Source: a virus (taxonomy: Duplodnaviria > Caudoviricetes). Taken from it: a stretch of 57,545 nt of DNA. The stretch spans positions 1 to 57,545 of IMG/VR virus record IMGVR_UViG_3300010413_000035. One strand, given 5' to 3'. A model generated the notes under the pieces. It was not told the DNA's origin and did no database searches. It worked only from the letters and a program-made list of their open reading frames with translations. The position numbers and the translations under genes were made by a program. Of this stretch, positions 1 through 57,545 are shown in pieces (positions within the stretch are counted from its first letter, which is position 1; the number at the start of each line of letters is the position of its first letter).

Positions 1-144
1 AAAGATTAAATTTTAAAAAAGAAGTCGCAGCATTTTATAACAGTTAAAGGGGGGAAATTAAAACCCCTTTATCCCTTAAATAATAATTGAAACGTGGCTA
101 TATTTTGTCACATTATAAAAATTTGAAAGGATGATAAAAATTGG
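1..144 (+). repeat. Terminal direct repeat copy 1 (circular assembly overlap)
   Basis: 1-144 is identical to 57402-57545. Confidence 0.95.
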
Positions 145-395
145 CAAAACTAAAAAAAATAAAAGAATTAATTTCTTTCAATCGTAACAAAGAAGATAAC
201 TGGGAGTTGATGGATGAGGCTACAAAAAATAAATTTAAACAAAAAACAATTGAAAGTTTATTATATTTGGGATATGAGTGGCTCTTTGATATTGAAATAG
301 AAGAAACTGAAAAAGGAGCAGAAGTAACTATTAAAACATTAAATGATATGAAAATATTTGATGAAAATGGCAATCAAATTAAAATGATTTTATAA
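141..395 (+). CDS. Hypothetical protein
   Basis: TTG start after GAAAGGA RBS. Confidence 0.7.
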   Translation: MAKLKKIKELISFNRNKEDNWELMDEATKNKFKQKTIESLLYLGYEWLFDIEIEETEKGAEVTIKTLNDMKIFDENGNQIKMIL

Positions 396-415
396 GAACT
401 GGAGCTGGTGCTGAA

Positions 416-772
416 ATGGAAAATATAAGAGATGAATTGGAAGAAGAAACAAAAGATTTTTTTAAATATATAGTTCCATTAGATAAAGAAGTTAGACGAA
501 ATGTTTATTCTAGTTATTTACATTATATTTCAATATTAAAAAATAAAACCTGTTGCAGTTATGATAATATGATAATGTTTGACTATGAAGTTAAAAAGAA
601 TATAACAAGGAATTTTTATAAAGCAATGAATGGAGTGGGGATATCAATAGAAAAATATGTGTTCCTAGAATTAAATATTATATATTCCATAGGGGGGTAT
701 AAATTTAAATTTACTAGATGGGACTTGGGCAAAGAAGAAGAGGCACAGGATGAAGTTTGCAAAGTAGATTAA
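416..772 (+). CDS. Hypothetical protein
   Basis: ORF with GGAG RBS, followed by a hairpin and T tract near 779-808. Confidence 0.7.
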   Translation: MENIRDELEEETKDFFKYIVPLDKEVRRNVYSSYLHYISILKNKTCCSYDNMIMFDYEVKKNITRNFYKAMNGVGISIEKYVFLELNIIYSIGGYKFKFTRWDLGKEEEAQDEVCKVD

Positions 773-827
773 ATAATAAAAAGGTTAGATTTTTTCTAAT
801 CTTTTTTATTTATTTTTAAAAAAAGTG

Positions 828-856
828 TTGCAATGTAGCACGCTTGGAGTTATAAT
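828..856 (+). promoter_or_regulatory. Sigma-A promoter with TGTAGCAC box
   Basis: TTGCAA-17 bp-TATAAT; TGTAGCAC at 834-841. Confidence 0.85.
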
Positions 857-903
857 AGTATTAGAGGTTGAGGAAAACCTACTATATTATTATTAAGGGA
901 GAT

Positions 904-1497
904 ATGACTATGACTATTAAATGTATTAAGACTTTATTTGAAAGATTGCAAAGAGAAACTGTAAAAAAAATAGAGGCTGGAACTTTGACAAATGAAGAAT
1001 TTGGACAAATGATGAAAGATTTATTTTATTTTATAAGTTTAGTTAGACCAGGAAAAACAATTGAAAAAGTAAAAGAAAGAATTTTAAAATATGAAGATAA
1101 AATAAATTTAGAATTAGCAGAAGTTAAAAAAGCAACTTTAGTAAATTTTGAAAATGATATATATAAAGTTGAAGGAAAAGAAAATTTAACAATAGTAAAA
1201 ATTTCTGAAACAACTACAGCTATTTTTAAAAAATTTGAATGGGGTACTTATTCAATGCACTTTGCAAGTATTGCAGAAGTAAAAGAAAATTTAACTTTAA
1301 AAGCAACTTCAATTAGTAGGGAAAAATTTTTAATAGAAGAGAATAGTTTAACTCACTTAAGAAGAATTAAACAAAAAATTGCAAAAGAAGAATTAAAAAA
1401 TATAAAAGTTGAAAATATAGATATTAATAAAATTCGTAAATTACAAAATGAAAATCCTGCAACTATTAGAATGATGAATAGACCAAATTATTTATAA
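904..1497 (+). CDS. Early hypothetical protein; C-terminal domain paralogous to 54491..54835
   Basis: ATG at 904 after AAGGGAG; alignment by eye (KISE/RISE, GxYxM, LI, IDI). Confidence 0.75.
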   Translation: MTMTIKCIKTLFERLQRETVKKIEAGTLTNEEFGQMMKDLFYFISLVRPGKTIEKVKERILKYEDKINLELAEVKKATLVNFENDIYKVEGKENLTIVKISETTTAIFKKFEWGTYSMHFASIAEVKENLTLKATSISREKFLIEENSLTHLRRIKQKIAKEELKNIKVENIDINKIRKLQNENPATIRMMNRPNYL

Positions 1498-1552
1498 AAA
1501 CTAGGGGGATTAATTCCCCCAACAAATTTAAATTTGAAAGGAAGATATTAAA

Positions 1553-1942
1553 ATGTTACCGTTTGAAGATAGAACTTTAGAAATTAGGGTAAATGACAAA
1601 ACTTACAAAACAGAGGATTATAAATTTATTACTTTGGAAAATGATAAAAAAATGGATATAGAAGATATTTTAAACTGGCAAGTAAGAAAAATATATTCAC
1701 CAGTTACAAATAAAACTTATGAACAAATTAATTTTAATTATTTTGAAAATAAAGCAATTCCAGAAAAAGAAAATACAAGAATTAAAATTAAAATTTCCTT
1801 ACATGAGAATTTTACAGAAGGGGATATATATTTTGTAGAATATGACTCCGATTTAGGTTTTAATATTAAAGATGATAAAGGGTCATATTGGTGGATAGAA
1901 GACATCCAAGAATCATCAAAAATACATTATGAAATATTGTAA
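1553..1942 (+). CDS. Hypothetical protein
   Basis: ORF with GAAAGGA RBS. Confidence 0.7.
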   Translation: MLPFEDRTLEIRVNDKTYKTEDYKFITLENDKKMDIEDILNWQVRKIYSPVTNKTYEQINFNYFENKAIPEKENTRIKIKISLHENFTEGDIYFVEYDSDLGFNIKDDKGSYWWIEDIQESSKIHYEIL

Positions 1943-1976
1943 TAAATAAATATATAAATATTAGGAGGATAATAAA

Positions 1977-2525
1977 ATGTTAATACCATATAATGTGATA
2001 CAAATAGGGAAAAAAGAAGAAATAACAGAAATTAGAATTGAATTCCCAGGTTATAAGTTATCAAATATTATAAATGAATTTGTTAATATTTGTGAGGGTA
2101 AATTGCAAAATTTAGGTCAAAATCTTGAAATAAGAAATTATGAGGATAAAATTGCAATTTATAAAGGGGATATAATGATAAATTTCAAAAGTTTTTTATA
2201 TGAATTAATGGGATTTTATTTAAATTCATTAGAAATCGAATTATCTAATATTTTTAAAGTTTTAATGTTTGGGGAGTTATATAAAGGAAATTCAACTTTT
2301 GAAATAACTATAATTTTGAAAACCAATACAAAGTATTTAAATAATATTATTGAAATTATTTTAAATAACTTAATGAAACAAGAGTACTATAAATTTATAC
2401 TTGATAGTTATGAGCCAGAATATTTAAGTTATTTTCAATATATATACTTTTATGGAAAAAGTCAAAATAAATATTTAAATACTTGGTTTGAAGAATATAT
2501 AAATAAAAATTGTGATTGTGAATAA
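1977..2525 (+). CDS. Hypothetical protein
   Basis: AGGAGG RBS. Confidence 0.7.
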   Translation: MLIPYNVIQIGKKEEITEIRIEFPGYKLSNIINEFVNICEGKLQNLGQNLEIRNYEDKIAIYKGDIMINFKSFLYELMGFYLNSLEIELSNIFKVLMFGELYKGNSTFEITIILKTNTKYLNNIIEIILNNLMKQEYYKFILDSYEPEYLSYFQYIYFYGKSQNKYLNTWFEEYINKNCDCE

Positions 2526-2563
2526 TTCACTTAAAAGAAAATAAAGAAAGTGAGGATAAAAAA

Positions 2564-2725
2564 ATGTCAAAGACTGCTGAAGAAGTAAAAGAAGAAGTTT
2601 TAAAAAGCTTAGTTAATAAAAATATTGGGGTATCTTCTAAAGTAACAACAACAATAATTAAGGACGGCTCGAAACCTGAGCCTCCTAATGAAGATACAAA
2701 TAAAAATAACAAATGGTTTTTGTAA
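2564..2725 (+). CDS. Small hypothetical protein (53 aa, not in ORF track)
   Basis: AAAGTGAGG RBS; MSKTAEEVKEEVLKSLVNKN...KWFL. Confidence 0.65.
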   Translation: MSKTAEEVKEEVLKSLVNKNIGVSSKVTTTIIKDGSKPEPPNEDTNKNNKWFL

Positions 2726-2753
2726 AATAAAAAAATACTTGGAGGATAATAAA

Positions 2754-3074
2754 ATGAAAGATGAAGTTAAATCAATTGTAAAAAGAAATATATCTGGAAT
2801 AATAGTAAAACATAAACTGGAAAATGATTTTATTAAATTATTAAAAACACAGGATTTTGAAGACTTTATATTAAGTTTACCTTTTGAGGATTTTGAAGAA
2901 GAGTATAATATTAGTAAAGAAGAAGTTATAAAATTTATAAAAGATAAATCAATTGAAAATTTATTAATTAGTTTTTCTAATGAATTAGTAAATAACAAAC
3001 CTTTTGACGAAAATTTCGCAATGGCACATTATTGTTTATGTCAAAAGTTATTATTAAGAAAAAGTTTAAATTAA
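2754..3074 (+). CDS. Hypothetical protein
   Basis: GGAGG RBS before ATG 2754. Confidence 0.7.
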   Translation: MKDEVKSIVKRNISGIIVKHKLENDFIKLLKTQDFEDFILSLPFEDFEEEYNISKEEVIKFIKDKSIENLLISFSNELVNNKPFDENFAMAHYCLCQKLLLRKSLN

Positions 3075-3090
3075 ATAAAAATCAATAGAA

Positions 3091-3123
3091 AGAAGAGCCA
3101 AAAATAAAAGGCTCTTTTTTTTT
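3091..3123 (+). terminator. Rho-independent terminator
   Basis: AAGAGCC-loop-GGCTCTT followed by a T run. Confidence 0.8.
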
Positions 3124-3135
3124 GTACTTTTTAAA

Positions 3136-3164
3136 TTGACTAATATATTTCTATATACTATAAT
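3136..3164 (+). promoter_or_regulatory. Sigma-A promoter ahead of the packaging operon
   Basis: TTGACT-17 bp-TATAAT, no TGTAGCAC box. Confidence 0.8.
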
Positions 3165-3190
3165 TTAGGAAAAAAGAGAGTTGGTTTTAA

Positions 3191-3523
3191 ATGAAATATT
3201 TTAGTCGTAGAACAGTTAATAATGACAAAAAAGCTTTTCAAATGATAAAATTATTAATTGAAAATGATAAACTAACAACAACTCAACTATCTAATTTACT
3301 TGATATTTCTTCAAGGCAAATTTCAAATTACAAAAGATATATAAATGATTGCTTGGGAATAAAAATAAATGTAACTTTAGGGAATCAAGGAGGCTATTCA
3401 ATAGAATCAAGAAAATTGAATAGTAAAGAAATATCTTTTTTAAGAGATAAGCTACCAACAAAATTATTTAATAAAATCAATCATATAAATAAACTTAGTA
3501 TTTTATTTGAGGAGGATTCATAA
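3191..3523 (+). CDS. Winged-HTH (HTH_11/YafY N-terminus-like) DNA-binding protein
   Basis: LTTTQLSNLLDISSRQISNY helix-turn-helix and GNQGGYSI wing. Confidence 0.7.
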   Translation: MKYFSRRTVNNDKKAFQMIKLLIENDKLTTTQLSNLLDISSRQISNYKRYINDCLGIKINVTLGNQGGYSIESRKLNSKEISFLRDKLPTKLFNKINHINKLSILFEEDS

Positions 3524-3524
3524 A

Positions 3525-4787
3525 ATGGAATTACAAAAAATAAAAATTAAAGATTTGAAAAATGCAAAATATAACCCTAGAAAAAAATTAAAGCCAGAGG
3601 ATGAAGAATTCCAAAATATAAAAAAATCAATTGAAACTTTTGGATATGTTGAGCCTGTTATAGTAAACAAAAAAGATAATACAATAATTGGAGGACATCA
3701 AAGGGTCGCTGTTATGAGCGATTTAGGGCTAAAAGAAATTAAGTGCTGTATGGTTGATATAGATAAGGAAAAAGAAAAGGCTCTAAACATTGCACTTAAT
3801 AAAATAACTGGGGAATGGGATTTTAAAAAATTAACTAGTTTATTAGATGAAATTAAAATTGATAGTGATGATAATTTTTTTGCAACTGGTTTTAATGAAG
3901 AAGAATTTATTAATTTAAATGAAGAATATGGAACTAAAGAAAAATCAAAAAGTAATGATATAGAAGTTCAAGAAGATAATTTTAATGTTGAAAAAGAAGC
4001 TGAGAAAATTGAAGAAGCAACAGCCAAATTAGGCGATTTATATAAATTGGGAAAACATTTTTTATTATGTGGAGATGCTACAAGTCCAGAAGATGTGAAA
4101 AAATTACTTAATGGAGTCGAGCCGACACTTATGGTAACTGATCCCCCTTACGGTGTAAACTATGACCCAGAATGGAGACAGCAAGACCATTTTGGAATAG
4201 GGAAAAGGTCGACTGGTAAGGTAAAAAATGATGACATTGTTGACTGGAGTAGTGCTTATAATTTATTCCCAGGTGATGTTGCTTATGTTTGGCACGCTGG
4301 GAAGTATACCCACAAAGTAGCTCAAAGTTTAGAAGATTCTAATTTCCAATTAATTACTCAGATAATTTGGGTAAAACAACATTTTGCAATATCAAGGGGA
4401 GATATACATTGGCAACATGAGCCATGTTGGTATGTTTGTAAAAAAGGTAAAACCCATAACTGGCAAGGAGCGAGAAATATTTCTAGTACTTGGAATATAA
4501 AAAATAATAATGCTTTTGGGAATTCAGCCAATAAAGAGCAGACATATGGACATGGAACTCAAAAACCTATTGAATGCATGTTAAGACCTATTATCAATAA
4601 TACATCGGTCGGACAGTGTGTATATGATTGTTTTGGTGGAGCTGGTACTACATTAATCGCAGCTGAACAAAGTGGTCGAGTTTGTTATATGATGGAATTA
4701 GACCCAGTTTATATTGATTGTATTATTAAAAGATTTGAAGACTTTACTGGTGAAAAAGCAAAGTTAATATCTGGAGTTGATACCTAA
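3525..4787 (+). CDS. ParB-like N-terminus fused to N6/N4 DNA methyltransferase
   Basis: YNPR...GYVEPVIVN...IIGGHQR (ParB-like); DPPY motif IV; HGTQKP; DCFGGAGTT SAM-binding motif. Confidence 0.9.
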   Translation: MELQKIKIKDLKNAKYNPRKKLKPEDEEFQNIKKSIETFGYVEPVIVNKKDNTIIGGHQRVAVMSDLGLKEIKCCMVDIDKEKEKALNIALNKITGEWDFKKLTSLLDEIKIDSDDNFFATGFNEEEFINLNEEYGTKEKSKSNDIEVQEDNFNVEKEAEKIEEATAKLGDLYKLGKHFLLCGDATSPEDVKKLLNGVEPTLMVTDPPYGVNYDPEWRQQDHFGIGKRSTGKVKNDDIVDWSSAYNLFPGDVAYVWHAGKYTHKVAQSLEDSNFQLITQIIWVKQHFAISRGDIHWQHEPCWYVCKKGKTHNWQGARNISSTWNIKNNNAFGNSANKEQTYGHGTQKPIECMLRPIINNTSVGQCVYDCFGGAGTTLIAAEQSGRVCYMMELDPVYIDCIIKRFEDFTGEKAKLISGVDT

Positions 4788-5380
4788 TGTCAAACCCTTG
4801 TAAATACTTTTCACATGTTGAGCCATATTTAAAAGAAATAAAAGCTTTGAGGCAAAAAGGGGAGTCCGAGCGAAATATAGCAAAAAAAATAAATATTTCG
4901 TGGGCGTCGTTCTCAAGATATAAAAATCAATTTCCAGAATTTGAACAGGTTTTAAAAGAATCAAAAGAACTATTAGTGGCTGAACTAAAAACAAGTGTTT
5001 GGAAGGAGGCAATGGGCTATTATGTAGAAGAGCAAACCAAAGAACTGGAAGAAACATTTATATATGGGGCAGACGGGACTAAAATTGTAACAGGTGGCAA
5101 AGAAAAAAAGAAAATAGTTAAAAAATATCAAAGGGGTAACTCAGCATTATTGATATACGCTTTATGTAATTTAATTCCAAATGAATTCCAAAGAGTTGAC
5201 AAAGAGGCGATTGATGAATTGAAAGAAGAATTAATTAAAAATGCCTCAAAAGATATTATTACAGATAATAGAATTAAAAATGCTTTTGATTGTTTGTATG
5301 GGGAGGCTATTAATAAAAAAAATGAAGCTTTGAAAAAACTTGAAGAAGCTGAGAAGGGGGAAAATAAAAAAGATGAATGA
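4787..5380 (+). CDS. terS: Terminase small subunit
   Basis: N-terminal HTH, EAMGY motif, position upstream of TerL. Confidence 0.7.
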   Translation: MSNPCKYFSHVEPYLKEIKALRQKGESERNIAKKINISWASFSRYKNQFPEFEQVLKESKELLVAELKTSVWKEAMGYYVEEQTKELEETFIYGADGTKIVTGGKEKKKIVKKYQRGNSALLIYALCNLIPNEFQRVDKEAIDELKEELIKNASKDIITDNRIKNAFDCLYGEAINKKNEALKKLEEAEKGENKKDE

Positions 5381-5744
5381 TTTTTTAAAATTTATTAAAA
5401 CAATTTATAATTTTAATAATGACCTTGATAAAGTTTTTGAATTAGAAGGGTTAAATAATACACATGAGTCTTTATTAAGGGAATTTCAAAAAATAGAAAA
5501 TGATAAACTAGCTGAAAATATAAATGATGATTTATTAAATGAAAATTTAACAATTGATGATTTGTTAATATTATATGGAACTAATTATTTTGAAGAAAAT
5601 AATATTAATACAATTAATTATACATCTAGAGCCAGTGGGAAAAATCCTTTTTTATATTTGCCTAACATTCCCTTAAAAGAAGATACTTTTAAATATCAAA
5701 ATTTCAAAGGTGAAGTTAAAACAATTTGGAGTGGTATAAAATAA
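5373..5744 (+). CDS. Hypothetical protein
   Basis: AAGGGGG RBS; translationally coupled between terS and terL. Confidence 0.65.
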   Translation: MNDFLKFIKTIYNFNNDLDKVFELEGLNNTHESLLREFQKIENDKLAENINDDLLNENLTIDDLLILYGTNYFEENNINTINYTSRASGKNPFLYLPNIPLKEDTFKYQNFKGEVKTIWSGIK

Positions 5745-7241
5745 ATGTTAACAAATGTGGTTGATATTGGAGAATCCCCAATCGGAAAAGCACCAAGGAC
5801 TAAAGAACATCTAGCAACTTATTGTGCAGTATATTTAAATAATAGATTTCCTTTTCCTTCAAGCGACAATCCTTATTGTATAGAAAACGACCACCAGTCC
5901 CCGTTTGATGCAATTTGGTCAGCTTATGCAGAAGACGACCCAATGTCAATCTGGTATGCTATGAGGGGGTCGGGGAAAACTTATAATTTATCAATTCTTG
6001 CCTGGCTTGAATCTACTTTTAAACCAAAATGTAAAACGACAGTTTTAGGTGGGTCGCTAGAACAAAGTACAAAAGCAGTGGCATATTTAAATTTTTTATG
6101 GGACTTTTGGGGGTCTATTTGCTCCGATAAAGAAATGAAAGCAAATATCGCAAATATTAAAAAAAAGGATTTACTTGTAAATGGAGCTGTAGCTGGAAGA
6201 GGTTTTAAATTAACAAATGGCTCAGAAGTTCAAGCACTAGCTGCCAGTCCGAAATCTGTAAGGGGTCCTCATCCTCAAAAGTTGCGATTGGATGAATTGG
6301 ACGAAATGGACGAATTTATTTATAATTCAGCAATGGGTCAACCAAAAGCAAACTTTGGAATAAAAGACAACATTGTTATTAGTTCGACTCTACACCACGC
6401 ATTTGGTCTAATGACAAAAGTAATTGACGAAAGAGAAAGAACTGGAGCAAAACTTTTTCAATGGTGTGTTTATGATGTTACTGAGCCTTTTGGATTTTGG
6501 GCAATTGATGAAATCGCAAGAAGAAAACAACAAATTCCAGAAGAAATGTGGGAATCGGAATATTTATTAAAAAGACCCCAGGTTGGGGATGCAATTTATG
6601 ATTTTATGGTAGTTGATAAAGCTTATAGAAGAGGATTTAATATTGATTATGAAAAAGAAATTTTAACTCAAGGGGGAATCGACTGGGGTTATAATTGCAC
6701 CGTTTTACATGTAGTCCAGGACTGGGGATATAAATTTACCGTTCCAAAGTCTATATCATGGGAGTATATGGAATTAACTGACCGTTGTGATGAGATTATA
6801 GAATATTGTAGAAAGTATAATATAAAAACTTTGTTTTGTGATTCTAACCCAAAGGATGCAAATATAACTTTATATAAAAAAATAAAAGAAATGAATTTAG
6901 AAATTAAAGTAATTCCAATACAATTTAATGTATGGAAGGATGTCGGAATTAGTGTTATTAGATATTTATTGCATAAAAATTTACTTGATATAAAAGATAA
7001 AATTTTTAAAGATAAACTCCAACAATACCATTATAAAAACGTTGAATTAGAAATTATCGCAAAAGAAGATGATCATTTTCCAGATGCGTTTTGTAGTTGG
7101 GCTGCGACCCGATGGCAAATACTAGGGAAAACGTTATATAATTATGAAAAATATCTAAAAAAAGAATTAAAAACAGTTGAAGAAATAGAGGATAAAATGA
7201 AAAAAAGAATTAATGCAAGAAGAGCAGTCAAGAATTTATAA
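5745..7241 (+). CDS. terL: Terminase large subunit
   Basis: Walker A RGSGKT, Walker B LRLDELDE, nuclease motifs GIDWG and DDHFPDA. Confidence 0.9.
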   Translation: MLTNVVDIGESPIGKAPRTKEHLATYCAVYLNNRFPFPSSDNPYCIENDHQSPFDAIWSAYAEDDPMSIWYAMRGSGKTYNLSILAWLESTFKPKCKTTVLGGSLEQSTKAVAYLNFLWDFWGSICSDKEMKANIANIKKKDLLVNGAVAGRGFKLTNGSEVQALAASPKSVRGPHPQKLRLDELDEMDEFIYNSAMGQPKANFGIKDNIVISSTLHHAFGLMTKVIDERERTGAKLFQWCVYDVTEPFGFWAIDEIARRKQQIPEEMWESEYLLKRPQVGDAIYDFMVVDKAYRRGFNIDYEKEILTQGGIDWGYNCTVLHVVQDWGYKFTVPKSISWEYMELTDRCDEIIEYCRKYNIKTLFCDSNPKDANITLYKKIKEMNLEIKVIPIQFNVWKDVGISVIRYLLHKNLLDIKDKIFKDKLQQYHYKNVELEIIAKEDDHFPDAFCSWAATRWQILGKTLYNYEKYLKKELKTVEEIEDKMKKRINARRAVKNL

Positions 7242-7269
7242 TATAATAAAATAAAAGGAGTGATTTTAA

Positions 7270-8832
7270 ATGTCTTTCTTAAGAGAAAATTCACAATTCC
7301 CTCCTGCAGACTGGGCGTTCTATTACGATAAAATGGAAGAATGGGCGACTTGGTATAGTGGGGAGGCAGATTATTTAGTAAAATATTATACAACAAAAGC
7401 CTACTCAGAATTTGAAAATAATATTTTTTGGGCGAGGATGCAATATGAAGAAAGAATCACAGCAATACATAATCCAATAGCTGGAAGTATTGCCGAGATG
7501 GGAGCAAAATTGTTATTTTCCGAGTCTCCAAGAATTCAATTTAATAAAGAAACTTTAAGTGGTAAAAGATTTGATGAATGTCTAAAAGAAATTAATTTAA
7601 ATTCTTTATTGCTAGAATCTGCAGAAGTGGCTGGTGCTTTGTCGGGAATAGTTTTAAAAATTGATATTGATACTAATTTATCAAATATGCCATTACTATC
7701 AAGTGTTTGCCCAAATCAAGCATTTCCAGTTTTTTATAGAGGGGAATTATACCAATTATTAACTTTTCGTGAATGTTTAAGAATTGAAAAAAATGGACAA
7801 ACAACTGTTTATAGGCTATTTGAAAATAGAAAAATTGTTAACAAAGATTGTCTTATTGAATTTAAATTAATGAAAGGTAGACCCGATAATGTAGGGAAAG
7901 AGGTCAAAAATACAGAAATTGAAGAAACTGCAGACATGGATTTTAGTCCTATAACTATAACTAATTTGCAAGGTTTAGGTGCAGTCTATATTCCAAACTT
8001 AAGACCCAATAAATTACTTCCAGGGTCAACAATAGGAATTAATGATTTTAACAGTTCAATTCCTTTGTTAGATTCTTTTGATGAAGCCTGGTCGAGTTGG
8101 ATGCGTGATATAGAGATTGGAATGGCTAAAATTTTTGTTGATGAGGAATTACTAAATAAAAGTGCAGATAGTTCAACTGGGGAATCTAAAAGCCGTTTAC
8201 AAAAATTTAATAATTTTTCAAGTTGTTTCATCCAATTAAATATGAGTAGTTATAAATTTGATGGGGGTAGTTCAGCTCCACCAATTAACCCAGTCCAGTT
8301 TGCAATGAGAACAGCTGAACATTCCCAAAATTGCAAAAGTTTATCAAGTGAAATAATCCAAAGATGTGGTTATTCCCCACAAACCTTTGGACTAGATAAT
8401 GAAGGAAGAGCCGAGTCGGGGACTGCTTTAAGAATAAGAGAAAGAACATCATTCTTGACAAGAGAGGCAAAGAGCCGTTATTGGATGACGGGTTTAGGTA
8501 AATTGTTTAAACAATATCAAGTTATTGATAAAGCCTTTTTTAATAAAACTGCAGATATTGAGGAGATTTCAATTGAATTAGAAGATAGTATTATATCGGA
8601 TGCAAAAGAAATATCCGAAATATTGCAAAATCTAAACAATGCAACTGCAATATCAACTTACTTAAAAGTTAAAATGCAACATCCCGACTGGGATGAAAAG
8701 GAAATATTAAATGAGGTTGATAATATAAATAAGGATAACGGAATTATTACTGAAGATATTTTTAATAATAATTCTAACAATGGAACTGAAGAAGAAAAAG
8801 AAGAAGAAGAAAATATTAAAATAGCAAAATAA
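7270..8832 (+). CDS. Portal protein (A118/SPP1-type)
   Basis: 520 aa after terL; DSFDEAWSSWMRDIEIG and CGYSPQTFGL motifs. Confidence 0.9.
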   Translation: MSFLRENSQFPPADWAFYYDKMEEWATWYSGEADYLVKYYTTKAYSEFENNIFWARMQYEERITAIHNPIAGSIAEMGAKLLFSESPRIQFNKETLSGKRFDECLKEINLNSLLLESAEVAGALSGIVLKIDIDTNLSNMPLLSSVCPNQAFPVFYRGELYQLLTFRECLRIEKNGQTTVYRLFENRKIVNKDCLIEFKLMKGRPDNVGKEVKNTEIEETADMDFSPITITNLQGLGAVYIPNLRPNKLLPGSTIGINDFNSSIPLLDSFDEAWSSWMRDIEIGMAKIFVDEELLNKSADSSTGESKSRLQKFNNFSSCFIQLNMSSYKFDGGSSAPPINPVQFAMRTAEHSQNCKSLSSEIIQRCGYSPQTFGLDNEGRAESGTALRIRERTSFLTREAKSRYWMTGLGKLFKQYQVIDKAFFNKTADIEEISIELEDSIISDAKEISEILQNLNNATAISTYLKVKMQHPDWDEKEILNEVDNINKDNGIITEDIFNNNSNNGTEEEKEEEENIKIAK

Positions 8833-8854
8833 ATTTTGAAAGGATGATAAAAAA

Positions 8855-9277
8855 ATGAATGTAGACCCAAACAAAAAATTAACATGGGAATCTAAACAAG
8901 AATATCAATACAGACAAAAAACTCAAATAATAGTTATTAAGCTAAAGGAAGGGTTAAGTATATTACAAGAAGCAAATAAAAATTTAAATTTGGATTATGA
9001 TAAACCAAAGAAAATTTTTGAAGATGCTTTAAATTTAGTTAAAAATAATATTCCTAAAACTTATTCTATATCTAATCAAAAAGTTATAACTGCAGTTACT
9101 TGTTATATTAAAGCCTGTGAAATTTTAAAAAATGCAGTTACTAGCAAAGATACAAAGTCAATTTATAGAGCCTCAAATAAAATCCAAGAAGGAAATATAT
9201 ATTTTGAACTTTCAAAGCTTAAGTTATGGCAAGATGTGGATAGAAGGGTAACAAGAAATAATAAAAGGGGTAAATAA
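8855..9277 (+). CDS. Hypothetical helical protein
   Basis: GAAAGGA RBS. Confidence 0.7.
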   Translation: MNVDPNKKLTWESKQEYQYRQKTQIIVIKLKEGLSILQEANKNLNLDYDKPKKIFEDALNLVKNNIPKTYSISNQKVITAVTCYIKACEILKNAVTSKDTKSIYRASNKIQEGNIYFELSKLKLWQDVDRRVTRNNKRGK

Positions 9278-9279
9278 TA

Positions 9280-10458
9280 ATGATAAATACAAATCATTTA
9301 AGTAAAGATTTTGTCTCAGCTTCTTTTACTACAACTTTAATTATTGGAATTGCTACAATGAATATATTAAAAAAAGTTGCTAAAAGAAAAGATGCAAATT
9401 TAACATTACAAGATAAACAATATTTTGATAATGAAGTTGAAACTGCATCCAAAATATATTATAAAGAAGCTGAGAATTGGGCTGTTAATGATTTGGCAAG
9501 TGCTTATTTACTAGGAATTGGTCTGGCTAATGTAGCAATGAGAAAAGTATCTGGAACTCAAAAAGGGTTAAATCCTATTATTAATGGAAGTTTTTTTATA
9601 AAAAATATTCCTTTGGTGAGTACAAATATTCCTTTAAGTGTTATAAATAAATTTTCAAATTATAAGAACCACATAACTTGGTATAATGTTTTTAAAAACT
9701 CAGCTTTGCAAACTGTAAAAACCCAACAACTGCAGATACTTCGAGCTGGAAATGATATTTATAAAAAAATTGCTTATAATGTAGGTTTAAAAAGTTATAA
9801 AGATTCTAATGTATTTACTAGATTACAAATGAGCCAAAAACTTTTAAATCAATACTCAAAGCAAGGTTTAAAAACAATTACATATGCGAACGGAGCGAGA
9901 TATAGTATTGTTGACTATAGTGAAATGTTAGCTCGAACTATGACAAGCAGAACGGCTCTCCAAGCTTCATTAAATAGGTATCAACAAAAAGGATATTCTT
10001 TATGTATGGTGTCGTCCCATTTCCGAGCTTGTGACCTTTGTACCCCATACGAGGGGCAAATTTTGTCAATGGACGGCAAAGATAGAAGATATGAGTCGAT
10101 TTGGGATGCAGAGTTGCAGGGTTTATTTCATCCTAACTGTTTACATGATATTTCAATTTGGGATGAGGCTATAGAAGTGCCTAAACCATCTGTCGATCAA
10201 AGCGAACAAAAATTAATTGACCAGTATGGTTATAAAGAGGCTCAAGTAATTGCTTACAATGCCCAACAAAGACAAAGAGCAATTGAAAGAAATATAAGAA
10301 AATATAAAACACAAAAAGAATTGAGTTTAACTTCAAGCGATAAAGCAAGAAATCAAGCAAAAATATCACAATGGCAACAAGCTCAAAGAACTCACTTAAT
10401 AGAAAATCCATATCTAGTAAGAAAATATAGTCGTGAGCAAATTGGAAAAGCTCATTAA
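9280..10458 (+). CDS. Minor capsid protein (phage_min_cap2/SPP1 gp7-like)
   Basis: SSH..AC..C.PYEG, GLFHPNC.H, QR.IER.IR, C-terminal REQI. Confidence 0.85.
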   Translation: MINTNHLSKDFVSASFTTTLIIGIATMNILKKVAKRKDANLTLQDKQYFDNEVETASKIYYKEAENWAVNDLASAYLLGIGLANVAMRKVSGTQKGLNPIINGSFFIKNIPLVSTNIPLSVINKFSNYKNHITWYNVFKNSALQTVKTQQLQILRAGNDIYKKIAYNVGLKSYKDSNVFTRLQMSQKLLNQYSKQGLKTITYANGARYSIVDYSEMLARTMTSRTALQASLNRYQQKGYSLCMVSSHFRACDLCTPYEGQILSMDGKDRRYESIWDAELQGLFHPNCLHDISIWDEAIEVPKPSVDQSEQKLIDQYGYKEAQVIAYNAQQRQRAIERNIRKYKTQKELSLTSSDKARNQAKISQWQQAQRTHLIENPYLVRKYSREQIGKAH

Positions 10459-10472
10459 TTGGAGGGTAATAA

Positions 10473-10886
10473 ATGGAAAATGAAGATTTTTTAAAGCCTA
10501 AAAAGTTAAATGACCAGGAGCATTTTTGGGAATTAAAATATTATCAATACCTTGTAAAAGTTTTTGAAGATGATTTTAAAAAAGTATATGCTGACAAAGA
10601 TTTTATAAATCATTCACCACAAAATTATTATATTTCTAGTAAAAAAGATAAAAAATTATTAACAAAAATTACATTTCAAAAAAATTCTTCTGAAGATATG
10701 AATGGTTGCTTTATGGAAGATTTAATAAAAATTTGTATAAAACAATTAGAATTATTTCAAGATTCTAAAATGGAATGTAAAGAAAATGAACAGGCAAAAG
10801 AATATTTAATTAAAGCTTTAGAAACTTTAGATAATAGAAAAAATGATAGAATCAAAAGAAATGTAATATACAAAGTAGAAAAATAA
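10473..10886 (+). CDS. Tad1-like anti-defence sponge protein
   Basis: ITFQK...NG...EDLI.I.I.QLE.FQ...CKENEQA...AL..L..R..DRIKRNV matches the Tad1 family pattern as recalled. Confidence 0.7.
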   Translation: MENEDFLKPKKLNDQEHFWELKYYQYLVKVFEDDFKKVYADKDFINHSPQNYYISSKKDKKLLTKITFQKNSSEDMNGCFMEDLIKICIKQLELFQDSKMECKENEQAKEYLIKALETLDNRKNDRIKRNVIYKVEK

Positions 10887-11014
10887 TAGTATATTTGGTA
10901 TAATAAAAGAAAAAATAAAATAAATGTCGACCTATATTTAGTAAAAATAAGTCACTATGTTGCAAAAAAAAGAGCCTTAATGTGTGGCTCTTTTTTTAGA
11001 AAGGATAATAAATA

Positions 11015-11488
11015 ATGAATAACCCTTATATATTATTATACAGTGAATTAAAAAAATATATAACCTTTTCCAATAATGTTATTATTACTGAAAAAGAAAT
11101 ATTTCAAATATTTTATAAAAAAGATGAAAAATTATTATTAAAAGCAATTGACCAATTATGCAAAGAAAAATTTATTGTAGAAATGGAAGATACAAATTTA
11201 AAAAGTTATATGATTTTTAAAGATTCCTATAATGAAGAAATGGAAAAAGCAAAAAAAGAAATTGAAAATAAAAGAAAACAAGAAGAAGATAATAAAATAA
11301 GATATATACAAATTGCCGAAATTATTAATAATTCCAGTGTGTTTGTTGAAATAAACGAGGGAATAAAAAAACTTGGTGAAATTGTAAAAAGAGATATAGT
11401 TCCAATTTTAGAAGAAATAAAAACAGCTTATGAAGAAATAGAAGAAATAAAAAAAGTAAAAGAATTAGAAAAAAAGAAACAAATATAA
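11015..11488 (+). CDS. Hypothetical protein
   Basis: GAAAGGA RBS. Confidence 0.65.
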   Translation: MNNPYILLYSELKKYITFSNNVIITEKEIFQIFYKKDEKLLLKAIDQLCKEKFIVEMEDTNLKSYMIFKDSYNEEMEKAKKEIENKRKQEEDNKIRYIQIAEIINNSSVFVEINEGIKKLGEIVKRDIVPILEEIKTAYEEIEEIKKVKELEKKKQI

Positions 11489-11628
11489 TATAATATTGAT
11501 GTTGCTTTTTTATTATGATTCATTAAAAAAATTTGAGGTTATCTAAAAATTACTAATTTAATCATGCTATATGTAAAGAAGAGCCAAAACTTGGTGGCTC
11601 TTCTTTTATGTTAATTATTAAAAAATGT

Positions 11629-11657
11629 TTGACAATGTAGCACACTTATTATATAAT
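11629..11657 (+). promoter_or_regulatory. Sigma-A promoter with TGTAGCAC box
   Basis: TTGACA-17 bp-TATAAT; box at 11636-11643. Confidence 0.85.
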
Positions 11658-11701
11658 GTATTTAGAAATTAAATTTGATTTGAAAAGGGGATTTTATTAT
11701 T

Positions 11702-11863
11702 ATGACAGATTATTTTGATTTTAGCGACGATTTTTGGAATGAAGAAGAAGAGCAACAAGATTTAAATAATAATTTAGGAAATGAAGATTTAACTGAAGAA
11801 GAAATATTATTAAATAAAGAATTTGAAATAGAAATGTATAATGCGAAATATGGAGTATTATAA
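11702..11863 (+). CDS. Highly acidic 53-aa microprotein (not in ORF track)
   Basis: AAAGGGG RBS, own promoter and terminator; MTDYFDFSDDFWNEEEEQQDL... Confidence 0.8.
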   Translation: MTDYFDFSDDFWNEEEEQQDLNNNLGNEDLTEEEILLNKEFEIEMYNAKYGVL

Positions 11864-11930
11864 AATTAATATATATTAAAAGAGCCTAATTTGGGCTTTT
11901 TTTTATATCAAAAATGAGGAGGAATTTATA

Positions 11931-12647
11931 ATGTATGAATTAGGTAAATTAAGGACTTATTTACACATGTTAGACAAAGATAAAAATCATTATAATAAAC
12001 TTAAAATTGAAGAAATAAAAATTTTATTATCAAAGCTTGAAATATATTTATCTTATGATGAAAAAGCGTGGGCAAAGAATTTATTGTATAATGATGCAAA
12101 TTTAGTGAGGGAATGGTATCCCAAAAATACATTTACCCAAAGGAGAAGTATAAGAAAATATTCGCATGGTATAACCAATCAAGATTTTCAACATATTTTA
12201 AATAATGTAAATTATGCTCCTTCGAGTTGTAATAGGCAGCCAATAGAATTTATTCTTTTAAGGGATTCAATTACAATTGACAAAATAGCAAAAATAAAAA
12301 AACAATCATTTATAAGTGGAGCTGAGACTTGTATTTTGGTTATTTCAGATTTAAGTATTTACCCACCTAAAAGTGTAAAAAGTAGAAGTGCCTCGTTTTG
12401 GTATTTTTTATATATGGATGCAGGTGCCTCAATCCAAACTTTACTTTTAACAATTTCAAAGTTAAATTTTGGAGCTTGTTGGGTAAATTGCATTGAATCA
12501 GATAGTAACAAAATAAAACAAATAAAAAAATTAGAATTAGAATTAGCAAAAAATAAAATAGTAACAGCAATAATTCCAGTTGGAGTTCCTAGTGAAATAG
12601 TTAAAACTCCAGGACGCAAAGATGCGAAATATAAAATTATAGAATAG
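11931..12647 (+). CDS. Nitroreductase family protein
   Basis: RRSIRKY, APSSCNRQP, DAG..IQTLLL, LNFGACWV. Confidence 0.9.
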   Translation: MYELGKLRTYLHMLDKDKNHYNKLKIEEIKILLSKLEIYLSYDEKAWAKNLLYNDANLVREWYPKNTFTQRRSIRKYSHGITNQDFQHILNNVNYAPSSCNRQPIEFILLRDSITIDKIAKIKKQSFISGAETCILVISDLSIYPPKSVKSRSASFWYFLYMDAGASIQTLLLTISKLNFGACWVNCIESDSNKIKQIKKLELELAKNKIVTAIIPVGVPSEIVKTPGRKDAKYKIIE

Positions 12648-12658
12648 GAGATATTAAA

Positions 12659-13720
12659 ATGAAAATAGCAATCGTAACAATTACGACATATTCAAATTAT
12701 GGAAATAGATTCCAATTAATAGGATTAACAAAATACTTACAAAATAAAGGGTATGAAGTAGATAATTTAATTCCCTTTTCCCCTACTTCAAAAAAGAAAA
12801 AGAAAAAAAATAATTTAAGAGCCGAGAAAAGAAAATCATTTTTTGAATTTTCACAAAAATATATAAATGAAATAAGGCTTGATGTAAATAAAGTTAATTA
12901 TGAAAAATTAATTAATGAATATGATTATTTTATAATAGGAAGTGACCAAGTTTGGCATCCCCTATTATTAAAAAAAATTCCACATCCTTTTACATTTTTA
13001 AACTTTGTACCAGATAAAAAAAGAATTGCTATTTCAGCTAGTTTTGGAATGAGCCAAATTGCTGACAGATATTTTATAAGGTATGTTGAAGGGTTAAAAC
13101 ATTTTAATAATATTTCTTTAAGAGAGCCAGAAGGCAATAATATTATTAAAAATTTATGCTTAGAAAATTATAACAATCCAGTTTTAATTGATCCTTCAAT
13201 GTTATTATCTAAAAAACAATATGCAAAACTAGGAGAACAAATAGAAAAACCAAAGAATTATATATTAACTTATTTTCTAGGGAATATAAGTAGTGATATA
13301 AGAATGAAAATTAGTGAATTATCCCTAAAATATAATTATCAAATTATAAATATAAATAATAAAAGAAATAAAAAATATTTTGTTGCATCTCCAGCTCAAT
13401 TTATATATTTAATGAATAGTTGCAATGTAGTATTTACAGATTCATTTCATGGGACTATTTTTTCAATGATATTTAGAAAACCTTTTGTAAATGTAGATTT
13501 GAAATTAAATAGACCTTCAGTACAAAGTAGAATAGATAATTTACTTTCAAAATTTAATTTTATGAATAGAAAGTTTAAAGAATTAAATACATTAAAACAA
13601 ATTATGACTATTGATTACTCACATTTTGACCCAATTTTAAAAGAAGAAAAAAATAAATTTAATGAATTCTTAGAAGGAGTAACAAATGGCAAAGAAGAAG
13701 AAACAACAAATAATTCCTAA
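12659..13720 (+). CDS. Polysaccharide pyruvyl transferase family protein
   Basis: NYGNRFQ, IIGSDQVWHP, SASFG, ISLRE, DP, TDSFHGTIFS. Confidence 0.9.
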   Translation: MKIAIVTITTYSNYGNRFQLIGLTKYLQNKGYEVDNLIPFSPTSKKKKKKNNLRAEKRKSFFEFSQKYINEIRLDVNKVNYEKLINEYDYFIIGSDQVWHPLLLKKIPHPFTFLNFVPDKKRIAISASFGMSQIADRYFIRYVEGLKHFNNISLREPEGNNIIKNLCLENYNNPVLIDPSMLLSKKQYAKLGEQIEKPKNYILTYFLGNISSDIRMKISELSLKYNYQIININNKRNKKYFVASPAQFIYLMNSCNVVFTDSFHGTIFSMIFRKPFVNVDLKLNRPSVQSRIDNLLSKFNFMNRKFKELNTLKQIMTIDYSHFDPILKEEKNKFNEFLEGVTNGKEEETTNNS

Positions 13721-14363
13721 ATTATTACACTTGATATGGATAGGGGAAAAAGAAAACCCCTATTTAAAAAATATTGAAACTTATAAAAAATTTAATCCAG
13801 ATTGGCAAATTAAAATTTGGAATAATGAAAACATACCCCAAGTTATAAATAAATATACTTATAATAATATGACTTCATGGGCAGGTAAAGTTGACGTTCT
13901 AAGGCTTGAGATTTTATATAAATATGGTGGGGTTTATGTTGATTTGGATTCAATATGTTTAAGAAGTTTAAATCCCTTAATAATAAATCAAACATTAATC
14001 GGGTCAAAAGGTACATATAAAAAAATTGCTAACGGTTTTTTAGGATGTACCAAAGAACATCCTGCATTTAAAGAAATAGTAGAAAATTTAGATTCTAGAA
14101 ATAAAGAACTTTCAAAAACAGAAAAAAACAAAAAAATTGGTATTTCAATTTATGCAGTGGCTGGGACTCGATACATAACCCCATATTTAAGAAAATATAA
14201 ATGTCTGGAATATGATAAAAAATTAAAAGCTAAAGAAAGAAAAGTTATAATTACTAAAGTTTCAAAGTATAAAAACCGAGCCTTTATAATGCAATTAAAT
14301 GATAATACATGGAAAAGTAGTCCAAGGATATTTTTAAGTGAGGATTTTGAAAATGACAAGTAA
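13686..14363 (+). CDS. Glycosyltransferase family 32 (OCH1/DxD-type)
   Basis: IPK.LH.IW, NPDW, D.LRLEILYKYGGVYVDLD, GT. Confidence 0.9.
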   Translation: MAKKKKQQIIPKLLHLIWIGEKENPYLKNIETYKKFNPDWQIKIWNNENIPQVINKYTYNNMTSWAGKVDVLRLEILYKYGGVYVDLDSICLRSLNPLIINQTLIGSKGTYKKIANGFLGCTKEHPAFKEIVENLDSRNKELSKTEKNKKIGISIYAVAGTRYITPYLRKYKCLEYDKKLKAKERKVIITKVSKYKNRAFIMQLNDNTWKSSPRIFLSEDFENDK

Positions 14364-14691
14364 AAAAGAAAAACTAATACATGATTTAATAGATGTGACT
14401 TTATTGGAATCAAATTTAAAACATGGATTTAATTTTAATTCTAGTCATGAAGGCTGGGCTGTTACTTTAGAAGAAATAGAAGAGTTTCAAGAGGCTTTTG
14501 ATGAAATTATAAATTATTTTTCCGATATTGTTTGGACTGATATTAGAAATGATTCAAATAATAGCAAATTAAAAACTGAATATTCAAAATTATATAATAT
14601 GTGTTTAAATGCCTTTTTAGAATTTTTGCAATTAACTGCAATGATGAAAAAAAACAAAAATTATTTTTTTGGGAAGGAGATAAAAAAATGA
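14353..14691 (+). CDS. MazG-like all-alpha NTP pyrophosphatase-type protein (tentative)
   Basis: FNSSHEGWAVTLEEIEE and E..Q.TAM motifs. Confidence 0.5.
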   Translation: MTSKKEKLIHDLIDVTLLESNLKHGFNFNSSHEGWAVTLEEIEEFQEAFDEIINYFSDIVWTDIRNDSNNSKLKTEYSKLYNMCLNAFLEFLQLTAMMKKNKNYFFGKEIKK

Positions 14692-15371
14692 AAAAATTTG
14701 ATGTAATTTTTTTAATGGGGGGAGAAGGGAAAAGAGCCAGACTTGGTTACCCTAAGCAATACGCTCGTATAGGTGGAATACCGATTTTTATACATTCGAT
14801 ACAAGCTTTTTTAAAAGAAGATATCGAGCCATATATAAATAAAATAATTATAGTAGCACAAAAAGAGCGATATGATGAAATAGAAAAAATGTTAATTCAA
14901 TATAATATTTTTAAATATTGTTTTTGTGAAGGTGGGAAAACAAGGCAAGAATCCGTTTATAATGGTTTAAAAAGTGTAAAGACTAAACACTTATTAGTTA
15001 CTGAATCTGTTAGACCTTTTCAAAGTTCTAAATTAATAAAAAATATAATAAATAATGAAAAAAATTTTATTACTCCAATATCTCAACCAAAAGCGACTGT
15101 TATTGATATTTTTGGCAATTCATATGACAGGGATAGAATCGGAGAGGTACAAATGCCTCAAAAATATAGTTACGATTTATTGCATACAGCTCACGAAATC
15201 GCAAAGAAAAGGGATTTATATAATTTTACAGACGATGCTCATTTAGTAATAGAATTAATAAACGAATGTCCATATATTATAAAAGGTGAAGAAGTAAATA
15301 TAAAAATAACAACTCCCCTCGATTTGAAAATAGCTAATATTATTTTAAGTGATTTGGAGGATAATGAATAA
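14688..15371 (+). CDS. IspD/TarI-family cytidylyltransferase
   Basis: GGEGKR...PKQY, GGKTRQESV.NGL, ESVRPF, QMPQ, TDD, NIKITTP.DL. Confidence 0.9.
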   Translation: MKKFDVIFLMGGEGKRARLGYPKQYARIGGIPIFIHSIQAFLKEDIEPYINKIIIVAQKERYDEIEKMLIQYNIFKYCFCEGGKTRQESVYNGLKSVKTKHLLVTESVRPFQSSKLIKNIINNEKNFITPISQPKATVIDIFGNSYDRDRIGEVQMPQKYSYDLLHTAHEIAKKRDLYNFTDDAHLVIELINECPYIIKGEEVNIKITTPLDLKIANIILSDLEDNE

Positions 15372-16003
15372 TGTTAGAATCAAAACATATAGCAATTTCT
15401 GGAACTACTAAAGGCTTGGGACTAGAATTGTCCAGACTATATTCAAAAAATAAATATTCAATAGTTGATATAAATAGATATAACGATTTAGATGTTACTA
15501 AAGAATATGCCATAAAAATTTTATTTGATGAAATACCAAAATATGAATATCCAGAAATTTTAATTAATAATGCTGGGATTTGTAATATTGGAAGTATTCT
15601 GGACTCAAATTTAGAAGAATCAAAAAAAATGTTTGATGTTAATTTTTGGGGTATGGTTAACTGCAGTAAATATTATTCTAAGAATTGCATTAAAAATAAT
15701 GTAAAAGGTAAAATTGTAAATATTGCATCAACAGCAGGAACTGGAATTAGACCTGGTCGTTCTATGTATGCAAGTAGTAAATCGGCAGTTATAAATTATT
15801 CAATGTCAATAGCTGAAGAATTAAAAATTTTTGATATTAAAGTTTATTGTATAGCTCCAGGAGCTTTTGATTCATCACTTAGAAGGAATTTGAAACTTGA
15901 TGAAGATTATTCAAAAATGAAAACATCAAAACAAGTTGCAGAAATAGTAAAAAATATTGTTGATAATGATTTTTTAGACAATCAAATAATTTATATAAAG
16001 TAA
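15371..16003 (+). CDS. SDR oxidoreductase (likely sugar-phosphate reductase partner of IspD/TarI)
   Basis: SGTTKGLG, NNAG, IAS, YASSK catalytic motif; stop/start overlap with the IspD-like gene. Confidence 0.9.
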   Translation: MLESKHIAISGTTKGLGLELSRLYSKNKYSIVDINRYNDLDVTKEYAIKILFDEIPKYEYPEILINNAGICNIGSILDSNLEESKKMFDVNFWGMVNCSKYYSKNCIKNNVKGKIVNIASTAGTGIRPGRSMYASSKSAVINYSMSIAEELKIFDIKVYCIAPGAFDSSLRRNLKLDEDYSKMKTSKQVAEIVKNIVDNDFLDNQIIYIK

Positions 16004-16019
16004 GAAAGGATATTAAATA

Positions 16020-17159
16020 ATGTTAGTAACTATAATTAATAAAGCACACTTTAAAATTGAAATTGATGGAGTTATATTTCTCCCATTTGAAATTAAAAAA
16101 TTGAATGTTTATAGTACATCGGAATTTTATAAAAAAATAAGATGTAATAAAAATTTGGTTGATGAGGCTATATTTGATATAAAACATTTTAAAAAGACTT
16201 TTGGAATTGACAAATTAGGCAAAGAGTTTAATTTTGTTTATGATGAAAATAGCCAACATAAAAGGGATAATTATAAATTTGCCATTCAAGCAATGGCAAA
16301 TCCTATTTTAAAATATTTTTCACCAAAAGAGGCTGGATTTTCAAGTCGACCATTACCTGGTCAAAGTTACAACGCTTTAAATATTAGGTTTTTTAATTCA
16401 ACTAGAATAAAACAAAATGGGAAAACTCAAGTTGGTAAGCGTGATATTTTTTATTCACATGGTTGTGCCGATAAAAATTACTGGTTAGGAAAACATATTA
16501 AGGATTTTAAATATGCCTTTTGTATTGGCAAAGTATGGGAGGATAGAATGAGAGCCACAGGTTATAAAGGCGAAATAATACATATTGGATATCCAAAATT
16601 AGACCCAATTTGGAATAATGAAGTAGAAGAAAATAAAATTGAGGCTGGTAATAAGCCTTATATTGCGTGGTTGCCTACACATGGATATTCACATAAAAAT
16701 CGTGGTCGTTCCAGTTACCCTTGGTGTCTTGATTTAATAAGGGACATTGATGATATATATTATAAAAAATTAGGTATGCATCCAACTAGTAAAAAACATA
16801 ATGGAATTAAGCACAAACCAACATTTAACGAGTTAGTTGATGCAGATGTTATAATTGCCGATGCAGGATCGACAGTTTACGAGGCGTGGATGGTAGGAAA
16901 ACCTGTCATTATGCCAGATTGGATTTGCAAAAAAGATATTTTAAATCATTTTAAAAGTGACAATTTAGAATATCAAATTTATAAAAAGGGTATTGGATAT
17001 CATGCAAAAGATATGAGACATTTAAACCAGCTTATTGAAAAGGCTTTAGTTGATGGAATTGATCAAAGTGCCAAAGAATTCATCGAGAAAATTTGCCCGA
17101 CCGAATATAGAGGAAATTCTGGAAAAATGGCTTATAAAGCGTTAAAACAAATATATTAA
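16020..17159 (+). CDS. CDP-glycerol/ribitol phosphotransferase (TagF/TarL-like GT-B fold)
   Basis: HG, GYPKLD, W.PT, HP, ADVII.D.GS.VYE...GKPV motifs. Confidence 0.8.
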   Translation: MLVTIINKAHFKIEIDGVIFLPFEIKKLNVYSTSEFYKKIRCNKNLVDEAIFDIKHFKKTFGIDKLGKEFNFVYDENSQHKRDNYKFAIQAMANPILKYFSPKEAGFSSRPLPGQSYNALNIRFFNSTRIKQNGKTQVGKRDIFYSHGCADKNYWLGKHIKDFKYAFCIGKVWEDRMRATGYKGEIIHIGYPKLDPIWNNEVEENKIEAGNKPYIAWLPTHGYSHKNRGRSSYPWCLDLIRDIDDIYYKKLGMHPTSKKHNGIKHKPTFNELVDADVIIADAGSTVYEAWMVGKPVIMPDWICKKDILNHFKSDNLEYQIYKKGIGYHAKDMRHLNQLIEKALVDGIDQSAKEFIEKICPTEYRGNSGKMAYKALKQIY

Positions 17160-17161
17160 TC

Positions 17162-17214
17162 TTTACTATTATTAAATAATGTGCTACAATGTATATAAAG
17201 CGTAGTACATTATT
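17162..17214 (+). promoter_or_regulatory. Promoter with inverted operator pair upstream of the primase operon
   Basis: TTTACT-17 bp-TACAAT; AATAATGTGCTAC...GTAGTACATTATT inverted repeat. Confidence 0.65.
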
Positions 17215-17233
17215 TTTTTATGGGGAGTTTAAA

Positions 17234-17626
17234 ATGGAATTTAAAAAATACAATGTGCCATATGAAAATTTTAATATAGAATTTAATTTAAATGATATTT
17301 TAGTTTTAACACAAAATGAAGATATCAACTGGGATATAAATATGTCATGGAATAAATTTGAGTTTAAAGGTGAATTTATTAATCATACTTTTAAAATATA
17401 TTTAGATTGCAACAATATTTATAAAAGTTATGTTTGTTATAAGAAAAAATATATAACTGTTCCTTGTTTTATTCCAGAAGAATTGATCGAAGGATATATA
17501 TTTTTAGTATTTAATTTTAAAAGAAACATTCCTTTAACTAATTATTTTCTAAGCTTCTTAGATGATTTTTTATGGCTTTTGAATATAAATATTAATGATT
17601 TAAAACTAACTTTTGTGGAGGATTAA
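17234..17626 (+). CDS. Hypothetical protein
   Basis: GGGGAG RBS before ATG 17234. Confidence 0.65.
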   Translation: MEFKKYNVPYENFNIEFNLNDILVLTQNEDINWDINMSWNKFEFKGEFINHTFKIYLDCNNIYKSYVCYKKKYITVPCFIPEELIEGYIFLVFNFKRNIPLTNYFLSFLDDFLWLLNININDLKLTFVED

Positions 17627-17630
17627 TTGT

Positions 17631-18689
17631 ATGAGTTATCAAGATTTTGCAACAACAAATAAAATAATAAGAAATTCATTAAAAGAAATACTTATTTATT
17701 ATGGAGCTAAACCTTCCAAAAATGGAAATTGGGACTGTCCTAGAACTTCATATCATCACAATCCTCAAGGGGATTTGAGTTATAATGGAAAAACATGTGT
17801 TTGTCATTGTGGCTTAAGTGGAGATTCATTTAAAACTATTGCAATGATGGAAGGTTTAAACCATAGGGACAAAGAAGATTTTAAAAAAATAACTAAAATA
17901 GCTATGGATATTTTAAATCTAACTAGGGAAGAATATCAACAAAAAGCAAATGAAGAAAAAAAAGAAACTAAGAAAGAATTATTTTTAGATGAAAAAATAA
18001 AGCAATTACTAACTAATACAATTAATAATTATTTTGATAACACTAAAAAGTATAAAAAAGATTATGAATATTTTTTTAAGAGAGGATTAACCAATGATAT
18101 TATTAAAGCCAATAAAATTATAGTTGAAAATCCTGTAAAACTATTCAAAGGGGAATTAATTAAACATCTTCCAAGTGTTAAAAACATTTGGAGCTATAGA
18201 TATATAATTCCTATTTGGGAAAATAACAAGGTAATAAATATTTTATTAAGAAGGGATGACAACTTGTCAACAAAGGGAATTAAAATTTTAAACCTTAAAA
18301 ATATCCCTTTAGGCTTTTATAATATAGATAAAATAAAAAAAGTTTCAAATGAAAATATATTTATTTGTGAGGGGTTCTTTGATGCAATAACTATTGAAAG
18401 ATATGGACATATTTCATTGTCTATTAACTCAACGAATTTAATTTATAAATTTATGGCTAAAATAGAAAAGTTTAATATAGAAAATTGTAATTTTTATATT
18501 TGCTTTGATAATGACTCAACTAAAAAACATAACTGGGGACAAATTTGGGCAAAGAAATTAATTAAGGAATTGAAAAAGAAAGGATTTAATTCTAAAACAA
18601 TAGTTATAAAAGACTACAATGATTTAAATGATTACTATTTAAATGATTATACAAAATTTAAGGAATCACTTAATAAAATAACAAGTTAG
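17631..18689 (+). CDS. DnaG-like DNA primase (Zn-finger + TOPRIM)
   Basis: CP...H...CxCxCG..GD N-terminus; ICEGFFDA, CFDND, DLND. Confidence 0.85.
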   Translation: MSYQDFATTNKIIRNSLKEILIYYGAKPSKNGNWDCPRTSYHHNPQGDLSYNGKTCVCHCGLSGDSFKTIAMMEGLNHRDKEDFKKITKIAMDILNLTREEYQQKANEEKKETKKELFLDEKIKQLLTNTINNYFDNTKKYKKDYEYFFKRGLTNDIIKANKIIVENPVKLFKGELIKHLPSVKNIWSYRYIIPIWENNKVINILLRRDDNLSTKGIKILNLKNIPLGFYNIDKIKKVSNENIFICEGFFDAITIERYGHISLSINSTNLIYKFMAKIEKFNIENCNFYICFDNDSTKKHNWGQIWAKKLIKELKKKGFNSKTIVIKDYNDLNDYYLNDYTKFKESLNKITS

Positions 18690-18700
18690 GGGTAATAATT

Positions 18701-18859
18701 ATGATGAAAATTCTTGAATTAATGGTCGCTTTAATAAACAATGAGGATACACAACAATTAGAAAAATTAGAAAATGAATTATATTATGGGGATTTTGATA
18801 ATTTCTTAAATGAATATTTCCACGAAAACTGGATTATACAAAAGCAAAATAAGTTATAA
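18701..18859 (+). CDS. Small hypothetical protein (52 aa, not in ORF track)
   Basis: AGGGG RBS; MMKILELMVALINNEDTQQL... Confidence 0.55.
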   Translation: MMKILELMVALINNEDTQQLEKLENELYYGDFDNFLNEYFHENWIIQKQNKL

Positions 18860-19040
18860 TAGTATTATAGAAATAAATATTATTTAGTGGTAAGTGTTGA
18901 GCCAATTGGCTCTTTTTTTTATGCTTAATTATACTAGTATTTTTCTAATTAGATAAATAAGTTCTAATTATAACTTTTTAAATTATAAATGTTATAATAA
19001 CCCCATAAGTCGACGGACTGTAAAAACGGGAGGAGAAATC

Positions 19041-19691
19041 ATGTATAAACAAATCAAAAAATATTTAAAATTTCTATTTTTAGCACCAGTATTTCCTATT
19101 ATTGGGGTCGAGGGAGCTACCGTTAACGATGAAGGGTCAACAAATGAATCTTCAGAAGGCGAAAATAATAATGATAATAATGGTAATGAAAATAATACTA
19201 ATGAAAGCAAAGAAAAAACATTTACTCAGGCTGAATTAGATATTATTGTTGGGAATAGGTTAAAAAAAGCCGAGAAAAAATTTCAAACAGAACATAAACT
19301 GGCTTTAGAACGTGAAAAGTTAAATGATGTTGAAAAATTAAAGCTAGATTTAGAAAATGAAAGAAAAAATACAGATAGTAAAATAGCAATGGCAAACTCA
19401 AGATTAATTAAATCTCATGCAATATCGGAATTAACAAAAGAAAATGTTATTGATATTGATGCTGTTTATGCTTTGTTAAACAAAGACAATATTGAAATTG
19501 ATGACAATGGAAATATTACTGGAGTTAAAAATGCTATTACATTATTAAAAAAAGAAAAACCTCATTTGTTTAATAATTCAACCCAAGTTATAAGAGCAGG
19601 AGATGATAGTAACCAAGGTGGAACTCCAGCTCCAAAAGGTAAAAATTTTGATATGAATTATTTATTAAGAAAAGCGACAGGAAGACTATAA
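19041..19691 (+). CDS. Capsid scaffolding protein
   Basis: KTFTQAELD, coiled coil, KPHLF; directly upstream of the major capsid gene. Confidence 0.85.
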   Translation: MYKQIKKYLKFLFLAPVFPIIGVEGATVNDEGSTNESSEGENNNDNNGNENNTNESKEKTFTQAELDIIVGNRLKKAEKKFQTEHKLALEREKLNDVEKLKLDLENERKNTDSKIAMANSRLIKSHAISELTKENVIDIDAVYALLNKDNIEIDDNGNITGVKNAITLLKKEKPHLFNNSTQVIRAGDDSNQGGTPAPKGKNFDMNYLLRKATGRL

Positions 19692-19714
19692 ATAATTAAT
19701 TAGGATGTGAAGTA

Positions 19715-20701
19715 ATGGCAAGTTATATTTCAAGAGCAAACGTAAGTCCGTTAATGCCAGAAGAATTTCAAAGGGAGATTGTTCAAAGTGTTGCTGAACA
19801 GTCAATTATAATGCAAGTATCCAAAAGACTGTCAAATATGGCAAGAGGTCAAAGAAGAATCCCAGTTCTTAGTGCTTTACCAACGGCTTATTTTTCAAAT
19901 CCAGGTAGTAGTGCTGAGGATAATGATATTCCATTCAAAAATACTACTAAAATGCAGTGGGCGAATAAATACATTGATGCTGAGGAGCTAAATGTAATAA
20001 TTGCCATTCCAGAGTCTGCACTTGATGACCAAGATTATGACTTATGGGGGGAAATTAAACCTAAATTGCTTGAAGCTTTTGGACTTGCATTTGATAAAGC
20101 AGTTTTATATGGAATTCAAGCTCCATCAAGCTGGGCGACTAATATATATACGGCATCCCAAGCTGCAGGAAATTTTGTTGAACTATCAACTGGTGCAAGT
20201 GCTAGTCTTTATGATGACATTTTAAGTGAAGGTGGAGTCATTCAAAAGGTAGAGTTAGATGGCTATATGGCATCTGGTCATATTGCAGATATGTCAATGA
20301 GGGCTAAACTAAGAGGTGTCAAAGATTCAACTGGTCAACCAATTTTTAAAACTGTATATAAAGATGGTATGCAAGGTGGGACTAATTATGAGCTTGACGG
20401 TGAAATGATGTATTTTCCTAGAAATGGTTGCATGATTCCAGAAAGTGCTTTGATGTTTTCAGGCGATTGGAGTCAATTAGTTTATGCAATAAGACAAGAT
20501 ATTTCATGGAAAATATTAGACCAAGCCGTTATTCAAGACCCATCAACTGGAGCTATAGTTTACAATTTAGCACAGCAGGACATGGTTGCATTAAGGGGAA
20601 CTATGAGACTTGGATGGCAAGTTCCAAACCCAATTAATAGAGTTCAAAGTGATTCTACTAAAAGATATCCATTTGCTGTATTAGGAGTTTCTGGAAGTTA
20701 A
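19715..20701 (+). CDS. Major capsid protein (HK97 fold)
   Basis: FDKAVLYG, LRGVKDSTGQPIF, GDWSQ, NLAQQDMVALR; ends in GS. Confidence 0.9.
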   Translation: MASYISRANVSPLMPEEFQREIVQSVAEQSIIMQVSKRLSNMARGQRRIPVLSALPTAYFSNPGSSAEDNDIPFKNTTKMQWANKYIDAEELNVIIAIPESALDDQDYDLWGEIKPKLLEAFGLAFDKAVLYGIQAPSSWATNIYTASQAAGNFVELSTGASASLYDDILSEGGVIQKVELDGYMASGHIADMSMRAKLRGVKDSTGQPIFKTVYKDGMQGGTNYELDGEMMYFPRNGCMIPESALMFSGDWSQLVYAIRQDISWKILDQAVIQDPSTGAIVYNLAQQDMVALRGTMRLGWQVPNPINRVQSDSTKRYPFAVLGVSGS

Positions 20702-20743
20702 TTATAACTTCCTTCCTTTAATTTTTTTTAGAAAGGTGATTAA

Positions 20744-21001
20744 ATGCCCAAAATAATATTTTTAAAACCATGTTACTACAAAGGTAAAAAATTTGATAAA
20801 GATACAATTTTAGATATGCCCTTAAATACAATTCTGGAATATAAAAAATTTGGGAAAGTAAAATTTTATTTTGGGAAATCTAAAAAGATTGAAGATTACA
20901 GTTATAATGAATTACAAAAATTTTGTAAATCTAAAGGTTTGAGAGCAGTTGGTAAAAAGTGTGAGTTGCTTGAAGAATTGAAAAGGAATGACATAATATG
21001 A
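20744..21001 (+). CDS. Small head-associated protein with C-terminal SAP/Rho-N-like motif
   Basis: YNELQKFCKSKGL..VGKK.ELL..L. Confidence 0.65.
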   Translation: MPKIIFLKPCYYKGKKFDKDTILDMPLNTILEYKKFGKVKFYFGKSKKIEDYSYNELQKFCKSKGLRAVGKKCELLEELKRNDII

Positions 21002-21204
21002 TTCAAAAAGATTTTTCTCCAGATGGTGGGAAAATGATCCAAAGGGACGGCTCAATATTTTATTTAAGTGATTTATTAAATACTTTATACAATGCGAGTA
21101 ATAATGGTTATGAAGCTTTAAAAATTTTTGATATTGATAGATGTATGATTAATAATGGTTTAATGTTTCAAACTGGTAATATTTATACTAGCTTATGCAA
21201 TTAA
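20998..21204 (+). CDS. Hypothetical protein
   Basis: AAAGGA RBS, overlaps the previous stop. Confidence 0.55.
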   Translation: MIQKDFSPDGGKMIQRDGSIFYLSDLLNTLYNASNNGYEALKIFDIDRCMINNGLMFQTGNIYTSLCN

Positions 21205-21243
21205 TGTAAATTTTATGTTTTATGATATGGGTTGTGATGTATA

Positions 21244-21441
21244 ATGCCTTATTCACTTAATAACAAACCTGAATTTTTAAATCAACTTCCAAAACAAGCA
21301 CAAAGAATTTTTATAAATGCTTTTAATAGTAGTTATGAAAAAAATAAAAATGATGAAATAGCAACAAAAACAGCGTGGTCTGCAATTAAAAAAGCTGGGT
21401 TTAGTAAAAATAAAGACGGAATTTGGAGGCGATGGAATTAA
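21244..21441 (+). CDS. ChaB family protein
   Basis: MPY...LP.QAQRIF.NAFNS...A...AWSAIK...K..DG.W. Confidence 0.85.
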   Translation: MPYSLNNKPEFLNQLPKQAQRIFINAFNSSYEKNKNDEIATKTAWSAIKKAGFSKNKDGIWRRWN

Positions 21442-21875
21442 TGTATATTACACCAACAGAATATAATACAATTACTGGAAGAGACTCAACCGAGGCAACA
21501 ACTATTAGAATAACATTATCAAGTAAATTACTTGATTCAAGAATAGGCAATTATCCGACATTTGAGGATATTGGCTATAAAATTAATTCTAGTTGGCAAG
21601 TTGAGGAAGATGGGGTCAATACTACATTAACCAAAAGTAAAAAAGATGCCATCCAAATGTGGGTCGCTCAAATGGTAAGTTATTTATATGACAATAATGA
21701 TACACCACCAACTTCTGAAAGTGGAGTCAGTTTAGGTCGATTTTCAGTTAATGGAAGTTCTAATATTTCTGATATTCCAGATGAGGTTAAGTATGCTGAT
21801 AGTATTCTAATATCAAGTGGAATTATAAATCGCAAAGTTGGAAGATACAGAAGGAATGAGTTATATGACTTCTAA
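21441..21875 (+). CDS. Head-tail connector/adaptor
   Basis: MYIT..EY start, SLGRFSV, synteny. Confidence 0.7.
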   Translation: MYITPTEYNTITGRDSTEATTIRITLSSKLLDSRIGNYPTFEDIGYKINSSWQVEEDGVNTTLTKSKKDAIQMWVAQMVSYLYDNNDTPPTSESGVSLGRFSVNGSSNISDIPDEVKYADSILISSGIINRKVGRYRRNELYDF

Positions 21876-22209
21876 AGTAATTTATAATAAATTAATGAAA
21901 CACAAAGTAAATTTAAAAAAATTAAAGAGAAATTCTTACGGGGATTTTACAGTTTTATCTACTACAACAGGTTTAAAAGGGTTTGTGCAATATGGCGAGA
22001 AATTAATTACAAAAGAAAATAAAGAAATTGTAACTTGTACTGCAATTGTTTTTTTAAAAGATAATTGTGGTATTGATATCAATTGGGAATATTGGCAAAT
22101 TGACCAAACATATCCATATGTAAGAAGTGGATTAATGGTACAAAATATCGACCCAGTTGATGACCCAAGAAGTGGGAAAACTCACCATTTTGAAATTTTA
22201 GTTAAATAA
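21865..22209 (+). CDS. Head closure (stopper) protein
   Basis: Beta-rich, ends HHFEI; synteny. Confidence 0.65.
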   Translation: MTSKVIYNKLMKHKVNLKKLKRNSYGDFTVLSTTTGLKGFVQYGEKLITKENKEIVTCTAIVFLKDNCGIDINWEYWQIDQTYPYVRSGLMVQNIDPVDDPRSGKTHHFEILVK

Positions 22210-22220
22210 GGAGATATATT

Positions 22221-22598
22221 ATGGCAAGTATTAGGTGGAAGGAATGGAACGGAGACGAGTGTTTAGAATTAATTGTAAAAGCTTGTGGTGTTGGTATAGA
22301 TGAGTGGTTAGAACTTGTAAAATCTATATCACAACGAGAAGTCCCACTCGATGAGGGTTCATTAATGAAAAGTTGCTATATAATGTCAAAAATATCAAAA
22401 ACTAAAATTGATGGGTCTATTAGTTATGGTGGTGGTAGTGGGACTGGAATTCCTAGAATCCCATATGCTGTAAGATGGCATTTTGAAGATGCTAATTTCC
22501 AACATGGAAGAAAAAATAATTATTTAAAAGACCCTACTTATAACAATATTTCTAAAATACAAGATTTTTGTAAAAAAAGAATTGGAGGGGTCTTATGA
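22221..22598 (+). CDS. Neck/tail completion protein (HK97 gp10-like)
   Basis: VPLDEGSL..S and PYAVRWH. Confidence 0.75.
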   Translation: MASIRWKEWNGDECLELIVKACGVGIDEWLELVKSISQREVPLDEGSLMKSCYIMSKISKTKIDGSISYGGGSGTGIPRIPYAVRWHFEDANFQHGRKNNYLKDPTYNNISKIQDFCKKRIGGVL

Positions 22599-23005
22599 TA
22601 GCAAATCAAGTTTGTAATTTTTTTAATGGTAAATATGGACTTGTAAAGGAAACTAATTTATTTGTTGGGTTTAGACCAGACACACCTAATAATTTAGTTG
22701 CTATTTATGACAGCACTGCTCCACCTTTACCAGAAAGTAGTTGTTTAAGCATTGACCAGGTTGGAATAGAAATAATTGTAAGACATTCCAATTATGAAGA
22801 TGCTGCGACTTTTTGTTGGAATTTATATTATCAATTAATTGGTTTTGGGGGACGTGAGCTGGTTGAAGATGGGAATATTATTAGTTATATAATTCAAGAC
22901 CAAACCCCATATAGTATCGGAAAAGATGATAATAATAGAAATGAGTGGGGAACTAATTTAATTGTAAGGTTTGAGCCAAAACAAGTAAATAATTTTAGAT
23001 TATAA
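22595..23005 (+). CDS. Tail terminator (minor capsid 3-like)
   Basis: LFVG.RPD.P, IGKDDNNR.EW..N. Confidence 0.75.
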   Translation: MIANQVCNFFNGKYGLVKETNLFVGFRPDTPNNLVAIYDSTAPPLPESSCLSIDQVGIEIIVRHSNYEDAATFCWNLYYQLIGFGGRELVEDGNIISYIIQDQTPYSIGKDDNNRNEWGTNLIVRFEPKQVNNFRL

Positions 23006-23020
23006 AAGGAGTTGTTTTAT

Positions 23021-23446
23021 ATGCCTGAAGTAAAATTTGGAAATACCGTTGTTGAGATTGATGATGTAGTTATTGCAAAAATTACAAGTTGGACTGCATC
23101 TTCCGAAATAAGTGAGGAAGATGTAACTGGCAGTGAAGATGTTGTGGCAGGATCAAATGTCTTATCACAAGTTTATACACCAATCGCAGTGTCTAAAACA
23201 TGTGAAGTTGAAGGAATAGTCATAGAATCCGAGTCAGTTGGAAGAGATTATGGTCAATCGGCTTTAAAAACTGCAGCTGATAGTGGGAAAATGGTAACTG
23301 TAAAAGAAACAAGAAATACAGGTCATGGGAATGCTAGTACTGGCTTTTTTACATCTTATGAAGAAAGTGCCTCAACATCTGAGGTTTATAAATTTAAAGG
23401 GACTTTTAGGGTAAATGAGACTACACCAATTACACCAGGTTCTTAA
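23021..23446 (+). CDS. Major tail tube protein
   Basis: EEDVT, GQ.AL..A, G.FTSYEES; synteny; ends in GS. Confidence 0.8.
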   Translation: MPEVKFGNTVVEIDDVVIAKITSWTASSEISEEDVTGSEDVVAGSNVLSQVYTPIAVSKTCEVEGIVIESESVGRDYGQSALKTAADSGKMVTVKETRNTGHGNASTGFFTSYEESASTSEVYKFKGTFRVNETTPITPGS

Positions 23447-23472
23447 TAAACTAATTGAAAGGATTTAATATT

Positions 23473-23937
23473 ATGAATAATGAAAACCCTCGTTTTAAAA
23501 ATAATGAAGAAAGAATTAAATATTTAGATGAGCAATGTTTAGAATTAGCAACAAATCAAGAGGAAATGCTAGTGTTGGATTTTGATAAAGCAATTGAAGA
23601 ATCAAAGTCTGAATATTTCAATGTAAAATTAAATAATAAAATTTTTAAAATTCCTTCAAGTATGCCTCTTGGTTTTGCTACTTTCTTTTTTAGAAATTGT
23701 ATGCATAATGAAAGTTTTGATTTGGATGATAAAGATTTAGAAAAATTTTTAGATTTAATGTTTGGTGCTGATTTTATAAATGAAGCATCAATAATAAATG
23801 TACCTACAAAAATATTATTTGAAAAAATGGCAATGCCTATTTTAGAAAAGTGGGGATATAATACTGAACAAAAAAATCAAAATAAAGCTCAAATTGCAAA
23901 ATCAAACATGGAAAAAAAAATGGGAGTGAGGAGATAA
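23473..23937 (+). CDS. Tail assembly chaperone
   Basis: Between tail tube and tape measure; slippery GAAAAAAAAA near the 3' end. Confidence 0.75.
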   Translation: MNNENPRFKNNEERIKYLDEQCLELATNQEEMLVLDFDKAIEESKSEYFNVKLNNKIFKIPSSMPLGFATFFFRNCMHNESFDLDDKDLEKFLDLMFGADFINEASIINVPTKILFEKMAMPILEKWGYNTEQKNQNKAQIAKSNMEKKMGVRR

Positions 23938-24155
23938 ACCCCAAAATTTTTATTTGGGCATTTGGAAGTCTTGAAGCTGATTTTTTAAGGGAATATAAAA
24001 TCGATCTCTTAAAGGAAGTTAAATTAAATAAAATGACTTTTAGAAAATTTTTGATTTTAGTAAAAGGTTTGTCTCCAGATGCTTCTTTTAGACATTGGTG
24101 TAGTAATAAAGAAAATAGAAATTTTATTGAATATAGAAATAAAAATTATTATTAA
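23919..24155 (+). CDS. -1 frameshift extension of tail assembly chaperone (A118 gp15-like)
   Basis: Open -1 frame NGSEEINPKIFIWAFGSLEADFLREYKIDLL...FRKFLILVKGL ending just before the tape measure gene. Confidence 0.75.
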   Translation, partial: NGSEEINPKIFIWAFGSLEADFLREYKIDLLKEVKLNKMTFRKFLILVKGLSPDASFRHWCSNKENRNFIEYRNKNYY

Positions 24156-24167
24156 GGGATGATTTAA

Positions 24168-27100
24168 ATGGGAGTTATAGTTGGACAGTTAGAAGTTCAA
24201 ATTAACGGAGACGCCTCTAATCTTTCATCTAGTTTAAACAATATAAAAAGTGATGGTTTGAAATTTACAAGCAGTTTACAAGGAAATGTTAGTAATTTAT
24301 TGAGTAGTTTTGGTGGCTTAGGTAGTGGAATTAGTGTCGCTTTAACTGGAGCTATTACACTTTTTGATACAATTGGAAATGCAATTAAATCAGTTGGTAC
24401 TAATTTAACTCAATATTTAACTGTTCCATTGGCAGCTGCTTCGACAGCCGTTTTTACTTTTGGGAAAAATTTTGAATCTGAAATGTCAAAAGTTACCGGA
24501 CTTGTTGGGGTATCAACAGACCAAGTTGACGAATGGGGAACTACTATTTTAGATTTAGCTCCTACGATTGGGCAAACCCCCCAAAATTTAGCCGAGGGAC
24601 TTTTTTATGTTACAAGTGCTGGAATAAAAGGAGCAGAGGCGATGGAAGTTTTAGAAATGTCTGGAAAAGCAGCCTCTGCTGGGTTAGGCGAAACTGCAAC
24701 AATAGCCGATTTAGTTACCTCGGCTATGAATGCTTACGGCTCGGAAAACTTAAGTGCATCCCAAGCGACAGATATACTTGTTGCAGCCGTTCGGGAAGGT
24801 AAAGCCGAGGCATCGGAACTCGCAGCCTCAATGGGGCAGGTTTTGCCGATTGCAAGTGAAATGGGGGTATCATTCGACCAAGTCGCAGCTGCCCAGGCTG
24901 CAATGACACGTACTGGGACGAGTGCAAGTGAGGCAAGTACGCAATTAAAAGCAATAATGAGTGGGTTGTTAAAGCCTTCTGTCCAAGCCGAGGAGGCATT
25001 GGCTGGAATGGGAACATCAAGTGCAGAATTAAGAAAAAGTATTAAAGAAAAAGGATTAATTAGTACTTTAGGTGATTTAAGAACTTTGACAAATAAATAC
25101 GGTGAGGACGCTATGGCTAAGGTATTTCCTAACATTAGAGCCTTGTCTGGTGTCCTTGATTTAATGGGGTCAAATGCTGACGATAATATTGAAATATTCG
25201 ACAGTGTTGCTGATAGTACTGGTTCATTAGATAAAGCTTTTCAGTCTGCAGCTGAAACTGCCGATTTCAAATGGAATCAAGCTTTAAGTCAATTACAAAG
25301 TACGGCAATCACTTTTTTTGATACTTTAAAAGTTGCAGCAATCCCAATATTAGAAAAATTAGTTGAAGTATTAAAGTGGGTCTCGGATTCTTTTAATTCA
25401 TTATCTCCAACAATGCAAAAAGCTACTTTAATTTTTGCGACAGGTTTGGCTGTCCTCGGACCAGCTTTGACACTAATAGGGACGGCAATATCGGCACTTA
25501 TACCAACTATACTTGGAATTGCGACCACTTTTCTGGCTGTTACTACTTCAGTTATTTTATTTGGGGGAATAATGGCTGGAATCATTGCAATAATATCAGC
25601 AGTTGTTGTTGCAATAGGAGGCTTAGTTGCATCTTTTATAAAATTATATAAAAGTAATGCAGAATTTAGAAAAAACGTGCAGACTACATGGAATAAAATA
25701 AAAGAAACAGCAATTGATGTTTTTAATTATATAAAATTAATTATTACAAAAACTTTTAATAAAATAAAAGAATTTTGGGATAAACATGGGGAAACTATTT
25801 TAAATATTTTTGAAAAAGTATGGAATGTAGTTTTAAATATAATAAATGATGCTTTAACTTTTATACAAACTATAATAAAATCAGCGACATCAATTATAAA
25901 CGGTGATTGGGAAACTGCTTGGAATTTAATTAAAGATTTATTTTCCCAAAAATGGGAAGAGATAAAAACTGTATTCTCAACTGTATTTTCAATATTAGTA
26001 AATTATGCAAAACAAAAATTTGTAGAGTTAAAAGATGCAATAGTAGCTAAATTAATTGAAACAAAAAATTCAATTGTTGAATGGTTTGTTAATTTGCCAA
26101 CAATGGCAGCAGAGCAATTGGAATTATTTAAAACTTCAATTCAAACTAAATTTGATGAAATTAAAGAAAATATTTTATTAAAACTTGAAGAATGGAAACA
26201 AGCTATTATTGAATGGTTTCAAACAATGCCAGAAAATTTAGTATCATTATTGGAATCATGGAAAGAAATTTTAATAAATTATTTCAATGAACAAAACGAG
26301 GAAAATAAAAAACAATTTGCAATATGGTGGGAGGCTATTAAAGAATGGTTTACATCAATACCAGAAAAAATCAAAGCAAAACTTGAAACATGGAAAGAAA
26401 CTATTATAAATTTTTATAATGAAACTAAAGAAAAAATAGCTACTAAATTAAATGAATGGTGGGAGACTATTAAAACATGGTTTTCTAATGCTCCAGGGAA
26501 AATTAAAGGATTTTTGAATAATTGGTGGAATACTATGGCTCAATGGTATGAAAACGCAAAAGCCAAAATAAAAACCAAATTGGAAGGCTGGTGGCAAACT
26601 ATAAAAAGTTGGTTTTCATCAGTTCCCGAAAAATCCGAAATTAAAAATTCTGGGTCAAAAATGGTGGATAAAATTGCCAAAGGGGCAAAAGATAAAAAAT
26701 CAGATTTTACGGAAAAACTAGGGAAATTAATTGTTGATGTAGCATTGGCAGCATTAGCAGTCGCAGCCGTTACTTTAGTCGCAACTGGTCGAGAAATTGT
26801 AAAAAGAATAATTTCTGGGGTTGGAAAAGTTAGTTTAAAAAGTGCTGGTCAAAAAATTGTAAAATCTTTATTGTCTGGAATTAAATCAATGTATTCTAAC
26901 GTGTCAAATGTTTGTTATTCGTTAGCATCTAAGATTAGAGATTTTTTCCCTTTTAGTCCTGCAAAAGTCGGACCTTTAAAAGATATTGACAAAATGGACT
27001 TTGGAACTTCAATCGCAAAAAGTATTAACAAATCTTATGTTGATGTAATTCCATCTGTCGGAAATTTAGCCGAAACAATTAGTGGGGGATTAATTAATGA

Positions 27101-27254
27101 TATGGAATCAGCCAATTTAAGTGTAGCTGGGGCAACAACTGGAAAAAGTTTAAGTATTGGAAATATTAATGTTGATACTGTTCAAGATGCAACTGAATTT
27201 TTAAAAGAATTAAAAAAAGAAATTACAAAAAGGACTGGAAGTAGGTTTTTATAA
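24168..27254 (+). CDS. Tape measure protein (TP901 core, Trp-periodic repeats)
   Basis: FESEMSKV core, hydrophobic segment, regularly spaced W/F, FPFSPAK.GPL. Confidence 0.92.
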   Translation: MGVIVGQLEVQINGDASNLSSSLNNIKSDGLKFTSSLQGNVSNLLSSFGGLGSGISVALTGAITLFDTIGNAIKSVGTNLTQYLTVPLAAASTAVFTFGKNFESEMSKVTGLVGVSTDQVDEWGTTILDLAPTIGQTPQNLAEGLFYVTSAGIKGAEAMEVLEMSGKAASAGLGETATIADLVTSAMNAYGSENLSASQATDILVAAVREGKAEASELAASMGQVLPIASEMGVSFDQVAAAQAAMTRTGTSASEASTQLKAIMSGLLKPSVQAEEALAGMGTSSAELRKSIKEKGLISTLGDLRTLTNKYGEDAMAKVFPNIRALSGVLDLMGSNADDNIEIFDSVADSTGSLDKAFQSAAETADFKWNQALSQLQSTAITFFDTLKVAAIPILEKLVEVLKWVSDSFNSLSPTMQKATLIFATGLAVLGPALTLIGTAISALIPTILGIATTFLAVTTSVILFGGIMAGIIAIISAVVVAIGGLVASFIKLYKSNAEFRKNVQTTWNKIKETAIDVFNYIKLIITKTFNKIKEFWDKHGETILNIFEKVWNVVLNIINDALTFIQTIIKSATSIINGDWETAWNLIKDLFSQKWEEIKTVFSTVFSILVNYAKQKFVELKDAIVAKLIETKNSIVEWFVNLPTMAAEQLELFKTSIQTKFDEIKENILLKLEEWKQAIIEWFQTMPENLVSLLESWKEILINYFNEQNEENKKQFAIWWEAIKEWFTSIPEKIKAKLETWKETIINFYNETKEKIATKLNEWWETIKTWFSNAPGKIKGFLNNWWNTMAQWYENAKAKIKTKLEGWWQTIKSWFSSVPEKSEIKNSGSKMVDKIAKGAKDKKSDFTEKLGKLIVDVALAALAVAAVTLVATGREIVKRIISGVGKVSLKSAGQKIVKSLLSGIKSMYSNVSNVCYSLASKIRDFFPFSPAKVGPLKDIDKMDFGTSIAKSINKSYVDVIPSVGNLAETISGGLINDMESANLSVAGATTGKSLSIGNINVDTVQDATEFLKELKKEITKRTGSRFL

Positions 27255-27255
27255 A

Positions 27256-28809
27256 ATGTCTATATTTACATTATTAATTGATAATAAAAAATTAAAAGAA
27301 GGTTTAAAAGTTAAAGCATCAACATTAAAATTTAACTTTGCCGAGCCAGGGACTGTATCTACTTTAACTTTTGACATGATTGATAACAATATATCTGGGG
27401 TTCCATTAGTCAAAGAAGATATAATTGGAAAACCAATTAAATTATATGATTCAAATGGGAATTTAGAATTTGGTGGTCAATTAGATGAGCCAGAAATTAA
27501 TAAAATTGATGAATACCCAAAATATAAAATTCGCATGATTGCTCTTGACTGGCATTATATGACAAAAACAAAATATGTTAATAATAATTATAGTAGGCAA
27601 TTAATATCTAATTTATTTAAACAAATTGTAGATGATTATTTAGCATTAGATGGGATTTGGTATGATTCAACAAGTATACAAGAAACAACAGATTTATATG
27701 TGGCTGCAACATATGATTATACTTTGATAAGTGATTCTTTTGACGAATTATGCGAACTTATAAACTGGCAATGGAAAATAGATGCAAATAAAAAAATATA
27801 TTTCAATGATACCAGGACGGATGTTGGGGAAAGTTTAATTGAAAACAATGGAAGATACAGACCCAAAAGTTTATATTTCAATTGTAATAGAGACGAATAT
27901 TCAAACCAACAAATTTTAAAAAATGTAACTGGTATTACAAACCAGTTAACTGAATATATTGGGAGATGGTTTGATGATACAAATACTTTTAATGTATTAT
28001 ACCCAATTAACTCAGTTCCTGAAATTTACGAGTCGGCTTGGGAAAATAGACTAAATCCCTTAGAAAGTGAAAGAATTGACCCTTCATTGGTTGGAATTAA
28101 AAATGTTTCTTCTGATGAGGACGGGTATATTTATTTCTGGAACAAAGGCTCGACCGAAATTTCAAAATCCGAAAACCACGTAATTACGTCAGGAAGATAT
28201 TTAATTTGCAAATATTACGGGCAATATTCTTATACAATAGTTAAAACTGATAGTTCCCAAATCTCTGCGAGGTCGGCTATTGAAGGGACACAAGGTTTAT
28301 ATCAATTTGTAAGAGATGGCTCGGAAATTGAAAGTTTGGATATAGGCGAGGAAAAGGCAAGTGCATTACTAGAAAGATATAACCAAATTGCAAAAAAAAT
28401 AAATGTTGAAAGTTATAATATTAATTGGGAAATTGGTCAAATTGTTGATGTTATAATTCCAAGTTTTGGAGTTAATAGTTTAGTAAGTGAAGGAAATGGT
28501 TATTTAGTTATTGAAAAGAAAATTGATAATATTGGTCATTTATTTTTAAAAAGTTATACGCTTTGCGATGGTGGTGCTATTGGTGGCTGGGCTACATTTT
28601 ATTCTAAATGGTTAAATTATCAAGTTAAAGACTGGACATTAAGGGAAGATGTTGAAATTTCACAAGTTTATTTATCTGAAGAAGCAACAAACCCAGGTGG
28701 GACTATTGTTTGTAATAGAATTACAGCATTAGCTCCGTCGACTTCATTAGCTCCGTCGACTTCATTAGCTCCAGGCACTTTGGTTGCAAGTAATACATAT
28801 TATGATTAA
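27256..28809 (+). CDS. Tail tip/baseplate hub protein
   Basis: Follows tape measure; W.ID..K.IYF and A.ALLE.Y motifs. Confidence 0.65.
   Translation: MSIFTLLIDNKKLKEGLKVKASTLKFNFAEPGTVSTLTFDMIDNNISGVPLVKEDIIGKPIKLYDSNGNLEFGGQLDEPEINKIDEYPKYKIRMIALDWHYMTKTKYVNNNYSRQLISNLFKQIVDDYLALDGIWYDSTSIQETTDLYVAATYDYTLISDSFDELCELINWQWKIDANKKIYFNDTRTDVGESLIENNGRYRPKSLYFNCNRDEYSNQQILKNVTGITNQLTEYIGRWFDDTNTFNVLYPINSVPEIYESAWENRLNPLESERIDPSLVGIKNVSSDEDGYIYFWNKGSTEISKSENHVITSGRYLICKYYGQYSYTIVKTDSSQISARSAIEGTQGLYQFVRDGSEIESLDIGEEKASALLERYNQIAKKINVESYNINWEIGQIVDVIIPSFGVNSLVSEGNGYLVIEKKIDNIGHLFLKSYTLCDGGAIGGWATFYSKWLNYQVKDWTLREDVEISQVYLSEEATNPGGTIVCNRITALAPSTSLAPSTSLAPGTLVASNTYYD
28727..28772 (+). repeat. 18-bp tandem repeat x2.5 (LAPSTS)
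   Basis: CATTAGCTCCGTCGACTT at 28727 and 28745, partial at 28763. Confidence 0.9.
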
Positions 28810-28829
28810 TTTAAGGGAGTTGACTTATA

Positions 28830-29315
28830 ATGATTGAAGAAACAATAAAAAGAATTGGCATAGTTAGAATTATAAAAACAGATATTGTTAAAAATAAAGT
28901 TGTAAAAGATTATACAATTAAAAATAGAATTACAAATAATGCTTTGGACGAAATGCTAAAAATTTATTATGATCCTACAGTTGACATGCAATTAAATTTT
29001 GTTGCAATCGGAGACGACAACACTGCTGTCTCTGATTCTTCAACTAGACTATATAATGAAGTATTTAGAACACCTGTCCTGTCAAGAATAAGGACTGGGG
29101 TCGGTCAAGTAGTATCAAGGGCAATTATTAAAGCAGACGAGCCGACAGACTATAGTGGGAATATAACATTTTATGAAATGGGATTTTTTTGTTCTCCAAG
29201 TGCGTATTATTATGTTAATTCTGGTATACTATTATCGAGAATAGTTGTAAATGAAACTAAAACATCAACTGAACAGTTAGAAATTCAAAGAACCGATATT
29301 TTTGAAAGGGGATAA
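28830..29315 (+). CDS. Tail/baseplate structural protein
   Basis: N.IT, VAIG, L.NE.FR, EMGFF, LLSRI motifs typical of tail-fibre base proteins. Confidence 0.6.
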   Translation: MIEETIKRIGIVRIIKTDIVKNKVVKDYTIKNRITNNALDEMLKIYYDPTVDMQLNFVAIGDDNTAVSDSSTRLYNEVFRTPVLSRIRTGVGQVVSRAIIKADEPTDYSGNITFYEMGFFCSPSAYYYVNSGILLSRIVVNETKTSTEQLEIQRTDIFERG

Positions 29316-29319
29316 AATA

Positions 29320-29661
29320 ATGTCAAAATTAAATGCTGAATATCGAATAAAAAATAAAAATCAAATTGAAGAAGCTAAAACTGAGGCTTTTCAAAATTTT
29401 TGTATTCAATATTTTAATCAAATAAGGGATAAAATTGATTATGAATTAACAACAACTACCAAAGAAGATGGCGAGGAATATGTATTATGCTCGGCTAATT
29501 TGCCAGTTATAACCAAAAAAATAGAAGCTGAAAATATTATTTATAAAGAGCCTAAAATTGAAAATCAAGAAAATTTAATTGAAGAAATTTTAACTGATGA
29601 AGAAAAAGAAAAAGAAAAAGAAAAAGAAAAAGAAAAAGAAAAAGAAACAAAAGTCAAATGA
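29320..29661 (+). CDS. Hypothetical protein with (EK)n tail
   Basis: GAAAGGGG RBS; (GAAAAA)7 at 29602-29643. Confidence 0.6.
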   Translation: MSKLNAEYRIKNKNQIEEAKTEAFQNFCIQYFNQIRDKIDYELTTTTKEDGEEYVLCSANLPVITKKIEAENIIYKEPKIENQENLIEEILTDEEKEKEKEKEKEKEKETKVK

Positions 29662-29697
29662 TAAAATGTTTAATTTAACAGAAAGTGGGGGGACTTT

Positions 29698-31422
29698 ATG
29701 GAATCTGGTAAATTTGTCGAATTAACATTTATAAATACAGTTGCAGCACCTGCTATTGATGCAGATAATTTAAACGAAATGCAACGAGTTTTAGAAATGA
29801 CGGACGATTATTTAAGAAGAGACCCATCAATTGCACTTAATAAATATATAGAATATTTTTACATGAGAAATAAAAAAGAATTGGAAATTTTTGCTGATGT
29901 TAGTGATTGGAATCCAAATAATTCAAGTTATGCAACTTTAAGTGATGAAAAAGACGAAAATGTAATGAATTCTAACTGTGTAAAAGCAGAATCACTGACA
30001 GCAGTAGCTAGTCAATTTGTTGGAATGTATCAAACTTTGTCTACTCCAATCGATTTGACAGTTTTTAACGATGGGAGCAGTTCTGCAACGTCAGATTTAA
30101 TGGTACTTTATGTTTATATTGATGATGTTGCCAATTGGGGAGGACTTCAATTAAGAATAGGTGATGATTTTTCTAATTGTTATTATATGGGCTGGTTTGC
30201 TAGTAGTTTAATAACTGGTTGGAATGCACTATATTTTTCTAAGGCTTCAATGACAACATATGGAACACCAACTGGCTTTAATAGTATATCTTATTTAAGG
30301 GTTGTGGCTTATCAATCATCATCTCCAAATATTGGAGACTATTTTTACGCACAATACCTTGGAATTATAAGGGAAGACCCAGCTTATAGTGGATATCCAA
30401 ATGTATCACAATTAATGGAAGAGTCTGGGTATGGACTTTTTTATAATATACACCATCATGTCTGGGACGTGTATTATGACAATTATATTGATAGGCTTGT
30501 ATTATTCCAGCCTAATCCAATAAGCTCAACAAATTCACTTAGTGTTTCATATCTATTTATATCATTTGTTGCAAAAATGGAATTATATTCTATGAATCCA
30601 GGATATACCAATTCATTTATCTGGAGGGTAGATTCTAATAATTTTGTTGAGATTTATATTTCAAGTGATACATTATATTTAGATGCAACTGAGGCAAGTG
30701 TTTTAACCCAGACTAGTGTTGCATTAGATGAAGCTTTAACAAAACATGAAAGAGTAAATTTTTTTATTGAAAAAAATTATTCATTGGTTAGAGTTATAAT
30801 GCGAAAAGGTGCAGAAAGTATAAAAATTTTAGAATATGTAACTTCATTTTCAAATGATACTTCAGGATATATGTATTTTGGGGAAAATAGCACAAATAAT
30901 CAAGGGTTAATCGCTGATTTTGTAATAAGTAATAGTTTGCAAAGTTTGAATTTATATAATGAAAATAATTATCAAATTATCAAAAAAACTATAACTCAAG
31001 AATTTGCTAATACTACATTAGTAGATATTGAAGAATTAACTGCAAAATTAGAGCCTAATGCAACATATGAAGTAACAATTTATTTAAGTGCTAATAATGA
31101 CAATAATGCTTATGATTTGAGGGTTATATGGAATAATACAAATTGTACTACAATAGCATTAAGACACGTATCTGGTCCGAATAGTTCTATGACAGATGTT
31201 TCTAACACAAATGTTAGAAAGTCAGTTTCAAGTATGGGATCAAATGCCTATTACGGAATTGACGGGTCTGGAACTGCATCAAGTGTTATAGAAAAAATAG
31301 TTGTTAGAACTGGTAAAAATGGGGGAATAGCTCAACCTCAAGCCTCGCAATATAGTGCGAGTGCAACATACCCAACAACACTATCATTAAATAGCTTTAT
31401 GACAGTTGTGAAAATACATTAA
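29698..31422 (+). CDS. Tail fibre/receptor-binding protein candidate
   Basis: PAIDADNLNEM N-terminal anchor; beta-rich; last gene before the lysis module. Confidence 0.65.
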   Translation: MESGKFVELTFINTVAAPAIDADNLNEMQRVLEMTDDYLRRDPSIALNKYIEYFYMRNKKELEIFADVSDWNPNNSSYATLSDEKDENVMNSNCVKAESLTAVASQFVGMYQTLSTPIDLTVFNDGSSSATSDLMVLYVYIDDVANWGGLQLRIGDDFSNCYYMGWFASSLITGWNALYFSKASMTTYGTPTGFNSISYLRVVAYQSSSPNIGDYFYAQYLGIIREDPAYSGYPNVSQLMEESGYGLFYNIHHHVWDVYYDNYIDRLVLFQPNPISSTNSLSVSYLFISFVAKMELYSMNPGYTNSFIWRVDSNNFVEIYISSDTLYLDATEASVLTQTSVALDEALTKHERVNFFIEKNYSLVRVIMRKGAESIKILEYVTSFSNDTSGYMYFGENSTNNQGLIADFVISNSLQSLNLYNENNYQIIKKTITQEFANTTLVDIEELTAKLEPNATYEVTIYLSANNDNNAYDLRVIWNNTNCTTIALRHVSGPNSSMTDVSNTNVRKSVSSMGSNAYYGIDGSGTASSVIEKIVVRTGKNGGIAQPQASQYSASATYPTTLSLNSFMTVVKIH

Positions 31423-31467
31423 CAAATAAAAAAAAAATAATTTTTAAATAAGGAATGTAAAGGAAGA

Positions 31468-31812
31468 ATGAAAATGGAAGACAAAGCTTTGGAATTAATT
31501 TTAAATCAAATAAATAATAATGTATCAGATTTAAAAAAGGAAATATTAGACATTAGGCAAACAAGTGCCAAAGATGACGAAAAAATACAAAATTCAATCC
31601 AATCACTTAATAATAAATTAGATAATATTATTAGTGAATATAATAAAAAGTTTGAGGAATATGTAAAAAAAAATGATTGTGAAAAAACCGTCCAAAACTC
31701 CAAAGAAAATGCCTCAAATTTAACTACTAAAAATTTAATGTTAATTAATAGTGGTATATTGGGGGCTTTGGAAATTATTAAATATATAGTTACTGCTTTA
31801 GTAGCTAAATAA
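31468..31812 (+). CDS. Holin-like/XhlA-like protein
   Basis: Coiled coil plus C-terminal hydrophobic helix, upstream of endolysin. Confidence 0.55.
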   Translation: MKMEDKALELILNQINNNVSDLKKEILDIRQTSAKDDEKIQNSIQSLNNKLDNIISEYNKKFEEYVKKNDCEKTVQNSKENASNLTTKNLMLINSGILGALEIIKYIVTALVAK

Positions 31813-31824
31813 AGGAGATATGTT

Positions 31825-32559
31825 ATGAATAATATTTACGGTGTAGATTACCAAGAAAAACAAATTGCTTATAATAGGACATCAAAAACAAGAACCAGAT
31901 ATAATATCCTTGGTTTGGTAGTTCATGGAACTGCAAATTTAAGTAAAACTGCAGATGCAAAAGCTCATTATAATTATTTTAATGGGGGTAATAGAAACTC
32001 CTCAGCTGATTATTTTGTAGATAATACAGGTATTATAAGAATTAATGACTGGAAAAAATATTATACTTGGCATATTGGGGATTATAAAAATAGGGGACTA
32101 TCAGCTCCAAAACATGGATTATATAATAAAAACACAGTTTCAATTGAAATTTGCGTAAATAATTATAATGATAGTGCAAAAATGAAAGCAACTATTGATA
32201 ATACAATAAAATTAGCATGTTATTTAATTAAGAATGAAATTTATTTAAAACCTGATAGTGTATATAGGCACTTTGATGTTACTACAAAATTTTGTCCAGG
32301 AGCTGGATATGATTGCGTTGACTTGGATAATCCTGAAATTGCACCAAACTGGAAAAGCTTTAAAAGCAATTTAACAAAATTATATAATAGTGTTGGAACT
32401 GGAAATATTGATTTAAGTGAAGAAGAAAAAACAACAACATCAACCAAAACAACATATTTTGTACAAGCTGGAGCATTTAGTAAAAAAACAAATGCTGAGG
32501 AACTTATAACAAAATTGAAAAAAGATGGATACAATGCTATTTTAAAAACATCATATTAA
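31825..32559 (+). CDS. Endolysin: N-acetylmuramoyl-L-alanine amidase (Amidase_2) + SPOR domain
   Basis: VVHGTAN, SA.YFVD, WH.G, SIEIC, RHFDVT.K.CP; YFVQAGAFSKK.NAE. Confidence 0.92.
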   Translation: MNNIYGVDYQEKQIAYNRTSKTRTRYNILGLVVHGTANLSKTADAKAHYNYFNGGNRNSSADYFVDNTGIIRINDWKKYYTWHIGDYKNRGLSAPKHGLYNKNTVSIEICVNNYNDSAKMKATIDNTIKLACYLIKNEIYLKPDSVYRHFDVTTKFCPGAGYDCVDLDNPEIAPNWKSFKSNLTKLYNSVGTGNIDLSEEEKTTTSTKTTYFVQAGAFSKKTNAEELITKLKKDGYNAILKTSY

Positions 32560-32609
32560 TAGTATAATAAAGTATACATTGGATTAGGAAAATAACAAAA
32601 CTCAGGTAA

Positions 32610-32650
32610 AATAAAAAAAGTAACTAATTTAGGTTAGTTACTTTTTTATT
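32610..32650. terminator. Bidirectional terminator between convergent operons
   Basis: AAAAAAGTAACTAA-loop-TTAGTTACTTTTTT. Confidence 0.8.
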
Positions 32651-32659
32651 ATCCTTTCA

Positions 32660-33079
32660 TTATTCCCATTTTTGAGTTATTCTATTATATTTTTTCTTTA
32701 AATTATTAACTACTTTTTCTTTATCTTCATTTAATACTTTCATAGTATCAGTTAAACTATTTATATCAGGGTTTTTTCTTGAAATATCATTTAATGTATT
32801 ATTAATTATTTCTGCAGTTTTTAATAAATCACTCAAATCATTAAGTATTTCTTTATTTTTACTTAATTTAAGCAAATCATTATTAAAATTTTTAAATAGT
32901 TCTTGGAATTTATCAAAATCTTGTATATTAAAATTTTTAAAAATATTATCAAAAAAATTCTTAATATTAATTAAATTTTTTGAATTTTTTTGATTACTTA
33001 AGAAAATATAAATACTTAATAGTATTACAACTATTATTAATACTACATTAAAGACTAAAGTTAATTTTAAAATATCCAT
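32660..33079 (-). CDS. Single-pass membrane protein
   Basis: N-terminal hydrophobic helix; GAGGAGG RBS. Confidence 0.7.
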   Translation of the reverse strand: MDILKLTLVFNVVLIIVVILLSIYIFLSNQKNSKNLINIKNFFDNIFKNFNIQDFDKFQELFKNFNNDLLKLSKNKEILNDLSDLLKTAEIINNTLNDISRKNPDINSLTDTMKVLNEDKEKVVNNLKKKYNRITQKWE

Positions 33080-33277
33080 TTATGAATCCTCCTCAGATTT
33101 TTGTTTTAAATAATTTGTTATTGCCTCTTCTAAAATATTAAATAATTTTTTATTAGATAACATTTGATAATTTTTTAAATTTCTATATAAATTAAAATTT
33201 AGTTTTAATTGTGTTGTTTTAATAAGCTTTGGGTCATAATCATAATTTTTAAATTTAAATTTTAGCATTTTTCCCAT
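33080..33277 (-). CDS. Ribbon-helix-helix-like DNA-binding protein
   Basis: KTTQLKL...LY..LK......K....ILEEAI.NYL. Confidence 0.6.
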   Translation of the reverse strand: MGKMLKFKFKNYDYDPKLIKTTQLKLNFNLYRNLKNYQMLSNKKLFNILEEAITNYLKQKSEEDS

Positions 33278-33318
33278 TCCCCTTTTAGTGTTTTAAAATA
33301 TTTCATTTTTAGAAACTC

Positions 33319-34320
33319 CTAAAAATCAGGAGTTTCTTTTATTCTTTCTTCTAATTTTGGCAGTTTTTCTTCTTTATTTTCTAATTGTGTTAAAGGGTCA
33401 TTCCCTGCATTTTCAATTTTAGTTTCTTTTTTTGAATCTTCTTTTAAGGGATTTTCTTTTTTAGTATTTTCTTGTTTTTCTTTTTCAGCTTTTTCTTGTT
33501 TAGCTTTAAAGCTTTTATATAAAGAATCTACTAATTTTAATAATTGACTACTTTGTGCATTTTTAACATCTTCTATTTTTTCAACTTCTAGTTTAGTCAA
33601 AATATAATTATGAGTTGCATCTTTAACATCAGCTGGAAATTGATTTAATTTAGTTTTATAACTTTTAATATTATCTTCAGTTAAAAGGTCTTCAGGTATA
33701 AAATTTAAATTATCATTATTTAATAATTCATTTTGTGAATTATAATTTTCTTCAATTCCCATTTCGTCAGCGATATACATTCCAGAAGTCTCCTCTGGTA
33801 TAAAGTTTCTAATCGCAGCGACAATACAGCATTTTGTAATCATAATCCCAGGCATAGAATTCCAATTTTGATTATTATTTTTTTTATATTCATGTAAACT
33901 AACAGTCCATTTTATCGGATGTTGCCAATTTTTCACGTAAATGTTACAATAAGCACCAACAATAGACTCCTCATTAGGCTCGTAAAAAGTTCCAACATTA
34001 TGCTTTAATTGCCCACCTTTTTTAGCTTTTACAATTAAACCATACTCATAACCATTACAATTTTTTGATTGATTTAATCTTTTTATAAATACATCTTTTG
34101 AAACTATAATTGATGCTGCATAGTCTTTTATTTTAACTAAATAAGCCTCTCTCAAAAATGGGTTTAATTTTCTAAAATAGCATAATTCCATAAAATTCAT
34201 TACTTCAACATCTGTTGAATTTCCAACATTTAAAGTCTGTCTAATTTTATTCACACTTAATTCTATTGAAACACCTGCATCTGATTTATAATTTCTTACT
34301 AATTGATTTTTATTATTCAT
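33319..34320 (-). CDS. Bet/RecT single-strand annealing recombinase
   Basis: FMELC...LNPF.REAYLVK, IIVSKD, W..MP..MI.K...V.A.R..P....GMY..DEMG. Confidence 0.9.
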   Translation of the reverse strand: MNNKNQLVRNYKSDAGVSIELSVNKIRQTLNVGNSTDVEVMNFMELCYFRKLNPFLREAYLVKIKDYAASIIVSKDVFIKRLNQSKNCNGYEYGLIVKAKKGGQLKHNVGTFYEPNEESIVGAYCNIYVKNWQHPIKWTVSLHEYKKNNNQNWNSMPGIMITKCCIVAAIRNFIPEETSGMYIADEMGIEENYNSQNELLNNDNLNFIPEDLLTEDNIKSYKTKLNQFPADVKDATHNYILTKLEVEKIEDVKNAQSSQLLKLVDSLYKSFKAKQEKAEKEKQENTKKENPLKEDSKKETKIENAGNDPLTQLENKEEKLPKLEERIKETPDF

Positions 34321-34361
34321 AATATTATCCTCCCAAGAAATAAATTTTATTTACTAAATAT

Positions 34362-34472
34362 ATTATAACACTGTATTATCAACTTTACAAGGCATTTTAT
34401 AATAAAATAAGAAAATAATTTTCTAAGAATCTTATAAAATGCCTTGTATTTAACTTATTACGATGTTATAAT
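34362..34472. promoter_or_regulatory. Symmetric divergent promoters with a 17-bp perfect inverted repeat
   Basis: TACAAGGCATTTTATAA (34386-34402) / TTATAAAATGCCTTGTA (34432-34448); each arm holds a TTGTA -35 with TATAAT 17 bp away. Confidence 0.8.
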
Positions 34473-34514
34473 GTATTTAGCAACAAAAAATATTTCACTT
34501 AAAGGAGATTTGTT

Positions 34515-36725
34515 ATGAATAACCCTAAAGAATTAACTAAAATAAATGTATATATACAAGATATAATTTACTCAAATGAGGAAAATGATTTTTATATTTA
34601 TTCAGCTCATTATACTGAGAAATTGGAACATGTTTCAATAAAAACAACTGGCTTTAAACTACCAGTTGGGGATACTTGCTTAGTTGGATATAAAACAAAA
34701 TATTTTAACAATAAAAGTCAACAATGGGAAAATTCTTTTGATTGTAAATATCAAGATACAAGTTCATTAACTAGAGATCAACAAAGAAATTTATTATGTA
34801 CTATAAAAGGAATAAAAGAAAAAACTATTGATAAAATTTTTGAAGGTATAGAATCCGAGAATGTTTTGAGTGTTTTAAGAAGTGATAAAGTTCCAAAAAT
34901 AAAAGGAATTGGCGATTTTAAAATGAATAGTATTCTAACTGGTTTAAAAGTTTTAGACTCACAAATAATTTTTAGGGATTTAAATGTTTTAATTGGAAAT
35001 AAAGCTCATTCAAAAGTTTTAAATAAAATAGCTGAAGAAATTAAATGCCCTTTTACAGATACAACATTTGAAAGTTTCAAAGAAAATCCATATATTACTT
35101 TAATTGATGGGTTGAAAATGAATTTTAAAAAAGCCGATGCCATAGCTTTACAAATGGGAATTAGTAAAAAAGATTTAAACAGAGCCAAATATTACATTGA
35201 AAGTTTAGTTATTAAAAGTTTAGGAACAGGCAACTGTTTTATTAAATATGATGATTTATTAAACCAATGTAAAGAAATGAAAATTAACAAATTTTATGAT
35301 TTAAAAGAAATTATAAATAATAATGAAAGATTAGTAATTGAAGATGCAAAAGTTTATTTAGAATTTATATATAAGGCTGAGACTGGAGTTGCTGAAAATA
35401 TACAATATTTTTTAAATGATGTTGATACTAAATATCAAGAAGAAGATTTAAATAAAATTATTGATAAATACGAAAATAACATCGGGTTTAAATTAGCAGA
35501 CAAGCAAAAAGAATCAATGTTAGAAGTTATGAAAAATGATTGTATGATAATAACTGGAGGAGCTGGTTGTGGGAAAACAACAGTTCTGAAAGGTATTGTT
35601 AATATGATAAAAAATTTCAACTATTCACCAGTTATTATGACTCCAACTGGTAAAGCTAGTAGAAGAGCGAGTCAAGCGACTGGATGTGAGGCTTCAACAA
35701 TTCATTCTTATTTATGGAATGTTGGGAAAAGTTCAGGGAATGTTTGCATTATTGACGAGACTTCAATGGTTGATATTATGTTATTTAATAGCTTATTAAA
35801 AAGGTTAAAAGAATGTAATTTTAAAAAATTAATAATAGTTGGAGACCCTAACCAATTACAAAGTGTTCAAGCTGGGAATGTTTTATTAGATTTAATAGAA
35901 TCAAAAGTTATAAAAACTATTAAATTAAATAAAACATTTAGGCAGGGAGAAGATAGCAATATTATAAAAAATGCAAATGAAGTTATAAACCAAAAAACAT
36001 ATCAACCAATTAAAAACAAAGATTTTTTTGTTAGGGAACATATAAATAATATAGATTTTCTAAAAAGCTTAAAACAAGCCTATACAACTTTACAAAATAA
36101 ATTTAATAATATAGATGAATTTTATTCACAAGTTCAAATTATATGCCCAACAAAGGGAAAAGAAGTGGATATAACTTCAAATAAATTAACTTCAAGTGAT
36201 ATAAAAGTTCATAATATAAACCATTTTATAAAAATGAATTATAACCCAAAAATAAAAAATAAGTATGAATTTAATACTCAAACTGGCGAAAAGAAAGAAG
36301 TAAAAAACGACTTTTTCCCTTATTCAATAGATGATAAAATAATGAATTTAGAAAATGACAAAGAAAACGGAATATTCAACGGAGAATGTGGAAGGGTAAC
36401 AGCAATCAATCAAAAAACTTTTACTGTACATTTCTATGATTTGGGTAAAGATTGTACATTCCAAAAGAACTCGGAAAATATTAACAGGTTTATGTTAGCA
36501 TACTGCAGTACAGTTCATAAAATGCAAGGTAGTGAATATAAATATGTGTTACTAGTTTTGAGTGAAGATTCCCCTTTTATTGATTCCCAATTGTTGTATA
36601 CTGCAATTACAAGAGCAAAAGAAACTTTGTTTATATTGCAAAAACCAAGCATACAAGATAAAATAGTTCTAAGAAAAAATAGCTTAAAAAGAAATACCTA
36701 TTTGAAAGAAAGACTCCAAGCTTAA
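34515..36725 (+). CDS. recD2: RecD2-like SF1B helicase
   Basis: HhH IKGI motifs, ITGGAGCGKTT, TPTGKAS, IIDETSM, GD.NQL.SV, LAYCSTVHKMQGSEY, LLYTAITRAK. Confidence 0.92.
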   Translation: MNNPKELTKINVYIQDIIYSNEENDFYIYSAHYTEKLEHVSIKTTGFKLPVGDTCLVGYKTKYFNNKSQQWENSFDCKYQDTSSLTRDQQRNLLCTIKGIKEKTIDKIFEGIESENVLSVLRSDKVPKIKGIGDFKMNSILTGLKVLDSQIIFRDLNVLIGNKAHSKVLNKIAEEIKCPFTDTTFESFKENPYITLIDGLKMNFKKADAIALQMGISKKDLNRAKYYIESLVIKSLGTGNCFIKYDDLLNQCKEMKINKFYDLKEIINNNERLVIEDAKVYLEFIYKAETGVAENIQYFLNDVDTKYQEEDLNKIIDKYENNIGFKLADKQKESMLEVMKNDCMIITGGAGCGKTTVLKGIVNMIKNFNYSPVIMTPTGKASRRASQATGCEASTIHSYLWNVGKSSGNVCIIDETSMVDIMLFNSLLKRLKECNFKKLIIVGDPNQLQSVQAGNVLLDLIESKVIKTIKLNKTFRQGEDSNIIKNANEVINQKTYQPIKNKDFFVREHINNIDFLKSLKQAYTTLQNKFNNIDEFYSQVQIICPTKGKEVDITSNKLTSSDIKVHNINHFIKMNYNPKIKNKYEFNTQTGEKKEVKNDFFPYSIDDKIMNLENDKENGIFNGECGRVTAINQKTFTVHFYDLGKDCTFQKNSENINRFMLAYCSTVHKMQGSEYKYVLLVLSEDSPFIDSQLLYTAITRAKETLFILQKPSIQDKIVLRKNSLKRNTYLKERLQA

Positions 36726-36917
36726 ATAATAATAGAATAAAAAAAGACTTGGTTAGAGTCTTTTTTTATTTCCTACAAAATAATTTATAATAAAGAATGT
36801 AATAACCATATTATAACAAAATGTATATTAATTCAAAAAAATTTTAAATTACATTTTAAATCCCTTAAGAAATAAGGTATAATGTATACTTATTATTTTT
36901 TAAGGGATGTGTTGTAT

Positions 36918-37130
36918 ATGATATTAGAAAGAATTAAATTAATTATAAAATGTATATTTGGGATTATATTTAGCTGGGAGACTTTGAATGTTTATTTTTT
37001 TACTAATGAAGAATTGGAAAATTTTAAACTAGATGAGTATATAGAAGAAGTTAGTAAAATTTACGAAAACAAAGAAAATATAAAAGTTGAAGAAGATATT
37101 AATATATATGTTGATGGTGAAATAGTTTAA
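36918..37130 (+). CDS. Hypothetical protein
   Basis: ORF after a TATAAT and AGGGA RBS. Confidence 0.55.
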   Translation: MILERIKLIIKCIFGIIFSWETLNVYFFTNEELENFKLDEYIEEVSKIYENKENIKVEEDINIYVDGEIV

Positions 37131-37356
37131 TAAATGTTATAATGAAATGGAAATTTAAAAATCTATTATGGATTTTTGTTTTTCCATTTTTTTATCAAAA
37201 CTTTTTTTATTTATTTCAACATTTTTTTATTCAGATTTACATATAAAAATAACTAACTTTAGATTATTATAATCATAAGTTAGTTATTTTTGTGTTTAAT
37301 ATTTACAAACATATTTTTTCTAAAATTATATATATTATATTCATTTTTTATAATTT

Positions 37357-37799
37357 TTGCTAGATACAAATTTATATTTTTTGCTAGGTTAAAATCTTGC
37401 TAAGTAAAAACTTGCTAGTTAAAAATTTTTGCTAAGTAAAAACTTGCTAGTTAAAAACTGCTAATTAAAAATCTTTGCTAGAAATAAATATTGCTTTGCT
37501 AGAAACAAAAATTACCTGCTAGAAATAAATATTGCCTTGCTAGGAATAAAATTAAATCCTTGCTAAGCCTGGTATTACTAGTTAGCAATGATTTTTAAAT
37601 TTAGCAAAGATTTATTGTTATTTTTTTTAATTTAGTAATAAATTTAAATCTAGCAAAAATTTTTAACTAGCAAAGATTTATTATTAGCAAGAAATTTTAT
37701 TTCTAGCAAAGATTTTATAAAAATAATTTTGTTTTTAGCAACTTAAAGCAAGTAAAATTTTTACATTTTGACTTTTTACCTAGCAAGAAAAAACAGCAA
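37357..37799. repeat. Symmetric array: 12 YTGCTA direct copies, then about 11 inverted TAGCAA-type copies
   Basis: YTGCTA from 37357 to 37560; TAGCAA from 37583 to 37781 plus degenerate copies; A/T-tract spacers; non-coding. Confidence 0.85.
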
Positions 37800-37848
37800 A
37801 TTAAATTTTTAAATAATTTGCTATCTACCCAAATTCAATATTTAATTT

Positions 37849-38166
37849 TTACAAATAATTTTCTGTATTTTTTTTATTAAGAATTGCAAATTTTTTATCA
37901 ATTGGGCAGTATGCTAAATAAAATTCTTTGTTTTTAAATTCTATTGTTTGGCTGCCATTGGAAAAAGAAAAAGTAGTATCATTTAAAAGAATTAAACTTT
38001 CTTTTGTTTTTTCATTGCTGAAATTATCAATAAAATTTTCTATTTCAAGCCAGTTCCCTTTTTCAATTAAAATAATATATAATTGTTTTGATAATAATAG
38101 CCTCTTATATTTATTAAAATCAATTAAGTAATAGTTTTTACCATTGTGTATTATTTTATCAATCAT
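37849..38166 (-). CDS. Hypothetical protein
   Basis: GAAAGGA RBS. Confidence 0.65.
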   Translation of the reverse strand: MIDKIIHNGKNYYLIDFNKYKRLLLSKQLYIILIEKGNWLEIENFIDNFSNEKTKESLILLNDTTFSFSNGSQTIEFKNKEFYLAYCPIDKKFAILNKKNTENYL

Positions 38167-38248
38167 TTATATCAGTCCTTTCTAAGGTAAAAAAAAGTAG
38201 TATGTTTGTTAGTTATCATACTACTTTTTTTATAATAAAACCTTAAAA

Positions 38249-38776
38249 TTAATATTCTATATGATTTACTTTTATTGATACTTTAAAATCACCATCGCCA
38301 AACCATTTCCTCAAATCTTTTAAAAACAAATCAATTACAAACTCAGCTCCTGCGTTGTTAAATTCAGTTCCAGCCAATAGTTTAACAATATATTCCCTTT
38401 TATATTTTGTTGGATTTTTATAATTATAAATTAAACCATCTGCATCCTCAAAGTAAGTTAAATCTCCGTTTTGATGTTTTTGTGGTATGCTTTTTTTATC
38501 TTCTTTGCAAAAAGTTACACTAAGACTTACTTTTATAACATCTGCAAACTTAACTTTTTTTACATCAACTTTAGAAAGCAAAAACTCAACAATATCATCA
38601 AAGTTAGGCAGTTTCATTGCTTTAATTTTTCTTAATTTTACATAATATTCAAATCTTTTTTCTTTAAAATTAAAATCACCATCAATATTTTGGAATCCCA
38701 GTTCAGCTTTGCTTTGCCTTGTATTATAAACCAAAAAGTCCTCCACCTTTCTTTTCTTGATTTCTTTTAGTATCAA
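38249..38776 (-). CDS. Hypothetical protein
   Basis: Long ORF; start uncertain (TTG or downstream GTG). Confidence 0.65.
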   Translation of the reverse strand: MILKEIKKRKVEDFLVYNTRQSKAELGFQNIDGDFNFKEKRFEYYVKLRKIKAMKLPNFDDIVEFLLSKVDVKKVKFADVIKVSLSVTFCKEDKKSIPQKHQNGDLTYFEDADGLIYNYKNPTKYKREYIVKLLAGTEFNNAGAEFVIDLFLKDLRKWFGDGDFKVSIKVNHIEY

Positions 38777-38903
38777 CTATAGGAAAATTTTGTTTACCTT
38801 CTTCAAGAATGTCAAAGTCTTCAAGACCAAAACCACTATTAATTCCATTTTTCTGCTCATTTTCAGCATTTCTTTTTAATTTATCTCTATCTCTTTTATT
38901 CAT
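38724..38903 (-). CDS. Small hypothetical protein (59 aa, not in ORF track)
   Basis: GGAGGT RBS; MNKRDRDKLKRNAENEQKNG...GGGLFGL. Confidence 0.6.
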   Translation of the reverse strand: MNKRDRDKLKRNAENEQKNGINSGFGLEDFDILEEGKQNFPIVDTKRNQEKKGGGLFGL

Positions 38904-38936
38904 TATGTAACCTCCAAAATGTTATTTATTACTATT

Positions 38937-38978
38937 ATTATATAATAAAAGTGCCACAATGTAAATACTATGTAGCAC
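38937..38978 (-). promoter_or_regulatory. Promoter with TGTGGCAC/TGTAGCAC boxes
   Basis: Minus strand TTTACA-17 bp-TATAAT; second box on the plus strand at 38971-38978. Confidence 0.7.
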
Positions 38979-38984
38979 CTTATT

Positions 38985-39500
38985 TTATAATTTAAATTCT
39001 TTTTTTATAAATGGATAAAATAACTTTAGACCTTGCCCTTCTGGTATCATATCACAAATTAAGTGACCAATAAAACCCAGAATAGTTCCCAACATAAAAA
39101 AGTTATGAAATTTAAAATTATATAATAAAATTAATATTAATAACCCTAACCATCCATGCATCAAGACTCCCCGATGTTTAAATATATTGTATGTCAACTC
39201 ACTTAAAGAAAGACATTTTTGATTCTTCTTTAAGGGTTTTAAGACATTGATCCAATTTTTCGCTATCCATTGTATTAATTTATATCCTTTTCTAAGGTAT
39301 GGAAAATTATAATTAAAATATGATTGTTCAGCATCTATATCGGGAACAAAACTCCCCAACATAACTCCAGCACTTAATAATAAAGATTCTGGAATATTTA
39401 AACTTGTTGGATATCCAAATATTTTATTTTCTAATGTAATAGTTGTTACTGTAACTCCTATTACAACAAGTCCCCCTCTAAAGTGTCCAGTTTTATTCAT
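38985..39500 (-). CDS. YdjM-family membrane metal-dependent hydrolase
   Basis: GH, GS..PDID, HRG..H, GH...D, G..L.YP; several TM helices. Confidence 0.8.
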   Translation of the reverse strand: MNKTGHFRGGLVVIGVTVTTITLENKIFGYPTSLNIPESLLLSAGVMLGSFVPDIDAEQSYFNYNFPYLRKGYKLIQWIAKNWINVLKPLKKNQKCLSLSELTYNIFKHRGVLMHGWLGLLILILLYNFKFHNFFMLGTILGFIGHLICDMIPEGQGLKLFYPFIKKEFKL

Positions 39501-39535
39501 TTTTTATCATTCCTTTTCTTATTTACTAGACTAAT

Positions 39536-39602
39536 ATTATATAATAAATTGTGTTGCAATGTCAATAATTTGGTTGACAGTGTCGCACTTTTATTATATA
39601 AT
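39536..39602. promoter_or_regulatory. Divergent promoters with degenerate TGTNGCAC boxes
   Basis: Plus strand TTGACA-GTGTCGCAC...-TATAAT (17 bp); minus strand TTGACA-18 bp-TATAAT. Confidence 0.75.
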
Positions 39603-39639
39603 AATATTACATTAATAAAGAAAGTGAGGATAATAAATA

Positions 39640-39852
39640 ATGAATTTAAGTATAAGTGATTATTTATTAATTGCTATAACACATTTTTTAATTATTAACC
39701 ATTGTATAAATGGATTTAAAAATATAATAAAATTTGCAAAAGAAGATATAAAAGAAATTAGTGTTAAATGGATAATTTTTATTTTGGATATCGGTTATGA
39801 TGTAGCTTTTATATTATTAATGGGTTTAATATTAAGAATAAAATATTTATAA
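39640..39852 (+). CDS. Small two-TM membrane protein
   Basis: Two hydrophobic stretches; AAAGTGAGG RBS. Confidence 0.65.
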   Translation: MNLSISDYLLIAITHFLIINHCINGFKNIIKFAKEDIKEISVKWIIFILDIGYDVAFILLMGLILRIKYL

Positions 39853-39874
39853 AAAAAAGTGAGGTCTTTGAAAA

Positions 39875-40267
39875 TTGAAAAAATATATTATTGGAATAGT
39901 TTTAATCTGGATTATAATTTTATCGGGATGTAATGAAGTAGAATCAACTGCAGAAGTTGTAAAACAAAATACAACTAAAAGCGAATTGGAAGAAATTAAT
40001 TTGCAAATTGAAAATCAAAAAAGTTCTTATGATGAAGAAATGGAAGAAACAATAATTACTGGAGAAATTAAAAATGATTATTCCCAAGAATTGGAATATA
40101 TTGAACTTGAAATAACTTATTATGATGTTAACGGAAATCAAATTTTTTCAGATTTTACCAATACTTGTAATTTAGAATCTGGCAAGACTTGGAAATTTCA
40201 ATTGAGTTATTGGGAAGATTTTGACTCTTATAAGTTAAAAATTGGTGATATGTTTTTAAGTGAATAA
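39875..40267 (+). CDS. FxLYD-type lipoprotein
   Basis: Lipobox LSGC; ITGEIKN, ITYYD.NG, NLESG.TWKF. Confidence 0.8.
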   Translation: MKKYIIGIVLIWIIILSGCNEVESTAEVVKQNTTKSELEEINLQIENQKSSYDEEMEETIITGEIKNDYSQELEYIELEITYYDVNGNQIFSDFTNTCNLESGKTWKFQLSYWEDFDSYKLKIGDMFLSE

Positions 40268-40462
40268 TCAAAAAAATATTTAATTTTGACCAAAATATAT
40301 CATTAGTTTGTAGCTAATTGAAATTATTAAAACAATACTTTGTAAAATAATTAAATTCTAAAAGGCAGTAAAATAGGCACTTTTTTTTAACACTTGTTAT
40401 ATATCGGTGGGGGAGGGGAGTGTCTTTTACCTAAAATTTACCAAAATGAAAGGATAATAATT

Positions 40463-40663
40463 ATGAATGAAAATACAAAAATACCTTTATTTTTTCCAGA
40501 AGAAACTCCCAATGTTTTTATAATTTTTGGACTGGTAAAAAAATCAAAAGAATTACCTGAAGATAAAAAAGAAAATTTAATTGAAAGAATGAAACAAGCA
40601 AAAAATTATGATGAAGTTTTAAAAATTGTAAAAGAAGAATTTTTTATAATAATATTAAAATAA
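40463..40663 (+). CDS. Hypothetical protein
   Basis: GAAAGGA RBS before ATG 40463. Confidence 0.65.
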   Translation: MNENTKIPLFFPEETPNVFIIFGLVKKSKELPEDKKENLIERMKQAKNYDEVLKIVKEEFFIIILK

Positions 40664-40684
40664 TGTAAAGGGGAAATTTTTAAA

Positions 40685-40996
40685 ATGACAAAATCAAAAA
40701 ATAACGAGTGGGCAATTAATGAAACTTTAGAAAATGAAATATATATAAAATTTTTTAATATGGATATGAATACTGTTGAATATGTTAAATATTACTTACT
40801 AAAAACATTAAAATTGATTCCAATTAAAACCGAGGAAATTGACTTTATTAATAATTATCAATGTATAATTGTAGTATATAATAAAATTAATGATAAAAAT
40901 CAATTTCTTGATATTGATAAAATTACAAAAAAATTAAGTGGCTTGTATGGAATGGAACAGGTCTCTTATAATAAATATAATAAGTATGAAATTTAA
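40685..40996 (+). CDS. Hypothetical protein
   Basis: AAAGGGG RBS. Confidence 0.65.
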   Translation: MTKSKNNEWAINETLENEIYIKFFNMDMNTVEYVKYYLLKTLKLIPIKTEEIDFINNYQCIIVVYNKINDKNQFLDIDKITKKLSGLYGMEQVSYNKYNKYEI

Positions 40997-41021
40997 AAAA
41001 CTTGATTAAAGGAGCGATATT

Positions 41022-41351
41022 ATGTCAAATATAAATATATGTCGGCGAAATAATACAAGAAACAGAAGAAAAGTCCCACAGGCGATTGATATTCAAGACT
41101 GGAATTATGAATATAATAAAAAGCTTGTGGCACTTCAATTATTAAAAAGTAAAGATATTAAAAAATTAACTAATAGTCAAATATATATTATACATAAAAT
41201 CGTTGAAAAACCAAGTAATTTTTATCTTGATAGGGTTGATTATTATTTGAAACATAAAACCCTTGATTTGAAATTTGCGTTTTGGTTTTTGATGGGAATG
41301 TTATATAATTCTAATGAATATATATTATATAATAAATTGGATAACTTATAA
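41022..41351 (+). CDS. Hypothetical protein
   Basis: AAAGGAG RBS; hairpin terminator follows. Confidence 0.65.
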   Translation: MSNINICRRNNTRNRRKVPQAIDIQDWNYEYNKKLVALQLLKSKDIKKLTNSQIYIIHKIVEKPSNFYLDRVDYYLKHKTLDLKFAFWFLMGMLYNSNEYILYNKLDNL

Positions 41352-41449
41352 AAAAAGAAACCTATATTAATTTATAGGTTTCTTTTTTTAATTATTATCA
41401 ATAATCTTATTAGGAACTCAAATTTGAAAAAATAAATTCGCAGTTCTTA

Positions 41450-43564
41450 TTATATATCAATTTTAAAATTTTGTCTTTCTAAAAATGTAGTTCTGAAATT
41501 ATCGCCAATTTTAAACCATTGCTCGACTTTCCCTTCATGTTTAATACATAAATTATTATGACATTCGATTTTAGTTTCATTGCTAAAATTTGGGATATAA
41601 ACATTCCCTTTATCATTTACAAAAATCCATCCTTTTACATCTGACCTGGTAGCATTTTTTAAATCAAAATTCTTAGTTTTAAGAATTCCACTTTTGTCAC
41701 CAACTTGCAACTCAGTCAATTTAATATCTTCTTTTAAGGGTAAATCATTTTCATTTTCTACAGCATAAGGGGTCAATCCAAAGAATTCAATATCTTTTTT
41801 GGCTATAATTTCTAAGTCTAACATTAAGGCTCTTTGATTTGTTGTTTTTGCATTATCTGGTGGGTCAATTTCTGGAACTTTTAAAAATCCTTTTTTATTA
41901 ACTGAATTTTTCAAGAAATATTTAGTCTTTTTTACTTGAGCCATAAAGTCATTTTTAGAAATGCAAACCTCATCCGATATATTAAAGTCTCTTATATATT
42001 TTGTGAACTTTGGATATATTGACTGCAGTCTCAAATATATATTATTTTTTTCTATTAAATAGTCATAGTCTTTAATTAAGAAATTATTGTCTGCCATAAT
42101 TTTAAAATATTCAAGTGAATTATCAACTATTGATTTTGATTTATGGTTTAATAATTCCTCAACTTGGTTTTTAATTATATATTTATAGGCAACTTCTAAT
42201 TTTTCGAGTTTAATTCCCATTTGATCAAATATTTTAAATAGAATTGTATAACCAAAGCAGGTGGAGTTAATATTTGTTCTTATTCTTGAAGGAATATTAA
42301 CATCCAAGTTTTTTATAATTTCATCTAAAACCAAGTCAGTCTCGCTTAAATATGATATCATTTCGTTTTTTGTTATTTTTATTACTTCTTTTACTAGAAT
42401 TATTGATAAATTCAAAAACATTTCTGGTCTGGTTTTTAAATATTTCAAACTATTTAAACGTTCTGGTGTATGGTAATTTTGGGAAAATACAGTTATATTA
42501 GTCCTTTCTAATATTGCCTTCTCATTTGGTATAGTTTCTCCAGCTAATATTATCGGAGCTAACAATTCATATAAACTCGTTGTTTGGTCTGCATGTCCTC
42601 TTTCTATAGAATGTCTATCAAAACAGCTCCTTATTGTATTTCCAATTAAATTTATTAGAAATTTCCCCAATTTACCCTCTTTGTATTCTTCAAGAATAAC
42701 GGGAACTATTGAACTCTCAGACAGTTTTTTTAGTAAAGCAAATTGTTTAATACTACCACAGAAATCAGAGGCTCTATTTGGGTAAAATGCTTTTATTATA
42801 AAATCTATAGTCTCCGATTTACCAGACCCACTCTCGCCAAATATTCCCAAATGAGGAGTTTTTAAGCCACAATATTTAAAACTTTTTTCCTTGAAGAAAA
42901 ACGCAGCAATTGTTGAAATAATTGTATATGTTAATTCTGGAGCATTAAAATTAAATAAATGTTTTGAAAATTCTTTGAAATCTTCTTTATTAATATCTGC
43001 AGTTAAATCATAATTTACATTAACCTGAATATCATCATATAAAATAAATTTATTTGTTTTTTCTATTTCTAAAGTTTCACGATTGCATCCAAAACAGCCA
43101 TTTTTATCTATATAATACATTGTATTTTCAAATTCAAATAAACCAATTTTATCAATCCCAAAACATTTTTCTATTGTTAAATTTGAAATAATACCTTTTA
43201 AATTTTCCAAATCATTGTCTGTCCCTACATATTTAAAATCAATAGAATCCTCATTAAGTCTTTCTTTAAATGCTTTTTTACTTACAAAATCTCCAGTTTT
43301 AAATATTACTTTTTTATATTTTTGTTTATTAAATAAAATTACATGATATTCTGGTTGCTTTTTCCTAGTTTCTAATTTTGTATAATGCTCTACACAATAA
43401 AGTGGGTAAATCAGAAAATTTGTTATTGGTTTATAAACAGTTTCAGTTTTTCCTTCAGATTCCTTTGATATATATATATTTTCAAAATCCTCTAAAATAT
43501 CACATTCATAATATGGAAATTCACGATTTTTTAGCCACGTTTTAATTTGATTAAGTTGCCCCAT
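41450..43564 (-). CDS. Replicative helicase/initiator (DUF927/Cch-like P-loop ATPase)
   Basis: ITNFLI.P, Walker A GESGSGKS, Walker B VILEEY, APIILAGE, A..ER; probable C-terminal winged helix. Confidence 0.75.
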   Translation of the reverse strand: MGQLNQIKTWLKNREFPYYECDILEDFENIYISKESEGKTETVYKPITNFLIYPLYCVEHYTKLETRKKQPEYHVILFNKQKYKKVIFKTGDFVSKKAFKERLNEDSIDFKYVGTDNDLENLKGIISNLTIEKCFGIDKIGLFEFENTMYYIDKNGCFGCNRETLEIEKTNKFILYDDIQVNVNYDLTADINKEDFKEFSKHLFNFNAPELTYTIISTIAAFFFKEKSFKYCGLKTPHLGIFGESGSGKSETIDFIIKAFYPNRASDFCGSIKQFALLKKLSESSIVPVILEEYKEGKLGKFLINLIGNTIRSCFDRHSIERGHADQTTSLYELLAPIILAGETIPNEKAILERTNITVFSQNYHTPERLNSLKYLKTRPEMFLNLSIILVKEVIKITKNEMISYLSETDLVLDEIIKNLDVNIPSRIRTNINSTCFGYTILFKIFDQMGIKLEKLEVAYKYIIKNQVEELLNHKSKSIVDNSLEYFKIMADNNFLIKDYDYLIEKNNIYLRLQSIYPKFTKYIRDFNISDEVCISKNDFMAQVKKTKYFLKNSVNKKGFLKVPEIDPPDNAKTTNQRALMLDLEIIAKKDIEFFGLTPYAVENENDLPLKEDIKLTELQVGDKSGILKTKNFDLKNATRSDVKGWIFVNDKGNVYIPNFSNETKIECHNNLCIKHEGKVEQWFKIGDNFRTTFLERQNFKIDI

Positions 43565-43579
43565 AATTATCTCCCCTTG

Positions 43580-43870
43580 TTAAAAATTTTTTGGCAATAG
43601 TAAACTTAAAGTATCTAAAGCTTGGACTATATCACATTTTAATGTTACTGTTTTTTCAGTATTTTTAAGTAATGTAATTAAATAAAAATATTGCACTCGA
43701 TTTATTTCATATGCTTTTAATATTTTATTTAATGAATTTTTTGTTTCTATTTCTTTTATTTCTCCTAACCTTTTAAAACCATTTTTATAAATTTCTATAG
43801 TTCTTCTTATAGTTCTATGTTCTATATCTATTTTTTTAGAAATATTGTAAGTATTTAATAAAGTATTCAA
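43580..43870 (-). CDS. Rha-family DNA-binding protein
   Basis: EHRTIRRTI..Y...F..LG, Y.IN..Q..YLITLLKNTE.TV..K. Confidence 0.7.
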   Translation of the reverse strand: MNTLLNTYNISKKIDIEHRTIRRTIEIYKNGFKRLGEIKEIETKNSLNKILKAYEINRVQYFYLITLLKNTEKTVTLKCDIVQALDTLSLLLPKNF

Positions 43871-43901
43871 TAATAACTCCCCCTTTTTTTAGTGTAATAC
43901 T

Positions 43902-43930
43902 ATTTTAACAGCATATACAAACAATTGCAA
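43902..43930 (-). promoter_or_regulatory. Promoter of the rha-helicase operon
   Basis: Minus strand TTGCAA-17 bp-TAAAAT. Confidence 0.65.
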
Positions 43931-44090
43931 CTATTTATTAAAATCTTTTTTTATTATTTTTTGTATTACACACTTACATAAAACAATATCATAAATATAT
44001 TAATTATTGTAAGTTATTAACAACAATTACAAACAATCGCAAGTCAGGCGTTAATAAAAGCTAAAAAAAGCAATCTCTTAAATGAAATTA

Positions 44091-44591
44091 GTTACTTCAA
44101 AAGGGAAAAAGAATAATTTTATTTTAAGTGATTAAAAAAGTAACAGAATTAAGTAACAAAGTAACCTTTGAAAAGTAAAAATGTTACCAAAAGTGTTACC
44201 GACTGAAAACCCTTGATATAACTAGTCTATAAGTATATATATATTATATATATAATAATATAATAATATATATATATAATATAGTAATACCAATACATAT
44301 AAGGAATATATAATATATATTGGTAACAAAGTAACACTTTAAATAATATATATATATATAATAAAAAAATATATTTCTATATGATAAAAAATTATATAAA
44401 AATATATACATATATAGATAATTTTTTTAGTGTTACTTTGTTACTTTTTCAAACATGCTTATATCAACGGGTTCAAGGTTGGAATAATATGTTATTTTTT
44501 TTAGTGTTTCCTTTGTAACATAGTGATACCAATGTTTGTAAAGGAGTAACTTTTGGGTAACACTTTTTTTTAGTGAAAAGTGTTACCGACT
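44091..44591. other. Putative replication origin: GTAAC/GTTAC iterons flanking AT-only tracts
   Basis: About 13 GTAAC/GTTAC; 16-bp IR 44323-44338/44429-44444; direct repeat AAAAGTGTTACCGACT at 44189 and 44576; near the helicase gene. Confidence 0.7.
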
Positions 44592-44829
44592 ATTTTTACA
44601 TAAAAAACATGAAAAATTCAAAAAAAAATATGATATAATATTTTTGAATTAATTGTATTGAAGAATCTATTTTAAAAAATCTATTTATTAATAACTATGA
44701 TGTTATTTCAATCAAAAAATGCTTTTAAACTTATTTAAAATTTGTGTGATAATTTATCTTTGGTATGTTTGTAAACTAAAAAATGAGCCATTTACGTGGC
44801 TCATTTTTGATATATTAGTATTGAATTAA

Positions 44830-44955
44830 TTAAAATGTATGTTCACAATCAAAACAGAGATATTTATGGGCAGTATGTAAATATATGGTGTTATTCCCAT
44901 GACAATTAGGACACTCTGGTTTACTAACAAAAAAAACTTTTTTTATAATTTTCAT
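44830..44955 (-). CDS. Zinc-ribbon microprotein (41 aa, not in ORF track)
   Basis: AAGGGG RBS; CPNC...YLCFDC. Confidence 0.7.
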   Translation of the reverse strand: MKIIKKVFFVSKPECPNCHGNNTIYLHTAHKYLCFDCEHTF

Positions 44956-45155
44956 AATTTTTTATTCCCCTTTATTTTTTTATTTTATAAATTTATTATA
45001 TTAAATTGGATATTCAAAACATGATAAAACTAGAAAAGTTTTTTTATAAAATAAAATATAATAGTTTCAACTATAAAAAGGTTTAAATAATCATTTTTCA
45101 AAACTGGGGAATAATAAAGAAATATTTCCAAAAGATGGACATAATAAAAAATATA

Positions 45156-45382
45156 TGATATATTTATTTTTGTGATGATGGTAGAATTTATTTGAAGTTT
45201 TATCTCCTTTTTGAAGGGTTTTGGATGAGGATTTGTGGCGATTGATGTTTCTTATGTTTTGAGTATTTAGCTATACAATTATAATGTTAAGAATTTTGTT
45301 TGTAAGTTTTTCATGAATAGTTTTTAATAAGTCAATTAAAAGTACGGAAAAGAAAAGTCTCTATTTTTTAAGAGACTTTTTT
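45156..45382 (+). ncRNA. Candidate small RNA
   Basis: ORF-less, T/G-biased, internal TCTCCTTTT, ends in AAAAGTCTC/GAGACTTTTTT terminator. Confidence 0.35.
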
Positions 45383-45407
45383 ACTATATAAGGGGGAAAA
45401 ATAAAAA

Positions 45408-45905
45408 ATGGTTGTTGTATATGATAGTAGAGAACAAATGAATCAACATATTGTAAATCAAATTGAAAAGCTCGGAATAAAAACAATAAAAAAGAAATTA
45501 GATACTGGTGACTATAGTATTTTAGGTTATGAAGATAAAATAACTATAGAACGTAAAAAAGACCTGGACGAATTAGCTGGTAACTTTTGTTATGATAGGG
45601 ATAGAATAAGAAAAGAATTTGAAAGGGGAAAAGAAGCTAGTCAAATAGTAATATTATTTATAGAAAATAATTCTTATGAAGATTTATTAACATATGGAGA
45701 TAATTTCAAGCCTGTTAAATTTAAAGATAAAAACGGAAAAATTAAATACAGGAAAAAGATGCATAAAAACGCTTTAAAAGGCAATTTGTATAAATGGCAA
45801 GAAAGATATAATTTTTATATAATATGGGGGAAAAAGAAAGTTCCTGGGAACTTTTTTGTAGGAACTTTTAAAAAATTTTTGGAGGATAATAAAAAAAATG
45901 AATAA
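45408..45905 (+). CDS. ERCC4-domain nuclease (probable junction resolvase)
   Basis: DSREQ, LDTGDYS, IERK..LDEL..N, RI..EFER. Confidence 0.88.
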   Translation: MVVVYDSREQMNQHIVNQIEKLGIKTIKKKLDTGDYSILGYEDKITIERKKDLDELAGNFCYDRDRIRKEFERGKEASQIVILFIENNSYEDLLTYGDNFKPVKFKDKNGKIKYRKKMHKNALKGNLYKWQERYNFYIIWGKKKVPGNFFVGTFKKFLEDNKKNE

Positions 45906-46497
45906 AAATAATAATCATTTTTTAGAAAAGGCAAATAATAATAATGAAAATATAACATTTTTGATTGATCAAACTAGAAAATATTTAGATTATATAGAAG
46001 AACATTATATAAATGTCCAGAAGGTTTGGGTCAATGTTCAAAAAATATTTAAAAAAGAAAAATTTATTTATGATGATTTTGAATATAGTATTTTATCATA
46101 TCAAATATTAATACATGATATTTCTAAATTAAGTCATGAAGAATTTATCCCATATAGAGACTATTTTTTTGTATATAAGAATAAAGAAAGTCTATTAGTA
46201 AAAAATGCAATGGAAAAAGCCTGGGAAAATCATTTAAATCAATTTGGAAGTATACATCATTATCAAACAATTCAAAAATACAATTATCATTGTGGCTGTT
46301 ACCCAAATTTAAAAGTATTACATTTAATTCATATGTGCATCGATTGGATAGCAATGGGAATTAAGTTTAAAAACTCGGCTATTGACTATTATAAAAAAGA
46401 AAAACATTTAATGAAATTTAAAGAAAAGTCAGATTATGATTTTATAGAATGGTTTTTAGAAACTTATTATGATTATAAAGAAAATAGCCTCGTATAA
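45898..46497 (+). CDS. HD-superfamily (DUF5662-like) protein
   Basis: H...V, HDISK.S.EEF.PY, AW..H...HH, M.IDW.AM. Confidence 0.7.
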   Translation: MNKNNNHFLEKANNNNENITFLIDQTRKYLDYIEEHYINVQKVWVNVQKIFKKEKFIYDDFEYSILSYQILIHDISKLSHEEFIPYRDYFFVYKNKESLLVKNAMEKAWENHLNQFGSIHHYQTIQKYNYHCGCYPNLKVLHLIHMCIDWIAMGIKFKNSAIDYYKKEKHLMKFKEKSDYDFIEWFLETYYDYKENSLV

Positions 46498-46518
46498 AAG
46501 GTAAAAAAAACGATGTAT

Positions 46519-46743
46519 TTAATTTACATCGTTTTTTTTCCAATACTCGTCTTCTTCTAAATTATATTGTTTTATAAAATCTTTTTTTTGGTTATCATCC
46601 ATATTATTATAAATTTTATATAAAGTCTTTTTTATTTCAGTTGAAATTGTAGAGCCTTGAGTCTCTAAATATTTTCCAACAACAAAATAAACCTCATTAT
46701 TAATTCTAAAGCTTTTACTGTTACATCTTTGTTTTTTAGCCAT
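46519..46743 (-). CDS. Ribbon-helix-helix-like regulator (candidate TGTAGCAC-box repressor)
   Basis: AGGAGGG RBS before ATG 46743; SKSFRIN ribbon plus two helices (GSTISTEIKK.L). Confidence 0.6.
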   Translation of the reverse strand: MAKKQRCNSKSFRINNEVYFVVGKYLETQGSTISTEIKKTLYKIYNNMDDNQKKDFIKQYNLEEDEYWKKNDVN

Positions 46744-46773
46744 TTTAAAATCCCTCCTAAATAATATATTTAA

Positions 46774-46839
46774 ATTATACAATAATAGTACTACAATGTC
46801 AATTAAATGTTTGACATTGTAGTACATTTAATATATAAT
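46774..46839. promoter_or_regulatory. Back-to-back consensus promoters forming a 15-bp perfect inverted repeat
   Basis: GTACTACAATGTCAA-8 bp-TTGACATTGTAGTAC; both TTGACA-17 bp-TATAAT. Confidence 0.9.
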
Positions 46840-46877
46840 ATAAGTAGTTATTATTTAAGTGATTGGAGTTGACTCAA

Positions 46878-47417
46878 ATGGAGAGAAATGAATATATAAA
46901 AAAAGTAGATGAAAGTTATAAAAAAGCTTTTAGCATAACAGATTATATTGAAACTAAAATTAAACAATTGGGAGAAATAGAAAGTTATTATTATGATGTT
47001 TTAAAAATTAAAAATGAATATAGAAAAATAGATAAAACTTTAAAATATTATAATGCAAATAGCACATTTAACTGTTATAAAAGACAAACAAAAAATAACA
47101 ATGATGTAGTAAAAAACTGCAGTCCGATTTTAGAAAAATTAAAATTATTAGAAATTGAGATAATTAATTCTAATTTTAGGGATGCAATTGATTTAATAGA
47201 AAAAATAGAAATGAAATTAAAAGGCAAAAAAAGAAAACCAAAATATAAATATATAGTTCTATATTACAATAATCAAAATTTTTATGAAAAGCTCCAAAGA
47301 TGCAATAAAAAAACTAAAAATATAGAATCAATTAAAAAAAGTAATGATGCAGTAATTAAAAAATGTATGGAAATTTTAGATTTGATAAAAAATGTTGAGG
47401 GGGATTCAAATGCCTAA
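46878..47417 (+). CDS. Hypothetical helical protein
   Basis: GGAG RBS before ATG 46878. Confidence 0.65.
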   Translation: MERNEYIKKVDESYKKAFSITDYIETKIKQLGEIESYYYDVLKIKNEYRKIDKTLKYYNANSTFNCYKRQTKNNNDVVKNCSPILEKLKLLEIEIINSNFRDAIDLIEKIEMKLKGKKRKPKYKYIVLYYNNQNFYEKLQRCNKKTKNIESIKKSNDAVIKKCMEILDLIKNVEGDSNA

Positions 47418-47733
47418 ATATATTATAGAACTTGAGTCTGATGAAGAACTCGAAATTTTAAAATTAAAACTTTTATATAATAGAATGGTTTCAAGTTATA
47501 AAAGAGCTAATTCTGATAAATTCAATATTGAATATAGTAACAAAATAGAATCTGATAGAAAATTAATACAAGAAAAATATAATAAATTATTGATTAACAT
47601 GGAAGAAACATATAATTATATAGTTAAAAAAAGTTTTTCCGAGGAGCCAGATGATAACCAATACTTGGAAGAGGGTTTTCCAATATTACTAAATGATTTT
47701 AAGTTGAAGGAGATAAAAAATGGAAATGATTAA
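47410..47733 (+). CDS. Hypothetical protein
   Basis: GAGGGGG RBS. Confidence 0.65.
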   Translation: MPKYIIELESDEELEILKLKLLYNRMVSSYKRANSDKFNIEYSNKIESDRKLIQEKYNKLLINMEETYNYIVKKSFSEEPDDNQYLEEGFPILLNDFKLKEIKNGND

Positions 47734-47995
47734 TAGAAGAAAATATAACTATAAAGATTTAAAAACACATTATGTTTTTAAAATTAAGGGGTTAGCATTA
47801 ACTGAATTTACAAGTCTTACAGACTATATACAAAAATTACATAATATAAAAATTACTAAAATGTTTTTCGTAAATGATTACGGAATTTTCCATTTGCAAA
47901 GTGGGTACAGTTATTCAATAGTATTAATAATTATTGAAATATTAGAAAGTGCAGATTTTGAGCATAATAAAGAAATTCAAATTAATAATATATAG
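47720..47995 (+). CDS. Hypothetical protein
   Basis: AAGGAG RBS. Confidence 0.65.
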   Translation: MEMINRRKYNYKDLKTHYVFKIKGLALTEFTSLTDYIQKLHNIKITKMFFVNDYGIFHLQSGYSYSIVLIIIEILESADFEHNKEIQINNI

Positions 47996-48041
47996 AAGTT
48001 GAGCCAGTTCTCAGCTTCCTTTTAAGAGAGGGGAATAAAAA

Positions 48042-48548
48042 ATGTTTTTAACAATATCGTTGTATAGAACAAATAAAAAAGTAAACAACATCGAGGATAC
48101 AATAGTAAAAAAAACTATAGAAAATTATTTCGAGGGAGATGATTTAACTTGGTTTGAAAATAGAATTACAAATGTTGGATATTACAAATATGATTTTATA
48201 GAAATACAAGACGTGTATAAAGTAGAATATACAATTTTAAAAGACATAATTGAAACAATAGAAAAAGAAACCAGTTATAAATTGCTTGAAATTAAAGTAT
48301 ATGAGGATGAAATGGACTATTTTGCCGACCAAGAGGACTCCGTTCTTGAATTGGACTCTTTAATTGAAATTTGCAAAAAAGAACATGAAAAACAATTAGA
48401 TAATAGGCTTGATAAAATATTAAATGCAATAACTATTGCAAAAAGTAATTTAGAATTAAGTGGGTTAGAAGAGGATAAAAGTCATTTAGAAACGTTGTAT
48501 AAAACCTTAGAAAATCATTATCGAGAAATATTAAAAGATACCAAATAA
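48042..48548 (+). CDS. Hypothetical protein
   Basis: GAGGGG RBS. Confidence 0.65.
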   Translation: MFLTISLYRTNKKVNNIEDTIVKKTIENYFEGDDLTWFENRITNVGYYKYDFIEIQDVYKVEYTILKDIIETIEKETSYKLLEIKVYEDEMDYFADQEDSVLELDSLIEICKKEHEKQLDNRLDKILNAITIAKSNLELSGLEEDKSHLETLYKTLENHYREILKDTK

Positions 48549-48771
48549 ACCAGATGGGGGTATTTAAAAAATGTTTAACATATTTTGTAATTTAATGGTG
48601 ATATTCTTGTCACCATTTCCAAAAAAAATAGTTGGTGAAATTATAGTATTTTATGAAAAGCCAATTAAAAGACCTGAAGGAAAATATTATATAAATTAGA
48701 AAGGATAAAAAAATGATAAATGCTTATGAATATATAAAAAAAATTTATAATAAACATTGGGAGGAGCTTAA

Positions 48772-48978
48772 ATGGGAGATTTAATTAAAGGTTTGCAAAT
48801 TATAAGTAAATATTCAAATCCAAGTTACCCCACTCATTGTGAACATGATATTTTATATATTTGTGTCAGTCCTAGTTTAATAACAAATAAAAAAGATGTT
48901 GAAGAATTAGAGGAGCTGGGTTTTGAGTTAGATTTTGGAGATGATTTTATATATAGTTATAAATTTGGAAGTGCTTAA
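48772..48978 (+). CDS. Small phage protein
   Basis: GGGAGG RBS; YPTHCEHDILYI motif. Confidence 0.65.
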   Translation: MGDLIKGLQIISKYSNPSYPTHCEHDILYICVSPSLITNKKDVEELEELGFELDFGDDFIYSYKFGSA

Positions 48979-49188
48979 ATTCTAAGCTTCTTTTAAGAGA
49001 GGATAATGTAAAATGAATGAAAAAGATTTGAAAGAAATAGAAAGACTATTTTATGAATATAAAAAAAATGAATGTAAAGAAACTGCTGGAGATTTAAAAT
49101 ATTTTTTAATTCATTGTAGCAAAGAAATTAATTTAAAAAAAATGAAATCAAAACAAATAAAATTTTAACCTTGGAAGGGGATAATAAA

Positions 49189-49593
49189 ATGAAATATGAA
49201 GAAATGAAAGAGCCTAATAATTATTTGAATGATAATAAAAATTTAAGTTATGTTGAAATAGCCAGAAAAGGTTTTGAGCTAATAAATTTAATAAGAGACT
49301 GGAATAAAGAAAATGATTTTGAAACTTGGGACGAGATTAGTTATGAAAGAAAATTAATTTTAATTGAAAATGTAAAAGCAGTTGAAGAAAATCCGAATTT
49401 GACAAGCAAAGAAGAGCATAATAAGTGGATGAATGCAAGACTAGCGTGTGGCTGGAAGTATGCTCCAGTTACAAATAGAAGTAAAAAAGAACATTCTTGT
49501 CTAGTCCCTTATAAAGAACTTAATTTTTACCAAAAGTTAAAAGATAAATTATGGCTGGAACTGGTTAAAAATTTGCTGGAAGAATATAAATAA
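49189..49593 (+). CDS. RyR-domain protein
   Basis: EEHNKWM...L..GWKY......KK.H.CLVPY.EL...QK.KD. Confidence 0.8.
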   Translation: MKYEEMKEPNNYLNDNKNLSYVEIARKGFELINLIRDWNKENDFETWDEISYERKLILIENVKAVEENPNLTSKEEHNKWMNARLACGWKYAPVTNRSKKEHSCLVPYKELNFYQKLKDKLWLELVKNLLEEYK

Positions 49594-49612
49594 ATTTAGG
49601 GGGATAAATATT

Positions 49613-49981
49613 ATGTTAAAGAAAGCATTTTTTGTTATTGAAAAAGATGGAAAATATGAGAGTTTTTTTGATGAGAATATAATTTTTAAAATAACATGTG
49701 ATATTGAAAAACTTGAGAATAGTGAAGAAGAAGAAAGAACTAAAAATATAAAAATAATTTTTGAAAGTGAAAAAATAAGATATGATGCTGTTATTACATT
49801 TGAAAATAAAAAATTATATGAAGGGTTTAGTGGGATAATTGAAATAGAAGATTTACTTAAATTAGCTATTTTGGATAATGGAACACTTGAAATTTGGATA
49901 ACCAATGGGAATTTAAATTATTTAGGAATATTGACAGGATATAATGTTATTGATACTAAAAAAATAACTTGGAATGGTTAA
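49613..49981 (+). CDS. Hypothetical protein
   Basis: AGGGGG RBS. Confidence 0.65.
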   Translation: MLKKAFFVIEKDGKYESFFDENIIFKITCDIEKLENSEEEERTKNIKIIFESEKIRYDAVITFENKKLYEGFSGIIEIEDLLKLAILDNGTLEIWITNGNLNYLGILTGYNVIDTKKITWNG

Positions 49982-50002
49982 AAATAGAAAGGTTTTGAAA
50001 TT

Positions 50003-50320
50003 ATGAATGATAATAAATATAAAGCTGATATTAGAATTTTTCACATGACAGAAGACTTGGAATCAGATTATATAAAAGAATATATTAATTTAAATATGAA
50101 TAATTGCATGTATAAAGAAGATGTAAAAATAAATAATATTTATTTAACTATTAATTGTTATGATTTAACTATTGAATATATTGACTTAAAAAAAGGAAAA
50201 ATAAAAACAACAGAAGTCATTCCAAATCATAATATTTTAGGATATAGAATGCAAGAACAAACGAAAAATTATTATGATATAGATATATTTGTAAAAAATA
50301 TTTTAATGTGGAAGGAATAA
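50003..50320 (+). CDS. Hypothetical protein
   Basis: GAAAGG RBS. Confidence 0.6.
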   Translation: MNDNKYKADIRIFHMTEDLESDYIKEYINLNMNNCMYKEDVKINNIYLTINCYDLTIEYIDLKKGKIKTTEVIPNHNILGYRMQEQTKNYYDIDIFVKNILMWKE

Positions 50321-50477
50321 TAAATGTTAGATAATTTTATAACTTTTTATACTATTATTGGAACTATATTATTTATTATAGCAGTTACAATTGGCTTTAT
50401 GGTTGTAATTGCTATAAACCTAATTTATATTGTGGAAATTGTGGATAAAATTGTTGATAAATTTAGGGGGAATAAAA

Positions 50478-50645
50478 GTGGATAAATTAAAAAAAGTAAC
50501 AACTCCAATTTATAGCAGTAATAAATGCCCAAACTGTAAAAATGATTTAGACTATTATTGGAATTTAACAACAAATTATTTAAATGTAAATTGTATAAAA
50601 TGTGATTTTGGGGATACCCCTTGGACGTATAAATTAATAAATTAA
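50478..50645 (+). CDS. Zinc-ribbon microprotein
   Basis: GTG start after AGGGGG; CPNC...CIKC. Confidence 0.65.
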   Translation: MDKLKKVTTPIYSSNKCPNCKNDLDYYWNLTTNYLNVNCIKCDFGDTPWTYKLIN

Positions 50646-50662
50646 TGAAAGGATGATAAAAA

Positions 50663-50791
50663 ATGAATTGTTTACAATGTCAAGTCGGCGAGGCTGAAAA
50701 AATAGAAGATTTAAAAGACGGAAATGGGAATGTTATTGGTGCTAAATACAGATGCAAAAAATGTGGTCATAATTTTGTAGTTTATGATTAA
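50663..50791 (+). CDS. Zinc-ribbon microprotein (42 aa, not in ORF track)
   Basis: GAAAGGA RBS; CLQC...YRCKKCG. Confidence 0.75.
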   Translation: MNCLQCQVGEAEKIEDLKDGNGNVIGAKYRCKKCGHNFVVYD

Positions 50792-50805
50792 AATTAAAAA
50801 AAGTA

Positions 50806-50834
50806 TTGCAATGTATGACGAACTATGATATTAT
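50806..50834 (+). promoter_or_regulatory. Promoter of the tRNA-like RNA
   Basis: TTGCAA-17 bp-TATTAT with TG extension; degenerate box TGTATGAC. Confidence 0.7.
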
Positions 50835-50847
50835 ATTGTTAATAGTT

Positions 50848-50921
50848 AAGGCTATAGTTCAAAGGAAGGATACTCCTAGGGGCAGTGGAGAGATTTACAG
50901 TTCGAGTCTGTAATAGCCTTA
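50848..50921 (+). ncRNA. tRNA-like RNA with aberrant anticodon arm
   Basis: Acceptor AAGGCTA/TAGCCTT, T8A9, D arm GTTC-AAAGGAA-GGAT, T arm TTACAG-TTCGAGT-CTGTAA; anticodon arm CTCC-10 nt-GGAG. Confidence 0.7.
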
Positions 50922-51041
50922 TAGTAAGTAAACAAATTGATTAATAGGAAAATAGTCACATAATAATAATAATAATAACAATTTATCCCGATACCCTATA
51001 AATATCGGGACTCCCTAGAAAGAACGAGTCAAATAATTAGT

Positions 51042-51075
51042 AAAAAAAGTGTGTTTGTTGCTACACACTTTTTTT
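51042..51075 (+). terminator. Rho-independent terminator
   Basis: AAAAAAAGTGTGT-loop-ACACACTTTTTTT. Confidence 0.85.
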
Positions 51076-51106
51076 ATACAAAAAATTAATGAAAGGATTG
51101 TAAATT

Positions 51107-51529
51107 ATGGATAATGAAAAAAGCCAAAATGCAAAGGAAATTGATTTGCTTTTAAGTGAGATGGGTATTTTAAAAACTAAAGAAGATTCTAGACTAGCAG
51201 AATTAAAAGAAATTTTTAAAAAACATGATATAGAATCAATAGAAGATTTTTTATATTTATATGATAATCAACAAATTCATTTTGCAAAAACTGACTTTCA
51301 ATCAACTCATGAACTTATATGTAATTGTGGGGTAAAGTTAATTCTTAAAGATTCTGACGAAAATGTAAAAAAATTAATAGCTTATGAAAAAGAAAATAAA
51401 AAACCTTTGACAATAAATCTTGAAAGTAAAAGATTTTTTTGTCCAGTTTGTGGTAATCAATTTAGAACTGTTTGGAATGTAATAGGAATTGAAATATTTA
51501 ATTTTAAAAAAATAAATATTGGAGGATAA
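51107..51529 (+). CDS. Zinc-ribbon-containing hypothetical protein
   Basis: ICNCG...FCPVCG. Confidence 0.7.
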   Translation: MDNEKSQNAKEIDLLLSEMGILKTKEDSRLAELKEIFKKHDIESIEDFLYLYDNQQIHFAKTDFQSTHELICNCGVKLILKDSDENVKKLIAYEKENKKPLTINLESKRFFCPVCGNQFRTVWNVIGIEIFNFKKINIGG

Positions 51530-51575
51530 TAAAATTAATTCTTAGCTTCTTTTTTATTTTTTTTGCAAAAAAGTA

Positions 51576-51604
51576 TTGCAATGTAGCACAAACGATTATA
51601 TAAT
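51576..51604 (+). promoter_or_regulatory. Sigma-A promoter with TGTAGCAC box
   Basis: TTGCAA-TGTAGCAC...-TATAAT, 17-bp spacer. Confidence 0.85.
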
Positions 51605-51648
51605 ATAGTTGTAGCAACAAAATATTATTATTTAAGGGAGATGTTATT

Positions 51649-52206
51649 ATGAATTTAGTTAAATTATCAAAAGAAATTAAAGAAATTTTAGAAGAGGGAA
51701 TCGCTAATGTTTTTGTATGGAAGGTAAAAAGAAGCTGGAACTATAAAATATTTTGGTATGATGATCCTGCCAATGATATTTATTCAAATGAAGATTTAAA
51801 AGAAATTAACAAAATAAAATCAATTGATAAATGTTATTTAGAATTGAATGGATATAATGATTTCTTAGCATATACATTAAGTTATATTAAAGAAAGAATT
51901 ATAAGGCAATATGAAACTAACAAGGAACAAATATCTGGAGAACTTCCAAAGTTGCAAAGAAAATTATTAAAAATTATTGAGGAAAATGAAACAAAAAATA
52001 AAATAGAAATTATCGAAAGTTTGGAAAATGATAAAATTTTCATACTAAAAGGATTTTATAAAGCAAGTGTTAATATATGTAAAATGAAAATAAAAGCAGT
52101 TGAAGTTGGAACTAATTTAAAAGAGAATCAAGATGTTACAAATTATATTTATTTTATTAATAATTGCTATATTGAGGCAATGTTGAAATTAAAAGAAGCT
52201 AATTAG
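51649..52206 (+). CDS. Early hypothetical protein
   Basis: AAGGGAG RBS; first gene of a cassette. Confidence 0.75.
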   Translation: MNLVKLSKEIKEILEEGIANVFVWKVKRSWNYKIFWYDDPANDIYSNEDLKEINKIKSIDKCYLELNGYNDFLAYTLSYIKERIIRQYETNKEQISGELPKLQRKLLKIIEENETKNKIEIIESLENDKIFILKGFYKASVNICKMKIKAVEVGTNLKENQDVTNYIYFINNCYIEAMLKLKEAN

Positions 52207-52361
52207 AAGGGATAAAAAATGGTACTTAATAAAATTATAGCTTTTATAGTAATAGTATTTATACTAAGTTTAGCAATTGAACAAGCTATAAAAGCAAATA
52301 ACAAATATAATAAAAGTTAAAAAAGGGGATTTATATTCCCCTTTTTAGAAAGGATAATAAA

Positions 52362-52478
52362 ATGAAAATAAATATTATAAAAGTTGATTTTTGGTGTGAA
52401 TTAATGCAGTTAGATGTTGCCGAATGTCCTGACAATATGGACTGCGACGAGGAATGTAGCGAAAACGATAAAAAATAA
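52362..52478 (+). CDS. Cys-rich acidic microprotein (38 aa, not in ORF track)
   Basis: GAAAGGA RBS; MKINIIKVDFWCELMQLDVAECPDNMDCDEECSENDKK. Confidence 0.55.
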   Translation: MKINIIKVDFWCELMQLDVAECPDNMDCDEECSENDKK

Positions 52479-52497
52479 TAAAAGGAATGATAATAAA

Positions 52498-53007
52498 ATG
52501 AATTTTAATAACAAACCAAACAAACAAATATTTGATAAAAACGGAGTTGAACATTGGGTCTCCAGAAGTATTTCAATGTTGGGACTAGTATATTGTTTAA
52601 CAGATGATGAAATTTATATTTTGGCAACAAAACGTGGGTCTGCAGTTAACTATTCCAACAAATGGTGTTTAGTTTGTGGATATTTGGACTATAATGAATC
52701 AATTCTTGAAGGAATCTGCAGGGAGGTTTATGAAGAAACAAATTTGTTTATTCCACCTTGTAATTTTACACTTTGGGGAATTGAAGACGACCCGACTAAA
52801 GATGAAAGGGAAAATATAACATTTAGATATTATTCTAAAGTGGATGAGGATTTTTATTTGGAATCATATATAAATATTTCTAGGGTCTGCAATAATGAAA
52901 CCTTGGAAGTTAAGTGGATAAATTATAAAGATATTGCCTTGTATGATTGGGCATTTAATCATTTTGAACTTTTAAAAGAATATAAAGAAGCTGGAAAATT
53001 TATATGA
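52498..53007 (+). CDS. NUDIX hydrolase
   Basis: Nudix box GYLDYNESILEGICREVYEETNL; WAFNH. Confidence 0.88.
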   Translation: MNFNNKPNKQIFDKNGVEHWVSRSISMLGLVYCLTDDEIYILATKRGSAVNYSNKWCLVCGYLDYNESILEGICREVYEETNLFIPPCNFTLWGIEDDPTKDERENITFRYYSKVDEDFYLESYINISRVCNNETLEVKWINYKDIALYDWAFNHFELLKEYKEAGKFI

Positions 53008-53058
53008 TTGGATATAGCAAAACAATATGATTTAACAATAATATATTAACTTATATAT

Positions 53059-53101
53059 AAAAAGAAGCTTAGAAACTAAAAAAATTCTAAGCTTCTTTTT
53101 T
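53059..53101. terminator. Cassette-boundary hairpin (GAAGCTTAG family)
   Basis: AAAAAGAAGCTTAGAA-loop-TTCTAAGCTTCTTTTT. Confidence 0.8.
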
Positions 53102-53122
53102 AAATTATTTTTTAAAAATGTA

Positions 53123-53151
53123 TTGCATTGTAGCACATAAAGAGTTATAAT
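53123..53151 (+). promoter_or_regulatory. Sigma-A promoter with TGTAGCAC box
   Basis: TTGCAT-TGTAGCACATAAAGAGT-TATAAT. Confidence 0.85.
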
Positions 53152-53204
53152 ATATTTAACGGGTTAAGCAATACCGATTATATTTTAAGGGAGATTTTAT
53201 TATT

Positions 53205-53522
53205 ATGACTAATACAACTATGAACAGAAAACATTACATCGCTTATTTAACAGTTAGAACTAAGGTTATAGACCAACTAGAAAGAATTTTGAAAGATGAA
53301 GCTGAATATAAAAGTAATGAAAATTATGTAAAATTAGAAAATTTATTAAATGAAATTAAAAAAGTTGAAACACCAACAACAAAAGAAGAATTAAAAACTG
53401 CAGTTAATACAGTATTAGTAAATGAAAAAAAAGTTGAGCCAGTTATGGAAAAATTATTTAGTTTTATACAATTCAAGAAAGTAACTGAAGGAATGGAAGT
53501 AATGGAAGTTAAATATATGTAA
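53205..53522 (+). CDS. Early hypothetical protein (single-gene cassette)
   Basis: AAGGGAG RBS; flanked by near-identical hairpins. Confidence 0.75.
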   Translation: MTNTTMNRKHYIAYLTVRTKVIDQLERILKDEAEYKSNENYVKLENLLNEIKKVETPTTKEELKTAVNTVLVNEKKVEPVMEKLFSFIQFKKVTEGMEVMEVKYM

Positions 53523-53530
53523 AAGTTTTA

Positions 53531-53573
53531 AAAAAAAGAAGCTTAGAAAATAAAAATTCTAAGCTTCTTTTTT
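53531..53573. terminator. Cassette-boundary hairpin, near-identical to 53059-53101
   Basis: AAAAAAGAAGCTTAGAA-loop-TTCTAAGCTTCTTTTTT. Confidence 0.8.
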
Positions 53574-54319
53574 TATTTATTTAAATTATTAAATTCAATT
53601 TGTTTAAATTCTATATTTGGCAATACTTCTTTAACTCCTAAACTATTACTCATTTCGACAACTCTTTTTTTAGCTATTTGAAATATTTCTTTATAAAATA
53701 ATTCCTTTTTCATTCCTTCAATAATTGCAGTTTTAACAATCATATCTGCAACTATAATTTTACTAAGTTGTGTTATATTTAAGATTTCTCTTACATTTTT
53801 AAATTTTTCTTGTAGCATAAAAAAAGCTGAATTTTCCATTTTTGAAAACAACATATAATATCTATCTGCTGACTTGCTACCTTGTTTTTTAGCATATTGA
53901 ATAAAATCTTTTATAATATCGGTTTCTTGCTTTCTTCCTATTTTAGAACGGTTTCTTGTTTCTATATATTGTTGATTCTGCTTTTGTGTTTTTTGTTCTA
54001 GTATCCATTTACGCATATTAAAAAACTCTTTTGTTATTTTCTTTTTAAATTCCAATACTTTGTCATTTTCATTTTGTTTGACTCTTAACATCATAATTAA
54101 AAATGTTAATTGCTGTTCGTTTAAATAGTAAATTATGGTAGGTTTTCCATGTCTTTGGGACATTTCAAATTCTATTACTTTATTTTCCAATTCGTCAAAA
54201 TCTTTTCTATATTGTTTAATTAAATTTGATATACTTTTATGAGTTCTTTTCAATTCCCTTGAAACTATTAAACTAGTTGTTAATGGTTCATTATTTTTCA
54301 ATAAAACTAATGCTGTCAT
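53573..54319 (-). CDS. Rha-family regulatory/antirepressor-like protein
   Basis: PLTTSL.VS..L.R.H, YYLNEQQLTFL, FKK.I.KEF..M; C-terminal R..SK..R..ETD.IK. Confidence 0.8.
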   Translation of the reverse strand: MTALVLLKNNEPLTTSLIVSRELKRTHKSISNLIKQYRKDFDELENKVIEFEMSQRHGKPTIIYYLNEQQLTFLIMMLRVKQNENDKVLEFKKKITKEFFNMRKWILEQKTQKQNQQYIETRNRSKIGRKQETDIIKDFIQYAKKQGSKSADRYYMLFSKMENSAFFMLQEKFKNVREILNITQLSKIIVADMIVKTAIIEGMKKELFYKEIFQIAKKRVVEMSNSLGVKEVLPNIEFKQIEFNNLNK

Positions 54320-54405
54320 TGTTTAACTCCTTTTTAAAATATTTATTCTATTATACCATATCAAGAATATTTATTCTATTATATTATTTATTTTTAAAAA
54401 ATGTA

Positions 54406-54434
54406 TTGCAATGTAGCACACTTAGAGTTATAAT
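54406..54434 (+). promoter_or_regulatory. Sigma-A promoter with TGTAGCAC box
   Basis: TTGCAA-TGTAGCACACTTAGAGT-TATAAT. Confidence 0.85.
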
Positions 54435-54490
54435 AGTATTAGAGGTTGAGGTTAAACCTACTATATATTAATTCTAGGGGGATTTATATT

Positions 54491-54835
54491 ATGAGAAAAG
54501 CATATTTTGCAGGAAATTTAAACGGTGGCAAAGTTTGGGAAGTTAACAAAGGTCAAGGAAATATAAAAATTATAAGAATTTCCGAGGATAAAGTTGCAGT
54601 TTTTAGTTTGAATAAAAGAGGCAAATATAACATGAGAATTAAAGATATTTTAAAAGTAGGTTTTGAATTAAAACAAACTGACGAAAATATAGAGCCTTGG
54701 TTAATAAGCAATACTACATTTTTACAACTAGATAAATTTCAAAAATGCCAAAGAGCAGAGTCAATGGAAAATAAAATTATTAATATAATTGATATTTTCA
54801 GAATTGCAAATGCTAAAAGAAGTATAGGCTGTTAA
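54491..54835 (+). CDS. Early hypothetical protein, paralog of the C-terminal part of 904..1497
   Basis: AGGGGG RBS before ATG 54491; alignment by eye. Confidence 0.75.
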   Translation: MRKAYFAGNLNGGKVWEVNKGQGNIKIIRISEDKVAVFSLNKRGKYNMRIKDILKVGFELKQTDENIEPWLISNTTFLQLDKFQKCQRAESMENKIINIIDIFRIANAKRSIGC

Positions 54836-54890
54836 TTAAAAATAAGGGGAGATTTATTCTCCCTTAAAATATATTTAGGGGGATTCAAAT

Positions 54891-55130
54891 ATGAAAAATA
54901 TAAATGTAATAGTAGAAAATATTAATGGGGATTTAGAAGTTAGAAAAAGCAAAGTTGAGTATATTGGTAAAGATGTAAATGTAACAGTCAAATTTGATGA
55001 AGAAATAATAAAATATACAATTACCAAAAATGATTTTAATTTTATTATAGAAAAAACAAAAGAAAGTCCCGACCGAGCTGTTGGGGTAACATTTTTAAGA
55101 AATTTATCTTTTAATAAACAAGAATTATAA
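54891..55130 (+). CDS. Hypothetical protein
   Basis: AGGGGG RBS. Confidence 0.65.
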   Translation: MKNINVIVENINGDLEVRKSKVEYIGKDVNVTVKFDEEIIKYTITKNDFNFIIEKTKESPDRAVGVTFLRNLSFNKQEL

Positions 55131-55149
55131 ATTAGAGGAGGCTTTTAAA

Positions 55150-55746
55150 ATGACTATACAATCACCAATAAATTCAATTATAAAATTTTTGAAAAATAAA
55201 ATAAATGATAAGGATACAAAAATAATTGTATCCTTTACAAACTGGCAAAATAAAAGGATTTATGTAAATTGCTATTTTAAAAATAAAAATTGGGAACAGT
55301 TAAAAGAATTAACAATATTTATTAATTTAAGAGATAACATGGTGTATTTAGGAAAATCATATAATATTGATTCATATATTGAAATAGCAGAAGATTTTAT
55401 AAAACATATTAAAGAAATTAAGCAAGATATAATTTTATTTCAGACTCCAAGTTTTATAAAAGCAATAGAACAAATTGTAAATGAAGATAATATATTAATT
55501 CATTTTACTAAATGGAAAAATAGGCTATATATTAATATTTATAAAAAACAGCCTGAAGATGTAAATTTTGAAATAATGAATTTTTATATAAAATATGATT
55601 TAACCAGCAGACTCAATTTGGTGCATGATAAATATTTAAAAGAAGGTTTAAAAGTAAAAGACTATATTAATATAATGGCATTTGAAATTTTTGAGTATTT
55701 TGTACAATACCAACAAGAAAATCGTAATTATTTAGGGGGATTTTAA
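55150..55746 (+). CDS. Hypothetical protein with an internal domain duplication
   Basis: FTNWQNKRIYVNCY and FTKWKN-RLYINIY. Confidence 0.7.
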   Translation: MTIQSPINSIIKFLKNKINDKDTKIIVSFTNWQNKRIYVNCYFKNKNWEQLKELTIFINLRDNMVYLGKSYNIDSYIEIAEDFIKHIKEIKQDIILFQTPSFIKAIEQIVNEDNILIHFTKWKNRLYINIYKKQPEDVNFEIMNFYIKYDLTSRLNLVHDKYLKEGLKVKDYINIMAFEIFEYFVQYQQENRNYLGGF

Positions 55747-55747
55747 A

Positions 55748-56212
55748 ATGTATTTACCAATAACAAGAGAAATGATAAAAAAGAATATAGAAACTGAGAC
55801 TGTAATTCAATATTATAAATTCGATGATAAATATTATTTAAGTTGTGAAAACACTTTAATATCAAATGTAGATTTCTTTGACAAGATTGAAGAATTTATA
55901 AATGATGGAACTTTGAAAGAATATAAGTCTCCGTTTAACTGCACAAGAATATTTAAAAATGTAAGTGGTTATAGACCAGTATATCAAAAGGAATATTTAA
56001 AATTTATTGAAAATTATATGTATATTGAATTTAAGGGCAAATTAAAAGATATAACTTTAGTTATGGACAAACCTTGTATTTATGAGAATGAAGAGTTTAA
56101 AAATATAACTATATTCAAAAGTAAAAAAAATTATTTTACAGAAATGACTTCTGGAGCTGGTTTACCAATTGCAGGTCTTTTAATAGAAAAAAATAGTGAT
56201 TTAACAAAATAA
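55748..56212 (+). CDS. Hypothetical protein
   Basis: AGGGGG RBS; terminator follows. Confidence 0.65.
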   Translation: MYLPITREMIKKNIETETVIQYYKFDDKYYLSCENTLISNVDFFDKIEEFINDGTLKEYKSPFNCTRIFKNVSGYRPVYQKEYLKFIENYMYIEFKGKLKDITLVMDKPCIYENEEFKNITIFKSKKNYFTEMTSGAGLPIAGLLIEKNSDLTK

Positions 56213-56401
56213 AATTAAACATAAAAATACAAAGTCTGGTTACTGGACTTTGTATTTTTTTTATATAAATACTAAAAAGTATAATAAAATAAAAAATATA
56301 TTGTTGTATATGATTTATATATTATAACTTGTTTCTAATTAAAATACAAATATGTTATATATTTCATTTTTGTAATATTAAACCTTTTTTAAAAAAAAGT
56401 A

Positions 56402-56430
56402 TTGCAATGTAGCACGAACGGAGTTATAAT
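56402..56430 (+). promoter_or_regulatory. Sigma-A promoter with TGTAGCAC box
   Basis: TTGCAA-TGTAGCACGAACGGAGT-TATAAT. Confidence 0.85.
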
Positions 56431-56480
56431 ATATTTAGCGGTTGAAGTTAAGCCGACTACATTCTAGGGGGTTTTATATT

Positions 56481-56606
56481 ATGACTTGTGGAATATGTGG
56501 AAGTAAAGTGGAAGACACTGGAGAAATAAGAACTGACGACAGTGGAAGAAGATGGAAAAAATATAAATGTGTAAAATGTGGAGCTACTAAAGAAGTAGAA
56601 GACTAA
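56481..56606 (+). CDS. Zinc-ribbon microprotein (41 aa, not in ORF track), single-gene cassette
   Basis: AGGGGG RBS; CGIC...YKCVKCG; own promoter and hairpin. Confidence 0.8.
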   Translation: MTCGICGSKVEDTGEIRTDDSGRRWKKYKCVKCGATKEVED

Positions 56607-56667
56607 AAAAAAGAAGCTGAGATTTTTTTATTTCTCAGCTTCTTTTTAATTATTTTTAAAAAATGTA

Positions 56668-56696
56668 TTGCAATGTAGCACATAAAGAGTTATAAT
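56668..56696 (+). promoter_or_regulatory. Sigma-A promoter with TGTAGCAC box
   Basis: TTGCAA-TGTAGCACATAAAGAGT-TATAAT. Confidence 0.85.
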
Positions 56697-56746
56697 AGTA
56701 TTAGAAGTTGAGGGAACACTAATTATTATTTAAGGGAGAGATTATT

Positions 56747-57448
56747 ATGTTAAATACTAAAATTGATGAATTATACAAAAATGTTGAGTTTACTTCAAAA
56801 GTTGGATATATGACTAAAGGGGATGTAATAAAACAGATAGATTGTTTGTTAGAAAATATTATAGTTGAATATTACGTAATTGAAAAAATAGAAACTAGAT
56901 TAAATAAAAAAGTAAAAAAATTAAATTCAAAAAGTAGAAGTTATGAAGAACTTTGTAAAATTAGAAAAGTATTAGAAGATGAATTTATTGACCAATTACC
57001 AGACGAATATAATTTGCCAGAAGTTGAAGAAGAAGAAGAAACAACAGAAGTTGAAGAAGAAGAAGAAACAACAGAAGTTGAAGAAGAAGAAGAAACAACA
57101 GAAGTTGAAGAAAAAGAAGAAACAACAGAAGTTAAAACAAATATTAATAATATAAATTCAATAGATTACAAAAAAATAAAAAATGTATTATTAGAAAAAA
57201 AAGGGATAAAAATTATAAAAGAAAGAAGACAATTAAACAGATTTAAATATGTAAATTGGAAAAATGAATATCATTATTTAAACCTTGAGGAATTGATATT
57301 ATTATATTTAAATACTATAGGGCTTGATAATGGTAAATATGAAGAATATAAAAAAGCAAAAAAACAAAAATTAAAAAATAAATATGAAAAGTTAAAAGAA
57401 AAAAGATTAAATTTTAAAAAAGAAGTCGCAGCATTTTATAACAGTTAA
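56747..57448 (+). CDS. Early protein with acidic tandem-repeat linker
   Basis: AAGGGAG RBS; (EVEEEEETT)x4. Confidence 0.75.
   Translation: MLNTKIDELYKNVEFTSKVGYMTKGDVIKQIDCLLENIIVEYYVIEKIETRLNKKVKKLNSKSRSYEELCKIRKVLEDEFIDQLPDEYNLPEVEEEEETTEVEEEEETTEVEEEEETTEVEEKEETTEVKTNINNINSIDYKKIKNVLLEKKGIKIIKERRQLNRFKYVNWKNEYHYLNLEELILLYLNTIGLDNGKYEEYKKAKKQKLKNKYEKLKEKRLNFKKEVAAFYNS
57020..57133 (+). repeat. 27-bp tandem repeat x4
   Basis: GAAGTTGAAGAAGAAGAAGAAACAACA units, one substitution in the fourth. Confidence 0.92.
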
Positions 57449-57545
57449 AGGGGGGAAATTAAAACCCCTTTATCCCTTAAATAATAATTGAAACGTGGCT
57501 ATATTTTGTCACATTATAAAAATTTGAAAGGATGATAAAAATTGG
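57402..57545 (+). repeat. Terminal direct repeat copy 2 (circular assembly overlap)
   Basis: Identical to 1-144. Confidence 0.95.

What the first reader, a model, noticed from the sequence alone, without database searches (positions are those of the whole stretch)
19715..23446. Major capsid and tail tube both end in Gly-Ser: possible glycan acceptor tags
Seen: the capsid ends ...AVLGVSGS* and the tail tube ends ...TTPITPGS*; neighbouring structural proteins do not end this way. Known: glycosylated mycobacteriophages (e.g. Che8) carry O-glycans on the C-terminal serine of capsid and tail tube, added by phage glycosyltransferases. Inference: these are the acceptors for the 11.9-17.2 kb enzymes, which would extend virion glycosylation to a Firmicute phage with different chemistry.
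Basis: partly seen in the sequence, partly recalled or inferred. Interest (0 to 1): 0.75.

Follow-up and report, generated by a model that had tools for sequence, protein, structure and literature searches.

The report
Terminal-serine tags on phage capsid, tube
An uncultured 57-kb phage and all its known relatives end both the head-shell protein and the tail-tube protein in a serine and carry, beside the head genes, enzymes that make and transfer a sugar-alcohol phosphate, so the virus particle is probably coated with a teichoic-acid-like tag, a chemistry not yet shown for any virus particle.

Summary
The capsid protein (19715-20701) ends GVSGS. The protein at 23012-23446 ends TPGS and folds as a tail tube.

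The constant feature is the terminal Ser, not Gly-Ser:
- Related loci: 42 of 42 distinct capsids and 33 of 33 distinct tubes end in Ser.
- Large protein database: the 120 best capsid homologues all end in Ser, as do 75 of 77 tube homologues.
- The residues before the Ser vary, and both Ser codon boxes are used.
- No other of 14 conserved genes keeps its last residue.

Every relative with enough sequence carries a three-gene core: an IspD-like cytidylyltransferase, an SDR reductase and a 379-aa protein whose fold is closest to the teichoic-acid enzymes TagF and TarL. The other glyco-genes vary between relatives.

That clade is a single origin. Elsewhere in the same capsid family, though, 3 of 5 Ser-ending capsids are followed at once by glyco-enzyme genes (one a true TagF-family domain), against 0 of 60 capsids that end otherwise.

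Che8 and Corndog, the known glycosylated phages, also end both proteins in Ser.

Best reading (about 0.6): a virion alditol-phosphate decoration on the terminal Ser. No experiment supports this yet, and the host is unknown. Earlier unchecked notes of this scan record similar tags on other DNA.

The parts
11575..11606 (+). Terminator-like hairpin (12-bp stem) that closes the preceding head-gene unit
11629..11657 (+). Promoter-like site, TTGACA-17-TATAAT (12 of 12), in front of the enzyme cassette
   Evidence: This is a consensus match only; function is not shown.
11931..12647 (+). Nitroreductase-family protein. Accessory gene, present in only some relatives.
   Evidence: Pfam PF00881 E 5e-18; distribution among relatives
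12659..13720 (+). Polysaccharide pyruvyl transferase family protein (accessory gene)
   Evidence: Pfam PF04230 E 7e-30; distribution
13686..14363 (+). DXD-motif glycosyltransferase (Gly_transf_sug, with a TcdA/TcdB-like catalytic region). Accessory gene.
   Evidence: Pfam PF04488 E 3e-16, PF12919 E 7.5e-8. Present in only part of the clade.
14338..14691 (+). 117-aa protein of unknown function (phrog_25385)
14688..15371 (+). IspD-like cytidylyltransferase (core gene). Presumed to make a CDP-alditol or CDP-ketose. The longest ORF starts at 14601.
   Evidence: Pfam IspD E 2e-35. NCBIfam ispD 142.6 bits; ribitol-5-P cytidylyltransferase subfamily 92 bits, below its cutoff of 166. Conserved in the clade.
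15371..16003 (+). Short-chain dehydrogenase/reductase (core gene). Presumed sugar-phosphate to alditol-phosphate reductase.
   Evidence: Pfam adh_short E 2e-31; conserved in the clade
16020..17159 (+). p379: TagF/TarL-like alditol-phosphate transferase (core gene) with an extra N-terminal beta-rich part
   Evidence: The window protein has no Pfam hit. AF2 pLDDT 90. Foldseek: TagF E 1.3e-9, TarL 8e-9. VIA Z: 18.2 TarL, 18.1 TagF, 17.2 capsule polymerase, against 14.6 or lower for other GT-B proteins. A distant homologue passes PF04464. Nearest Atlas clusters carry PF04464.
17189..17626 (+). 145-aa protein of unknown function, found only in the closest relative
17613..18689 (+). Toprim-domain DNA primase, the last gene of the same unit
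   Evidence: Pfam Toprim_2, phrog_47
18899..18912 (+). Terminator-like hairpin plus a run of T after the primase
19041..19691 (+). Head scaffolding protein
   Evidence: Pfam PF06810; phrog_194 and phrog_2303
19715..20701 (+). Major capsid protein (HK97-type), ending ...AVLGVSGS
20696..20698 (+). Codon of the capsid's terminal Ser (AGT), the proposed acceptor
   Evidence: invariance
20693..20712 (+). 8-bp hairpin followed by a T-rich tail, overlapping the last two capsid codons and the stop. Terminator-like.
   Evidence: Relatives have other sequence here.
22595..23005 (+). Tail terminator protein
   Evidence: Pfam PF12691 E 1.5e-12
23012..23446 (+). Tail tube protein, ending ...ITPGS. The probable start is the ATG at 23021.
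23441..23443 (+). Codon of the tube's terminal Ser (TCT), the proposed acceptor
   Evidence: invariance
24168..27254 (+). Tape-measure protein. Included for context, as it fixes the tube's position in the tail module.
   Evidence: 1028 aa, helical and Gly/Ala-rich; homologues in relatives

Best explanation
The terminal serines of the major capsid protein and the tail tube protein are acceptor tags for a phage-encoded decoration system.

The conserved core of that system has three enzymes:
1. An IspD-like cytidylyltransferase and an SDR reductase, which together would make a CDP-alditol (CDP-ribitol is the most likely product).
2. p379, a TagF/TarL-like transferase, which would pass alditol-phosphate from that donor to the tag. 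It could act on the Ser hydroxyl directly or on a first sugar.
3. Variable add-on enzymes, which would elaborate the product. In this window they are a DXD glycosyltransferase, a pyruvyl transferase and a nitroreductase-like protein. In relatives they include methyltransferases, GT2 and NeuB.

The result would be a virion with a teichoic-acid-like, anionic surface layer. It would be analogous in logic, but not in enzymes, to the O-glycan coat of mycobacteriophages Che8 and Corndog.

Shown here: the tags, their invariance, the enzyme families and folds, and the co-occurrence. Inferred: the donor, the acceptor, the linkage, and any biological role such as shielding or adhesion.
For: 1. Invariance. 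Terminal Ser is found in 42 of 42 capsids and 33 of 33 tubes in the related loci, and no other of 14 conserved genes has an invariant last residue. In the large collection it is 120 of 120 and 75 of 77. Positions -2 to -4 of the capsid show 10 to 12 residue types. Both Ser codon boxes are used.

2. Co-occurrence.
- 39 of 39 module-bearing genomes have Ser, against 2 Ser and 27 other among relatives with no module seen in at least 6 kb upstream.
- The two nearest tube relatives without p379 end otherwise. L107 ends GEGGEG on both proteins. L040 ends ..ATT and ..GAT.

3. Independent repeats in the same capsid family.
- L043 (..AGGS) is followed at once by a protein with PF04464 Glyphos_transf (E 1.7e-10) plus a Nucleotid_trans domain.
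- L068 (..AGGS) is followed by a Nucleotid_trans glycosyltransferase.
- L030 (..FQAS) is followed by four GT2-type genes.
- That is 3 of 5 Ser-ending loci, against 0 of 60 loci with other endings (Fisher p 2.3e-4). The three loci sit on separate branches of the tree.

4. Enzyme identity. p379's fold is closest to TarL and TagF. IspD and SDR genes lie directly upstream of it in all relatives with enough sequence.

5. Parallel with known cases. Che8 and Corndog end both proteins in Ser. Corndog's glycosyltransferase genes also lie just upstream of its capsid genes.

6. Exposure. Capsid relatives carry an about 80-aa PEGA/CarboxypepD_reg domain fused at the same C-terminal point. The tube fold is that of lambda V, whose C-terminal extra domain faces outward (the orientation is established knowledge, not tested here).

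7. Lifestyle. No integrase or recombinase was found in the 57.5-kb record. That argues against a lysogenic-conversion role.
Against: - No chemical evidence exists for any member of this clade.
- The main clade is one origin: 41 rows form one branch with SH-aLRT 100. Its perfect co-occurrence therefore counts as a single event.
- TagF-family enzymes are known to act on glycopolymers, not on protein serines.
- Distant p379 relatives occur with the same IspD and SDR partners in non-phage regions of Clostridia genomes (L179), where a cell-envelope acceptor is the natural reading.
- The cassette has its own consensus promoter and flanking terminator-like hairpins, and it includes a primase. So it is not simply part of the late head operon.
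- In other phages, distant TagF-like genes (29-38% identity) lie between terminase and portal genes, but their capsids end ..KIGA..TLNT and ..LASS. Only 1 of 3 ends in Ser.
- Two Ser-ending capsids (L039, L064) have no glyco-gene next to them.
- p379 members also give weak Pfam hits to UDP-GlcNAc 2-epimerase: 30 of 42, best E 9e-5.
Confidence: 0.6

Rival explanations
1. The IspD-SDR-TagF-like cassette modifies a host envelope polymer during infection, such as a wall teichoic acid, capsule or S-layer glycan. The purpose could be to block superinfection or to stop progeny re-adsorbing to debris. Under this reading the terminal serines are conserved for an unrelated reason.
For: - All characterised members of the TagF family act on glycopolymers (PDB titles).
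- The same trio, or IspD plus a GT1, occurs with distant p379 homologues in non-phage regions of Anaerovorax and Syntrophomonas genomes.
- The cassette has its own consensus promoter and flanking terminator-like sites, as morons do.
- The variable accessory glyco-genes would also fit a changing host surface.
Against: - No integrase, recombinase or repressor module was found, so there is no lysogen to convert.
- This reading leaves unexplained why the only two proteins with an invariant last residue are the two major surface proteins, and why it is the same residue in both.
- It also leaves unexplained why Ser-ending capsids elsewhere in the family have glyco-genes directly next to the capsid gene, 3 of 5 against 0 of 60.
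- The phage p379 has about 80 extra N-terminal residues that the cellular forms lack.
Confidence: 0.17
2. The terminal Ser has a structural or assembly role, or is modified by some other enzyme (for example a host one). Its co-occurrence with the cassette reflects shared ancestry only.
For: The module-bearing genomes form a single clade, so the main association is one evolutionary event. Two Ser-ending capsids outside the clade have no glyco-gene beside them.
Against: - A structural role seldom fixes only the last residue while the preceding three or four vary freely.
- The capsid and the tube have unrelated folds, yet both fix the same residue.
- Unrelated phages known to be glycosylated at the C-termini show the same pattern.
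- The independent repeats L043, L068 and L030 are not explained.
Confidence: 0.1
3. The cassette decorates something else in the phage, such as a receptor-binding or other minor virion protein, or the DNA, rather than the capsid and tube termini.
For: GT-B enzymes include phage DNA glucosyltransferases (established knowledge). The cassette contains a primase. The acceptor has not been tested.
Against: - No hydroxymethylase or other base-modification gene was seen in the window. Many ORFs have no assigned family, however.
- CDP-alditol chemistry is not known for DNA.
- No other conserved virion protein carries a conserved end tag.
Confidence: 0.05

Closest known systems
Virion O-glycosylation of mycobacteriophages Che8 and Corndog (Freeman et al. 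2023, Cell Host Microbe 31:1216). The paper is not held; I know it from citing passages in PMC12619734, PMC12363180 and PMC11256854, and from recall.
   Same: - Both major surface proteins, capsid and tail tube, end in Ser. Che8 ends ..TGS and ..DGS; Corndog ends ..VGS and ..GDS.
- The modifying enzymes are phage-encoded.
- In Corndog the enzyme genes lie just upstream of the capsid genes, as they do here.
   Different: - There is no sequence similarity between any window enzyme and Che8 gp108-110 or Corndog gp34-38. The lowest blastp E among the enzyme-to-enzyme pairs is 0.047.
- The conserved transferase here is TagF-like and is paired with CDP-alditol synthesis, so the product would be an alditol-phosphate rather than a plain O-glycan.
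- The capsid and tube of this clade belong to other sequence families.
- The host is unknown, and the genome is low in G+C (about 25%).
TagF / TarL wall-teichoic-acid CDP-alditol phosphotransferases (PDB 3l7i-3l7m, 8va1; Pfam PF04464)
   Same: - They are the best structural matches to p379: Z 18.2 and 18.1 over about 305 residues.
- p379 has WAPTHG and ADAGSTLYEA segments where TarL has FAPTFRG and SDYSSLIYEY.
- A donor-synthesis pair is encoded next door.
   Different: - The window protein does not reach any Pfam threshold.
- Identity is only 12-14%.
- p379 has an extra N-terminal beta-rich part.
- The proposed acceptor is a protein end, not a polymer.
TagF-like capsule polymerases of Actinobacillus pleuropneumoniae (PDB 8qoy, 8a0c)
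   Same: Same fold: Z 17.2 and 16.1. They also build sugar/alditol-phosphate polymers.
   Different: These are large multi-domain enzymes that make free capsule polymers.
CDP-ribitol synthesis pairs: TarI/TarJ, and the fused Bcs1-type enzyme (IspD-like domain plus SDR domain). These names are recalled.
   Same: An IspD-family cytidylyltransferase is followed by a reductase. PHROG 3142 aligns the SDR to the C-terminal half of a 596-position profile.
   Different: The match to NCBIfam's ribitol-5-P cytidylyltransferase subfamily is 92 bits, below its cutoff of 166. The alditol could therefore be another one, for example glucitol.
Ribitol-phosphate on mammalian alpha-dystroglycan (ISPD, FKTN, FKRP), and phosphoglycerol or phosphocholine on neisserial pilin serines. 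Both are recalled.
   Same: These are precedents for an IspD-made CDP-alditol feeding a protein-linked glycan, and for phosphodiester groups on protein Ser.
   Different: The transferase families are unrelated. Neither case involves a virus particle.

Membership tests
Che8/Corndog-type virion glycosylation system | Major capsid and major tail (tube) proteins both end in Ser | tested here: met
   Window..GVSGS and ..TPGS. Che8..KTGS and ..SDGS. Corndog..LVGS and ..KGDS.
Che8/Corndog-type virion glycosylation system | Glycosyltransferases homologous to Che8 gp108-110 or Corndog gp35-38 | tested here: not met
   blastp of the operon proteins against these sequences. Among the enzyme-to-enzyme pairs the lowest E is 0.047 and the alignments are short.
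Che8/Corndog-type virion glycosylation system | Glycan shown on the C-terminal peptides of virion proteins | not testable with these tools
   This needs mass spectrometry of particles or of co-expressed proteins.
TagF/TarL CDP-alditol phosphotransferase family (PF04464) | Two-Rossmann-domain fold closest to TagF/TarL | tested here: met
   Foldseek: TagF E 1.3e-9, TarL 8.2e-9. VIA Z 18.2 and 18.1, against 14.6 or lower for epimerases and other GT-B proteins. Model pLDDT 90.
TagF/TarL CDP-alditol phosphotransferase family (PF04464) | Sequence match to Pfam PF04464 above its gathering score | tested here: not met
   The window protein has no hit at E<=1. Of 42 family members, 4 give weak hits (best E 4.2e-4) and 30 give weak Epimerase_2 hits. 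A distant homologue, L178:9854-10798, scores 33.1 bits against a cutoff of 22.1.
TagF/TarL CDP-alditol phosphotransferase family (PF04464) | Catalytic histidines and nucleotide-binding motifs | tested here: inconclusive
   H147, H221, H254 and H328 are invariant in the family. The APT and SDxSS-type segments line up through the L178-TarL alignment. No residue-level superposition was available. My equation of SHGIGDK with the family's WHGTPLK motif is recalled only.
TagF/TarL CDP-alditol phosphotransferase family (PF04464) | Transfers alditol-phosphate from a CDP-alditol | not testable with these tools
   An enzyme assay is needed. The context supports it: IspD and SDR lie adjacent in all relatives with enough sequence.
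CDP-ribitol synthase pair (cytidylyltransferase plus reductase) | IspD-family cytidylyltransferase of the ribitol-5-P subfamily | tested here: inconclusive
   Pfam IspD E 2e-35. NCBIfam NF001183 (ribitol-5-P cytidylyltransferase) scores 92 bits, below its cutoff of 166. The ispD equivalog scores 142.6, below its cutoff of 181.3.
CDP-ribitol synthase pair (cytidylyltransferase plus reductase) | Adjacent NAD(P)-dependent reductase | tested here: met
   adh_short E 2e-31. The gene starts at the cytidylyltransferase's stop (15371) and is conserved with it. Its substrate has not been tested.
Siphophage tail tube proteins | Tail-tube fold, and a position between the tail terminator and the chaperone and tape-measure genes | tested here: met
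   Foldseek matches MttP, 80alpha, lambda V, SPP1 and GTA tube proteins.

The most novel reading that the evidence does not exclude
p379 is a protein-directed TagF-like enzyme. Using its extra N-terminal part, it would recognise the free C-terminal Ser of the capsid and tube subunits and join ribitol-phosphate to it by a phosphodiester. The variable enzymes would then extend this to a teichoic-acid-like chain. That would be the first protein-anchored teichoic-acid-like polymer and the first alditol-phosphate coat on a virus. The terminal Ser would then be a general 'decorate me' code. Unrelated enzyme families would read it in phages of unrelated hosts: GT families in mycobacteriophages, and TagF-like, Nucleotid_trans and GT2 enzymes here.
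Probability: 0.35. Interest if true: 0.85.

Novelty: new variant of a known kind. Interest (0 to 1): 0.72.

Why it matters
Virion glycosylation is so far documented only for a few mycobacteriophages, where it shields particles from antibodies.

If this reading holds, three things follow:
- A terminal Ser on capsid and tube would be a simple sequence mark for predicting decorated virions in metagenomes.
- The repertoire would extend from sugars to alditol-phosphates made by teichoic-acid-type enzymes.
- A large, uncharacterised group of viral TagF-like proteins would gain a function. The nearest Atlas clusters have 50-100 members and are mostly viral.

An anionic, variable coat could affect particle stability, adhesion to surfaces or mucus, recognition by hosts and grazers, and phage engineering. 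The claim is directly testable with recombinant proteins, although the phage itself is uncultured.

Tried and rejected
- Complex prediction of p379 with the tube protein (alignments A1 and A2). The job never ran. It yields no result either way.
- Freeman et al. 2023 could not be read. The exact attachment residue in Che8 is therefore not verified here.
- Myrna. Its capsid could not be identified in the 50-kb stretch I fetched. The tail sheath protein gp122 and gp123, which I presume to be the tube, end ..DTAI and ..TTTV. I left this open.
- Nucleotide-level explanations, all rejected. The two genes use different Gly and Ser codons. The tube's end does not overlap the next gene's ribosome site. 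The hairpin over the capsid's last codons is specific to this window and its closest relatives.
- Sequence searches of p379 against PDB chains found nothing at E<=10. Pfam, PHROGs and NCBIfam found nothing for the window protein.
- The tube protein has no match among 50,697 deposited phage genomes. The capsid has none above 50% identity.
- Distant viral TagF-like genes (L154, L155, L164) served as a further independent test. Their capsids end A, T and S, which is uninformative.
- Host assignment from MAG bins was rejected because the bins contradict each other.
- Literature searches found no report of such a virion modification. The terms 'bacteriophage, capsid, ribitol phosphate, TagF' gave 37 papers holding at least 3 of the 4 terms, 15 listed. 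'CDP-ribitol, phage, virion' gave 1 paper, on a wall-teichoic-acid receptor. A search on glycosylated virion proteins was also negative. I judged these by titles and abstracts only.

Full report
**What is there.**
The window is a whole virus record of 57,545 bases with about 25% G+C. It has a siphophage layout. In order it encodes a ParB-methyltransferase, small and large terminase, portal, minor head protein, an enzyme cassette (11931-18689), scaffold (19041-19691), major capsid protein (19715-20701), connector proteins, tail terminator (22595-23005), a 144-aa protein (23012-23446), chaperone and tape measure.

The 144-aa protein matched no family library and no deposited phage genome. Its model, built on 34 sequences (pLDDT 75), matches tail-tube proteins of monocin, 80alpha, lambda, SPP1 and GTA. 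Calling it the tail tube is therefore justified. No other structural protein of the window ends in Ser.

**Is it more than chance?**
I collected relatives from IMG/VR by capsid (80 loci kept of 584 confirmed), by tube (26 loci) and by p379 (63 loci). A further 11 loci came from species genomes.

- Within the clade that shares this tube, 42 of 42 distinct capsids and 33 of 33 distinct tubes end in Ser.
- For 12 other conserved genes the last residue varies. The next most constant are IspD (E in 36 of 39) and one adaptor (R in 33 of 41).
- In the 5.8-billion-protein collection the 120 best capsid homologues (58-100% identity) all end in Ser: 97 GS, 11 VS, 9 AS, 2 IS, 1 QS.
- There, 75 of 77 tube homologues end in Ser (63 PGS). 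The two exceptions are the most distant, at 44% and 37% identity.
- Capsid positions -2, -3 and -4 show 10, 11 and 12 residue types.
- The terminal Ser is written with AGY in 34 and TCN in 11 of 45 distinct capsid genes, and with AGY in 24 and TCN in 12 of 36 tube genes.

The constraint therefore acts on the protein and on the last residue. Gly at -1 is common but dispensable.

I rejected nucleotide-level explanations. The window's two genes use different codons for Gly-Ser. The small hairpin over the capsid's stop is not conserved in relatives.

**The enzymes.**
The cassette encodes, in order:
- a nitroreductase-family protein;
- a polysaccharide pyruvyl transferase;
- a DXD glycosyltransferase;
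- a small unknown protein;
- an IspD-like cytidylyltransferase;
- an SDR reductase;
- a 379-aa protein (p379) with no family hit;
- a 145-aa unknown protein;
- a primase.

p379 has 137 homologues, all unnamed and without Pfam domains. Its model (pLDDT 90) is closest to the teichoic-acid polymerases TagF and TarL and to TagF-like capsule polymerases. Foldseek E is 1e-9 to 3e-8. VIA Z is 18.2, 18.1 and 17.2, against 14.6 or lower for UDP-GlcNAc 2-epimerases and other GT-B enzymes.

At sequence level the link is indirect:
- The window protein has no Pfam hit even at E<=1.
- Of 42 family members, 4 touch PF04464 weakly and 30 touch Epimerase_2 weakly.
- A 34%-identical homologue from a Syntrophomonadaceae MAG passes PF04464, at 33.1 bits against a cutoff of 22.1.
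- The nearest ESM-Atlas clusters carry PF04464 and are mostly viral.

An IspD-type cytidylyltransferase with a reductase is the known route to CDP-ribitol or a related CDP-alditol (established knowledge; the specific alditol is not settled).

**Which genes travel with the tag.**
Across the clade only IspD, SDR and p379 are constant. They lie just upstream of primase, scaffold and capsid. In one complete genome they lie elsewhere (L102).

The rest is a changing set: DXD glycosyltransferase, pyruvyl transferase, nitroreductase-like protein, methyltransferases, GT2, a MurB-like fragment and NeuB.

The table counts distinct capsids.

| Group | End in Ser | End otherwise |
|---|---|---|
| Module in the genome | 39 | 0 |
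| At least 6 kb upstream seen, no module | 2 | 27 |
| Too little upstream sequence to tell | 9 | 36 |

Four of the nine Ser-ending capsids in the last row belong to the clade by their tube.

The two nearest tube relatives that lack p379 end differently. In L107 (a provirus, 43% complete) both proteins end GEGGEG. In L040 (71% complete) the ends are ..AATT and ..VGAT.

However, the module-bearing rows form one clade in the capsid tree: 41 rows with SH-aLRT 100, in a quick IQ-TREE search that replaced an unfinished careful one. This perfect association is therefore one evolutionary event, not 39.

**Independent repeats.**
I then looked at the capsid relatives outside the clade that happen to end in Ser.
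- Five have sequence downstream of the capsid gene.
- In L043 (..VPAGGS) the next gene encodes a 594-aa protein with a PF04464 TagF-family domain (E 1.7e-10, 40.9 bits) and a Nucleotid_trans domain. A methyltransferase follows.
- In L068 (..TTAGGS) the next gene is a Nucleotid_trans glycosyltransferase.
- In L030 (..EPFQAS) four GT2-type genes follow.
- L039 and L064 have none.

As a control I scanned the first two ORFs of at least 100 aa downstream of the capsid gene in the 60 non-clade loci whose capsids end otherwise. That covers 114 ORF positions; identical proteins were scanned once. None has a glycosyltransferase or TagF-type hit at E<=1e-3.

The result is 3 of 5 against 0 of 60, Fisher p 2.3e-4. 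The three positives lie on separate branches. L068's sister L075 ends ..LTA and has no such gene.

I dropped L102 and L146 from this control because they belong to the clade. L003, L010, L041, L048 and L065 were dropped because no downstream ORF was available.

**Comparison with the known case.**
- Che8's capsid gp6 ends ..NKTGS and its major tail protein gp11 ends ..YSDGS.
- Corndog's gp41 ends ..PLVGS and gp49 ends ..IKGDS. Its glycosyltransferase genes gp35-38 lie directly upstream of the protease and capsid genes.
- Passages in PMC12363180 name Che8, Corndog and Myrna as glycosylated, with Che8 gp110 and Corndog gp38 as the essential transferases.
- A passage in PMC12619734 says the glycans are at the C-termini of capsid and tail-tube subunits.
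- I could not read the primary paper.
- None of the window's enzymes resembles the mycobacteriophage transferases.

The logic is the same but the machinery is different.

**Exposure of the ends.**
Some capsid relatives carry an about 80-aa PEGA/CarboxypepD_reg beta-sandwich fused at exactly this C-terminal point. This suggests that the end is free and on the surface. In the tube model the last strand (127-140) is followed by the free TPGS. In lambda V an extra domain at that end faces outward (established knowledge).

**What speaks against the reading.**
- TagF-type enzymes are known only on glycopolymers.
- Distant p379 homologues occur with IspD and SDR (L179), IspD and GT1 (L180), or a nucleotidyl transferase and GT1 (L177, L178) in non-phage regions of Clostridia genomes.
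- The cassette has a perfect consensus promoter (11629-11657) and terminator-like hairpins on both sides, and it includes a primase. This resembles an autonomous unit rather than part of the late operon.
- Distant TagF-like genes in other phages sit between terminase and portal, but their capsids end A, T and S.

Against the host-envelope rival, I found no integrase, recombinase or repressor in the record. That rival also does not explain the tags.

**Verdict.**
The acceptor idea passes the proposed test and an independent one, but the tag is Ser rather than Gly-Ser, and the relevant enzymes are the three-gene alditol-phosphate core.
- The host is unknown: clade genomes are binned into Clostridiales, Spirochaetes, Bacteroidales, Ignavibacteria and archaeal MAGs.
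- Nothing has been shown chemically.
- Earlier notes of this scan reached the same reading for this window's cassette and describe similar terminal-Ser tags on other DNA. They are unchecked AI notes and I did not count them as evidence.

Noticed in passing
L107:7315-7887 and L107:10001-10435: In a provirus with a related capsid (54% identity) and tube (44%), both proteins end in the same GEGGEG tail instead of Ser, and no p379 is present. This may be a different shared end tag. The capsid ORF there appears to be split in two.
   Followed up: partly
L040:8642-9619 and L040:11566-11961: In this more distant relative both the capsid and the tube end in Thr (..PAATT and ..SVGAT). No p379 was found in the 71%-complete record.
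   Followed up: partly
L071-L074, L078, L080 (e.g. L072:4044-5234): These capsid relatives carry an about 80-aa PEGA/CarboxypepD_reg-like beta-sandwich fused to the C-terminus, a built-in decoration domain.
   Followed up: partly
L003 (capsid end), L046: These capsid relatives have Pro/Thr/Ser-rich tails (..TPPSTPSTPSTP and ..TDTDQPTPATSP). The tails look like linker or O-glycosylation-type sequence.
   Followed up: no
window 11575-11657 and 18899-18912: The enzyme cassette plus primase is bracketed by terminator-like hairpins and preceded by a 12-of-12 sigma-70 consensus promoter. It may be a self-contained transcription unit inside the head module.
   Followed up: partly
L170-L176: Whole phage genomes of this clade (58-60 kb contigs) are binned into MAGs labelled Clostridiales, Spirochaetes, Bacteroidales, Ignavibacteria and archaea. 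These are probably binning errors, so the taxon labels say nothing about the host.
   Followed up: no
L179:9962-12112: Anaerovorax odorimutans DSM 5092 has a short p379-like gene followed by IspD and SDR genes in a non-phage context. A second copy has IspD and a GT1 next to an Amidase_3 gene (L180). This may be the cellular source of the phage trio.
   Followed up: partly
L154:8806-10813, L155:7930-11281, L163:9968-11517: In unrelated 68-70 kb and smaller phages, distant TagF-like genes sit between the large terminase and portal genes. Their partners are a glycosyltransferase, a small cytidylyltransferase-like gene or an SDR.
   Followed up: partly
L155:11624-14454: A reverse transcriptase (phrog_1423, E 6e-110) lies next to a tail protein gene. 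This may be a diversity-generating retroelement.
   Followed up: no
L061:2429-3729 (= L144): The p379 homologue of this relative is read as two ORFs (199 and 206 aa). This could be a frameshift or a sequencing error.
   Followed up: no
window 3507-4787: A fused ParB-like nuclease domain and DNA methyltransferase (phrog_498, E 1e-130) lies at the start of the packaging module. Similar fusions occur in L154 and L163.
   Followed up: no
window 21244-21441: A ChaB-domain protein (Pfam E 4e-15) lies among the connector genes, and a SAP-domain protein lies at 20744-21001 directly after the capsid gene.
   Followed up: no
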